This document shows, one piece after another, positions 1-64,000 of a DNA stretch of 64,000 nt. Numbering within the stretch: the stretch's first letter is position 1; each line of letters starts with the position of its first letter. Origin of the DNA: Antedon mediterranea. Taxonomy: Eukaryota; Animalia; Echinodermata. A program made the position numbers and the translations under genes. The notes beneath the pieces were generated by a model, which was not told where the DNA came from, did no database searches, and saw only the letters and a program-made list of their open reading frames with translations. The DNA is taken from assembly GCF_964355755.1 (NCBI RefSeq), contig NC_092674.1, forward strand, positions 1,736,001 through 1,800,000, in the 5' to 3' direction.

Positions 1-2059
1 TCGCTAATTTGTTTAAATTTTGATTGTATTGATGATCCAGATTCAGGATGTTTGCGTTCGACGTGAGACTGAAGATAACCGACATGAACAAATGCTTTTG
101 GACAGTAGAGGCACTATATAGAAAGAAAATCAGTAAATAAATACAGGGATTTAAAATAAAAAATTATATTTATGTTTTTAAAAATCACACACACAAAAAG
201 AAAACTAAAGCTGTGTCTACACTATTAAACTTTATGCGACAAAAAAATGTGATGTGCCCAAATATGGACATGCTGATGTCATATCACTACTGTACCATAT
301 TTGGACATACCACTACCATGTTAGGTACATCACACATAACACTAGTTTGATAGTGTAGAAAGAGCTTAAGTAAACATTTATTACATTCAAAAAAGGTTAC
401 TTAATCTTACACTGATTTTAATTTTGAATTTTCAAAAAATCTCAAATGCAACTTTAAACTGTAGAGGGCAGTCTAACTAATTGTCTTTGCTCTGAAAACT
501 TACTTTATGATAGTTGTTTTCATTGGACTGTATAAAGCTTTGTTGGCTTGCTAACATTTTTTTGCGTCGTTTATTTTCTTGCTTAACTTGTTTAAGTTCT
601 TCTGTTTGTTTGCTTATTTTCATTGTGACGTTGCTGTGAGCTTCAACCATTTTTGCGAGTTTCTGTTCTAAAGTACTGACAACACTTCCAAGATGCTCCT
701 GAGAAATCTAAAATTAAGCAATTGAAAAAAGGAGGCAATACCCAGAGTCAATCCTTTCTTTCTAAAGCTCTGTCTCTACATTATCAAACTTTATGTGACA
801 AAAAATGTGATCACATCACACTTTTTTGTCAAACTAGATTGATAGTGTAGACAGAGCTTAACAGCATTTTTCCATACATACTCAATAATAAATCTTTTTA
901 GCTGAGACATTATGTCCAAGAATAATATTATTAAACAGGAAAGGATTACAACTCATGTACAAGTGCACGATAATGTGATTTTTTTCTGCAAGTAAGTTGA
1001 TCACTCACATAGGCAGATTCTAGTCTATGACGAGGAGCTTACACATTACCTAATCTGCACCTCAGATTCTAACAAAAAATACACTATATTAAAAATGTAC
1101 ATACCATTAAATATTCAATGATCATCTGAGCTAATTTGAATAATTTCACAAAGGTCGAGTCAACTGAACGGAGGTCAAGCTCCTGGTCAATGTTACAATA
1201 TGTCACATGCTGTATATTCTGCTGCAGAACGCTCCAATCAGCATCAGCTTTAATTCGATCAACATCCACAGCAGCTGTGTATTAAAAAAGTTAAAGTTTA
1301 TATATTATAATACTTTGTTACGTTGTTGTACGGCCTTGTGGAAAAAAAACCTTTCTGGTGAACGAGTTTTTTTATTGCTAGATTTTATTATTATTATTAT
1401 CATTATGATTCAGTGTTTTTGAAGCTGGATGAGATGTTTCAGTTAATTTTATGCCGTTTTACATTATTCTCAGAATTCCCTTGATTAAATTTTAATTGCA
1501 GAAAATAGATTAGTTACTACACTATTTTATATAACAGTCAGTTCTTTACATTCATGCTGTCCAGCCCATAGCCCAGTTTTTGGTGTGTTTTTTAAAATAG
1601 GTATTTTACTTTTTCACGCAAAAATCCTCTTTATGAGCTAGACTGGTTAAGTTAGGCCTATTTACCACACCTTCTTTTGGTGGTTGAGGGTCTCCTCCCC
1701 CTGGTTATGGCCTTGCTATTGTTCCCTTCACAAACCATCCAAAGCCCTGGAACATTCATTATACAGTTAAAAACAATTGCAAAACAAGTTTTAAAATATT
1801 ATTACTCTACAGTAAACTTTTCAAAAACCTTTGATACTTTTTTAAATATAAGCACAAAGGTTTTCAGATAGTTGACTCATACTCTATGGTTCTGGCTGTT
1901 GTTATTATTACCTATTTTACGCCAATCTAAACGCTCAGTCCTACGTGAAAACCGGAAGCTTCTTCGATTACCAGGCCCTTGAATTGAAGACTGCTGCTGC
2001 TGACTATTGGTGGTGGTGTGTGGAAAACCATTGCTTGAAGTATAGTATTCACTTTGCAT
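1..2059 (-). CDS. DZIP1: DZIP1/DZIP1L (iguana) ciliogenesis zinc-finger protein, 5' part; coding exons 2059-1912, 1274-1105, 707-504, 113-<1
   Basis: Spliced translation gives FRFSRRTERLDWRKI-AAVDVDRI...LQQNIQHVTYCNI...VDSTFVKLFKLAQMIIEYLM-ISQEHL (Dzip-like N domain), a coiled coil, then a C2H2 finger CLYCPKAFVHVGYLQSHVERKH. All junctions are GT-AG and phase-consistent. A probable 5'UTR exon donor lies at ~2981. Confidence 0.9.
207..368. mobile_element. Short TIR MITE family (AAGCTCTGTCTACACTATCAAAC ends); other copies ~764-860, ~9408-9545, ~15015-15052, ~21378-21525
   Basis: Recurrent inverted termini aagctctgtctacactatcaaact / agtttgatagtgtagacagagctt with a shared internal core. Harbinger-like assignment is inference. 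Confidence 0.7.
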
Positions 2060-3072
2060 GTCGATACATTCCTTTTGGTTCAACTTTCTTGATTGAATGC
2101 TGAGAATTAATTATTATTTTAATATAATGATGGCATATAATACTAATGCACTGTTAGTAATGTTACAGTATGTTTTGTAAGTGATGCTAATTCAAGTCTC
2201 AATTAAATAAATCTCTCTTTCTTTCTTCAATACTCAACGATTTTTAATTAAGTATATTTGTATTTAAGTTTTATATATTTTAAATATAAATGTTGTACAT
2301 TTTTTTATTTTTCATTTTTGGAAAAGAATTTCAGATTTTATTTGACCAAATAAACGCTGAGTAGCAAAAAGAATTGGTAGCTAGCGCCTCATGCATAGTG
2401 ACTGCTGGAGAGAGAGAGACACGGATGTATACGTTCAAAGTTTTTTTATGATCAAAAGCATTCGATTCTGGAATACGACGGCAAGCAATTTAACTTTAAA
2501 CTTCAATTTAACTAGTTTTTGAAAAGATTTAAGCTTTTTGATTTGAAATAATATTATTATTATTATATACTTTATATAGCCTAACCCAGGCCTAGGCCTA
2601 TATAGGCTATCATTAATTAAGCAATTCCAATTCCTGAAACAGGTGGTAAGTAAGATGTGTTGCTTGTGGGTATCTGGTGGTGTTTAGTAGGACCAGTCCT
2701 AAAACTAAACTGCCCTAAACCGCCTAGGCTACACTGTCTTCTACCTAGCCTAGCTACGTGTAGTACGGGGCCTAGAAGGGAATCCGTAGAGTAGGCCTCT
2801 ATCTAGGCTAGCTAGGCCTAGGCTAGGCTAGCCAGTTAAGCTTTTTACCTTTTTAGCCGGAGGGAGGCGAGCCTAGGCCTAGCCTTCATAAATAAACAAC
2901 GTTTCTTACATAAATTAAGAAACACTCCAGCACACATTAAGGTTTAACATACATTTTAAATTCGAAAAAAACTAAAAATACCTTTTAACTGCCTAACAAC
3001 AAAAGTTGTTTATAACAAAAACTCAAAACTATGTTGATGTTTTGCGCCCTCTATTGAAAATACAATTGAGTC

Positions 3073-4877
3073 TGGTGACTACTTCTTCGCATGCAGCTAA
3101 AGTAAAATGACGTCACGTTAAAGTGGGTCGTCACAGAGTCTCATGCATATTAATGAAGCAAACTTGCTGAGAGTTTTTTCACACACGCGACGCGAGATTT
3201 ATCGAAAAATATTAATTGTTTTCACTGCTGTGGATAATAAATAATATACTTTAATTTTAACATGACAGGAGAGCCTATATACTTCCAGTGCGAATAAAAA
3301 ATAATAATAATGTACAATATTAGTCACGTATTTTCAAATGCTGCAAGACATGAGACCCGAAATAGGCTAGGCCTAGGCCTCCTACTGTAGTGGCAGCGCA
3401 GTGCATACCTGAGAGCTAGGGTGGGTGGGAAGTTAGCTATACCGGGTTAGTGTACATCTGCACGATGCCACGCGGTAACGATGAAGGGGAGGATATGGAT
3501 GGCCTGATAGTGGGCAGTGTATACTGTATTTTAATTTAGTTAGGCCGCTAGTGAGTGGAGGGCCGTAGCCAGGATCTGTCAAGGGGGGGTTCGGACACTA
3601 AATATTTGGGTCAACCCCCAGCCTGATGCGAAGCGAATTTGGTTAAATGACACCCCTAGATGGCCGGAAAAGACACTCGTATACACCTATATAACCAATG
3701 AGCAAAAAGATCGTACTTTTTTCCTCCTCCTCAAACACGTCGATAATTTAAATGACGATAACTATTTGTTGCCGTACGTTAGATGCGCGTGCTCTGTGCG
3801 GAACCGCCGATTGTTTGATCATTTACTCCGTATTTTGTTTTGCGTTCAAGTTCAATGTGAACGTATATCTAGGAGCCGCCCCGAAAAAAGCACACTGGGT
3901 GAAGGCAAATGCTATTTGCTAGCTCTATCTATAATATTTATTTACAGCAATTTGTTGAGGAATATAAATATGTAAATAGGTGATATTGATACATTTTAGT
4001 ACGTATCGGCTGGTGGTCTAGAAAAAAATAATCGGATGCCATAATGTGAACTACAGTACTTGATACCATAGATAGTGTAAAATATTAATATTCACTATAA
4101 TCCTCTATGATACATTATACTTCATAGTCACACATAAATATTGATGTACGTCGGAAGGCTATATACTTTATGCATGCTGCCTCTGACTGCCAGTGATCTA
4201 AACAATAGGTACGCAGTTGTCTGGTGGTGTCCTTTGTACGAATCGTTCGTGCGCCAGCTCGCTATGGGACGCGTCAATATCATGTTACATGCAGGGACCA
4301 AACATTTATTTTTCAGGTTAAAATCGGCAATTCATTTGCAGCTTTTAGAAATTTACAGACACGTATCACTAGTTGACGCTCATACAGAGAAGAAGGTTCA
4401 CGAACAAGTTTACGAATTTTTCAATTTACAAACAACTTTTTGTACTGTGAGGCACGTATTTGGAGGATTTTTGGAGATGAGGGTGAGGTATTGGGCATGT
4501 CGGGGATGGGGGTTCGCAGTTGGTTAAGGGGGTTCGCTGTAAAGGGGGGTTTCGCCCGAACCATAAAAACTTCCCCTGGCTACGGGCCTGGAGTAGGTAT
4601 CATAGAAAGTCTGTCTAGGCCTAGGCATCTAAGCCAAATGGGTCGAATAAACAACTATATTTAATCTGCTTCTTTGTTATCAGGAACAATATCGGATTAT
4701 TTTCTGTACCACCGATCGCACCATCATTAATATCACTCTGAAAACATTTTGTAAAATCATGATGAGCGCACAAGAAGCAGAGACAAAACATTCTTTTGCA
4801 TATGCATGAGACTCTGTGACGACACGCTTTAACGTGACGTCATTTTACTTTAGCTGCATGCGAAGAAGTAGTCACCA
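3073..4877. mobile_element. Non-autonomous DNA transposon with ~78-bp TIRs and 7-bp TSD
   Basis: TIR tggtgactacttcttcgcatgcagctaaagtaaaatgacgtcacgttaaag... at 3073 has its reverse complement ending at 4877. TTGAGTC is duplicated at 3066-3072 and 4878-4884. Confidence 0.85.
3559..4590. mobile_element. Nested TIR element (hAT-like ends) inside the 3073-4877 element
   Basis: agggccgtagccagg at 3559 pairs with cctggctacgggcctg ending 4590. A related end occurs at ~6894. No clear TSD. Confidence 0.55.
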
Positions 4878-5029
4878 TTGAGTCTCTCTTCTTCTTGAAT
4901 TGAAAAGAGAGTGACGCTAAATACGTCGCGACGTCAGCACGACGCGTTGACGAGACGTCGTCGAGCGTTTGGAGTTACAGTCGTTCGTATACACATCGCA
5001 AGATTAGAAAAAGTTATTAGAATTAGAGA

Positions 5030-5200
5030 AGAAATTAAACAGAATGGAGAGTTGAAAATACATTCAATGAGAATATGCACAGAAGAGACACCATAATTGT
5101 GAACAATGTGGGAATAAATTCAACCAGAAAAGGAGTTGAAGATACATTTGAAAATACACACAGGAGAGACACCATGAATGTGAACATTGTGCAGATGGAG
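5030..5200 (+). pseudogene. Degenerate C2H2 zinc-finger array fragment
   Basis: Reads CEQCGNKFNQK, ELKIHLKIHTGETP and ECEHC across stops and frameshifts (HTGE.P linker remnants). Confidence 0.65.
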
Positions 5201-6247
5201 CGTTGAAAAAATACAAACATGTCCGAAGATCCGATCGTGATTAATCGTTCTGGAGAATGTGATCCAAAAAGTGGCGCGCTCGAGTTCCCGTTTATTATTA
5301 GCTTATTCTATTTTGGTACCACTGATTTAAATTGCCTTGATCTGATTGGTGCATTCTTTTCCATACAAAGGGGAACCAAAGGCCCTTTCTTTTTATTAGA
5401 GTGTGTGTCAACCGTGATCTGGATTGAATATTGAAAACACAATTACAAAAGCAGTAGTTCATAGCTATTGATACGATAAATCCAAATATAAAAGGTTGAA
5501 TAGTTAGTTAGATAGCGTGCGTCAATGAGAACAATAGTGTTGCTATTTTTGTTATGGTTTATCGAATCAAGGAAGTAACCACAATATTTTAAAACGTATA
5601 TAGAAAACTTGTTGGATAAAAAACACCAAAAACGTATTAGAATTATGTTTCTTCGTAAAGTAATATTATTTTTTATATCCACACAGGTGTATGCACAAAA
5701 TGGTAAGTAAAATTGTAGTGTGGACGTACGTACATGCTTATTGTATGGATACTTTTTTGTTCTACTGAATACCAAGTCTGATCATCATAAACAGCAGGGC
5801 TTACAAACTTTTCTTACTTCTACCGCGCAAAGTACCCGAGTTTGTTTGTTTGGACCCGTAGGTGGTTGTAAATCATCACCAACTCCTGGGTATATAATGT
5901 ATATAATAAATAAATTTATTTGTTGCCTAGTGAAGATGACACGCCACTAATGTTAATTCTAAAGATATCAACAGTCACCCATGACCTATAGGCATGATAG
6001 ATAAATAAGCCAACCAGAGGTGGCTAAAGCAACATGGCTGACTCAAAGAGCTAGTCCTACATAACTTAGGTCTAAGTTGCTTGCATGGTAAGGGTTATAA
6101 TATATAGCTTATACGACCCTTCTTTACTTTCTGTGCAGCAAGACTTTACTATGACATGACTGGACGAGTAGCTTATGATATTTATAATAGTAATACGCCT
6201 ACCTTGTCGGTTAACATTAGAATTACATTTTTATTTTTTTCATAAAG

Positions 6248-9200
6248 CAAAGTTACTAAACGTGGATTTGTTTTGCCCTCGTGCAACAATTGATAGTTCG
6301 TCAGCTGAGGAAGTAATTATTATAGGTTATACACAAAATGTATCAAAACCTGTTAATCTGACGGTTAGTCGACTTCAGAATCAAGCAGTTCAAACTGTCA
6401 TCTCAGAAAATGGCGTTGCAGAAACAGGAAGCACAAACTTTCCCGCCGGAACGCAGACGACAGTAGGAGCAGACGGCGATTTTCTGTCAGTTCGTATTCC
6501 CGGCACCGTGGACACAAAAGACAAAATAGGAGGATTTTATTTTCGTGTTGATAACCGAGTTGGTTCTGGTTATACGGGAGTTGTTTTACAATCATCTTCA
6601 GGTATATAATTTAAAATCTAATATAACTTTGAATTCAATTTCATTTCGATAATAAATATTCAATCATGAGAAGGAAAATATATGCAATTTACTTTTAAAT
6701 AATGTGTAAATACCTGTTTATTAAAGAATGATACTTTTTTTTCGATGAAATAAAAGTGGGAAGAACCCACAAAAGACAAAAACAAATGAGGTGGGAAATA
6801 TTTTAATTTTTTGTTAAAATCTCAGATATGTTGGACGAAAGCCTTGTTGGAAAATACAAGTTATGCAAATCATTGACAAATTAAAAGCATTTCCAGGGCC
6901 GTAGCCAGCATGAAACGTCTGAAATCTCCAACACAGATCGTCATATTTTATATTTAATAATTATATTTAAACCATTTTTGCCTCGTCTGTTTTTTAAAAT
7001 CTCGACCTTGATTTCATTAAATCAACAAACCCTACGATAATAATTCTACTTAATTTTTAGCAAGCACGGTTCCAGTAGAAAGGACGATAACCTCTGGTCT
7101 TGGCGACAGAGTTACCATACAAATGACCACGGATCTGCCAAACAACGACTTAAGATGGAGACATAACTATGGTGACGTCGTCACTAAATGGAACGGTTTG
7201 TCAAATGTTACAATAGACATTGTTCGGTTAAAAGACGATGGTATCTATGAATGTTTCCATGAAAACAGTCCTGATGAAAATGCTGGTTTTACACGTCTTA
7301 TTGTAAGAGGTATTATATTTTTAACATATTTTTTGTTTGTGATTTTTAAAGAGTTTTCACATGTTTAGAAAGATATATTGTACGGTATATTTACCCAGGT
7401 GATCGAAATGGGTACCGGTATGTAAAAAGTACTGGGAAGGTAAATCAGACTCGTTTGTGCGGGAGGAGTGGCCGTTAGCATTAGCTTAGGTTTCGAATTT
7501 ACCTTATGTTTAAATTACCCTTTAAAAGTTTCGTGTTTTATAGTAGGCCTAATAATGCCTCGTGAAACATTGAGATTCATGTGGTTTTTTTCAGAGTGTT
7601 CATCTTCAAGATGGAATCCACCTGTATGTGATAAGATGTGTCCCGTATGTTACAATGGTGGCGTTTGTGATGCTGTCTCAGGAACCTGTATCTGTTTACC
7701 GGGGTTTAAGGGGCATGATTGTGCTATTGGTATGTATAAAACTGATAGGTACGATCATATTTAGAACGTATTGAACATTACGGTATACCGTATGACACAT
7801 ACATAATATTGTACTACAATGATATTGGACGTAAAGCACTATTGGTATCCATCATACCATGGAGACATATAAGTTGGGACCTCATGATTAGACTATTATT
7901 TGCAATGGTGGTCTGAATCTGAAGAACCATCGTTAAAGATGTTTTGTCCCTCAAAAGCCTGAAAATTCCTCATAATCTGCATCACTTTAGTTTATTAACT
8001 TATTTACCTCTTTCAGTCAACAAATTAAACAAACATTCTTTTTCTTTTTTCTTAACATGTTCAGTGTGTGCATCTGATACGTTCAGTCGTGACTGTTTGT
8101 CTGCTTGTTCCGCTTTATCCAATGAAGGCTGCCGTGGTTCACTAATATGCCCGTCTGATCCAGTAGGCTGCAGTTGTGCAAATGGTTTTGGCGGAAAATC
8201 CTGCACAGAAAGTAATAATTATTATTTTAATATTAAACATTGCTGATGGTGATGGGGATAAGGGTGAAAAAGAACATGATGATAAAAATAATAAATGACC
8301 ACGCCAATTGCGAGTGTGTACAGATACTTTTAATAACTAAACCACAATTTGATCACACCACAAAAAATCGCGCAGATGAAACGAAGAAATAAGGATGAAG
8401 ATTATAATGTTGAAAGAAAGAATAATCATAAACAAAAACAAAAAATTCACTTATGGGTATTTAACGAAAATTGTAAACAATAAAATATAAATTATTTGAA
8501 CATTATTTGATACTCACAGTTTCTAACTTGTGCATTGCGATGATGGCATCAATATTCTTTCTTTTGTTGACAGCGTGTGAGCCTGGTTTGTACGGTGCTG
8601 GATGTAATCGTGTTTGTAACTGTGATCCTGAATTTTGTGACAGGCGATCTGGTTGTATCATCAGTAACTGTTTACCGGGCTATACCGGTCCACAATGCCA
8701 AGGTATTTAAAGGTGTTTTTCCCTAATTCACTTCAGTTCATTCAATTTTTTCTTTCCAAAAAAGGAAGAAAGTAATAAAACAACATTTTTTTTTAAAGAT
8801 CAAATTACATTTGATGATAATAAAAGTGGGATGATCCCACAAAAGACCAAACAAATGAAATTAGAAGTGAAAAATACAAAATAAACAAAAATAAAATAAT
8901 AAGCAACAGAAACATTACCAAAATACTTTTGTAAATGTTTATTTTCAATAATATTATTTGAAAATTCTACACTGCAAATCACTCGACGTATTTTCTAAAT
9001 CTAATTTCTACAAATGTTTGTATACATTCTTTCCAGTTTTTCTTACTATATAGGTTTCTCTATTATTATTAATTTTAGAGTTAACGTTAGCGAGTGAGTG
9101 CCCAGAAGGTTACTATGGCGTACTATGCAACTATCAATGTCACTGCAAATATTCCACAAGATGTGATCGAGATGGAAAGTGTAGTGGAGGTTGTGATACC

Positions 9201-12200
9201 CACTGGAACCATGGCAGTGGCAGTGTTGACTGTAGTATAGGTAATTAATCATATACTTAACACGAACCAGACTGTTTTGTCTTCTTTTGTAATAATTAGA
9301 TTATAATTTTTAACTTTATTATATAAGTATTTCCCCCGACATTAAGCAACGAGATTCAACACTATGATGTAAATGCATTGTCTATTATGTCATCGATTTT
9401 AACTTGTTAAGCCTTGTCGACACTTTATGGGACAAAAAATGTATATATGGACATGATGATGTCATATCACTGCCATATTTGGGCATATCACTACTATATT
9501 TGGGCATATCACGGTTTTTTTTTGGTCAAATTAGTTTATATCAGATTTCTTTTTGTTTCTAGCCCTGGCAGTCCTTAGTCACCCGCCTCGCGTGGTTTCA
9601 CGAAACCAAAGTTCCATTACCATCGATTTCACATGGTCACCAGAAGAAGACTACGGTACTGGTGACGTCTCGGCTCACCTCTTGCACTACAATCTGACTA
9701 CAGACGACATGACCACGGAGTTTTTAAGTAAAAATCAATATACGATACAACAGTTACCTGCGGACTCGTTAGTATCATTCTACGTAGAGCATATACAAGT
9801 TTTCAATAATTCTAACTTACATGGTCCTCTTAGTCCAGTTGGTACTGCACTTACTACCTGCACAGGTAAGCAATCATGTTTATAACATTACAAAATTTAT
9901 TTTTCCTATTAAACATCATACATTCGCTGTAGATTCACCACTGTTATTTGTGTCCCTATACATTTTGTTATTACAGAGCCGAAAGACAAACCTTCCATTA
10001 CGGTGTTACGGTCAGGCGATACTGCAAAGATTACTTTACAGGTAAGTTGTTGTTGCTATACCTTTAACAGAAAAAACCTGTTTCTATAGGTATATACACA
10101 TTTAGTGTTTGGAACGCAGTTATAAGTTATACGGTAGTATTCAGTTAGTTGCATAATTATTTTGTAATATTTTCACAAAGGGTGTTCAAAGTATAATCCA
10201 ACGAATAGGATGTGATCGGATCATCGAATATGAAGTGAGGTACATGCGATCATATGATATGGACGAATCTATGATAACAGTTGATTATGATTATGACAAG
10301 CACGTATCAATCACGGGTTTGTCAGAGTGTTTGGCATATCAGATAGATGCAAGAGTTGTTAATAATGAAAAGTTCAAGGGACCATGGAGTAATACTGTTG
10401 AAACAGAAGGAACGTTACCAGGTAATAGGATGCTGCTATTAGCTTGGTTCCCACTAGTGACGCAACGCAAGGACATAACGTAACGTTGTCACACACCGCT
10501 GCCACCAAATTATGTCACGAACTCCTTTTAAGTATGTTTCCGAGCGGTTAAAAATACTTTAGGAACTCCCGTGACATAAAAGTATACACACAAAATCCAC
10601 AAAGATGTAAAATAACTCAAATAACAAAGCTTTAATTTCAATCAACTTCAACTTTCAACAATCCAGTAAGCACTTTAAACAACAGCTTCATAATAACTTT
10701 TACACTCGAATATCCAACCTCTAATATCCAACCTTCTTCAATATAAATTCTTCAATCAAAAATCCTTCTCCCTCCGTACAATTGTCATACTTCCCCTTAT
10801 ATACAAGATGTTCATAACCTTCTAGATAATTCCTTATACTTTATTGGATTACAGTTTCTATTAATAGTATACTTCTGGAATGTTCCTGATTGTTTTTATA
10901 TTAATTATACATGGTTTCTTAAATCTAAACATACTCTTATTCTAGAATGTTTATGTAGATACTGTTACTGTATATGTTAGGGAATGGTAAATTATTACAA
11001 ACGTAAGTGATTTGAACAGTGGCTTGTCATTTGTCAACTCGCTTGTGTTGCGCGTACTTCCTTGCGTCATAGTGGGGAACCACGCTTAACACTCACCATA
11101 TTATGAATACACAGGTTATATAAATTCTTCATGGTAAATAAACAAATTTTACCAATGAAATTTGTTTTATAAATACTGCTTTGTCTAGTTACTGTCTAGT
11201 TACTAGACTTTGGAAAACTTATTTTCTTCATTTTGAAAAAGTTAACTGGTCTAACTTTTCTTGACAAACTCGAGTTTTTTTTTAATTCAACAAATAATTT
11301 TTTGCTAGTTTATAACAAATACGGACACTGGATGCATGTGGTGTGATATAATACTATTTATTATTTTACTTTCTTCATTTATTTTAGCTCCAAAAAATCT
11401 CAGAGATTCGAAAGTAAAAGACCGTTCTTTCACTATCCAGTGGGAAACTTTGACATGTAGCGAGGGCGACATGTCATACAATTACGCCTTAACGAATGAT
11501 GACGTCACTTTGGCTGAGAGTTCAACGCTTGATACTGTACACGTATTTGAAGAAGGAATCACGCCGTGTACACGGTATGACGTCACCGTATTTGCGTCGG
11601 CAAATGATGTCACGGGTGTTAGTTCTACAATTAGTGTGATCACACGTACGTTACATCGGATTAGACTTAGTACTTAATGTCAATTTAAGAGATTCTCGTT
11701 TGAAAATTATTTTTCATTCTCTTAAACATTTATTGCGTCATTATCTTTACTTAGAATAGTCACAAAACAAAGGTTTCTTGTGATGAAGTCCTGCTAATTA
11801 AAATGAATTTATCTCTCAAATAATCCAATGTAAATTTCAATTATTTAAAGATCCGGCTGCACCACAAGTTGACCATAGCAAAGTAACTACGTCATCGATA
11901 TACGTAAAATGGTTACAGACTACTTGTACGCGTATTACTGGATATCACGTGGTATTGAATGGGACTGGGTTTGATAAAAATAAGAATACAAGTGACGTGT
12001 ACGTTGTATTTGATGAAGAAGATGGTGTGTCTGCAAACTCTATGTTTACAATTAAGGTACAAAAGTTACTCCTAAATTTATGTTAAAACAAACAATGTTT
12101 CAAACGGATTTCACGTAAATCCGTGTTACATCTAAACGTTGTTTTCTTTGTTCCTGTGTAGATTGCTGCAATTACCGATAACGGTTACGGGCCATATTCG

Positions 12201-13278
12201 TCAGAATTAACGGTATCAACTCCCGTATCAACGTACGATTTTACGACACTTATCCCAAGTGATTCATCTGACTTAAGTACCACCAGCAACGGAACAGTGT
12301 CACCAACTACAGATGTAATAGTCGGTATGTACTAGTAATATTGATAATAAAACATTCCGTTCTTATGATACAATTTTATATTCTTAGTTTTTAGTTCTTT
12401 CATTTCTTAAAAATATTTTCACAATATGAAATTACACCAAATTAGAATTGAAAGAAATAAAATGTTTGATTGAGTGAATATATTATTATAATTATATGTT
12501 ATAACGTTTATTGTTTTTGTCTTTTGAATAGGAGGCGATATAATCGCAATAGTAGTTGGTAGTGCTTTGGTTATCATCATCATAATGTCTTGTATACGCG
12601 TTATACGATCGCGGTAAGAACACTGAGCCTACGTGTTTTCCTTTTTAAAGTAAACTCCAGGTAGGCCCATACCTAGGCTTATCATCAGATGCTGTCTGTC
12701 CCGTGACTGAAACCATTGGGAATAAACCCTAAAACGCCCGTAAAATATTAGATAGTTAGTTTTTTTTTTTATTCTTTGCTTCCTAAAGATTAGTTTCCAC
12801 TAGGACGCAACGCAACGAAGTAAGCGCACCACAAGTATATTGACCAATCAAAACGCGATGGATCATTTGAAATGCCGCTTGTGATTGGTCAACTAACTTG
12901 CGTTGAGCTTACGTCATTGCGTTGCGTCCAAGTTGGAACCAAGCTTTATGGAGAATACAAAAGAAACAAACAATGTACGTCATCTTCTATTTGCTTGATC
13001 GAATGTATAGTTTATAGTCAATTTGTACTCCTTTTTCAACAGGATTCGTGACAAGGGCGATACCCCTGAAATGGTTGATTTAAACATAAACAAACGTTAC
13101 TCTAAAGACGGAGGTAGGTAGTACAATTTCATACTTTCAACGACGAAGTTGCAAAATCTGGTTGCTAGAAAATAAATAAATCAAAATGTAATATCAAATA
13201 TACGTTACGTTTATTTCAGATTATTCAAGCAATTCTACGACTAACGACACGTTTACGGAGACACATTCATCAACGTGA
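6248..13278 (+). CDS. Tie/angiopoietin-receptor-like single-pass membrane protein (Ig-like, EGF repeats, 4 FN3, TM, short tail); exons 6248-6601, 7061-7309, 7595-7729, 8065-8211, 8574-8702, 9079-9240, 9563-9865, 9977-10041, 10181-10421, 11388-11645, 11851-12056, 12162-12324, 12532-12613, 13043-13113, 13220-13278
   Basis: Ig motif LRWRHN...DDGIYEC...RLIVR is followed by Tie-type EGF repeats (CPVCYNGGVCDAVSGTCICLPGFKGHDC; CPSDPVGCSCANGFGG), FN3 repeats and TM IIAIVVGSALVIIIIMSCI. Stop TGA at 13276-13278. Splice phases are consistent. The signal-peptide exon was not located. Confidence 0.85.
10441..11087. mobile_element. MITE family with AGCTTGGTTCCCACTAG ends (this copy carries an LTR insertion); other copies ~12790-12945, ~15050-15172, ~18840-18995, ~19862-20033
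   Basis: Shared inverted ends cttggttcccactag / tgggaaccaagct and internal acgcaacgcaa / ttgcgttgcgt motifs. Confidence 0.7.
10487..10999 (-). mobile_element. LTR retrotransposon remnant (LTR + PBS) with 5-bp TSD
   Basis: TGT...ACA boundaries, with AACGT duplicated at 10482-10486 and 11000-11004. On the minus strand the LTR ends gtgaca at 10513 and is followed by PBS-like TGGTGGCAGCGG. Confidence 0.75.
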
Positions 13279-13419
13279 AGAAACGCATACGTAAATCAAA
13301 CGTAAACACATACGTAAACTAAACGTAATTCACTTCAATTGTAAATATTCAATAGCATGTACAATCAAAAATATATTATATATAAGTTTTTATAATACAC
13401 AATAACAATAGAAGGGACG

Positions 13420-13858
13420 TGGGCAGGCTGGTCCAATGTTTGTTGTGGTCGGGCTGGTCCAATGTTTGCGTGGTCGAGATGGTTCAATATTTTTGAGCGG
13501 GCTGGTCTAATTTGCGAGCGGTGCTGGTCCATTGTTTGTGAGCGGGCTAGTCCAATGTCTGTATGCAAGCTGGTCTAATGTCTGTGTGCGGACTGGTCCA
13601 ATGTTTGTGTGCGGACTCCAATGTTTGTGTGTGAGCTGGTCCAATGTTTGTTGCGGTTGGGGGTGGTCCAATTTTTGTTGTGGTAGGGCTGGTCCAATGT
13701 TTGTTCTGGTCGGGCTGGTTCAATGTTTGTGGGCTGGCTGGTCCAATTTGTGAGCGGGCTGGTCCAATGTCTGTGAGCGGGCTGGTCCAACATTTGTGAG
13801 CAGGCTGGTCCAATATTTGTGGGCGGATGGTCCAATGTTTGTGAGCGGTGCTGGTTCA
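13420..13858. repeat. Minisatellite, ~23-25-bp unit (gggctggtccaatgtttgtgagc)
   Basis: Directly visible degenerate tandem copies lying between the 3' ends of two convergent genes. Confidence 0.9.
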
Positions 13859-13983
13859 GAAGGTGGACGGTGCTCCTGCTATCGTCCTGCGACATCTTAC
13901 ACGTGGCTTGTTACAAACTTTGGTGGACGATCAGTAAAAGAAACTGTATGCCTACTGCGAATCGCACTTTCCTGTTTTTATTT

Positions 13984-16900
13984 TTAATCAACAGACATCT
14001 TTAAATTTATTTTGATATTGAATAGTAGAGCTTTTGCATAATATGCTTCGGTCATATGAATAATACTAATAAAAATAATAGTATAGTATAGTAATAAGAA
14101 ATACTAAAATAAATACATTACCTGATTAGTGATGTTTACTTTATTTTTGCCTGGAATGTATTTCGCAATAGTTGTTATCATTGGATCCATAATCTAAAAC
14201 AAGTACAGTAATACGCTACAGCTCAAGTTAATATTCAAGCAACGCTCGAAGGAGTTATAGATATACAGTATTCAGAAATTGAACATTTCACTCGAAACAT
14301 ATACGCACGTCAATAATGCGACGCGCGCGCGGGCAGTACTAGATAATATTTACTAATTTTAGCATTCTACTCGACCAATACACGCGTGTTATTATTGCGA
14401 CGCGCGGGCAGTACTAGATAATATTCACCAATTATTAACATTCTACTCGAACAATAGACGCGTATCATTAATGCGACGCGTGGGCAGTACTATATAAACG
14501 TTACCAATTATTAATATTCTACTCGAACAATACACGCGTGTCATAGTGAAACTATCTTGCTTGTTCTTGCTATTACGTAATTAAGATATTGCCAACAGTG
14601 TGACTGTGGGGCAAGAGACAAATCAGCCTATGTAATATTATATACCCACTCACAATAAGCTTCAAGTGTAAATACTACATACCTGATTATCCAGTATACA
14701 GCAAACGACAAACAAAAATAGCCCTTGTAACGAGTTGAGTATATTGAACAGATACGTCATAAACACGTGACTGGTGGCGTCGATGTTCCAAACTCCTATT
14801 ATCCATGTAAGACCGAGAATCGGAAGAAGAACAAAAGTTCCTCTAACGGCATTCCTAAAAAAAAAGAGGATTGGAATTTTAAATAATTTCCATGGGTTCT
14901 CCAAGTGTTTGTTTTTTTGCAGATTTTCTTTAGTCAATAGTTCCGTCGAGGAGATACCGTGGTCGATTAAAATAGTTTGTTAGGACGATGCAAACTTGAA
15001 CTTGAACTTGAACTTTTTTGTCAAACTAGTTTGATAGTGTAGACAGAGCTTAAGAACATAACCTTGCGTATGATATCACAACCGACGCCGTACAAACACT
15101 ACCGGTCAACACAGATTTCTGCTTTTTGCGTACGTCGCTTTTTGCATAATTTTTTACAGTGGGAACCAAGCTTTAGCTGACAGTACTGCCGGCCTGGTGT
15201 TTGTTCCCACTTACTATGTAACCTTAGTTGCAATTATCTATTGTTTCTTATACAACTTTCAATATATTGTTGTTTAGACTTAAAATTACAAGTCGTAGTT
15301 TTGAACAACTTAAACGTATATAACATTATTATGGTTGTCTCCTAACCTCAATTGTTTGTACTCGTTTTGCTTTTTAGGAGGCTTTGTCACAACCGATCCT
15401 GATCTTCTGTAAATCACGTGGATCATTTTTCCCAACACAAATATGTTTATCTAAAAACAGAAAGATACTATTCTTCTATACTTATGAAGAACATAAAATA
15501 ATCAATTTCACTTTCATTTTATCGATAACTCATAGAAATGTTGACATATTTGATTTTGTCGATTTTCTTGTATTGTATTTGGAATATTTAGCAAATGTAA
15601 AAATATTTAGTGTTTACGTTTACTTGGGATGTATAACATTATATATAACACATTTTTTCTCAACTTGTATGAAACTTTATTCAATGATTGTCTTTGTGAT
15701 TTGTGGGGAAGGGGACTACAGAAAACCTTCTCTGTAAGATTCCTGCAATATTGTATGTAACATTATTATATAGCTGAATAAATGTGAATTGAAAAAAAAG
15801 AAAGTAAGAATGAGCAGATGTATGTTCGCTTGCTTTTAAATATTTGGTGTTAAACATACCCCAATGATCAAACAAGCTGGGATTGCAACAGACAGACGAC
15901 ACGACAACTTAAGCCAGCATCTAAAACATATCGTTCAAAGTATTAGTTTATTACCTTGCATTGACCAATACACAGCTTTTTTTCGCCATAGTAAAACATT
16001 TTGACTGAACATAATAGTGACATGCTGACTGCTAACACGTTTAGGTTTTAAACACACTAAACATGTAATTCGTTTTTAAAACTAAATGTGTGGAAAAAGT
16101 GGGTTCAAAATAGAGGTTTAAGATCTAAACACTATTTTTACAGTGTAGGCCTAAAATAAGTAATTATTTAGTATGATTAACATCAAAAGAATGACAATTA
16201 TTAATACAACATTTTTGGGGTTAAAGCAATAAAGTAAAAATACATACATGGTATCAGTGACATAACATTCATGTTTAAATGTTGTAACCACGGCAACGAT
16301 GAACGCAGGCGTCACGTAGCAGAACAATGTGTAATGTATGTACTTGAATCTTTTAGACTTGTTGTATACTACTTTTAAAACCAAGAAAACAGCTTCTGCC
16401 AGCATCCACATAAACATGCACAGAATGAGATAATGCAGGAGTATAGACACGGCCGTACATAAAACCTAAGAAAAAGAAAGACAATAGTTTAGCAAGTTTT
16501 AGGAAAGAGATAATGCAGGAGTATAGACACTGCCTTACATAAGGAAAAACAAAGAAAAAAAAAAGGAAAAAAAAAAAAGAAAAAAAGAGAAAAAAAGAAA
16601 AAAAGAGGAAAAAAGGAGAACTTATAAAGTACAAACACTAATTTTGCTTGAACTTTTGATAATTCTTCGAAACTATTTTTCAATGAATTAAAAGAAACAA
16701 CGCTCACCTTTCTGTTCGTTTGGTTGAGAACTGTTAGAAACAGTATATCAACTGCTAGTGTGCACACAATGAGGTTGATATGGATCTTATAACGCAAAGT
16801 TATCTTGTTTCTATTGAATGAACATTTACAAAACACTGTAGGTATATTATTATAAATAACACTACTCGTTTCAATAGTAATAATCTCATGTTTAATTTTA

Positions 16901-19900
16901 ATAAGATAGAAAAGCTTGACACTGATGATGGGAAACAATTTCCTAAACCAAGTTTGTAAACTATCATCCGTCTTCAAAAATAAAAACACGAGCTTACTAT
17001 TGTAAGTATAGTATATTAGAATATTTAAACTATTATAATTCAATTCAATTATTTTCCCGAAGACATATAAAATATATAATACAATAAAACATACAAACAC
17101 AAGAAAACTAACACCATTCTGGCGGATTATCAGTTTTTCGTCTTTGATATATTTATAGACGTTTCTAAAAGATACCACAACAAACCACGAATAAAGGAGG
17201 AAAAATGTTCCAAAATGGTTTTGCTAGCTGTGATTTTATGATGGTGACCCAACAACACAACGCTATCTTTGTAAATCCTCCCCAACGAAAAGAAATAGGC
17301 ACATTCAAAATGTACAGAACGCAAACCTTAATAACAAGTACACTATTAGATTGATAGACAACGTAAAGATCGATACGCTTAGACCAACAACTGTAATCCA
17401 GGAGTTGATAACTTCGTCATCTGTTGGTAACTGAGAAAAAATACATATAATAGTAAACAGTAATAAGTATATACCATGGTTCTAATATTGAGCGCTTCTT
17501 GTGAGTTTACAACAAAGTAAAGCAAATATTTACCACGTTTTTTGAAATTTGCATCAACACGGAAAAACTTGTCAGGTGAGAACAAAAACAACGAACAAAC
17601 TTTTCTGTGACATTGTTCACATGGCAACCTCTTGATGACCATTTGCTATCATTGTTTGTCAAAACAAATACGTTAGAATAATTCGACGAGGAAGAGGCTA
17701 CATGAAGAATATTAGCAACCAAAATAAAGGGTGCGTAATGTGTTTGGCACACTGTAAAAGCCACTAATATTATTATTTTCCTCTGAATTATAAAAGGTTT
17801 TTACAAATACGGCTACCTGAATTTCAGAATGTAACTTAATCACAATACCAGCGATTGGTTAATAGTACATAGATGTTAGTTAGTAAAAAGCAATTTACCT
17901 AGCTTGTATGTCAAAGAACACGCATGCGTACGTCTCTTCATATTCTACAGAATCCTACAAATGACGTAAATAAAATGTTTAACCAAAATGTAGAGGAGTG
18001 ATTCTTCAAGAGGGTGTGACGTTAGTTTCATAAACATGACATTTAATTATGATAATAATATTATCCTAACTTTACTTTGATGTTTTTTTATATTTTCTAT
18101 GTGTTCCGATACAAAATAAAACTGTCATCAAAATTCAGAAGATGCTGATCCAGATAATCGGATTAGTATTTTGATCCAAAATTATATCTTATCTTATCTC
18201 GAATTATTTCTTACAGTTAGTGGCACGATTGGAAGAGTGTACATCATTTGAGCAGCATCTACAGCCGTACTATTGTCCTCGTCGTAAATACTTATTGAAA
18301 GCACACCACTGACTAGGTATGAACGAATGACGTCACCTGAACCAGATCCTGATCTAAAATCCGTCAAGAAAAACATAAAGCATCATTTTGTGCAAAAGTA
18401 AATTTAACCAGTGAAAAGTTAATAACTCTTCCCTGATTTAACTGTGTTATAAGGCAACAAAATAAAACCCTATTTCTTTAAGATGTTCATATGACAGTAA
18501 ACTGGGAACATTAAGAAATAGTAATAGTTAGTCATATACATCAGTATAGTTAAAAGGCGAATTGTGGTATTTTTTTTTAAATAGAGGTTCAAATTGTTCA
18601 CTTGTTTTGAGTTGTGGCTGCCTACTAAATACTATGTATTCCTACGGATGCCTATATGTAATACTCACGTGATGTCTTCTACAGGTACGTCATTACCAGG
18701 CCCAGTTAGTACATTGTCACTCTCAATATACAAGAAAACAATTGCTAGATTATCTGTTTGAAAAAGATAAATCATATAGGTTGATTTTCATGGAGAAGAA
18801 ACATTAGCAAAGTGAGATTATCTTTACAACATGCAGTCCTTTAAAAGGGAACTTGATACGCAATAGCGTACGCTCAATGCAAGTGAGTTGACCAATCACA
18901 AGCGACCAGGAAAGCGTAAATTTACTCTTCGCTGCGACAAACGATAACATCAGGATTGTTCAAATTACTTAGATTAGGAAGTGGTAACCAAACTTAAAGT
19001 TGCCTTAAAGAATTTTCTCGACACTTGTTTTTTTAAGAATCAGGATGACTGCAGTTACAATGGATATATATTAAAATATTAAAACTTACGGTTTTCTTAG
19101 TTTAAGTGTTTTTATTTATTTGCTATGGGTATATTATGGGATTATGGTATTCGGAAATAAAACGATAAAATGATGAATGAATATATTAAACTCACCGTTA
19201 TTGACCAACATCTGCACGGTAGCAAAAGCTGATTGGTTAAACTTGGTATTGATCTCCTTCTGGATATAAGTCGCATTCCCAATCCAAATGTAAAAAAACG
19301 ATTTTTACAAATTTGAATGAAACAGGAATGTTAATGTTTAGGTAAGTTAAAATCAAAATAAACAATTTAATTCTTGTCTCCTGAAAAAAATAATTCTTAA
19401 TAAATTGTTGATAAATATGCCATTTTAATGTAACGGAAAAAAAATGTATTTACCTGAAAAACTGTAATTCAAAGCAAAAAATGGTTAAATTTGCTGCCAG
19501 CCAATGAGTTTTTTGTTTGTTTAATTTAACCATTTATCTTGTCATTTTGTAAGTGAAAATATTATTTTCGCTTTTTCTACGGAAGTGATTAACGTTATTA
19601 AAACTACAAATAACATATTCAAAGTCTGATTTAATTAATCTTCATTTTTAATGTTTTTGGGTAACAATACATCTTTAAAAAGAAAGAACCAAAGTAACCT
19701 ATAACTTACAATTCGATTGATCCTCTATTGTAATGTAATATTTTGAAGAACTCTTCAATTGCCTTAAAATACTTGATTCTTGAGACGCAATCCATGGCAT
19801 CAGAGAATCTTCTATCTAGAAAAAACAATTATAATCACAAGAAGTCACAGATTACACCACTAAGCCTTGTTTTCCACTAGGCGAAGTTCTCACTTGGACG

Positions 19901-22900
19901 GAACGTAAGAACGTAAGCGCATCGCACGTAATTTTACCAATCATGACGTGCATGGGTTATCCGAACTGTCGCTTGACAACTCACTTGCGTTGCGCTTACG
20001 TACTTGCGTTGCGTCCTAGCGGCAACCAAGCTTAAGGTTATGTATTGAATTGGTTTGTTTTTATTTATCTATTATTTTGTTAAGCTCACACGAACGTGTG
20101 TTGCGCTGCATCCAAGCATTCCTGATTGGTTACTCATTTTTGTCGCATCACAAAAAGTGAATGGAAACATAATATAAACACGCACGCACATAATATTTTT
20201 ATATCGACTTACTGCAAAATTATTTGTGTAGAGAAACATATTCTCTGTAACATTTGACAGAAACACATCTGGTAGAAGTAACTCAGCTGGCGGACTTGAG
20301 GGATTGACGATCGAGTTATTTGTGGAGAGAAATGTATTCTCTGTAACGTTTGACGGAAACGTAAACAAATCTAGTAGACTACTCTTTCTAAGTAAATCAG
20401 CTGGCGGACTTGACAGAATGTTGATCGAGTTATTTCCAATTTCCGATCTACTCATTTCATCCGTTGAAATCGGCGTAAAAGTGGTTGTTAATGATCTCAA
20501 CAATGGTTCTTGAAAAAGAATGAATTATAAGGTCAGTTCAAGTGAGATCAAGTGTTTGCGTGTTTCGCGCCACATATCAGAAATCATAGATAAGTTGACC
20601 TTGTACAAACCAGGTACGCGCGCGCACATTATTACATTAGATGACAAAAACGGGAAGCAACAGAGAAAGAAGAATGATCTCACTCACACTAAATAATGTT
20701 GACCTGTTGGTTTATATTTGTCAAAACTTTGAAGAACTGGGCTATATAGATTTTAATAACAAACATATACAAACAAGGGAAATGTGGATTCTTCTCCTCA
20801 GAATAGGTCAATAATAAAATGTACGTACCTCTGTCATTTCTTATAATAGTTTTACTAAGTAAAGTGGTTTTCTGTAGTGTAGGTTTGTTTGTAGTCACTT
20901 CAAAGTTTTTGGAAATATTATTGCCTATATAAGTAAATGCAAATATAAATCATACAAACACCCTTGTTATGTTTGTATGCAATATCTTAAAAAGAGCTTG
21001 CATAAAGCAAATACAGGTTGGTAGTTAATATCTACAATTTCTCTTAACCAAAGTGCCGTATTACTTAGCATTATAAAAAAAAATTCAACAATGATAAAAC
21101 CGATACACGGATTCACACATTCCATATTCATTATTATTATTTAAAAGTAATGAACCAACAAACAACAACAAAGTAGGTTTCTTCTTGTGTTCGTTAGTTA
21201 AAGTGTATTGCACGTTTTACGTGAAATCAGTTAATACCAATAAATATTTAAAATAAAGTTACTGGCGGCCACACCTTGCAATAGAAGCAATAACCCACTA
21301 ATGTTATCTGGTTGTCCGCATTCATTGCCCAACCAAATCGTATTACCCAAAGGGACCAATCGACAAGCTCGTTGTTAATCTGTCTACACTATCAAACTAG
21401 TTTGACAAAAAAATGTGTGATATGCTCAAATATGGTAGTGATATTTTTAAATATGATAGTGTATGACATCATCATATTCATAAATGGCCACATCACATAA
21501 AGTTTGATAGTGTAGACAGAGCTTTAGATTGCTTACAAGTTTAGACTTTTATCGTAAGCTTGAAATACAGAAATAATTGTCCTTACCGGTACGATGTACT
21601 TGAAATGCCCACTTCCCTCCACAGGTTTCCTCGAGGTTCCCAGGGCATTGAACGTCACAATTCGTGCTGTTTATTCGATTCTCCATGAACACGTTGTTAA
21701 AACAGTTACACTCAAAACCATAATTCAGTGCCGCATATACATAGTGTATGGCTGTACAGTGTTTAACACACATGTCAATATCCATGAAAACGCTTTCTAT
21801 TAAAAGTGTAGAAAAAGCGAAGGAATAGCTAAAGCATCCTACATAATCATCTGTAAACAAGATTGACATAAAGAAGTTTGGAAAAATACCATAGAGATAT
21901 TAAAAAGATACTATAGGATGAATCATAGTTATAGTGAGTTTATCAAGATTGACATAAAGAAGTTTGGAAAAATACCATGGAGATACTAAAATGATACTAA
22001 AGGATGAACCATAGTTATTGTGAATTTATCAAAATTGACATAAAGAAGTTTGGAAAAATACCATAGAGATACTAAAATAATACTAGAAGATAAACCATAG
22101 TTATTATGAGTTATCAATGTAGTTCTCTTTATAAGATCATCGGGAAATACTAAACAATAAACACGAGGATACGACTTGCAATACTTTGATTATCTCAAAA
22201 GTAGGGCAGAAAGATTGTTTCTATAAAGGCTAGGCACACATTGCTTTTTAAGAAAATATTAGTTATGTACGTACCTCTATCGCTGAAAATCATATGTAAG
22301 GGTGTTCCTGGGTTGTTTGTCGTCAAAGTAATTCCTAAAATGTGATTAAAAGAAGAATGATACATTATATTACTTAGTAAATCGATCTTTTAAATTGACA
22401 TTAATAAATGCAAAATATCAACCAAACCTAGTCGTTACTTAAATTAATGCAAATATGTCACATGCTCGATCTCAATTCATTCATACACACTATTCAGCAC
22501 TAGAAGAAATAGCTTTTCTCATGAGGGCCCCTACAATACAAATATGCAAAAATTGAAAATGCTTTGAATACAGCTGAAGTACACTAAGACAATCAGTTCA
22601 CAAATGTTGTGTTTATTACAACACATTCACATTTAATCAGCAATATAACTATTTACATTACAGGGTAATTGTCTGTAGTCGTAAGATTGTGTCACTCTGA
22701 TTGGAGCTTGATGTGAACCAGGTTTACCTGTACTGTGCACTTGTGATCGCATTACACCTCCGCATGTTTCCATTACATTTCCCAAACATGGCACGTCACA
22801 ATAACTGTTGTTTACTCTGGTCGAGAAGTCGACGTCATTTGTGCAGATACACTCAAAACCAAAATGCAAAGCGGCGTAGAGGAGACCGTTATCATGACAG

Positions 22901-24977
22901 TATCTAATGCATATGTCAATACCTAGGTCTTGTTGAGTTGACGTGTATGTGTCAGAAGCAACAAAACTGTCTGAGAAGCATCCAATATAATCAACTAGAA
23001 ATATAACAGTCATTTCAACATTATACCAACACGAATGTAACGTAGATGACGTCATGGTATATTCTTTTCAACAACATTTATATTTTAACCCACGTTTGTC
23101 TTTGTTTTTTTTTAATTTCATTTCTTTTTCATCGTTAAAGCGTTGCAATTTTTGGAGCTTTACTGCTTTTTCTTAAATTTTTTTGGTATTTAATGGGATC
23201 ATTTTTAGTCGCGTGGAAGCGACTCTATAGTTCACTATGTCGGTCGGTCGGTCTGTCTGTCTGTCTGTCTGTCGGTCTGTCGGTCTGTCTGTCTGTCTGT
23301 CGGTCCGGTATCACTATGCGTTTTATCGCTTTATGACCTTATCTTGATATCAGTTTAATCTAGCTAGGTCAATTTTTCACAGTATATTCCTTATGGCCAG
23401 GAATCAATGTGGTTATGTTTTCACGGTGCGCAATAAAAAATTACGCGGTCTACGCACGATTTAACGAAATCACGTTTGTAATCATATCTTCACAACCATG
23501 AATCACAATTAAATAAAATTTGGTACTCATAAATTTCAGGGCATAAATCATCATATGGCAATACAATTACGTGCGTAGCGCATGTAACGCATGCGTACGC
23601 GCGCTTAAAATTTTCAAAATTTATTTTCGATGAAATAAGAAATAAAATAATAATAATAATAATAATAATTTCAGGCAATTTTAAGCGTTTACAAAATTGC
23701 CATGAGTGCGCATATTTTTGCGCGCGCACTGCGCGTTAAATGTTATTGCGCACTCTTTTTGCCCGATTTCTGTTTTCTTGACTTATTTTTCAACTCGAAA
23801 TTACGTTATACGAGCACGTCGAAAGTGACAGGCTACGCACGTGTAAATTAAAAAAATTTAAATGTCTTTAAACATTTCAACATTTTTAAACATGTTCAGT
23901 AATTTCGGTCAGTATAGTTCACTTTGTCGGTCGGTCGGTCTGTCTGTCTGTCTGTCGGTCTGTCGGTCTGTCTGTCGGTCTGTCTGTCCGGTATCACTAT
24001 GCATTGTAGCACGCGACTTAATGGCTGTTGGCCTTGTTGTGTATAAAGCGCTTATAAACATGGTATTATGCCCTATATAAAACTACCATTATTATTATTA
24101 TTATAAATCAAAGACTACCATTATTATTATCTGGCTAAAATATCACAAATAAATACAGTATATATTAAATTAAATACATACCACGTTTTGTAAAATGTGC
24201 TGATGCCGTGACGGTTCTTGATGATTGGGTTGTTAAAACAGAAATAGTTGTAGCATTAGGCTCTATATTTTATCAAAAATATAAATTGAATTATATTTAT
24301 TTTTCAACGTTATTTCAAGAGGGATTACAACAGTACAGCTGAATTAAAGCAAAAATAATAAAAAAAATTAATAATATTTAAAAAATTATATATTTTAAAA
24401 TAACATTAGAGATGACAACTTTCATTAAAAATTTTAAAAAATTCCATTGCTTAAATCTAATTGCGCAATTCAACCAAAAAACTCGATATCGATTTTATTG
24501 GTCGACGACGACTTGGGAAAAATGACGTATTGCATAATTTACATAATGTACTATTTCGTTGCAAATCGAACATTCTTTGCGTGGGGTAACTTTCGATAAA
24601 GTACCTTTGATATTGTGTTGACGTCTTGTGACTGCTGTACTTGTAGTGGAGAAACTACCCAAACCTTTAGAATAAAAATCAATATAACAAATAACCAAAT
24701 TCATTAAAAAAAATCTGTGGAAACGTTCCGGTTAATTATGTTGGCACTGAAACCTATATATTGGGCCAATCAATGGCAAGAAAAATTAAACTTGAGTTCG
24801 AGGAGCATTAAAAAAAACAGATAGATCGGTAAAAGAATAAGAAAAAAAAGTTCAAATCTGGTTCAGGTTTCTGTTGCAATGACGTCATCCAACGACGCTT
24901 TGCGAAGAAAATGACTACTTACCAAATAAACAAGATCCAAAAAGGAGGACCATAACACACGGACTCGCACCCTCCAT
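13984..24977 (-). CDS. Adhesion GPCR with 2 WSC domains, Ser/Thr stalk, GAIN/GPS and 7TM; exons 24977-24923, 24664-24605, 24262-24182, 22994-22728, 22334-22275, 21850-21587, 20924-20829, 20508-20213, ~19815-19710, 19288-19196, 18753-18669, 18353-18215, 17954-17899, 17645-17534, 17430-17327, 16810-16708, 16465-16248, 15920-15860, 15450-15347, 14854-14683, 14193-14122, 13998-13984
   Basis: Signal peptide MEGASPCVMVLLFGSCLFG; WSC motifs YIGCFSD...CIRYC...YAALHFGFECIC...CDVPCLGN..ETCGG (twice); GPS CVFFD...WSSRGC...CFCSHLTSFSVLM; secretin/adhesion-type 7TM motifs IHINL, LLHYL...FMWMLAEA, CWL, LLPILGLTW, YLFNILNSLQGLFLF. Confidence 0.88.
14285..14545. repeat. Intronic tandem repeat, ~73-bp unit, ~3.5 copies
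   Basis: Repeated cattctactcgaacaatacacgcgt...tgcgacgcgcgggcagtactagataat. Confidence 0.8.
21856..22115. repeat. Intronic tandem repeat, ~88-bp unit, 3 copies
   Basis: Repeated attgacataaagaagtttggaaaaataccatagagata...catagtta. Confidence 0.85.
23202..24038 (+). mobile_element. Non-autonomous Helentron/HINE (DINE-1-like) element
   Basis: T-rich 5' end, subterminal IR agtcgcgtg (23207) / cacgcgact (24010), two (GTCY)n microsatellite blocks and a short 3' hairpin before ttgtt. Confidence 0.75.
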
Positions 24978-25368
24978 GTTACATCTGTTACATCTGAATA
25001 CTATTACTTAACGTAGAAAATCACTTTTTCACCAAAATAAATTGAGGGAAAACCGATGAACAGCAAAAAAGTTTTAATTGAAAAATCAAAATCAGCACAG
25101 TATTTACATTTACCCACTTCTCACGAGTGTTCGTCAAGTAACAAAGCAACCCGCAAAATGAAAAAATGTATATATATCCTAAAATGTATATAACTGATTT
25201 GATCTATTTTAGCAACAGAAATAAACAAAAAATCTTTAGGAGTTTTGGCCAAGACCTCATTTAAAACAAACGTTAAGCTTTTTTCTTATTTGTGATTATT
25301 GGACGTTTTTTTCATTATTGTTCTGTTATTGTGTGTTTTAGTAGTTTATATGAAAACTCACAATTTGT

Positions 25369-25382
25369 GTTTCCATGGCAAC
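25369..25382. promoter_or_regulatory. Candidate RFX X-box GTTTCCATGGCAAC upstream of the adhesion GPCR
   Basis: Matches the X-box consensus GTHNYYATRRNAAC; ~390 bp upstream of the ATG at 24977. Confidence 0.45.
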
Positions 25383-25433
25383 ATCATTTTTTCCGGTTAA
25401 TATTTCCGGTAATCATTGGGGGTCTTTTTTCAA

Positions 25434-25865
25434 AATGATAGAAATATGATAATGGTTTTTTAACTGTTTATAAATACAATTAACTTTTAAAAAGACCATC
25501 TAAAATATACAAGCAACAAACGCTTAAAACAACTATACATTTTTCATTGGTTTTTTTTTTTCAATATGATAATGGTTTTGTAACTGCGTATAAATACAAT
25601 TAACTTTTAAAAAGACCATCTAAAATATACAAGTAACAAAGGCCTAAAACAACTATAAATTTTTCATTAGGTTTTTTTTTTCAAAATGATAGAAATATGA
25701 TAATGGTTTTGTAACTGCTTATAAGTACAATTAACTTTTAAAAAGACCATCTAAAATATACAAGCAACAAACGCTTAAAACAACTATACATTTTTCATTG
25801 GTTTTTTTAAAAATATGATAATGGTTTTGGAACTGCTTATAAATACAATTAACTTTTAAAAAGTC
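25434..25865. repeat. Tandem repeat, ~120-130-bp unit, ~3.5 copies
   Basis: Repeated aatatgataatggttttgtaactgcttataaatacaattaacttttaaaaagaccatctaaaatatacaag. Confidence 0.9.
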
Positions 25866-25957
25866 CTTCAATTGGATAAAATGAACGCTTCCCGAAAATG
25901 TTTAACCAATTATAAATTTTATTTTAACGATTAAACGTATCAAATTGGAGTGCCTAA

Positions 25958-26248
25958 TTACAAGCCTCAGCATTCATTACAAGCGTTAACATTCATTACA
26001 AGCGTCAACATTCATTACAAGCGTCAACATTCATTACAAGCGTTAACATTCATTACAAGCGTCAACATTCATTACAAGCTTCAGCATTCATTACAAGCGT
26101 TAACATTTCATTACAAGCGTCAACATTCATTACAAGCGTCAACATTCATTCCAAGCGTCAACATTCATTACAAGCGTCAACATTCATTACAAGCGTCAAC
26201 ATTCATTACAAGTGTCAACATTCATTACAAGCGTCAACATTTCATTCC
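25958..26248. repeat. Minisatellite, 19-bp unit ttacaagcgtcaacattca, ~15 copies
   Basis: Directly visible head-to-tail units with no spacers. Confidence 0.95.
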
Positions 26249-27514
26249 TAATTATATCTATAACTGTAGGCATATTCTGTTTTGCAATGACTGACTAATC
26301 AAACTGATTTTATCTTCACTCTAGTCTTTTTATAAAGGTCATGTAAGTTATAATGATATCATGTGTAAAAGACTTATCTTTCCTTTCATATTTACATTTT
26401 TTTAAGAATGTGTTCAAATTGATTTAATTATGTGAATTGCGAAGGAATTGTGTATCCAAAAAGAGCGAAATCGAATCTATACTTGTGGTATATACCTGCT
26501 AGATGAGAGGCTGAGATCGTAGAATAAGCCTTAGTGAGCTTTTTTTCACTAGAGCTATGTGTATTGTGTTGTCCAGTAGCTACTGGGAACTTCAAATCTA
26601 TGTTTGCATGTTTTAAAATATATTTCGCTTCGTTTTCAATATCTTCAAAATGACCTATGACGTCATAGTGAATGTCACAAGGATAACATGACGTGTACAT
26701 CGGATTCCAGTGAACGTTTTTCCCTGCACCAGCAACAACCATGTTGATGAAGTCTACAAATTCAATTTTCTTGGAAGAGGAATTCTCTTTGAAATTTTTA
26801 TTAATTATGTTTCTAAATTTATTTATGCCTTTTTCCTTTTTACCATCGTCAGTAGCAAATTTCTGAGTGTAAGCGGATAGCAAACGTGACAGAGGATTTC
26901 TGACGAACATGAATTTCGTGTAGGTGGCCATTATGTGCTTCCGTTTCTAGGCAGAAAAACGTGTAATTCTTGGAACATGTTTTTTCCATGACTTGCTTAC
27001 TTCTGCAACGCTTAGTTTCATGACTTCTGTATAGTTCTTGTACCCAGATAAGACCAACATTATTCGACACCAGCTGGTTGTACTGACTTTTGGCGTTTGA
27101 CAGTAGACGATTTTGTGTTTTTCATTTACCAAAAGTCTCGGCACCATCTTTTTACTAGGGATATTCTTCCTGTACGTTTCACACATTTTCTTCGTATGTT
27201 CTTGTCTATCTTTGTGTATCTTTGCATATCGTTTCATGAACTCCACGGTGTTTTCAACTCTGTTATGTGTGGAGTTCCTTTTTGTTTCTGATGAAACCTG
27301 CTGGGATAATTAAGATAAACATTACTGCCTATCCAAAGCTCTTTACAAAAAATGATTACCAGGTCTACATTATATTATTTCGGGAAAGAGGTGCGTTTTT
27401 AAGATTTTAATGTGTGTATGATTTCGTTTTTGTTTTTTAGGTTATTCCACATAGTCTGACCAAGCTTTGAAATGTATGTTCATCAGATGATCGGTTAACA
27501 CAAGGAACATTAAG

Positions 27515-27850
27515 TTTAATTTTGGTATTTTGGTATTGTGCTGCTGCCCTTTGGTGTGACTATTGTATGAAGACAATTAGATCACTTAATGAATACTATA
27601 ATAATGCTCTGCGTCGTATACTTAATGTCTCTAGAAGTAGTAGTGCCAGTAGTGAAATGTTTATTGAACATGGTGTCCCTTCCTTTAATGAGTACATGCG
27701 AAAATCTACCTATGGTTTTATCCAACGTATGTTGAATAGTTGTAATATTCTTGTTGGTTGTGTTTGCAAACATTATGCTCCATAACTCAAAAGTGTATTG
27801 TAGATGGAGAAGTATCCTATATTTAAGGTTTCTTTTTTTTTCTATTTGTA
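27515..27850 (+). mobile_element. LINE ORF2 C-terminal fragment
   Basis: LW...YNNALRRILNVSR.SSASEMF resembles a post-RT LINE region. Confidence 0.55.
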
Positions 27851-28819
27851 AGTTTGTTGATATGGATGAATTTTTTCCGAAATAAAAGAATTTGAATTGA
27901 ATTACACACCGGAGATTTGGTTGTCAAATATCTTATCCGTTTGTTGCCCATTTGGTGACGTGGTAGCCGACCTGGTGATACAAATGAAATGTTAATAATG
28001 TTGTACATGTCATCCTGATTTATATAGTAGGCTTCAGCGCTTCTGTTAAACAGTTAGGCCTGAGCACATTACATATTATTAAATAAAGTTAGAAATATAC
28101 ACTTTTATAAAATAATGTTTTTACTAAGGCTTACAATAAGACGTTTAAATTCAACCCAAAACATGTTTTGATTTAAATGACAATTTTTCAGGTAATTAAT
28201 TGTTGGTTTCAATCCAAAAAGTGAATAACTATTATTAAATGACATTTACCAACAAAAAATGTTTAAGAGGACAATATATCTTTGACACTTATTGACAAAT
28301 ATTAACAGCAGCCATATGACCAGAGACTTCTTCGGCTAAAAATGATAGACTTAAACTCCCTTAGAGATTTTATTAGTATATTATTTGTATGTAAAGCATT
28401 AAATATGAACAATGAATACTTAAATGAACTGATTAATATCAATCATCGTCATCAGGAAATATTAACATTTAAAAACTTAATGCTCGGACTGATAGTGCAC
28501 TGCATTGCTTATCTGTACGGTTCTGTAGAATTTAGGATGCACTATCCATGGATTTAAGAAATCTTATTAAAATGGAGTACATTTAAAAGTAACCTAAGGG
28601 AACATTACTTACCCGTTGATTAAGTTAATAAACAATTGGGAGGAAATATTACAGTACTCTGTACTTAATTTATTATTAACATTTAAAACATATATTGTAA
28701 ATTAACAATTATTTTATTTTAACATTTACATATAAACTATAGGTTTAATATAAGTAAGTTATTCTTTTAATTAGATATTAACTTTATCATCATTTATATT
28801 ATAATATTATTTGTAATAA

Positions 28820-28983
28820 TTAGTCACTGGTTGGAGGTACACACATAATTGGTGACAGTGGCTTAGGCTGCTTTTGTGCTTTCCTGGCAGCTAGTCACTA
28901 TTTAGTCACTGGTTGGAGGTACACACCTAATTGGTGACAGTGGCTTAGGCTGCTTTTGTGCTTTCCTGGCAGCTAGTGACTAT
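28820..28983. repeat. Tandem duplication of ~83 bp (probably LINE 3'UTR-derived)
   Basis: tagtcactggttggaggtacacac...ctggcagctagt occurs twice. Confidence 0.85.
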
Positions 28984-29392
28984 GATTTTATATTTTATTT
29001 TGCGTTGTGTTTGTTTAATTTGTTGATTTGTATTATATGTTGTAAAATGTATCTTTTGCCTGAATAAATAATAATAATATTAATTTGACCACGTCATATC
29101 TAGATAATGGTCTATAACATCAAACAACAAACAACATTTTACCCTTTTCATTAACTTGACTTGCACGAAGCTGTATTCCGATTGTTGCAAACAAAAGTAG
29201 ACCAAGTACTATAGTAACTTTAAGCGGCTTTTCTAAACGGGCGGGCATTTTCTTTAAAACAAAAAATCAAATAGTTGTTAGATTGTAGGCCTACCACCAA
29301 GCACATTTTATTTATTTTTATTTAACCTTATTTATAGAGGGTGAACCTAAACAGCGTATACTGACAATCAAGATATGATATACCTAAATCTT

Positions 29393-32223
29393 CTACGAAC
29401 TTTCTAACTCTGTTTGAACAAACTTTCTAACTCTGTTTGAAAATATGTTATCTAAAATTGGAATGGACAGTGAATTAATTGTTGTTGGCGATTTTAATAT
29501 ATGTACTTTAACAAAGTCATCTTTATTGAATAGCTATAATCAAATTCTAAGTATGTTTAGTTTAAGTAACAAAGTAACTGAACCAACTAGGATATGCTCT
29601 ACAGTTGCTTCTTGCCTCGATCATATATTATGTAATAATGAGAATAAGATAAGCCAATCGGGTACAATCGCAACAGGTCTAAGCGATCACTTAATGACAT
29701 TTTGTACACGGAAAACTATTAAACTTAAGTTCAATGGACATAAAAATGTATATATCAGATCACTAAAAAACTATACCGTTGATCAATTTAGAAACATACT
29801 AATAGATATCGATTGGTCAGTAGTTACCTCTATCGGAGATGTAAATGAAGCTCTGTATAAATTTAATGCATTACTTTTGGCTGCTATTGATTCCATTGCC
29901 CCCCTTAAAAACATTAGGATGAAACAAAGAACGGAACCATGGTTAACTAGAGAAATATTACAAGACATTGAAACCAGAGATAAATTATTAAATATGTATA
30001 ATAAAAACAAGAATAATACCGACTTATTAATACAATTTCGCAAACTAAGAAATAAATTACAGCGTGATATAAATAAAGCTAAATCAAATCATTTGTTAAA
30101 CAAGGCTAAAGAAAATAAAAATAACCCTAAAAAATTATGGAAAATGTTTAAAGGACTAGGCTATAGTAATAAATCTAAGGATAGTGCTAAAACGGTTATT
30201 GACCTGCCCAATGGTACTAAATGTTTCGACCCAGCCAAAATTGCTTCTTGCTTCAACGAATATTTTACTACTATTGCAGCCAATTTGGTCAGTAAACTTC
30301 CATCCCCTAAGAATGTGTATGACTGTACGTCGTCCAAACTTAAGGATTTCTATAGAACCGTTAGTGGCAATAACTTTATGCTCAACTCAGTGGACGAAGA
30401 CTTTATATATAGTGAATTAAACAAACTTAATGCGACAAAAAGCACGGGTGTCGATAAGATACCTCCCCGCTTCATAAAAGATGGGGCTGAAATCCTAAAA
30501 GTTCCCATTACCTACATAATTAATTTATCAATTAGTACCAGTACAGTCCCAGAAGACATGAAAAAGGCCAAGGTCATACCTCTTTATAAAAAAGGTAGTA
30601 GAACCGATATTGGAAACTATCGCCCTATAAGTATACTCAGTACAATGTCTAAAATTTTAGAGAAGGCTGTTTTTATTCAAATCGAAAAATACCTTACTGA
30701 AAACAACGTATTGTATAAATATCAATCTGGATTTCGAGCTGCCTTCTCTACTGACACATGTTTGATAGACTTAGTTGATTCCCTTAAAACCCAAACTTCT
30801 AAGGGAAATTTCTCGGGTATGGTGTTGGTCGATTTAAAGAAGGCATTTGACACTGTAGATCATGACATTTTATGTAATAAGCTTAAATTAATGGGTATTG
30901 GATCTATTGAATGGTTCAAATCTTACATATCAATAAGAAAGCAAATAGTAACTGTTGATGATCATTGCTCTCAATCTTGTACTGTTACATGCGGGTTCCT
31001 CAAGGAAGTATCCTTGGACCCCTTTTGTTCTTATGTTTTGTTAATGACATGGTAACTTGTATTGATCCTGATTGTAAACTCCTTCTATACGCTGATGACA
31101 GTGCAATTGTTTATTCACACAGAAATCCAGATATTATTTCTAAGAAGCTAGGGTCAACACTAGACTCCTTGTGTGATTGGCTTGTAGACAATAAATTAAC
31201 AATTAACCTGGATAAAACTGAGTGTATACTATTTGGTTCTAAGAAAAAAACTAAAAATGTTAACAATTTTAATGTCTCAACAAATGGTAACAATATCAAC
31301 ACTAGTAATTGTGTCAAGTATCTTGGTATTGAAATAGATCAAAATTTAACGTGTTCTGAATATGCATGTAAAACCATTAAGAAAATTAATAATAGGCTTA
31401 AGTTTATGTACCGCCAACGTAAGATACTAAGTTGTAAGAAACTATTATGCTCTGCTCTCATCCAATGTGTTTTTGATTATGCTGAATCTTCTTGGTTCTG
31501 TGGAACCAGTAAAGCTATCCAAAGAAAACTACAAATTGCTCAAAACAAAATGGTTAGACTCATAAAAGGAGTTGAACCCAGAAGACATATAGGTGCTGAT
31601 CAATTAGACGATTATGGATTGTTAAATGTAAAATATCGAGTAAAGTTCTTTCAAATTAGCCAAGTTCATAAGATATTTATGGGCAGAAGTGCTTCATACC
31701 TAAACGAAAACTTTCGTAGAGTTAATAACTTACATGGTCACTTCACTCGTGGTAGTAAACTCAATTTTGTTGTACCTAAGGTCCAAGGCATAGAATGTAA
31801 TACATTCTATTTTAATGCAATCAGAGAATGGAATAACCTTCCTGACTATATTAAACAAATTTCCAACACATCTAAATTTAAAACTGAATTGAAACAATAT
31901 TACAAAATTAAACATAGATAAATTATTATTGTGCCATTATATCCGATGTTTTGCTTATATGCTTATATATTTATGAACCCCATCTTATAATGTTTGTTTT
32001 GTTAAAATTATAATTACTATCTCTTTAGGGACCACATTGGAATTAAGTTGTTTTACTTTAAACGACTTTATGTGTTTTCCCGTGCATCGTCAGACTTCAT
32101 TAATCCCGCCATTTTTATTTGCTTTTTTGATGTATTTTAATATTTAAGGTGATTATATATATTATTGATGTATTTTTAATGTTATGTATTGAGATGCCAA
32201 ATAAATGAAAGAAAGAAAGAAAG
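29393..32223 (+). mobile_element. 5'-truncated LINE (L2/CR1 group) ORF2, endonuclease + RT, one frameshift near 30995
   Basis: APE motifs VGDFN, LDHI, SDH; RT motifs YRPISIL, QSGFR, DLKKAFDTVDH, PQGSILGP, YADD; 3' (GAAA)n tail after aataaa. Confidence 0.93.
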
Positions 32224-32897
32224 ACGTTTGTTACTTTTTAAAAATAACAAACGTAACTTTGTACAAAGTTTTTAAAAAAAACATGCTCCCTGGTTTAATA
32301 AATAAAGCATACAAATGGCTGATTTTATTAAAATTTGACTGAATAATTTGTTTAAAGCCTATTGCACGAATTTTTAAACCAAATTGTTAGTCCTAGTTCG
32401 AAAATAGAGATATTAGGCCTACGTGAAAATAATATTATTACTCACGTTCTCATGATACTTATACGACGACGACTCACGCACACCATTGATGAAATTAAAA
32501 CCTTGTATTTAGCTAGGCCTACACATTTCATTATAGATGATATAATAATGTTGAATCCTCATGATGGCGGCGTGCAGTCCATTGCTTGGATGTACAGTAC
32601 ATAATAAGTAACGTCTAACCAAGATGGTAATTTCAATTTGCATATTAAGTGGAAACATTGTATGCGCGAGTTTTGATGGTTTTGAATATTAGATGGTCGG
32701 CTTGAATGTTACTAAATATGTCTCTAAGCGATTACAGTTACGATCCTTCTATTGCTCTTTGTTAATGTTATTTATATATTATATTTTAATTGTTATCGTA
32801 AATAAATTACAATCTTGAATTCTACCAAATAAGTTTTGTAGTTTTAAAAGGTTTTTTTTCTGTATCAATTATTATCTGGTGGCCGCTGTTGAATTAA

Positions 32898-33231
32898 AGA
32901 TGTATTGTCCCCCTAAAAAAAATTGTTGTTGTTGATTTGTATGCCATTTTAATTTCACATAATAGTTATCCACTTTGACCAAAAATTAGATGGAAAAAAA
33001 AAACTGTAACTTAGAGCACAAAGTAGTCAAAATTGGCTGCCAGCCAATAGATTTTTGGCTGAATTTATTTTTATTTTTTTGAACCATTTATTTTGTGATT
33101 TTATAAGTGAAAACATTACATCATTGTTTTTCTACTGACTTGATTTACTTTATTAAAACTACTAAATAACCTATTCAAAGTCTGATTTAATTAATCTTCA
33201 TTTTTCATGTTTTTTGGGGGACAATACATCT
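32898..33231. mobile_element. Kolobok-like non-autonomous element with TTAA TSD; copies at 35465-35783 and partial ~19373-19674
   Basis: TTAA|AGATGTATTGTCCCC...GGGGACAATACATCT|TTAA, with a shared interior among the three copies. Confidence 0.8.
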
Positions 33232-34000
33232 TTAATTGGAAACTCATTTTAGATTTATTTTCGAAACGGTCAAATTCTTAATTTTCTTCTTTTTTTTTCA
33301 CTATCACAGATCCAACACAATGAAACCTATTGTGAAGGCACCCCACACCAGTCTTTTTTTTTCACTCTTCCCTGTTAACACCAGTGTTAAAAAGCTATAA
33401 TGGCTCTTTTTTTTTTCACTCTTCCCTGGTAACACCAGTGTTATGTGCAGTGTAATTGTTAGATTCTGTATTGTCCTAGTGATCAAGAATGCACCACCAC
33501 CCCCGGTCGTTGCGAACTTCAAAAGACGGTTATCACCTCTCTGCTTGAATTAAATTTGTGCTTACTTGCTTTTTGTACTGTAGTGTGGCCAGAGCGATGA
33601 AAACATTATGCTAGGTGGCAGCACAAAATTATGCCAGATTATGTTAGGCACAATTATAGCAAGAAGTCATCAAAACACATGATGTAAAGAGGGGGGTATT
33701 TGAATATGTTGTATGTACCACAAAAAGGAAATGCAAACAAAAAAAGTTTTCGGGTTTTTGGAAATATTATGCTAGATTTGGTTAAAATTATGCTGGATTT
33801 TTTTTCGAAAAAAAATGCTAGCAAAAATGGTAAATCATGGGTAACAACCTTCAAAATAGGTTTTTCACAATTATTCCAGATTATACTAGATTTTCTAAAG
33901 TTATTCTTAGCATTAATGGTAGATGCCAGATGGGTCAAACTTATGCTAGACGGCATAATTATGCTAGATTTGGTCACTAAATGGCGTTTACCGTCAATTT

Positions 34001-34110
34001 GAGGGAGGCGCGAAAAGGAGAGAGGAGGGAGGCGCGGAATGGGGGAGGGAGGCGCGGAATGGGGGAGGGAGGCGCGGAAAGGAAGGAGGCGCGGAAAGGG
34101 GAGGGGGAGA
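34001..34110 (+). repeat. G-rich short tandem repeat (gggaggcgcggaa)
   Basis: About 5 degenerate copies with G runs. Confidence 0.75.
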
Positions 34111-36017
34111 CGTGGTTCTCTTCACATAATGCATCTATAATTATCCTTCACAGGATTTTGCTAATTAAACCCGAAGAGTAATTTTAGTGGATTATTATTT
34201 CCATTTATTTTTTGCTGGTATGATTAAAACAAAATTTCAAATAACATACAATTTCATTTCATTTGCATTTTTGTCAAGGCATCACAAAACTAATGTCTAT
34301 AAGCGCACAAACCCATTTCAGCACTTTCTACAGCATTTAGCTTCCGGTATTACACATACCAGTAGCTATAATTCATTCGCACAAATAGCATCACTGTTTT
34401 GCATTGTGAAAAAATTCACAACCAATAAAAAAAAGGAATGTTTAAAAGTTATAGATTCACTTATGAAAAAAGATACTACCATCTTTCTACTAGATTAAAA
34501 TACATGTCAGTCAACACTATATAAAGCACTATATAAAGCGTATAGGGAGCTCCCTGTGACAACTAACTTTGTCCAATGAATAAAGCGAGGAATCACATCC
34601 AAAATACTGTATCTCGCATGCGCACAATGACCTTACATGACATGACCTGACATGACCTAGCCCCTATTTGTAAATCAATACAATTATTAAAATAAAAAGC
34701 AATATCAATTAATATGGAAAAACATCATTAAATTACAAGGTTCTAGATGGCATATGGCCATAATATTGGTAAAAAGATTTTGGCACACATGGCGTTTCAT
34801 ACGTATAATACTTGAGCTGAAATCAAAACGGTACTGGTACATAAAATGTACTTTATACATAAAAAGTGACTTGGGGCAAGTCTAATACATACTGTGTATA
34901 AATATCAACGATACATTATGTTACTTTGGCGATAATAAAAAACAATTTTAAATTTGTGCTACACTGAAAGCTAAGAATTAATATGAAAATTTAAAAATAT
35001 GAAAATGGTGACAAATATTAATGATAACAATGACAATTATTAATACTGATCCTAATAACATTATAACAAATTTGAATTAAACATTTTTACAATGAATCAG
35101 ATCTCAGGAATGTGTTACAATATGGATTAATATGAAAATAATATGCAAATTCCTGCTGTCCACAAAATATTATTTACTTAATATCGGTGAGCTTTCACAA
35201 AGGTACTCATGTGAGATATTGCAAATGTTACCAAATGGAATGTAAACATCTAAATATGATAGTAAAATAGTTACCTCTTATATCATTTAAATGATGATGA
35301 TTAAATGATCGTTTAAATGTGAGTAAAAGATAAATCAAGATGTATTAAATCTGATGAGGACTGGTAATTCAGCGTAAACATGTTTTTAAATTATCTATAT
35401 CGGCCTCAATTTTTTTTTCAAGATTTGGCCACCAATATCAGTTTTTAATTATTTGTATCATTAAAGATGTATTGTACCCCAGAAAAAATAATTATTTAAT
35501 TTTTGTTCTTAAATATGCCATTTTAATGTCACATAATAATTATCCACTTTGACCAAAAATTTAATTAAAAAAAATTATGTACCTGAAAAAACTGTAATCT
35601 AAAGCAAAAAATAGTAAATTGGCTGCCAGCAAATGGATTTTTGGTTGAATTTAACCATTTATTTTGTCATTTTATTGGGGAAAACCTGTTTTTTCTACGG
35701 AAGTGATTAACTTTATTAAAATTACAAAATAACCTATTATTTTAAAGTCTTCATTTTTCATGTTTTTGGGGGACAGTACATCTTTAACACAAAATTAGAT
35801 TTTTTTTTTAAATTTGATCGACCCTGTTTTTCAATTGGGTGGGCAACATTACAATTTGTTTAGGCCTTAAATGATAATGCTGATATTGAGTCATTTATCT
35901 AATAATGCTGCATCATACTGGTTAACCTGTCTGTCTGTGATCCTGGGTTCAAATCATGACTAAGACAATCACCTCATGGTTGATTTACACAAGGAAACTG
36001 CCTTTAGTTAAACCAGT

Positions 36018-39000
36018 TTATGACTGTAGATTTTCTTTCCAAGCTGTTTTGGGTTTATTGAATTTGTCTCCTGTGCAAAAAAAAAAACGGAAAGAGATAT
36101 TTAATTAGGTTTTTAAAATTACAAACAAATAATTATGTTACCACTATTTCCTGTGTTTGGGAATTTTGTTACAAATTTGTTTAAATTATTAAATTTAACA
36201 CAAGAAAACATACCTTGTCCTTTAAACGAAGCCAAGCTTGAAATACCGCTGTCCTTGGATACAACAGACCTTGTGTCGCCCTCATCGGAATCTGATGAAT
36301 TACTGTCGTGACGTTTGCTCTTTAGGTCCGATTCTTCCATTTGTTCCACTTTTACTTCATCTACAGAATCATCTGACAAATACAAAAGTTCATGAAGTAT
36401 GTCAAAGGCAAAGAAACTCTTAACCCAAAGTTTAAACTATCCAACGAGACCATGTAAAAATTATTTTACTTCAGTTAACGACATTTTGTTTAATCTTTAC
36501 TCTGCAATTATTTATCAAGGTTTTTTTAAATTAAATTATACACACTATATTGATTGCCTTATACACTTTTACGTTGAAACAAAAATAACATGGTATAGCA
36601 CTGAAGTAAAATATTACAGTACTGCAGTATACTGTAGTAGAATCATTTGTACACAGCCTCTAAACAATACTATACTCAAAATACAAAAAGATGAGATATA
36701 CAGTACTGTATTTATTAATATAAGGAAAGATAGATTGTAACAGCTAGTGAAACCCCTTTTGACAAAATCACAATTTTATAAAAATGGCTCATTTACTAAT
36801 GATAGACTCACCTGAAGAGTCTACTTCAGGGTCATCATCTGACAGAATAACTGTTTCTTTTGGTTCTTGTGTTGATTTTCGCTCTGCATTCTAAAATATA
36901 AAAGCATATCACAAAAGTAACAAAAATAGTTAATTAAAATAAATTGTTATTATACTTGATTTCAAATTGAATAGACCAATCTCATTGTGCTAATAAAAAT
37001 AATAATTTTATTATTTAAGAAGACAAAAACTTTACATACATCAAAACGTCGTTTATATGCTGGATACTTCATCTTTTGTTCAGTTCTTGCAAGAACCATT
37101 TGTATTCTTCTCTTTAAATTTTCCCAATCCACTGAATGAGGCTTGCCTTGTTTCCACAGCTGCTCTTCAATCTTTAGTGCCTCATTGAAATTCTCTTCTG
37201 CACTCCGCATATCACCTCTGTGGTTGCGTTCATAGTAGAACAGACCTAGTAGGTAGTATGTACGTGCTGTGTCTGTATGAATGCCTAGCAACTCCATACG
37301 CCTACTCGCACACCTTTCTCCAAAGTCAATAGCATCTTCATATCTGTGAAGAAAAAGAATACAAATATGATATGGTTTTATGCACTCTTTTGGGATAAAT
37401 GAAACTTTAATATTATTTTATTTATTATCAATTATGTTAACTCCACCTTTTTTAGGAGACATAATTAATTGTTTTTGAAAGTTCCAATGTTGTTTCTTTG
37501 TTTCTTTGTTGCTTACTTTCTTGATGTTAATTTTATCAAATTTGTATTGATGTAATTAATAAAGAATTAAAGTATATTCTGGGGACATTTTCCTGTAAAT
37601 CAAATGACAGTATGTTTGTCAATGCTTACATGGGACACCACTGAAAGGTGACACTTTGTTGGGTCCCAAAGATGTTCCCTTAATTAAGTATTTAATTCAA
37701 TCAAAGAAAAATTGCAAAGTTACTTGTCCTCATCTCTCAATGCGAGTGCTAGATTTCGCAAAGTCTTCAGATAACCTTCTTCATTATCAATAACCATTTC
37801 ATCCTCCACACGCAAAGACCTTCTGTAATATTCAATAGCGTTTTCTCCTTCTTCCAGCTGATAATAACATGAACCAATATTTGCAAGGTAAACTGGAATA
37901 TCAGGATGATGTTCTGATTGGGTGAGTTCCATTCTTAATTCGTATGCCTTGCGGTAAAATTCTAGCGCTTCTTTTATTTTGCTCTTTTCACACAAAGCAT
38001 TGCCTTGCTGAAGCCGAGATTTGTTCAATATTAGATCTGCCATAGTGCTGTAGAAACGAGCTGTATTGGTATTCTTCAGCTTCAGTTCTTTCAAGAGATC
38101 ATATGCAATCCTGATTCTCTCAACAGCTTTGTCAAAATCTTTCAAACATGTGGTACAAACATTGCCCCAGAGTTGGTAAAGCAAATTTAATTTTTCTTTT
38201 TCAGCATCAGTAAGAGAATTGACATGCTTTGCTGCAAAATATTTTTCAGATTTCTTTCTGAAAAGCTTTGTTGTAAGTGACATTTGATCAGAGGTTTCTT
38301 CTGGCTTCTTGGTTCTCAGAAGTTCCTGTTCAGCTGCTTCTAGCAATGGTAGAATTTCTTCATATCGATAGTTAATTCTTGACATCTGCAATCCTTCATA
38401 AGCTGACATTTCAACAAACTGTAGAAGATTATGACTTTCGTACTCAAGTTCACGTTGAGCTTTGAAAAACTTCAATCTTTCTTTGGTTGAATAAAATAAC
38501 TCCACAGTAGACGATATTACTCGCCATTCCTCAGTATCAACACTTCTTTTTTGTTTTGGCAGAAGTTTAAGAAGCTCTTGAAAATTAGCTGCATCTTCGT
38601 TCTTTCGTTTCATTGCTTTCTTGTATCGTTTCTCACTCAGTTGTCCAATTTTCTTAAGCTTCCGGAGAAAGTAACCAATAAACTCTTGCTCTCCAATTTC
38701 GTATTCACTCGTGACAGATTTGTCTATTTGGGCAATCTTCTGAAGGAATTGTCGCATTAGAAGATGCATCCCATAACGCACATCAGACTTGTTAAAATCT
38801 TCATTGTCATCTATCGATGTTTCAATCAGGTTTCTATATTTGAGATCCTGAAGTTGGAGGTTCACTTCAACTCGCTGTGATCGCTTCATTCCAAGAATTG
38901 CCATAGCTGCTCGACTTGTAAAAGTACCAGGAACAGTAGCGAGTCGAATCATGCGGAACTTTTGGTTGTCTGGTAAGCTGTCAATTGTGTTCTTCAAGCA

Positions 39001-40259
39001 AGCTTCTAAATTGACATCTCCATAAAATCCCAGCTGGGTGACCTCATCTGAGCGACTCTCCAAATACTCAATTAGTTTTTTAGGTGGAATAGTGTGGTCT
39101 TGCAGACGACTACCTGTTACTTTCAACGCCAATGGACACTTGCCACAAATGTGTACAAGCTTTTGTGCTTCTTCATCAGATATATCGGTCCTACCAGCGT
39201 AATACTGCAGGATGTCTCTTGCATCATCGTACTCCAGTTCATCTGCTTTTATAGAAATAGACTCCACACATTTCTCATAACGTGCACAAAGTTTTCGAGG
39301 AAGCCCCATTCTGGTTGTGATCAAAACCTTTAGACAGGTGTTCCCACATTCAATAATTCTTTCTATAAGTTCAACAAAGTTGTTGTACACGTCATCCTTT
39401 ACTCCTTCTTTTGGTGTTCTTAGAGGGCGATCGGCGTTGTCAAACAAAAGTACAGCTCCACCTATTTATAGCATGAAAAAAAAACATAATTACAACTAAA
39501 GTACATTAAGAAACAAATACTCTTTGGTATTGCAATCTTCCGGACAAACTAGTCTAACGTGACAGAAATACAGATTATGGTTATGTGTGAGGGGGAGAGT
39601 CGGGGCCATAAGTACGTACCAGCTTTCTTTGGTTTGTATTGTTTCAACCTCAAAATCAGAACATCAATATCCACCATTAAAGTAGGAACTTCACCCATGG
39701 TATGCAAAACTGCATTAAAGATGCTCTCAGTCGATGACAGCTCCCGGAGGTCAACAAACAGCAACTCATGGTACTCTATCTGCCGGTAACATGCCTCCTT
39801 TGCTAGCCTAGTTTTACCCATACCAGGAAGGCCACTGATGCAGATTGTTGCCACACCATCGTCGTCATGTTTTTCTCCAAGGAGATAAAACAATTGCTCA
39901 AGACGATCTTTCCTACCAATAAATGGACCCTCTGAAGCTGCAGGATGCTTCCGATAATGCCTAGCAATAACGGCATATTCCGAGTTGTATTTATTAAGCT
40001 CTTCTATCAAATCATTCCGCCCAATCTCATACAGGATGTGTCGTAGTAAGAGAGTATCCCCTTCGTGGAAATGATTTCCTTCTTGTAGCTTATCGAAAAA
40101 GTCGAACGTGTCCTTAATATCCTCATAATTTCTAGCCCCAAGTCTGTCTCTGACGAGTGATTTTGCCGCCTTCAATTCTTTACTAGTAATTTCGTTCGCA
40201 AAACAAACGATAAGCCATCGAAAACGACTAATTGAGCTTGGATCGTTTGACGACGCCAT
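36018..40259 (-). CDS. NLR-like STAND protein: death effector domain + NB-ARC-type NTPase + TPR repeats + acidic tail (copy 1); exons 40259-39620, 39461-37724, 37343-37040, 36890-36812, 36372-36214, 36070-36018
   Basis: N-terminal DED-like region (FRWLIVCFANEITSKEL...FFDKLQE...LLRHILYEIGRNDL, with the RxDL signature); FIGR; Walker A GLPGMGKT; Walker B VLLFDNAD; sensor-1 VLITTR; GxP motif CGKCPLAL; MHD-equivalent MHL; 42-aa-type TPRs (HPDIPVYLANIGSCY...AIEYYRRSL; HTDTARTYYLLG). Open frame with phase-consistent GT-AG introns. Confidence 0.88.
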
Positions 40260-40963
40260 TTTATTAGGCCCGGATAGCTTGGCCTAGAGTATTTGTTTTG
40301 TGTGGAACCATTGAAGCGTAACGGTTGTACAACCATCCATCCAGGGCATCACATAATTTTATTAATTGTAATGTTGTTGCATAGAGATATCTCTATGGTA
40401 ACAGTTGTACACAGAATATTAATTATGCCACCAATGTATTGGGTATAGCCTAATTTCCAAATATATATGATTGGCTTAAGAACGGTAATATGATGAGAAA
40501 GATGTGTGCCTTAAAAAATGACAATTTGTAAACATTTTAAGATTATAGTATTATTCAGCATAATGTCATTTAACAGTAGGCCTACAATTATTTAAATGTG
40601 AAATATTTTATAGGGAACGTAGGCTGTACTGTGTCTTTTATGTTATATGCAACAAATTACGTAAAACAATTTATTTATAAACATTCAGTTTACTATTAGT
40701 ATTACAATTAACATTGTGTACGTATTATTCCGTGCCTCTTCACTGTCTTGTTTAATTTAAAATTAAATAAACACCCGATATGAGGATATTTATTAGGCAT
40801 GATAATTAGAATGTTCTATAACCAAAAGGGTTGAAAAGAATTTCTTCAGTAAAATGATCATTGTGCTGTTGAATAAAAGGCGACTCGCAATCTGAAACCA
40901 ATCGGAGCTGCGCCTTCTGATATCTGTTTCCTCACAGCTGCTACGTCTTTCTGCTGACCGTCG

Positions 40964-40974
40964 GGGGATTCCCC
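40964..40974. promoter_or_regulatory. Candidate NF-kB site GGGGATTCCCC
   Basis: Exact canonical kB sequence ~700 bp upstream of the ATG (40259) of the DED-NB-ARC-TPR gene. Confidence 0.5.
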
Positions 40975-41605
40975 TTTTTAAAAAACACGCACACGATACT
41001 GTACGATGGTTTTTCCATGGTCAAAATGTAGCGTTTTAATTTTGCTAAAATACCTGCATGTATAAAACGATCATATCGGCGATATTTTTTATTTCTTCAT
41101 TTTGAAAAGTCATAATAAAATTAAATAACACACACATAACTTGTCAATAAATGCAAAATTATCAAAGTAGCCTATAACACTCATTGCCTTACACAATGCT
41201 GTTATTGTTTTAACTAATAGTATACGAAGGCCTACTACACATTTATACATTATTATATTATCCTAAAAAATAAGCTGGTATCCACGCGTAGGTTGAAGAA
41301 AGATTCGTAATTGTGGCTCTGGTAACTGATTTTAAAATCATATTAAATTAACATTTTCGAAACTGTAAATCAGGGAAAATCTTTTTAGAACTTTCAAACA
41401 AGGAACTATTTTATTAATGATTTTTAAAAAGCACATCACTCCTTTAAAACCTGTAAAATAAAAATTAAAACACAAATTATGTATATAATAGGATAAACAT
41501 TAAATGTAGGCCTATACGACATTTAGCGCGACCAAAGTAACAACGCGATCGATATCAAACGCAACCGATATGATTAAAGCAGCGTACTAACTACTAGCGG
41601 CGGCG

Positions 41606-44241
41606 CACAGTGGGCCAGAATCAATTCAAAGTGTGCCAAAAGTCCAAAATGGTAAATGTGGCATTCCGAACTTTTTAATATTGGATTAGGAAGAAGACAT
41701 CTTAAATTATATAAATCCACTAATAATTTTATTTTTTGTAAATTTTAATAGTGTCTTGTAACCATGGAAACTTGAAGAAACCATGACATTTCACTTAAAA
41801 TGAGCAAAAACAACAGTTTTGATAAATTCGCTGTTATTTTTTCTAGAAAAAAGCAATGGATTTGATACTGCATGAAATTGTTGTCTGTTATTAATACTAT
41901 TAGGCAGTAAAATAACATTTTCGATTATTGCTTTATTTTAGGGTTAAAAGTCACAAAATATATCCCAAAAATGCCACAAAAAAATCATATTTTTAAAGTA
42001 AAACCACTAAAATAGTTTGGATTCGCGTCGATTCGCGCGCTAATTTTGACATTAATATTTCGAGCAAAACTTGAGCTTTACGTTAATACCATATTTGGCT
42101 GCGAAAATTCGCGACATTGCATATAGGAAGCTATTTAAATGTCCCGTTTTAAAATAAATGTATAATGCATTTCCATTGACACATTGATGTACCGCAATCG
42201 CACGAACTTGACGAAGAGAAAACCTTTCCACGACGCGTCTGTATTGGAAAAGAGAATGCTACCAGTGTGAGAATAAGCATTCATAAATGTAGGTACAGGA
42301 AACATGGCCTCCATATCAAAATACAACCTTTAAAGCTGTCCATTCGGCTGGTTTAATTACCAACATTGAACTAGCCTGCAATGTATGTTTACGTGAATTG
42401 CGTTTACATTACAATGTAAGGAATGACGAGAACATACCAAAAGAACTTTTAGAGTATACTACTAAAACTATCAAACCATTTTCTTTATTATTTACGAAGA
42501 AGATGGTACAAGTATGGCCGTCACACAAGGTTCATTTCATCAACTATTATTAGTCAGAGAACCAGAAGAACTTCTCTATGTTGCTACACAAGGCGTCTAT
42601 AAGCAAAATTCACATTTAAAATATGTGCTAAAGTTTGCAATGCTAGTTACACCATTAAGACCAGATAAAATAAGAAATTTAATATCCGAAAAAAAACCAG
42701 AACCGATCAAGTTTACTAGTGAAAAAGCTTTGTCACTTTTAGCTCTAAGTTGAAACTGATATGATAAAACAGTCATACCAAACAGGTGTGTGGAACGTGA
42801 GGGAAGCTAAGCAAAGATGCTACGTAAATAATATAACGGTTAAAGAAGATTCGGCAAGAGTACCCCTTCAAAGCTTGCTGGACCAAACTGCACTTCGAAT
42901 TGTTCAGTAAAAAAAAAAAAGAAATTAAAGAAGTAGTTGAACATAAAGATACTTCCTCGTGATTTTGCCGACCTTTACACCTGCAATTCAATATATTATT
43001 TGATATTAATTAACTATGAACTGGCTGCAGATGAAAACAGAAAAGACAACATCTAAATACACTACAATTTACAATTCACCATAGTTGACCAAAAGGTCGT
43101 GAATGCTTTGACTGAAACCAAGTATTCAATGCGATGTTATATATGTGAAGCTACTCCAAAACAGTTTAATGATTTGGATAAACTTCCATCGTTAAGTAAA
43201 GAAGCCTACAGCTATGGCTCTCGCCACTACACAAATGGAGGAGGTGCTTCAAAATGCTAATTCATATTGGTACAGAATGCCAGTAAAAAAAGTGGCGTAT
43301 TTCGTCTGCCTGATAGTGAAAAAGCCATCGTTGCCGATATGAAGAAAAAAAATACACAATCGGTTTAAAGAAGATATAGGAATGAAAGTAGATGAACTTA
43401 AAACAAGGTTCAGGAAAACAATGGCAACATAGCTTGCAGAGCTAGCTCTTCAGGAAAAGGAGACTTTCGCTGAAATTTGCGGGTTGGATGTAAATCTAGT
43501 ACGTGTTTAGACCCTTTTTAGGGACTACTGCCGAAAAACAGCAGAGTTATATATACAACTCTATCCATGGTATAAAATGCCAGTGAGTGTACATGTTCTC
43601 CTAGTTCATGGTTCATCAATTATTTCGAGTTCTGTATTACTGATAGGTATGATGAGCGAAGAGTCTATCGACGAAAACATACAATGAAAACAAACGACAA
43701 CATAAGTGATGTATTTCAGTCATTTAAACCCTTATTTGTAACATGCAATAAAAACCTATTTTCAATATCAATATTATTCACACAATCAGAAAACAGTATT
43801 TGTAATGACATAATACTGTACATTAAAAAGATGGTTTCATTGAACTCTGTGGATCTTTAAATAATTTAAGTACGTTTTAATCATGGATGCAATTTAATCA
43901 CACACGATATTGCAATGAGAATTAAAGTCATCTATCAAAAATTATTATGTTATGACGTCTAATATATTAAGAAAATGTTCCAGTTGGATTTTTATTGGGT
44001 GTAATAGAAACCCTTACACTTTCAATAATGAATGTAATATCAATCGACATAAGAATTACAAGCACATTCGCCTCAACCAATCAGAAAACACCATTTTTAT
44101 TACGTCATACCTATTTAAAAATACTTCCATTAAATTCTACGGGTCTGAAAACCCCTTAGATCCTTTAAAAATTAAGGTAATCAGTATTTATTTATGCGTA
44201 TAGACTTTTGACACACTTTGAACCAATTCTGGCCCACTGTG
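41606..44241 (+). mobile_element. Transib DNA transposon with decayed transposase and both TIRs intact
   Basis: ~39-bp TIRs start CACAGTG; GC-rich 5-bp TSD CGGCG (41601-41605, 44242-44246). Broken transposase motifs at ~42500-43690: FCRPLHLQF, TIVDQKVVNALT..MRCYICEATPKQFN, SPLHKWRRCF, LYPWYKMPVSVHVLLVHG, IGMMSEES. Confidence 0.9.
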
Positions 44242-44278
44242 CGGCGCTTCATAGTATAGTCATACCGAAATAAAACCA

Positions 44279-44403
44279 TGGGCGACTTTGTAATGGGGCG
44301 ACTTTGCGATGGGGCGACTGTGCCGGGGCGACTTTGTTTTGGGGCGACTTTGGGATGGGGCGACTTTGTATGGGGCGACTTTGCGATGGGGCGACTTGAC
44401 TAG
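44279..44403. repeat. Array of ggggcgacttt units (~15-bp period, 8 copies), likely a transposon subterminal array
   Basis: Directly visible; ends in ggggcgacttgactag. Confidence 0.8.
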
Positions 44404-44409
44404 CATCCT

Positions 44410-44905
44410 TTAGAAGTACATCTATTCAAACTTTAAAAAATTATTTATTTCCATGGAAGAAGTACTAGATCATCACTACAAAGCCATCATTCTTTTAGGG
44501 GATTTTAATATTCGTCACCAAAGACAATATCTTGTAAATAAGTTTGAACATCTTATTTTTGACTCCATGGAGTCGCTTGATTTTGTACAAATGGTTAATT
44601 TTCATACAAGAATAGCTAACAATACTGTTGAAGGCAACACCTTGGAATTAATTTTTAGCAATAGGCCTGAGTTGTTCAATATTGAACAAATTGAAGGTCT
44701 GGGTAAAAGTGATCATGTGGGTGTGAAATTTAATATGAATGTAAAGTTAACTGGTTTTCGAAAACTACAAAATCGATCAAAATTTCTGTACTCAAAACTT
44801 AACCTATTACACGAAGAATTAGAATCTGCAGATTGGAATTCGTGCCTAGTTGTAAATGATGTTAATACATCATGGATACATTTTAGGGATATGCTTTTGA
44901 AAGTG
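44410..44905 (+). mobile_element. LINE (CR1-like) endonuclease fragment
   Basis: IILLGDFN, GNTLELIFSN, LGKSDH; interrupted at ~44906. Confidence 0.8.
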
Positions 44906-44908
44906 TTT

Positions 44909-47570
44909 ACCCAGCAAACAATTTTACGTTTTGGTAACGTTATAATTACGTTATTTTTTTGTTATAAAAACGTTTTCTAATAACGTTGTACGAACGCAAA
45001 AATGTCGACCTTTTTATACGACTTCAATTCAATTCAATTCAATTCAATTCAAAATTCTTTAATCATCCCACACGGGGCAATTCAAATAAAAAGGTCTGGA
45101 TTAAAATGATCTTACAAAATATACAAAATATCACAATACACAGAACAAAATAGAAAAAAAGTCAAGTCAAGGTTCAAGAATTTAAGAGTCGAATAGCCAC
45201 TGGCAAAAACGAATTCCTTTTCCGGTTTGTTCTACATGCCGGGCATCGAAAGCGACGCCCATGAGGCATGAGCTCGAAATCACTGAACAAGGCATGGTTA
45301 ATATTTTTTAGAATAGCTCTACTTTTTTCTAGAGTTTGCATGTCACAGAAAGAAGATAAGCTACGAAGTTGACAACCTATTAATTTAGAACTTAAGTTAA
45401 CAATTCTTTGTAGTGAGTTTTTCTCTTTGACCCTAAGACTAAAAAACCAGCATATAAAGGAAAAAGTTAAAACGTTCTCAATAAAGGAATTATAAAAAAC
45501 CCTAAGAATTACTTTATCGACATTAAAATGGTTCAGCTTCCTTAACAGATAAAGTCTCTGGTGTCCTTTCTTTACTATTGCCTCTGTGTTTAATTCCCAG
45601 CCGAGATTGTCCTCAAATATAGTACCTAGGTATTTAAAGGAATGGACAATATCGACTGGTTCGTCATTTATAATGGATACCCAAGGGTTGCGTCCTTTCT
45701 CCTTCCTAAAATCTACAATCATCTCCTTGGTTTTGGTCACATTGAGTTCCAAGTAGGAGTTTCCACAAAATTGGATAAAATCATCTAAAGCGGAACCATG
45801 GCCGTCCTGTGAATTTTGAAGGAGAGACAGCAAGACAGTGTCGTCAGCAAATTTAACAAGATGACTATTGTCCTGTTTGCTGCGACAGTCATCCGTGTAT
45901 ATAATATACAGGAGAGGAGAGAGGACGCAACCCTGGGGGGATCCAATACTTGTCATACGTACATTCGAGTGTCTTTGGTTAACTAAGACCCTCTGACATC
46001 TGTTCGTAAGAAAACTTATAATCCATAATACAAAATCACGTTGAAAACCAAAATTCGAAATTAATTTGTTTGCTAAAATATAAGGGTGCATGGTATTGAA
46101 GGCAGAAGAGAAGTCGGCGAATAACATTCTGGCGTGAGATCGAGGCAGTTCAAGGTGCTTGTACAATGTGTTTAATAAAAAAAGCTTGGCATCCTCAACA
46201 CCTCTTCCAGACCTGTATGCAAACTGCAGTGGATCGAGTTTAGACTCTACAACAGACGTGATGTAGGTTTTAACTATCTTTTCAAAGATTTTCATAACAA
46301 GAGATGTCAGCGCAATAGGGCGCAGATCATTCAGTTGTTTTATGACAGTCTGTTTAGGAATAGGTTTTATAATCGATTCTTTCCAAAGATTAGGAACTAC
46401 ATACTGGTTTATAGAGGTCTGGAAGAGGTACCGAAGGACACCACTGAGCTGATCCGCACACGACTTCAATGTTCTGCCCTCAATACCATCGGGACCAGAA
46501 CTCTTATTTACATTTATATTCCTGAGTAATGTTCTAACATGATCCTCAGAAATAATAATTTCATCTACATGCGGATCATTATTGCCAACAGTGTCGTCTT
46601 TTAAATCGTGTTTTTCAAACCTAGCAAAGAAGTCGTTTAATCTATCTGGCAATGCCTGGTCATCAATACCCTCTACATTTATTTTATTTCTTTGTGTTTT
46701 ATCAGCTGTGTTTATAGACGCCATATGTTTAATTCCTTGCCAAGCACTACGAATACATCCACTACTAAACTTATTTTCAATTTTTCTCTTATACATGTCT
46801 TTAGCCTTACGGACAGCTACTTTAACTTCTTTATTTATTTGCTTATTATCGTGAGTGGTGCCTTGGTAAAAAATCCGTTTCTTCTTATTTAATATGTCTT
46901 TCAACTCTTTCGTAACCCACGGCTTATTATTTGCAAAAACGACAACCTCTTTTTTCGGTAATACTGAATCAACACAATAATTTACATATGATGTTATAAC
47001 ATCCGCCATTTCGTTTAGATTTGGTGACGACTCATAAAATACTTGCCAATCAGTGCATTCAAAACACCCTCTTAGACTTTATAACGTCCAAAATAACGTG
47101 TTTATAACGTTTTTTGAACGTCCTCAATAATGTTCATAAATAACGTGTTAAATACGTATTTATAACTTCTACAATAACGTTGCACGAACGAGAAAATGTC
47201 GACCTTTTTATACGACTTTATAACGTCCAAAATAACGTTCAAAATAACGTGTTTATAACGTCTTTTGAACGTCATCAATAATGTTCATAAATAACGTATT
47301 CAAAACGTATATACAACTTCTGCAATAACGTTGATAAAAAACGTGTCCTAAACGTTTTTTTAACGTTTTATGTAATGTTTGTAAATGACGTGTTTGCAAC
47401 ATGTTTTTAACGTCCAAAATAACATTCATACATAACGTATGCAACGCGTTTTTATAACGTCCTAAAAATGTTCACAATTAAAGTGTTAGGAACGTGCCTT
47501 CTACGTTTGTAAATGACGTATTTGCTACGTGTTTTTAACGTTCTCAATGTTTTTAAATAACGTATGCGAA
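44909..47570. mobile_element. End of an EnSpm/CMC-like DNA element with ataacgt-rich subterminal repeats, interrupted by a LINE
   Basis: Begins acccagcaaaca; dense aacgt/ataacgt repeats at 44920-45024 and 47075-47570. Superfamily is inference and the other terminus was not found. Confidence 0.55.
45025..47074 (-). mobile_element. 5'-truncated LINE (Rex-Babar/L2-like) with intact RT frame 47009-45174
   Basis: LRPIALTS, LDPLQFAY, FADFSSAFNT, GSPQGCVLSP, KFADD; (GAATT)n tail at 45025-45050; GACTT duplicated at both junctions. Confidence 0.92.
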
Positions 47571-48179
47571 AACAGAAGTGTAAACTTCTCTATGCAGGAT
47601 CCTTGCCATCGTTTATGCTATGAAACTGTATTTATAAACGATGAGTAAATAAATGTGAATTGAATTGAATTAATTATGACTTTCGCACATACGAACTAGT
47701 AACGTTCATTATAACGTACCAGATACATTTTCAAATCGTAGTTTGATAATGTTACATCATAAACTTTTTACCACTGACGACGTATTTATAACGTCCATAT
47801 TTGACGTCCTGAAAATGTAATACTGTACTTAGTTATATACAACGATTTGGCTAACGTTACCACATATTATTATATATAGTGTTCTGCAGATATACGCGTT
47901 ACATAGCTCGTTATTTGTTAAAACATGTAGTTAGTACTGTATAAGACATATAAAAACAAGCAATTTAAAATGAAATATTGTTTTTGATTTATTCTATTAT
48001 CTGATTAAAAAAAGACATAATGTATTGCAAATAGCTTAAGAGGTAGGAACTTGATTATTATTAGAGAGCTTTCGCTATTTTTGATCTGGAACGAGAACCA
48101 GCAGTAATTACCCGTTCTCGATGATACGGAGATCGATAATGAGAAACATTGTTCTTAAACGAGAATGAGCAAATTTGCC

Positions 48180-50656
48180 TATAAGTCGTCCTCCTCTCTG
48201 CTGTCTGGCACATTCCGTTCCTGAAAAGATAACAAATTGTAAAACTAGGTAAATAAAATTATCTCTTAGCAGCAAGTCTTTAAAAAAAAATTTTAAATGT
48301 TACTAGTTTACAAAATTTAATTATTGTCATTCTAATCGAATTTTCCCCACGTTTAAATTATAAATGATTTTGGCTATTGACTATTTGGTGTTTTTTATGT
48401 GGTTGCACATTCCCTATAAAATTTACATTACAGTATGTAGTTGTTATGTTTATTTCGTATTGGATAGTGTTGTTGGGTCTAAATACCAAGCCCTATCAGT
48501 ATAGTACCAGACGTTAGTTGTAATTGGATAGTGTTGTTGGGTCTAAATACCAAGCCCTATCAGTATAGTACCAGACGTTAGTTGTAATTGGATAGTGTTG
48601 TTGGGTCTAAATACCAAGTCCTATCAGTATAGTACCAGACGTTAGTTGTAATTGGATAGTGTTGTTGGGTCTAAATACCAAGCCCTATCAGTATAGTACC
48701 AGACGTTAGTTGTAATTGGATAGTGTTGTTGGGTCTAAATACCAAGTCCTATCAGTATAGTACCAGACGTTAGTTGTAATTTACTTTATTCCAACATTTG
48801 TATCCCGTAACTTTACATTAATTATTCGTTTGAGTGCGATTGTACGAATGGGTTTTATTGCTTTATATACCACTTGGTGAAACTGAACAATAATGACTAG
48901 TATCTTTCAGTTTGTAAACTATTTAGTCTTTAAACTGATGCGGACTATAGTAAACTTCATCATTACAATATGAGTGATACGTAAAAGCATGGAGGAATAA
49001 GTTATTTCGCCATGTTAAAAAATAAAATGATAAATCAAATTAAATTTATTCTTACCTTGTATCTTGAGCCACCTGGTCTGTTGGGAGCGTGCTTCAGTGT
49101 TTCAGCAATCTCTATCTCACATTGCTTCAATCGTTTGTGGGTGAGCTCGCATACACGATTCTAAAGATGAACAATTTGAATGAGAGTTATTAGTCACAAT
49201 GTACACATTTAAAACTTTAAAATTCTGTATTAGCAGTAAACATTAATGCCATTATGACATAAATTGTTGTTAGTAAATAAACGACTTATAATTTAGAAAG
49301 TTCAGTACTTTTACATTATGCGCGCGCCGAACACATAAGTACTAATGTGCATGAGCACATTTGGTTTTAAGCGTCTAGTATTATTTGTCTTATTTGACCT
49401 CCTTTCACACTTCTTTGGTTTTTTTTTAAAGTACAAGTATCCCTATATATTTTTTTCAAATTAGTTTGATTACCTTATTGTTTATTACTATGATACCTGT
49501 TATCATTGTTTCACATAACTTGTGTGTGAAAAAAATTGAATAAAAGAAAAGAAAAGAAAGAAAAATTGAACTTCAAATACAAATTTTTAACGGCTACTTA
49601 AAAAAGGGGTATATTACCAATCATAGAGTCCTTACAGAGAAGCGACCGATGTTTCCGTTATTTCTTCTATCTTGTCATTTGCTACGATAATAAAAAAAAA
49701 TATTTCAATAGGCATAGTCTGTGAGAATATACCTGTTAGCCCCCTGGTCTATAACTTGCCAAAAAACAAAGTATAAATATTAGCAACTACTACTGTATAC
49801 TTGACAACATTATTTCGCAAGTACTGTAATAATGAAGGTAACTCAATGTTTAAATTAGAGCAACTATGACTTACTATGTATTGTTACCGACTCTTGAGCC
49901 ATGCTGTCATCACTTTCACTATCATCTATAATTAAATTAAAAATAACACATTATTAATTTAACATAAGTCTTTGTTTAAATTGATTTTCTTTTAAACGCT
50001 TAACTTAATTACTTTTTGGTTCCATTTTTTCCAAAAGTATTCCCAAGATGAGAAAGAGAAAACATTGACAGTATGGGTTTTGCTAAACCCAGCAAACCTC
50101 CCAAAAAACATAGCAAACCCCACCGAACTAATATAAAAGTGATTGAATCATGTACTGTACGACCCACTGGGTATATCCATGTAAAAAAAAATTAAATTTC
50201 TACTGTTAACTACTTATTTTGGGGGTAAAAAGACAAAACAAAATATTAAATTGTTGTAAAAATACTTTTAACTGAAATGTTTAAATTAATATTTAAATTA
50301 AACAAATTGAAATCTTATTTAAATGTAGAAATACATTTGATTGTTTAATTAAGGAAATGCATGGAAGAGTTGGCAAGTAAGCGACTTTTTTATTTTTAAA
50401 TATTCATCTACAAAAGGGAGTCCGGACTCATTTTAAACTGAATAAATCATATAACATAAAAATGACATAATGTTTTAGCACAAAAAAACAGTAAATTGTC
50501 AGCATGTTAACTTAGTACTGTAGCATATTTAAAACAACAAACAAGTGCAATTTTGTGAATGATAAATAAAAATAACTCACCGAAAATGTGTCTATAAAAT
50601 AGAAGTTGATGATGATTTGGTTTTGAGTTATTTTAGGCTATGCAGTCTTCTAAAAT
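48180..50656 (-). pseudogene. Decayed spliced gene, probably a transposon accessory gene (DUF4806/BEN-like C-terminus); exon relics ~50656-50582, ~49925-49875, 49160-49056, ~48221-48180
   Basis: Exon-like segments with AG/GT ends. EIEIAETLKHAPNRPGGSRYK resembles the C-terminus of EnSpm-associated DUF4806 proteins (recalled, not searched). Stops and a frameshift are present. Confidence 0.45.
48459..48780. repeat. Tandem repeat, 64-bp unit, 5 near-identical copies
   Basis: attggatagtgttgttgggtctaaataccaag(c/t)cctatcagtatagtaccagacgttagttgta repeated without spacers. Confidence 0.95.
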
Positions 50657-50780
50657 CTGTATAAAAAATGTTGATAGTCATAGTTACCTTTTCAAATTAG
50701 TAAAGGTCTTGAGTTATTTCATATTTCAAGAATGTTTTTAATGATGAATTTATCGGGTGCCGAATTAATCTAGCCAAAGC

Positions 50781-52543
50781 CAGATATATAAAGTTAAATA
50801 TAGAGTTACGACATTGGATTATACTGTAGTCACGTGATATGTAGATCAATTTTATGTCAAACTTGTCTCCGTTAATGCATGTAAAGTATAGGAGCAAGAA
50901 AATACTTTAAACTTTTTCTTATAATTATTTAAAAAATGTAATTGCACATTTTACGTTGAAATATCGATGTGCACAGCGTACAGAAGTACTTGCGGCAAAG
51001 AATATTGCGCGCGCGTGCGCTAGTACATTATAAAGTTCGATTGATTGATTTTGGAACGAAACATCCCGTAACTACGTCCTATTAATAACAATTATGTAAT
51101 ATTTTCAATTCATAATTCATGCTTTGATGACTTAAAAAAATAATAAAGTGTCATGGATATATTTGTTAATATATTGAATAGGGTATGAACAATATTAAAA
51201 TGAAGGCAAATTATTACAAATATAATTATTGTTATTATAGACCCAATATATTTATAATGATTGCAATTTTTATTCTGTTTTATATAAATTCTATGTTACC
51301 GGGTTGTTAAATGTTTATCCTTGTTAATGTTATTTTGCCACCAGCACTATCAGGAGAGTCTTTTATAGCGATATTTTTTGCTTTTTGACAATCCGCCAGG
51401 ATAGTGTTCTGCGCTTTTTCTCTGCTTGTTGTTGTTCTATGTTATATACTTTTTGTATTGTTTTTGTATTATTTTTTCTGGATAATAAATGAATATGAAT
51501 ATGAATATATATATATATGTTACCAAATTAATACCATTAATAAAATTAATTACTAAAATAAAAACGGAATATAAGCGTTATTTCATAGACAAAAAATCTA
51601 AAAATAATGCATGAACTACAGGAAAATGCTCGGCTCTGATACAAAACAGAGCCATATATATAAAGAGTTACGCCATTTTTGTGTCAAAGAATTCGCACGC
51701 TGAAGGCGCGCGCGTCTCTTTTGTATAGCGTTTTCCTGTAGTTCCATGCATTATTTTTAGATTTTGTTGTCAATGAAATAACGCTTAGATTCCGTTTTTA
51801 TTTTAGTAAATAAAGTTATTAATGGTATTAATTTGGTAACATATATATATTGTGTCTATAATAACAAAAGAATAAATGCTAGGGCCTACATGCAAGTCAG
51901 GATACATCAAAGCATGAACCAATACAAAAAACACACAAATTCACCCCTCTTTTTATACAGTATATGGCTCTCTGTGTGTTTTTGACACAAAATTTCAGAG
52001 ACTCGTTCATCATTTCATTTGTAATAACTTGCCTTTATTATTTTAATGTTGTTCATACCTATTCAATATATTAACAAATATATCCACGACACTTTATTAT
52101 TTTATTTAGTCATCAAAGCATGCATTATGAATTGAAAATATTACATAATTGTTATTAATGGGACGTAGTTATGGGATGTTTTGTTCCAAAATCAATCAAT
52201 CGAACGTTATAATGTACTAGCTTACGCGCGCGCAATATTCTTTGGCGCAAGTGGTTCTGTACGCTGTGCACGTCGATATTCCACCGTAAAATGTGCAATT
52301 ACATTTTTTTTAATATAAGAAAAAGTTTAAAGTAATTTCTTGCTCCTATACTTTACATGCATTAACGGAGACAAGTTTGACACAAATTGATCTGCATATC
52401 ACGTGACTTAAATCCAATGTCGTAACTCTTTATATATATGGCTCTGATACAAAATAGACGGGCGCGCCCTCAGCGTGCGAATTCTTTGACACAAAAATGG
52501 CTTCTAATTTTCAATGTCGTAACTCTTTATATATATGGCTCTG
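50781..52543. mobile_element. Non-autonomous TIR element with 8-bp TSD containing an inverted copy of its own family (51647-52446)
   Basis: Ends CAGAGCCATATATATAAAGAGTTACG (left outer end degenerate). Outer TSD gccaaagc/gtcaaagc; inner TSD atacaaaa at 51639-51646 and 52447-52454. Confidence 0.8.
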
Positions 52544-53010
52544 GTCAAAGCTAGTCATTAAGGTCGTGCTAACAGTGAACAATTTACATGGTTTAGAAAC
52601 TACTGTACTATTCATTTAGCAAAAAAACATATGCATGTTATATTTAATGGATCTCACTCCATCATCATGACCATTTCTAACTATTAAGTTAATTTACAAC
52701 TTTATAACATTAGTAAGTAATGATAATATAAACGAAACCTATAGTCTATAGGCCCATCCTTTGTAAATACTAAATAGTTTAATAAGTACGGTAATTAAAC
52801 GTCAAATGTGATCACTGTAAAACTGTAACAGTTTATAACCAGGTCTAGGCTAGGCCTAGTAGTAAGCCTAATTAGATTTGGTTTTCTAAAAAGGTAGTAT
52901 AAATTAACATCGCAAAATTGTATTATTTATTGATAATGTATTCCAAACAATAAATAAATAAACCATGTTTATGTTAAATAAATATTCACGGATTTTTTAA
53001 TATCTAGTAA

Positions 53011-53062
53011 CATAGAGATATTATAATATCTATTATCTATTATACACTATAATATCTCTATG
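53011..53062. mobile_element. 52-bp P-element-like mini element
   Basis: CATAGAGATATTATA...TATAATATCTCTATG flanked by the 7-bp TSD CTAGTAA. Confidence 0.75.
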
Positions 53063-54077
53063 CTAGTAATTACATAAGCAACCTACATTGCATTGTTTTC
53101 TGTAGGAAAAGATACAAAGCATCGTCGATTAACCAAAAATTAAAAAGCCTCAATATATAACGATTAATGAAACAATAACTCACCGCAAATATATTGGCTT
53201 GATAGAAGTTGTTGTTGATAATAATTAGGATAGTTTACTTGATTTTTTGAACGAGCTTCTCTTTTTCCGCAGCAGAATGCAAGTGACACGTATGTATTTA
53301 GAATTTCAATCCCGCGCCGTGTCGAATTTATTATTCTGAGCTCCGTCTGTGATTGGTTGATACCCCCTGATATGTAAAGAAGGCGCAGTGCCGATGACTC
53401 AAGCAAGCTTTTTAAATGGCGACGTTTCACCTCCACGAATACAATTATTTATTTTGAACAAATAATGTTTGTAGCTCTAAAACAAATTGACTAGACTTCT
53501 ATAGTTTGAACCTATACTTTATAGATCCATGGTTTGATCAACCCAGTATTATTGTAGACTATTTAGCCCTATTTTAGCATTCCCTATTTAGCATTATTGC
53601 GCTTCATTTATGATTATCATAACCCTTTATTAGTAGATTTTATATTATGTGAAACTTTAGTCTATACTCTATATGTAGCTCTTCACAAAATAATAACAAT
53701 AATAACTTAAACCCAGGTTCTCAATTTCAGCTACAAAATCGATGAAACACAGAATTCCAATAGAAAATGCTTTTTTTAATTATAACACAACTGCTTACTT
53801 TTAAAACTCAATACTAACTACACAGATCTGACTCATATATCCAATTTCACAGTATTCCATGATAACACGTACAGTACAGGCTATAAAACTTTCTTATTCC
53901 CCACGACAAAACCCACAAAATTGAGCCAGTTGTTATGGAAACCTAGATAAAGGAGGTACAATCTTAATTAATTCAGAGTGTGGAATGTGTAAAATCAAAC
54001 TATCATTGAGGATATACAAGCTACTAAGTAAATATGAACTTAAATACAATAAGATAACAATACTGATTTTAGAATAT

Positions 54078-54545
54078 GATTTGATTTGATTTGATTTATT
54101 TCGGCATCAGTACATAAAATATCACAGACATACAATTAAAATTGGCAAATATAAAAATACCAAAATAAAACAAGGATGCCAAGGATAACTCATAAAAGTC
54201 CTCTACGGACTTGTTTCCAATGAGGTCCTTTGAAAGAACAGCAAAAAAGACAAACAAAGCAACATATAAAAATTACAAAAAAACAGCAAAAAGGACAATC
54301 GAAAAAAGAAGAAGCGCTAATTAAATAGTTTCTAGAGCTAGTGAACGTTTCTGTAGATACTTTTTAACTTTACTTTTAAAACAACAAACAGTTTGTGATT
54401 CCTTAATGTTAATTGGTAAATTATTCCATTCTTTAATAGCATTGTAAAAAAAGGTCACATGTGCCATTGGCTTGATAGTTGGGATTCTAAAATTAAAATT
54501 GCATCCCCTAGTATTGTAATTATGACTGTCTGAAATATCGCTACA
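54078..54545 (-). mobile_element. LINE 3' fragment
   Basis: HNYNTRG...TFFYNAIKEWNNLP..IK on the minus strand, with a (CAAAT)n tail. Confidence 0.8.
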
Positions 54546-54889
54546 TATAGATATTTATCACTATTCCTAGAGCCTAATAACTGAATTTCTTTTTATTCGT
54601 AAATTTAAATTTACTTATTTATTGGATAGAACATCCCATAAACAGCTTTTATCTTTAGATTTACTTGTACAAGTTAATAACGTTGACCTTATACTTTATT
54701 CTGTAATTGTTGGCTTTCTGGAAATTAACGACCTTACATTCTTGTAATGTATGATCAAGTTACCGACATTAGCAATAAGCTGATCAACAGGTTAACTATA
54801 CATTATTCAACAGTAGGCCACTGGCCCAAGTACCATAATACAAAATAATAAGCCTACATAAAATTAAATGTAAGTAGCAGTAAAAGCAT

Positions 54890-55720
54890 AAAGATCGTAC
54901 CTAAAGGCAAAGGTAGTGTTAAAAAAAGACCTCCGTGTATATCCCAAGAGGTTGTCAGGTTAAGTCGAAAAAAGAAAAGAGCCTATAAAAAGGCTAAAGC
55001 AAAACCAGAAAATGTTAATCTATGGGACAGGTATAAGGTAATTAGAAATAATGTAAAATATATGTGTAAAAAGAGTTACTATGAATATGTAAAACAACTA
55101 GCAACAAACTCAAAAGACCAAAAACCTGTTTGGGCGTTCGTTAAAGCTAAACGACATAAATGCTTTCAACAAGTTTTAAGATTGATAACATCACAACAGA
55201 TGATCCTAGTGTAATTGCTAATAAATTTAATACATTTTTTCATAGTAACTTTTCTAAACCTGTACCCAATGATAACCAGATGATAGCTTCATTGGTCGAT
55301 CCTCCTCTTTCTGATCTGCTGATCAATGAAGCAGATGTTAAAAGTCTGATTACTTCTTTAGATGGGAATAAATCCCCAGGGCCTGACGGTATCTCCCCTA
55401 AAATGCTTAAACTGTCATCTTACACAATCATTTCATGGTGTTTTGACTGAGATATTTAATATCTCAATTAAAACCGGTAAAGTCCCAGCTGACTGGAAAG
55501 TAGCCCATGTAGTACCAATACATAAATCAGGCCCTAGTGACAATGTTGTAAACTATCGCCCCATCTCCCTGACGTCAGTGGTCGGGAAAATGCTTGAGCG
55601 CTTTATTGGAAAGCACATGGTTTCTCATGCTGATAAACTTGGCCTTTTGCCTTATAACATCACTTTCAGATTGGAAAGATGTATTATCGGGGGTACCCCA
55701 AGGTTCCGTGTTGGGACCTA
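54890..55720 (+). mobile_element. LINE (CR1-like) ORF2 fragment, frameshifted and internally deleted
   Basis: KSPGPDGISPKMLK, VPADWKVAHVVPIHK, NYRPISLTSVVGK, then an abrupt jump to SGVPQGSVLGP. Confidence 0.85.
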
Positions 55721-55989
55721 CGTCCGTATTCTTAAACCGGACTTTAGTCGTAGTTCGAGCTAAAACTAAAAAAATGACGTCATTTTAATTCATAAACCGA
55801 ACATCAACTAAATCACCGACTAAAATCAGGCCAACCTCGACTAAATCGAGACGGATTTTGATCGATTTTTTTAGTCCTGGAGAGGGCAGGCTAAATGGTC
55901 GACTAAATGGTTTTTAAACGATGTTTATAAAAAACTTAACAGTCATTGAGTTGTTATATTGGCCAGATATTGAAGAATGAAATATCTAT

Positions 55990-58203
55990 ATTTATAATAA
56001 TAATAAATAATATATTTATACAGGATAAAACAATCAGATAACAGTGTATCTGTTTTACATTGTGGTCCTGTCTTAATCAAAATATACAAAAGAGAAACTT
56101 AATTAAATATAATACATGTCAGTTTTTTATGAAAAGAAATGAGATTTGTATCTAGCCTTAAAGGACGTAATTGTTGGTGCCGATTTAATATTAATTGGTA
56201 AATTGTTCCATATTTTTGCGCCTGCAACTTTAAAGGACGAATTCATTTTACTAAGGGAGTATTTAGGTATTGTTACATTCAAATTTTCTACTCCACGTGT
56301 TAAGTGGGTGTGAATATCGCGAATCAATTCAATTTCATTTACTAATCTAATTGGTGCAAGGCCGTAAACACATTTATACATTAGACATGCTAGGGAGAAA
56401 TCTCGTTTCTCTTCAAGAGTTTGCCACGATAGGTTCTGGATGATGTTGTCACCCCTTACATTAATATAATCGAAGTTGTTAGTTACAATTCGAGCAGCTC
56501 TTTTTTGATGTCGCTTTAAAATATTTTTGTTTAACTCTGTCGTATTTCCCCAGACTGTTATAGCATAATCACTACAAGGCTGAATTGTACTTATATATAG
56601 AGTTTCAAGTAACGGTTTACTTAAACTACTAGCCATTTTACCTAGCATTGTTATTTTATATCCAATATTTTTACTAATACATTGAGTATTTTGTTTCCAA
56701 GTTAACATTTCATCGATTACGACTCCCAGATACCTTATACTATCAACTTGTTCTAATTTACTGGTTCCAATTTGTATATTTAAATCATTACTGTCAGCTG
56801 TATGATTGTTTCTTAGTAACATAACCTTTGTTTTTTCAGTATTTATAGAGAGGTGGTTGTCATCATACCATTTACCAATGTTATCAATAATTATTTGTAA
56901 TGAATCATTTACTATCTTAGCAGTATCACCTGAGGTGTAAACCACAACATCATCAGCAAAAACGCTGCAAGTTCCATTTACTATAGACTGCGAAATATCA
57001 TTTATGAAAATGAGAAACAAGATGGGTCCCAGGACACTTCCTTGTGGAACACCAATATTGATTTCTTTAAGTGTAGATTTGTTATTGTTACAGTATACAA
57101 ACTGTTTTCTGTTTTTTAAGTAATTACTAAACCAGTAAACAACATTTTCATGGAAACCATATTTGTAAAGCTTAAATAACAAAATTGAGTGATCTATCGT
57201 GTCAAAGCACTTGGATATATCTAAGAAACAAGCGCCGACGACCTCTGAGTCATTAAAACTTTCTAACCAATCATCAACTACTCTGTGCAAGCATGTTACA
57301 GTAGAATGGTTTTTCAAAAAGGCAAATTGATCAATGTTAATCAAATCAAACAAACTAAGAAAAGAAATGATTTGTTCCTGAACCACTCTCTCTATAATCT
57401 TTGCGATATGAGCAACGACAGATATTGGTCTGTAGTTGCTCATACTGTCTTTACTACCCTTTCCTTTATATATAGGAGTTGTCCTTGCTACTTTCCAATC
57501 AGCTGGGACAAGACCAGACATGAGAGAGAGATTCACAATATGACACAATGGATAAGCAATGTACGGAGCTGCTAACCTTAACAATTTACTATCAAAATCA
57601 AGAACATCTAAATTTTTTTCTGGCAAATTATAAAGCTTCCTTTTAATGGTATTTACATCAACATTTATAAAATTAAAGGAATATTCACTAGGTGGATTAT
57701 TCCAACTTGGCAGCGTATCGTCAAATGACTGCGCCATCTTAACTCCTATGTTGGTAAAGTATTCATTAAAATGTTCGCAATCAATAGTTTGTTAGATTTC
57801 GTTTTACCAGTTAGTTTATTTAGCTCGTTCCACATTTTTTTTGGATTATTTTTATATTTTATATTTACATTATTAAAATAGTTATACTTTGCTTTCTTAA
57901 TGTTAGTGTTAACCAGATTTCTAAGTCTTCTATACTCAGTTTTTAATCCTGGATTATTAACATTTACTTTGCTTTTAGTATAATCTCTTTTGTACATTAA
58001 CTTTATAATTTCAGGAGTTATCCAGGGAGAGAATCTATTTTTTATTCTTGAATTTTTTATAGGCCCATGTTTATTACTTAAATTTAGAAAGCAATTTTTA
58101 AACGTACCCCATGCATTGTCAACGTTATTAATATTGTGAATATTTTGTAATTTCTGAGAATGGGAAATATCATGCAAGAATGCCCCTTCATCAAAGTTCT
58201 TAT
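55990..58203 (-). mobile_element. 5'-truncated LINE (L2/Crack-like) ORF2, frameshift near 57770
   Basis: YRPISVV, FLDISKCFDTIDH, GVPQGSVLGP, FADD; (TTA)n-like tail. Confidence 0.92.
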
Positions 58204-58929
58204 ATTAGCTTAATTAAATATACATTGGTATAAGTTATAATAATGAAAATCATCTTTATTTACAACTGTAGGCCTATACAAATTACATTATTTTCTTCGC
58301 GCAAGTCCGACTTGAGCTACGTCACGCCATAGCGACAATGGGAGATGCGGCAATTCACCACGCGATGGAATGTTTAGGGGGCCTAGCGCTTTCTTGTCAC
58401 GCTTTGAAGTGCGTGGTTCGTGGCGATCATACTTTGTTGGGGGCCTAGAAAATATAAAAGTTACCGTACCGCCATGGTTCCTAAATATATTTTGAAGATT
58501 TTATTTGTTGTTAATCAAATATACTTCACTGTTAAATTAATACTGATATTGTTCTAATAATTAACGATTAAAATTATTTTTCATGTATATTTTTCTATGC
58601 TTGTTTTTGTTTTATGTTATTTCTGCTTTTTGTATTATTGTTTTATTTTTCTGGATAATCAATGAATACTGAATACTGAATCTATTTTTTATTTGTTGTT
58701 CAACAACTCGCTTCTACTTTGGCATTCTTCTCCGAGAATCAGTCTGAAAGATAACAAAAATCAAGACAGTGATTTGCAAAGGAGACCTGTTCCTCTATGT
58801 ACAGTCAGTATATAGCAGATAAAACTGAATTATGCACTTCTCTAGTCTGAAGGAGGACTATTATATAGTATCATTCAGGTTGAATAAAAAGGAATTTATT
58901 TAATATTTACCCTTTAAAATAAATACTTG

Positions 58930-59755
58930 TTAGTCATAGTCATAGTCATATATACTTTATTGTCCATTTAAAAAAAACAGAAATGTGATTTGAAAACTGG
59001 CAAAATACAAAAATATAAAATACAATTTACAAAAACACACACAAAAAGTTAAGAGGCTAAAAATTGTTAAAATTAGATAAAAATTATCGGTTACATTTTA
59101 CCTTTGTACTCTGGAGTTATATAAGTGTATAGCATTAGGTACAAACGAGCACCTAAACCGTTTTGTTTTGGTATTAAGTGCACGTAGTCTTATGCCAGAA
59201 TTCATGAGAGCAAATTGTTTGTGAAGAGGATGTGTTTCATCATCAATGATACTTTTTACTTTTTTTAACACATTTTCTTTATACAAGGATTCAAAATCAG
59301 GTAAGTGCTCTCCTACTAGTCTAATTGCTCTATTTCCTATTCGATTAAGTTTAATTTTATCTTTTTGCATTGTATTACCATAAAAACAAACATTACAAAA
59401 AAGTATTACACTGAGAATTACAGAGTTATAAAACAATTTAAGTATAGTTTTGTCAATTTGTAGGTACTTCATTTTTCTTAAAATAAACATCCTTTGGTTG
59501 GCTTTGCATGTGGCTTTATTTACATTATTTATCCAATTTAGCTTATTGTCAATTATACAACCCAGATATTTGTACTCATTTACTACTTCAATCTCATTTT
59601 CATTTATAATCAGAGGTTCTAAGGGTTCTTTAATTTTCCTAAAATCAATTTGCATTTCTTTTGTTTTCTTTATGTTTAGTTTCAGGTTGTTATTGCAGCA
59701 CCAGTGATAAAAATCACATCCTAGTTGTCTATAGCTTGTTTCATCATTGCCAGTA
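58930..59755 (-). mobile_element. LINE 3' fragment (Rex-Babar/L2-like)
   Basis: TKEMQIDFR, YKYLG, HPLH, RF..SFVP.AI; (ATGACT)n tail at ~58931-58950. Confidence 0.85.
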
Positions 59756-60054
59756 ATGTAATGTTGTGTGTTACTGTACAGTTACTGTTTGTATTCATTT
59801 CAAATGTTGGAATTAGGAAATAATCTGCCATGGCATAAAAAATGCCTCCACCATCCCATGGTTTATAATAAAAGAAATTGAAAACTGCTTTTATTTAAAA
59901 GTGCTTTTATATATAGTTTAGTTAGCCGGGTAGCCCTTCTCTTAATCAGTGATAAATGTGGTTATAGCTAGAGTATACTATAACTAGCCTCGGCCTAGCT
60001 ACACAATATAACCAGGGAGTGACTTAGGGGATCCAATTTATAGGTACTACCACT

Positions 60055-60630
60055 GAATTCCAAACCACTCGCTATCTACTGTAGCCTAGCCTCAATGGTC
60101 CCTCTCTGCTGAACTCAACTTAGTAGTAGGCTGTGTGTGGCCTACTCCTCCTATTATTAGTCCTAGCTAGTTAGTAGCCAAATACAGAATGATAAAAGAA
60201 CAGGTATAGCTACTAGCTACAATACCTTTTATATCAGCAAAATCTGTGTTAGGGTTGCCAGCAGGTAAGCTGTAAAAAGAAGTAAGGCTGCAGTCTGATG
60301 ATCAGTGCTGGCAAATTCCTGCTGTTAAAAATATATTATTTACTAATCGGTGAGCTTTCACAAAGGTACTCATATTGCAAATGTTACTGAATTCCAAACC
60401 ACTCGCTATCTACTGTAGCCTAGCCTCAATGGTCCCTCTCTGCTGAACTCAACTTAGTAGTAGGCTGTGTGTGGCCTACTCCTCCTATTATTAGTCCTAG
60501 CTAGTTAGTAGCCAAATACAGAATGATAAAAGAACAGGTATAGCTACTAGCTACAATACCTTTTATATCAGCAAAATCTGTGTTAGGGTTGCCAGCAGGT
60601 AAGCTGTAAAAAGAAGTAAGGCTGCAGTCT
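60055..60630. repeat. Direct duplication of ~245 bp (60053-60296 and 60386-60630) around a ~90-bp insert
   Basis: ctgaattccaaaccactcgc...aaggctgcagtct occurs twice, essentially identical. Confidence 0.9.
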
Positions 60631-60764
60631 ACTGTAGGCCTCCTCACTCACTCACTCAACTCAGCCTTTCTCTAGCCATTGGTCTCTTGAATTTGAATTG
60701 GTTGTTGTTTTTTGGCAGTTGGTGAGGATTGATCTGATTGGTTGAGCACTCAATTATTTCCCTG

Positions 60765-61120
60765 TTTACCATTCAAAATCTCTTCCTGAATGCTACCAAT
60801 GATCTTAGCATTCACACTACCATTCAAAATACTGTATATCCTTGAATGCTACCAATGTTCTTAGCATTCACACTACCATTCAAAATATCTCCCTGAATGC
60901 TACCAATGAACTTAGCATTCGCACTACCATTCAGGATAGCTTCTGAATGCTTATTGACTCTTGTAAGCATTCCTAAAGAATGCTTGGAAACTTTTCTTAG
61001 CATTCCGATTAAGTGGTTTTAACCATGAATGCCTAAATTCTAAAAATCACCTGTAAATTAGCATTCGAATGCCTAGCGAATGGTTAGAGAAGGCTATTTA
61101 AGCATTCTTCTTTGGTAAGG
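60765..61120. mobile_element. Subterminal repeat array / end of a DNA transposon (gaatgc/agcattc repeats)
   Basis: Repeated taccattcaaaat...gaatgctaccaatg..cttagcattc units ending ttctttggtaagg, at the edge of the gene duplication. Confidence 0.55.
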
Positions 61121-61925
61121 ATTGGGGAATGTCTAATACATACTGTGTATGAATATCAACGATACATTATGTTACTTTGGCGATAATAGTGCAAACACAG
61201 TGACACTGAAAGCTAAGAATTAATATGAAAATTTAAAAATATATGAAAATGTTGACATCGACAAATATGAATATTATTGATAACGACGACAATTATTAAT
61301 ACCGATCATAATAACATTATAACAAATTTGAATTAAACATTTTCACAATGAACCAGTTCTTAGGAATGTGTTATTACAATTTGGTTATTTAAATTAATAT
61401 GATGATCAGTGCTGGCAAATTCCTGCTGTTAAAAATATATTATTTACTAATCGGTGAGCTTTCACAAAGGTACTCATATTGCAAATGTTACCAATATGGT
61501 ATCAAATTAGTTACCTCTTATATCATACACTTTTGAATATCTAAAAAAAAGTTAAAATGTGCGTAAAAGATAAAATCAAGATGTATTAAATCTGATGAGA
61601 CTGGCAATTTAATTTTCAATTTTTAAATTATCCATAGCGCCCTAATTTTTTTTTTATCAGATTCGGCTACCAATATAAATTAATAGTCTTTAACACAAAA
61701 TCAAATTTTTTTTTTAATTGATCGACCCTGTTTTTCAATTGATTGGGTGGGCAACATTACAATTTGTTTAGGCCTTAAATGATAATGCTGATATTGAGCC
61801 ATTTATCTAATAATGCTGCATCATACTGGTTAACCTGTCTGTCTGTGATCCTGGGTTCCAATCATGACTAAGACAATCACCTCATGGTTGATTTACACAA
61901 GGAAACAGCGTTTAGTTAAACTAGT

Positions 61926-64000
61926 TTATGAATGTAGATTTTCTTTTCTTGCTGTTTTTGGTTTATTGAATTTGTCTCCTGTGCAAAAAAAAGGGAAAGA
62001 GATAGAAAAGTAGGTTTTTAAAATTACAAACAAATAATTATGTTACCACTATTTCCTGTGTTTGGGAATTTTTTACTAATTTGTTTAAATTATTAAATTT
62101 AACACAAGAAAACATACCTTGTCCTTTAAACAAAGCCAAGCTTGAAATACAGTTGTACTTGGATACAACAGACCTTGTGTCGCCCTCATCGGAATCTGAT
62201 GAATTACTGTCGTGACATTTGCTCTTTAGGTTCGATTCTTCCATTTGTTCCACTTTTACTTCATCTACAAAATCATCTGTCAAATACAACAAAAGTTCAT
62301 GAAGTATGTCAATGGCAAAGAAACTCTTAACCCAAAGTTTAAACTATCCAACGGGACCATGTAAAAATTATTTTACTTCAGTTAACAAAATTTTGTTTAA
62401 TCTTTACCCTGCAATTATTTATCAAGGATTTTTTTAATATAATTATACACACTATATTGATTGCCTTATACACTTTTACATTGAAACAAAAATAACATAG
62501 CACTGAAGTAAAATAATACAGAACTGCAGTAGAATAATTTGTACACAGCCTCTAAACAATACTACTCAAAATACAAAAAGATGAGATATACTGTATTTAT
62601 TAAGAGACTGCTAGTGAAACCCCTTTTGACAAAATCACAATTTTATAAAATGGCTCATTTACTAATGATAGACTCACCTGAAGAGTCTACTTCAGGGTCA
62701 TCATCTGACAGAATAACTGTTTCTTTTGGTTCCTGTGTTGATTTTCGCTCTGCATTCTAAATATAAAAGCATATCACAAAAGTAACAAAAACAGTTAATT
62801 AAAATAAATTATAATTATACTTGATTTCAAATTGAATAGACCAATCTCATTGTGCTAATAAAAATAATAATTTTATTTAATTATTTAAGAAGACAAAAAC
62901 TTCACATACATCAAAACGTCGTTTATATGCTGGATACTTCATCTTTTGTTCAGTTCTTGCAAGAACCATTTGTATTCTTTTCTTTAAATTTTCCCAATCC
63001 ACTGAATGAGGCTTGCCCTGTTTCCACAGCTGCTCTTCAATCTTGAGTGCCTCATTGAAATTCTCCTCTGCACTCCGCATATCACCTCTGTGGTCGCGTT
63101 CATAGTAGAACAGACCTAGTAGGTAGTATGTACGTGCTGTGTCTGTATGAATGCCTAGCAACTCCATACGCCTACTCGCACACCTTTCTCCAAAGTCAAT
63201 AGCATCTTCATATCTGTGAAGAAAAAGAATACAAATATGATGTGGTTTTATGCACTCTTTTGGGATAAATGTGACTTTAATATTATTTTATTTATTATCA
63301 ATTATGTCAACTCCACCTTTTTAGGAGACATAATTAATTGTTTTTGAAAGTTCCAATGTTGTTTCTTTGTTGCTTACTTTCTTGATGTTAATTTTATCAA
63401 ATTTGTATTGATGTAATTAATAAGGAATTAAAGTATATTCTGGGGACATTTTCCTGTAAATCAAATGACAGTATGTTTGTCAATGCTTACATGGGACACC
63501 ACTGAAAGGTGACACTTTGTTGGGTCCCAAAGATGTTCCCTTAATTAAGTATTTAATTCAACCAAAGAAAAATTGCAAAGTTACTTGTCCACATCTCTCA
63601 ATGCGAGTGCTAGATTTCGCAAAGTCTTCAGATAACCTTTCTCATTATCAATAACCATTTCATCCTCCACACGCAAAGACCTTCTGTAATATTCAATAGC
63701 GTTTTCTCCTTCTTCCAGCTGATAATGACATGAACCAATATTTGCAAGGTAAACTGGAATATCCGGGTGATGTTCTGATTGGGTGAGATCCCTTCTTAAT
63801 TCGTATGCCTTCTGGTAAAATCCTAGCGCTTCTTTTATTTTGCTCTTTTCAACCAAAGCATTACCTTGCTGAAGCCGAGATTTGTTCAATATTAGATCTG
63901 CCATAGTGCTGTAGAAACGAGCTGTATTGGTATTCTTCAGCTTCAGTTCTTTCAAGAGATCATATGCAATCTTGATTCTCTCGACAGCTTTGTCAATATC
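61926..64000 (-). CDS. DED-NB-ARC-TPR paralog (copy 2), 3' part; exons >64000-63585, 63213-62910, 62756-62678, 62276-62118, 61978-61926
   Basis: Near-identical exon, intron and 3'-flank sequence to copy 1 (61122-64000 vs ~34871-38140). Frames are open and splice sites preserved. The N-terminus lies outside the window. Confidence 0.88.

Follow-up and report, generated by a model that had tools for sequence, protein, structure and literature searches.

Does an animal genome join an intracellular nucleotide switch straight to the death effector domain (DED) machinery? The question is raised by a gene in a 64,000-nucleotide stretch of the genome of the crinoid Antedon mediterranea, which was analysed as a whole and is called the window here. 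The gene encodes a protein of DED–NB-ARC–TPR layout, and we asked what its structure, relatives and conserved residues suggest about the pathway in which it acts.

Gene structure

The gene lies on the minus strand (36018-40259), as do all features given below, and has six exons separated by five introns, all with GT-AG borders. Its coding sequence of 2973 nt is free of internal stops and encodes 990 aa, and the translated product matches RefSeq XP_071950316.1 (P0006) from A. mediterranea at 100%, bearing out the intact six-exon gene that an earlier note had read from the DNA. Exon 1 (39620..40259, aa 1-213) encodes the DED and the first half of the NBD, and exon 2 (37724..39461, aa 214-793) encodes the remaining NBD, HD1, the winged helix, the arm and the first TPRs. 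Exon 3 (37040..37343, aa 793-894) and exon 4 (36812..36890, aa 895-921) are followed by exon 5 (36214..36372, aa 921-974), which encodes an acidic, Ser-rich tail with pLDDT<50, and by exon 6 (36018..36070, aa 974-990 and the stop), which ends without a CaaX box.

Spliced joints of introns 1-4 (four of the five), with CT..AC ends, were found in contigs of the sequencing runs X1 and X5, which come from two studies and include the joints of exons 3 and 4; none of the runs is recorded as RNA, and a near-identical second copy could be part of the source of these contigs. No joint of introns 1-4 was found in contigs of runs X2 or X4, and that of intron 5 is not among the joints listed for runs X1, X2, X4 and X5. 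Bacterial contamination or a recent transfer was ruled out by the introns and the crinoid orthologues.

The nucleotide switch and the overall fold

The domain layout proposed in the earlier note was supported by profile searches, in which all three domains scored above their Pfam cut-offs: 54 bits against 35.9 for the DED, 35 against 23.5 for NB-ARC (aa 118-339) and 72.2 against 30.1 for TPR_12. No NACHT, CARD, LRR or WD40 match was found in Pfam at E<=0.01 on the full protein. The STAND motif series read from the translation is also present in full, together with RNDL in the DED, and its catalytic residues are nearly invariant in the family. It consists of Walker A GLPGMGKT (aa 143-150, 39810..39833; G148, K149 and T150 in all 33 aligned rows), Walker B LLFDNAD (aa 218-224, 39430..39450; D221 in 35/35), which has DNAD instead of DDVW, the sensor-1/RNBS-B motif ITTR (aa 261-264, 39310..39321; T262 in 35/35, R264 in 32/35), the GxP/GLPL-type motif CPLAL (aa 322-326, 39124..39138; P323 in 37/37) and the winged-helix motif MHL (aa 445-447, 38761..38769; H446 in 40/41). 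MHL is the usual state in the family, with Asp after His446 in one amphioxus branch only. By analogy with H382 of PH0952, which contacts the ADP phosphate from the winged helix (PMC6468293, excerpt), His446 is predicted to make the same contact. When the ATPase was compared by sequence profile, bacterial AfsR (E 3e-27) and plant NRC4/NRC2 scored above Apaf-1 (E 3e-13), and PADLOC returned no match for the crinoid protein. The protein is an NB-ARC STAND protein and neither a NACHT-LRR NLR nor Apaf-1.

An AlphaFold model built from 42 sequences (pLDDT 77.7, pTM 0.72) resembles PH0952/MalT and Apaf-1, in agreement with the STAND class and the sensor-switch-effector design that had been proposed. 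The best Foldseek matches of the model were PH0952 (6mfv, E 1.7e-13) and ADP-bound Apaf-1, and structural alignment gave Z scores of 28.1 for Apaf-1 (3sfz; rmsd 3.6, 412 aligned), 27.1 for MalT (8bob) and 26.1 for PH0952 (606 aligned), the NBD-HD1-WHD-arm fold itself reaching Z 26-28 to Apaf-1, MalT, PH0952 and NRC1. The predicted fold is a closed one like that of resting Apaf-1, MalT and PH0952. The TPR sensor, placed by Pfam and the model at about aa 559-901 (36870..38427, exons 2-4) with about seven helical hairpins, aligned with the peptide-binding TPRs of LGN/Pins, Rap and KLC at Z 19-25. Orthology to kinesin light chain or nephrocystin-3 was rejected, the similarity being at the TPR level only, and the name 'nephrocystin-3-like' of P0010 is an automatic label. 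Among six crinoid paralogues, the fraction of invariant columns is 0.40 in the TPR region and 0.36 in the NBD.

A widespread family with tandem copies in crinoids

The earlier note had described NB-ARC-TPR sensors as characteristic of fungal and bacterial NLR-like immunity and as poorly characterised in invertebrates. The crinoid protein is no oddity taken over from such immunity: homologues of the same layout were found in each of the five echinoderm classes, in hemichordates and amphioxus, and in a chiton and an annelid, with none from vertebrates among the named family matches, and similar genes had already been listed in invertebrates. An N-terminal DED is attached to the same NBD in 17 of the best 150 matches, 13 of which have the TPR region too, and an Atlas cluster (n=75, mostly cnidarian) has the DED in 77%, AAA_22 in 91% and TPR_12 in 79%. 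The family tree, which took in no Apaf-1 sequence, recovered an echinoderm-wide orthologue clade with support of 96/92, and the identity of the crinoid protein to three Anneissia paralogues is 64-72%.

Death-fold–NB-ARC–TPR genes are catalogued, in the excerpted surveys, from corals, Hydra, Trichoplax, Nematostella and amphioxus, and Apaf-1 homologues are described as including DED effectors and TPR sensors (PMC2246300, excerpt). A coral table has DEATH–NB-ARC–TPR in 10 of the 30 'death' rows listed, of 48 (PMC10236652, excerpt); the excerpted coral supplement files 6 and 7 contain no 'DED' label, and 'DEATH' there may or may not include DEDs. Such genes were left out of the bona fide NLRs (PMC3879445). 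The phrase 'DED-NB-ARC' was not found in the literature searched, where Hamada 2013, Huang 2008 and Lange 2011 may already draw DED–NB-ARC–TPR, and 'NB-ARC-TPR' with 'metazoa' gave, by title, only algal, fungal, amoebal or general work. No functional test of any family member was found in the papers searched. The family is less exceptional than the earlier note held, and the earlier counts of its architecture in invertebrate genome surveys limit the surprise.

The crinoid clade is tandemly expanded, and most of its members carry the candidate DSGISS degron described below. The 3' part of a second tandem copy (61926..64000), 26 kb away with 94% nucleotide identity including introns and corresponding to the end of P0004, runs off the end of the window. 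Its changes D961Y, S962N and G963C abolish the degron consensus, and the copy is probably broken or split. The dN/dS between both window copies is 0.46 over 337 codons for a pair that includes this probably broken copy. Walker B is degenerate in P0009, and a DED–NB-ARC product without the sensor (P0005) is annotated in A. mediterranea.

The DED and its interaction surfaces

The DED (aa 13-93, 39981..40223) adopts in the model a death fold of six helices (12-23, 26-35, 37-47, 51-60, 70-78 and 82-102), and by sequence it is closest in the PDB to caspase-8 (E 1.7e-9) and FADD, with PEA-15 scoring far lower (E 0.19). The E/D-RxDL charge triad is complete and aligned with caspase-8 DED1 (E28, R81 and D83; RNDL at aa 81-84), whereas the FL hydrophobic patch on helix 2 is incomplete, with Ser34-Leu35 at the position of FADD F25-L26 and caspase-8 F24. 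Among 32 aligned family rows, just 6, from three lineages, have Phe or Tyr at position 34, and FL is present in one Anneissia paralogue, P0002. RxDL is missing from the amphioxus, chiton, annelid and second echinoderm branches of the family. F25 of FADD is required for caspase-8 activation, which the F25R variant barely restores (PMC11074299, excerpt). Because the DED has the charge triad but not the phenylalanine of FADD F25, direct recruitment of caspase-8 by the crinoid protein is, on sequence grounds, plausible but unproven.

A word-limited search for shorter proteins with the same DED gave 0 of 30 candidates at E<=0.01 and so yielded no crinoid partner. The DED-like region at the C-terminus of P0009 scored 28 in Pfam, below the cut-off of 35.9, and no DED structure was among the 38 phmmer matches of P0009 in the PDB.

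Different C-termini in crinoids and their relatives

A feature that is new here is a CaaX box at the C-terminus of most non-crinoid relatives, which is absent in crinoids. It was found in 9 of 13 full-length non-crinoid relatives, in none of six crinoid proteins (9/19 overall) and in 3 of 122 unrelated matches, a count made on C-termini as annotated and on sequences that are related to each other. The CaaX-ending relatives are spread over several branches of the tree. Apostichopus has one isoform with the box and another without it, in parallel to OAS1, which has CaaX-bearing and CaaX-less isoforms. The A. mediterranea protein ends in ENLQS, with no Cys four residues from the C-terminus. A hidden CaaX exon was rejected, as an acceptor scan downstream of exon 5 gave 1 CaaX-ending frame in 39 (at 32392) and 0 in 17 for the second copy, which is chance level. 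Among the literature matches listed for prenylation or CaaX of NB-ARC or NLR proteins, there was nothing on the DED–NB-ARC–TPR family.

The disordered crinoid tail contains DSGISS (aa 961-966, 36236..36253; pLDDT<50), a candidate beta-TrCP degron that fits the consensus DSGxxS (PMC13097077, excerpt). It is the longest invariant stretch in the tails of four crinoid proteins and is missing from one of four Anneissia paralogues (P0008) and from the hemichordate relatives; D[ST]Gxx[ST] arose by chance in 3% of shuffled tails. Wide conservation of the degron was rejected: DSGxx[ST] also occurs in Lytechinus and in two of three amphioxus clade A tails, but unaligned and with a shuffle chance of 2-6%. 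A basic patch (K[KR]x[KR] or KR[KR]) is present in the tails of 12 of 19 full-length members versus 4.4 expected from shuffles, and the strict basic motif is absent from this crinoid protein.

A model for signalling and its alternatives

We lean modestly towards a model in which a TPR-gated ADP/ATP switch leads to oligomerisation, DED clustering, caspase-8-type activation and cell death. At rest, the protein would be an ADP-bound monomer kept shut by the arm and the TPR repeats; TPR-STAND autoinhibition has been described (PMC6468293, excerpt). A protein ligand in the TPR groove would cause opening and oligomerisation, and the clustered DEDs would switch on a caspase-8-type tandem-DED partner, by which the cell would be killed. 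We infer nucleotide exchange and oligomerisation by analogy with the STAND mechanism and, as the weakest part of the model, which partner is bound and that the cell dies. With Ser34 in place of the phenylalanine of the FL patch, the DED would more likely use its helix 1/4 groove to take up an FL patch from the partner than, like FADD, offer one itself. Since the TPR region varies no more than the ATPase does among the crinoid paralogues, the ligand is probably conserved, whether it is a host protein linked to stress or damage or a conserved protein of microbes. A C-terminal prenyl group on the predicted CaaX box would anchor the receptor to a membrane in most non-crinoid relatives; the crinoid copies have lost the box, and beta-TrCP-type turnover may control them instead.

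A far-reaching extension, which we regard as speculative and rather improbable, is that the family represents ancient, prenylated and receptor-independent 'DED apoptosomes', in which membrane-tethered NB-ARC–TPR sensors would read a conserved protein signal at a pathogen vacuole, a replication organelle or the nuclear envelope and nucleate caspase-8 directly. Crinoids would have given up the anchor, multiplied the gene in tandem and acquired a beta-TrCP degron; a pathogen that blocks SCF(beta-TrCP) would then cause the receptor to build up and kill, and the receptor would serve as a guard on the ubiquitin system.

The absent FL phenylalanine is also consistent with another reading, which we consider unlikely: the STAND switch could use its DED for non-death signalling or nuclear surveillance, like the single-DED proteins DEDD and PEA-15. 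In a nuclear variant, relatives that combine an NLS-like basic patch with a CaaX box would reside at the nuclear envelope in the manner of B-type lamins. The frequencies of the basic patch (12/19) and the CaaX box (9/19) fit this proposal, but this crinoid protein has neither the strict basic motif nor the CaaX box, the basic patches could just as well be sites for kinases (RxxS), and the DED matches PEA-15 far less well than caspase-8.

More doubtful still is a brake or decoy, whose DED would bind the FL patch of caspase-8 or FADD and stop the chain there, capping filaments in a cFLIP-like manner, with the degron serving for quick removal when death is called for. Of the two type I faces, one is indeed degenerate (Ser34), DSGxxS degrons are frequent in short-lived inhibitors, and the sensor-less P0005 comes from the same species; a fully conserved nucleotide switch and a sensor would, however, be superfluous for a simple cap, and the Anneissia paralogue P0002 has FL. 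A degenerate Apaf-1-like paralogue with a switch that no longer works is very improbable: CARD-less Apaf-1-like proteins have been argued to be under relaxed constraint and may not oligomerise (PMC10959488, excerpt), and the seemingly split neighbour copy, the Walker B of P0009 and the dN/dS of 0.46 would agree with this, but the intact frame, the splicing in two studies, the identity to Anneissia and the supported clade argue against it, and the conservation of the catalytic motifs largely refutes it for this copy.

Comparison with known systems

The favoured model, a TPR-gated switch that clusters DEDs, has counterparts for each of its parts. PH0952 from Pyrococcus and MalT from E. coli share the NBD-HD1-WHD-arm-TPR layout and the winged-helix His with the crinoid protein, but they are prokaryotic regulators without a DED and with 12-16% identity to it; a TPR sensor has been proposed as ancestral in STAND proteins (PMC6468293, excerpt). 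Apaf-1, CED-4 and Dark also combine an NB-ARC switch with an N-terminal death fold, and Apaf-1 (3sfz) is the best structural match of the NOD, whereas the crinoid protein has a DED in place of the CARD and TPRs in place of WD40. Animal NLRs (NACHT-LRR, including echinoderm DEATH/DED-NACHT-LRR) follow the same effector-STAND-repeat logic with a death-fold effector, but the crinoid protein has NB-ARC rather than NACHT and TPR rather than LRR. The invertebrate Apaf-1-like and NOD-like genes have the same three-part design; the excerpted surveys of them are architecture counts, in which no DED-specific bilaterian family, CaaX end, degron or function appears.

On the effector side, FADD and the caspase-8 prodomain share the DED fold and the E/D-RxDL triad with the crinoid protein, which differs from them in that it couples just one DED to an ATPase of its own, involves neither a death domain nor a receptor, and has SL for FL. 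The prenylated sensors OAS1 p46 and GBP1 carry a C-terminal CaaX box as the non-crinoid relatives do, although this crinoid protein does not, and their folds are unrelated to the family. This box offers a simple handle on localisation and activation in sea urchin, starfish and amphioxus. In the known animal platforms, an NB-ARC switch leads to CARD caspases (Apaf-1), and caspase-8 is reached via death receptors and FADD. A conserved DED–NB-ARC–TPR family, with members as far apart as crinoids, amphioxus and spiralians, would add a third wiring, in which an intracellular switch acts directly on the DED machinery to which it is joined.

Gene structure and domain composition

The subject gene (36018..40259, reverse strand) is composed of six exons at 40259-39620, 39461-37724, 37343-37040, 36890-36812, 36372-36214 and 36070-36018, which are separated by GT-AG introns and translate into a 990-aa protein (P0006) with no internal stop. 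This bears out the intact gene of the earlier note, and all of the motifs quoted there are present in the spliced translation. The product corresponds to XP_071950316.1 (RefSeq, crinoid Antedon mediterranea), labelled merely "uncharacterized". Splice joints were listed for introns 1-4, intron 5 not being among them; these joints were present in contigs of sequencing runs X1 and X5 (two studies, neither recorded as RNA) and absent from those of X2 and X4. A second gene copy may be a partial source of the spliced contigs in X1 and X5.

The three domains that the earlier note had expected all scored above their Pfam cut-offs in P0006: DED (aa 13-93, 54 bits vs 35.9), NB-ARC (aa 118-339, 35 bits vs 23.5) and TPR_12 (72.2 bits vs 30.1). 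The AlphaFold2 model, built on a 42-row alignment (pLDDT 77.7, pTM 0.72), agrees with this architecture, with a six-helix DED, NBD, HD1, winged helix, an arm and ~7 TPR hairpins, and a tail that is disordered from aa 900. P0006 is an NB-ARC STAND protein, and its gene is a real, intact member of a catalogued kind.

Paralogues and neighbouring features

A second tandem copy lies at 61926-64000+ (reverse strand) and is 94% identical to the subject gene, introns included. It is annotated as P0004, a TPR-only product of 546 aa that begins at MHL. P0005, a DED–NB-ARC protein of 411 aa that ends within the winged helix and carries a 6-aa deletion after Walker A, is encoded outside the window; we infer that it is probably the 5' half of this copy. 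The other Antedon members are P0009 and the distant P0041; these two, the subject gene and the second copy each sit on a contig of one and the same length. Anneissia japonica has four paralogues on a single scaffold. P0009 (1353 aa, outside the window) lacks the N-terminal DED, has LLLANAD as Walker B and scores 28 bits for a DED, below the cut-off, in its C-terminal region; the gene may be truly rearranged, or its annotation may have been fused with that of a DED gene.

LINE-type reverse transcriptase remnants (RVT_1 matches) at 29418-31921 (forward), 45174-47078 and 56127-58204 (both reverse) flank and separate the subject gene and the second copy. Elsewhere in the window, a Sulfotransfer_2 gene at 26428-27309 (reverse), possibly a pseudogene, has its frame broken by a stop where two adjoining ORFs meet (111.9 and 34.8 bits), and a WSC-domain exon (59 bits) lies at 22633-23067 (reverse). 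Exon-like ORFs at 6172-6609 and 11309-11677 (forward), with a fibronectin type III match of 22.2 bits, below the cut-off, probably encode an extracellular or receptor protein.

Distribution of the family

A profile search over 1.84 billion representatives was performed and the best 150 matches were analysed. With local profiles, DED and NBD were found together in 17 of these, 13 of which also contained TPRs; the remainder were mostly TPR-rich proteins. Among twenty named matches, echinoderm members come from Lytechinus, Diadema, Acanthaster, Asterias, Patiria, Apostichopus and Amphiura, and others from Ptychodera, Glandiceps, Branchiostoma, Liolophura and Owenia, with Saccoglossus from a separate search. 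The search library hides paralogues >50% identical, so a non-crinoid match may stand for more than one copy. More distant relatives with no DED match were found in Nematostella and Montipora; P0097 and P0181 (Nematostella) and P0182 (Montipora) are related NB-ARC–TPR proteins that carry ZU5 and death domains at the C-terminus. The nearest Atlas cluster has 75 members, most commonly from Cnidaria (DED 77%, AAA_22 91%, TPR_12 79%).

In an NB-ARC tree of 39 rows, whose deeper forks are weak and which has several long rows, the crinoid cluster (support 100/100) is sister to an urchin/sea cucumber/starfish/brittle star clade (joint support 96/92), and a second branch joins echinoderms, hemichordates and amphioxus.

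Nucleotide switch, TPR sensor and DED

The switch residues are near-invariant among aligned family rows (K149 in 33/33, D221 in 35/35, R264 in 32/35, P323 in 37/37 and H446 in 40/41), which favours a functional nucleotide switch over relaxed constraint, an idea raised for CARD-less Apaf-1-like proteins in passages of PMC10959488. Asp follows the winged-helix His in one amphioxus branch only. Among six crinoid paralogues, conservation of the TPR region matches that of the NBD (0.40 vs 0.36 invariant columns), and four alternate TPR helices, assumed to face the groove, reach 0.56-0.64; this hints at a conserved TPR ligand. Packing constraints could yield the same pattern.

The top PDB sequence matches of the P0006 DED are caspase-8 and FADD, and its charge triad (E28-R81-D83) is complete. 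The FL patch reads S34-L35, and Phe/Tyr occupies the position of S34 in only 6/32 aligned family rows. According to passages of PMC4558505 and PMC11074299, the equivalent FADD F25 contacts procaspase-8, and FADD F25R barely restored caspase-8 activation; a FADD-like recruitment mode is therefore doubtful. Candidate alternatives are contact via the helix 1/4 groove and DED clustering on a ring. A word-limited search for shorter proteins with this DED gave no crinoid partner of P0006 (0/30 candidates at E<=0.01). We give a slightly better than even chance to the best mechanism, in which TPR-gated STAND oligomerisation, a scheme taken from parts of PMC6468293, would activate a caspase-8-type DED partner.

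C-terminal tail

Tails were compared in 19 members whose TPR region is complete, once fragments and redundant entries from clusters had been set aside. Cys is found at position -4 in 9/19 and at -3 or -5 to -12 in none, giving the boxes CRVM, CIIC, CSLA, CQLQ, CTVQ, CNIL, CKCC, CLLS and CRIS. We take this CaaX box to be a prenylation signal. It occurs in 9/13 non-crinoid members, 0/6 crinoid members and 3/122 unrelated matches (Fisher p 5e-9; sequences not independent), and it is probably ancestral because it falls on several tree branches. An NLS-like basic patch is present in 12/19 tails vs 4.4 expected and missing from that of P0006.

The crinoid tail carries DSGISS (aa 961-966), which fits the beta-TrCP consensus (PMC13097077). 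This candidate degron is the longest invariant run in the tails of four proteins (20/97 columns invariant; shuffle p 0.002); P0009 has DTGISS, and the motif is missing from the tail of the Anneissia paralogue P0008. In the second copy exactly D, S and G are altered, which accounts for three of its ~22 non-synonymous changes in 337 codons; either selection or a mutation cluster could be the cause. Crinoids apparently swapped the family's predicted membrane anchor for a candidate degron, and this anchor and its exchange are what is new here.

Further tail features were noted. P0020 (Amphiura, 871 aa) has an OTU-like protease domain (47.9 bits) within its tail, ahead of the CaaX box, either an integrated domain or a fusion artefact. 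Of P0161 and P0162, two isoforms annotated in Apostichopus, one terminates in CSLA and the other has no CaaX, which suggests splice control of membrane anchoring. P0010 and P0014 (Ptychodera) have no CaaX; the Cys-rich cluster of the former and the hydrophobic segment of the latter, both near the C-terminus, could be alternative membrane anchors.

Comparison with known systems

The architecture is of an already catalogued kind. Passages of PMC2246300 describe Apaf-1 homologues, with DEDs in Nematostella and with TPRs in place of WD40, and those of PMC6321704, PMC4083563 and PMC7642931 describe, for Trichoplax, Acropora and Hydra, NB-ARC/NACHT genes that bear death folds and TPRs. DEATH–NB-ARC–TPR appears in 10 of 30 rows examined (48 total) in PMC10236652; PMC4986451 and bioRxiv 10.64898/2026.09.21.753143 serve as context only. 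The literature searched yielded no functional study, crinoid report or CaaX mention for the family, and Hamada 2013, Huang 2008 and Lange 2011 may already show the exact architecture.

With zero Pfam matches (E<=0.01) to NACHT, LRR, CARD or WD40, P0006 is neither a strict NLR, a class from which PMC3879445 leaves out such genes, nor Apaf-1. By family profile, its ATPase scores highest on bacterial AfsR, followed by plant NRCs and then Apaf-1. VIA-align gave Z 28.1 for Apaf-1, 27.1 for MalT and 26.1 for PH0952, and 19-25 for the peptide-binding TPRs of LGN, Rap and KLC. In Foldseek, active resistosomes fit the model more poorly (rmsd ~19) than resting NRC2 (~5); ADP-bound Apaf-1 ranked second, and first was PH0952, a solved STAND structure with a TPR sensor.
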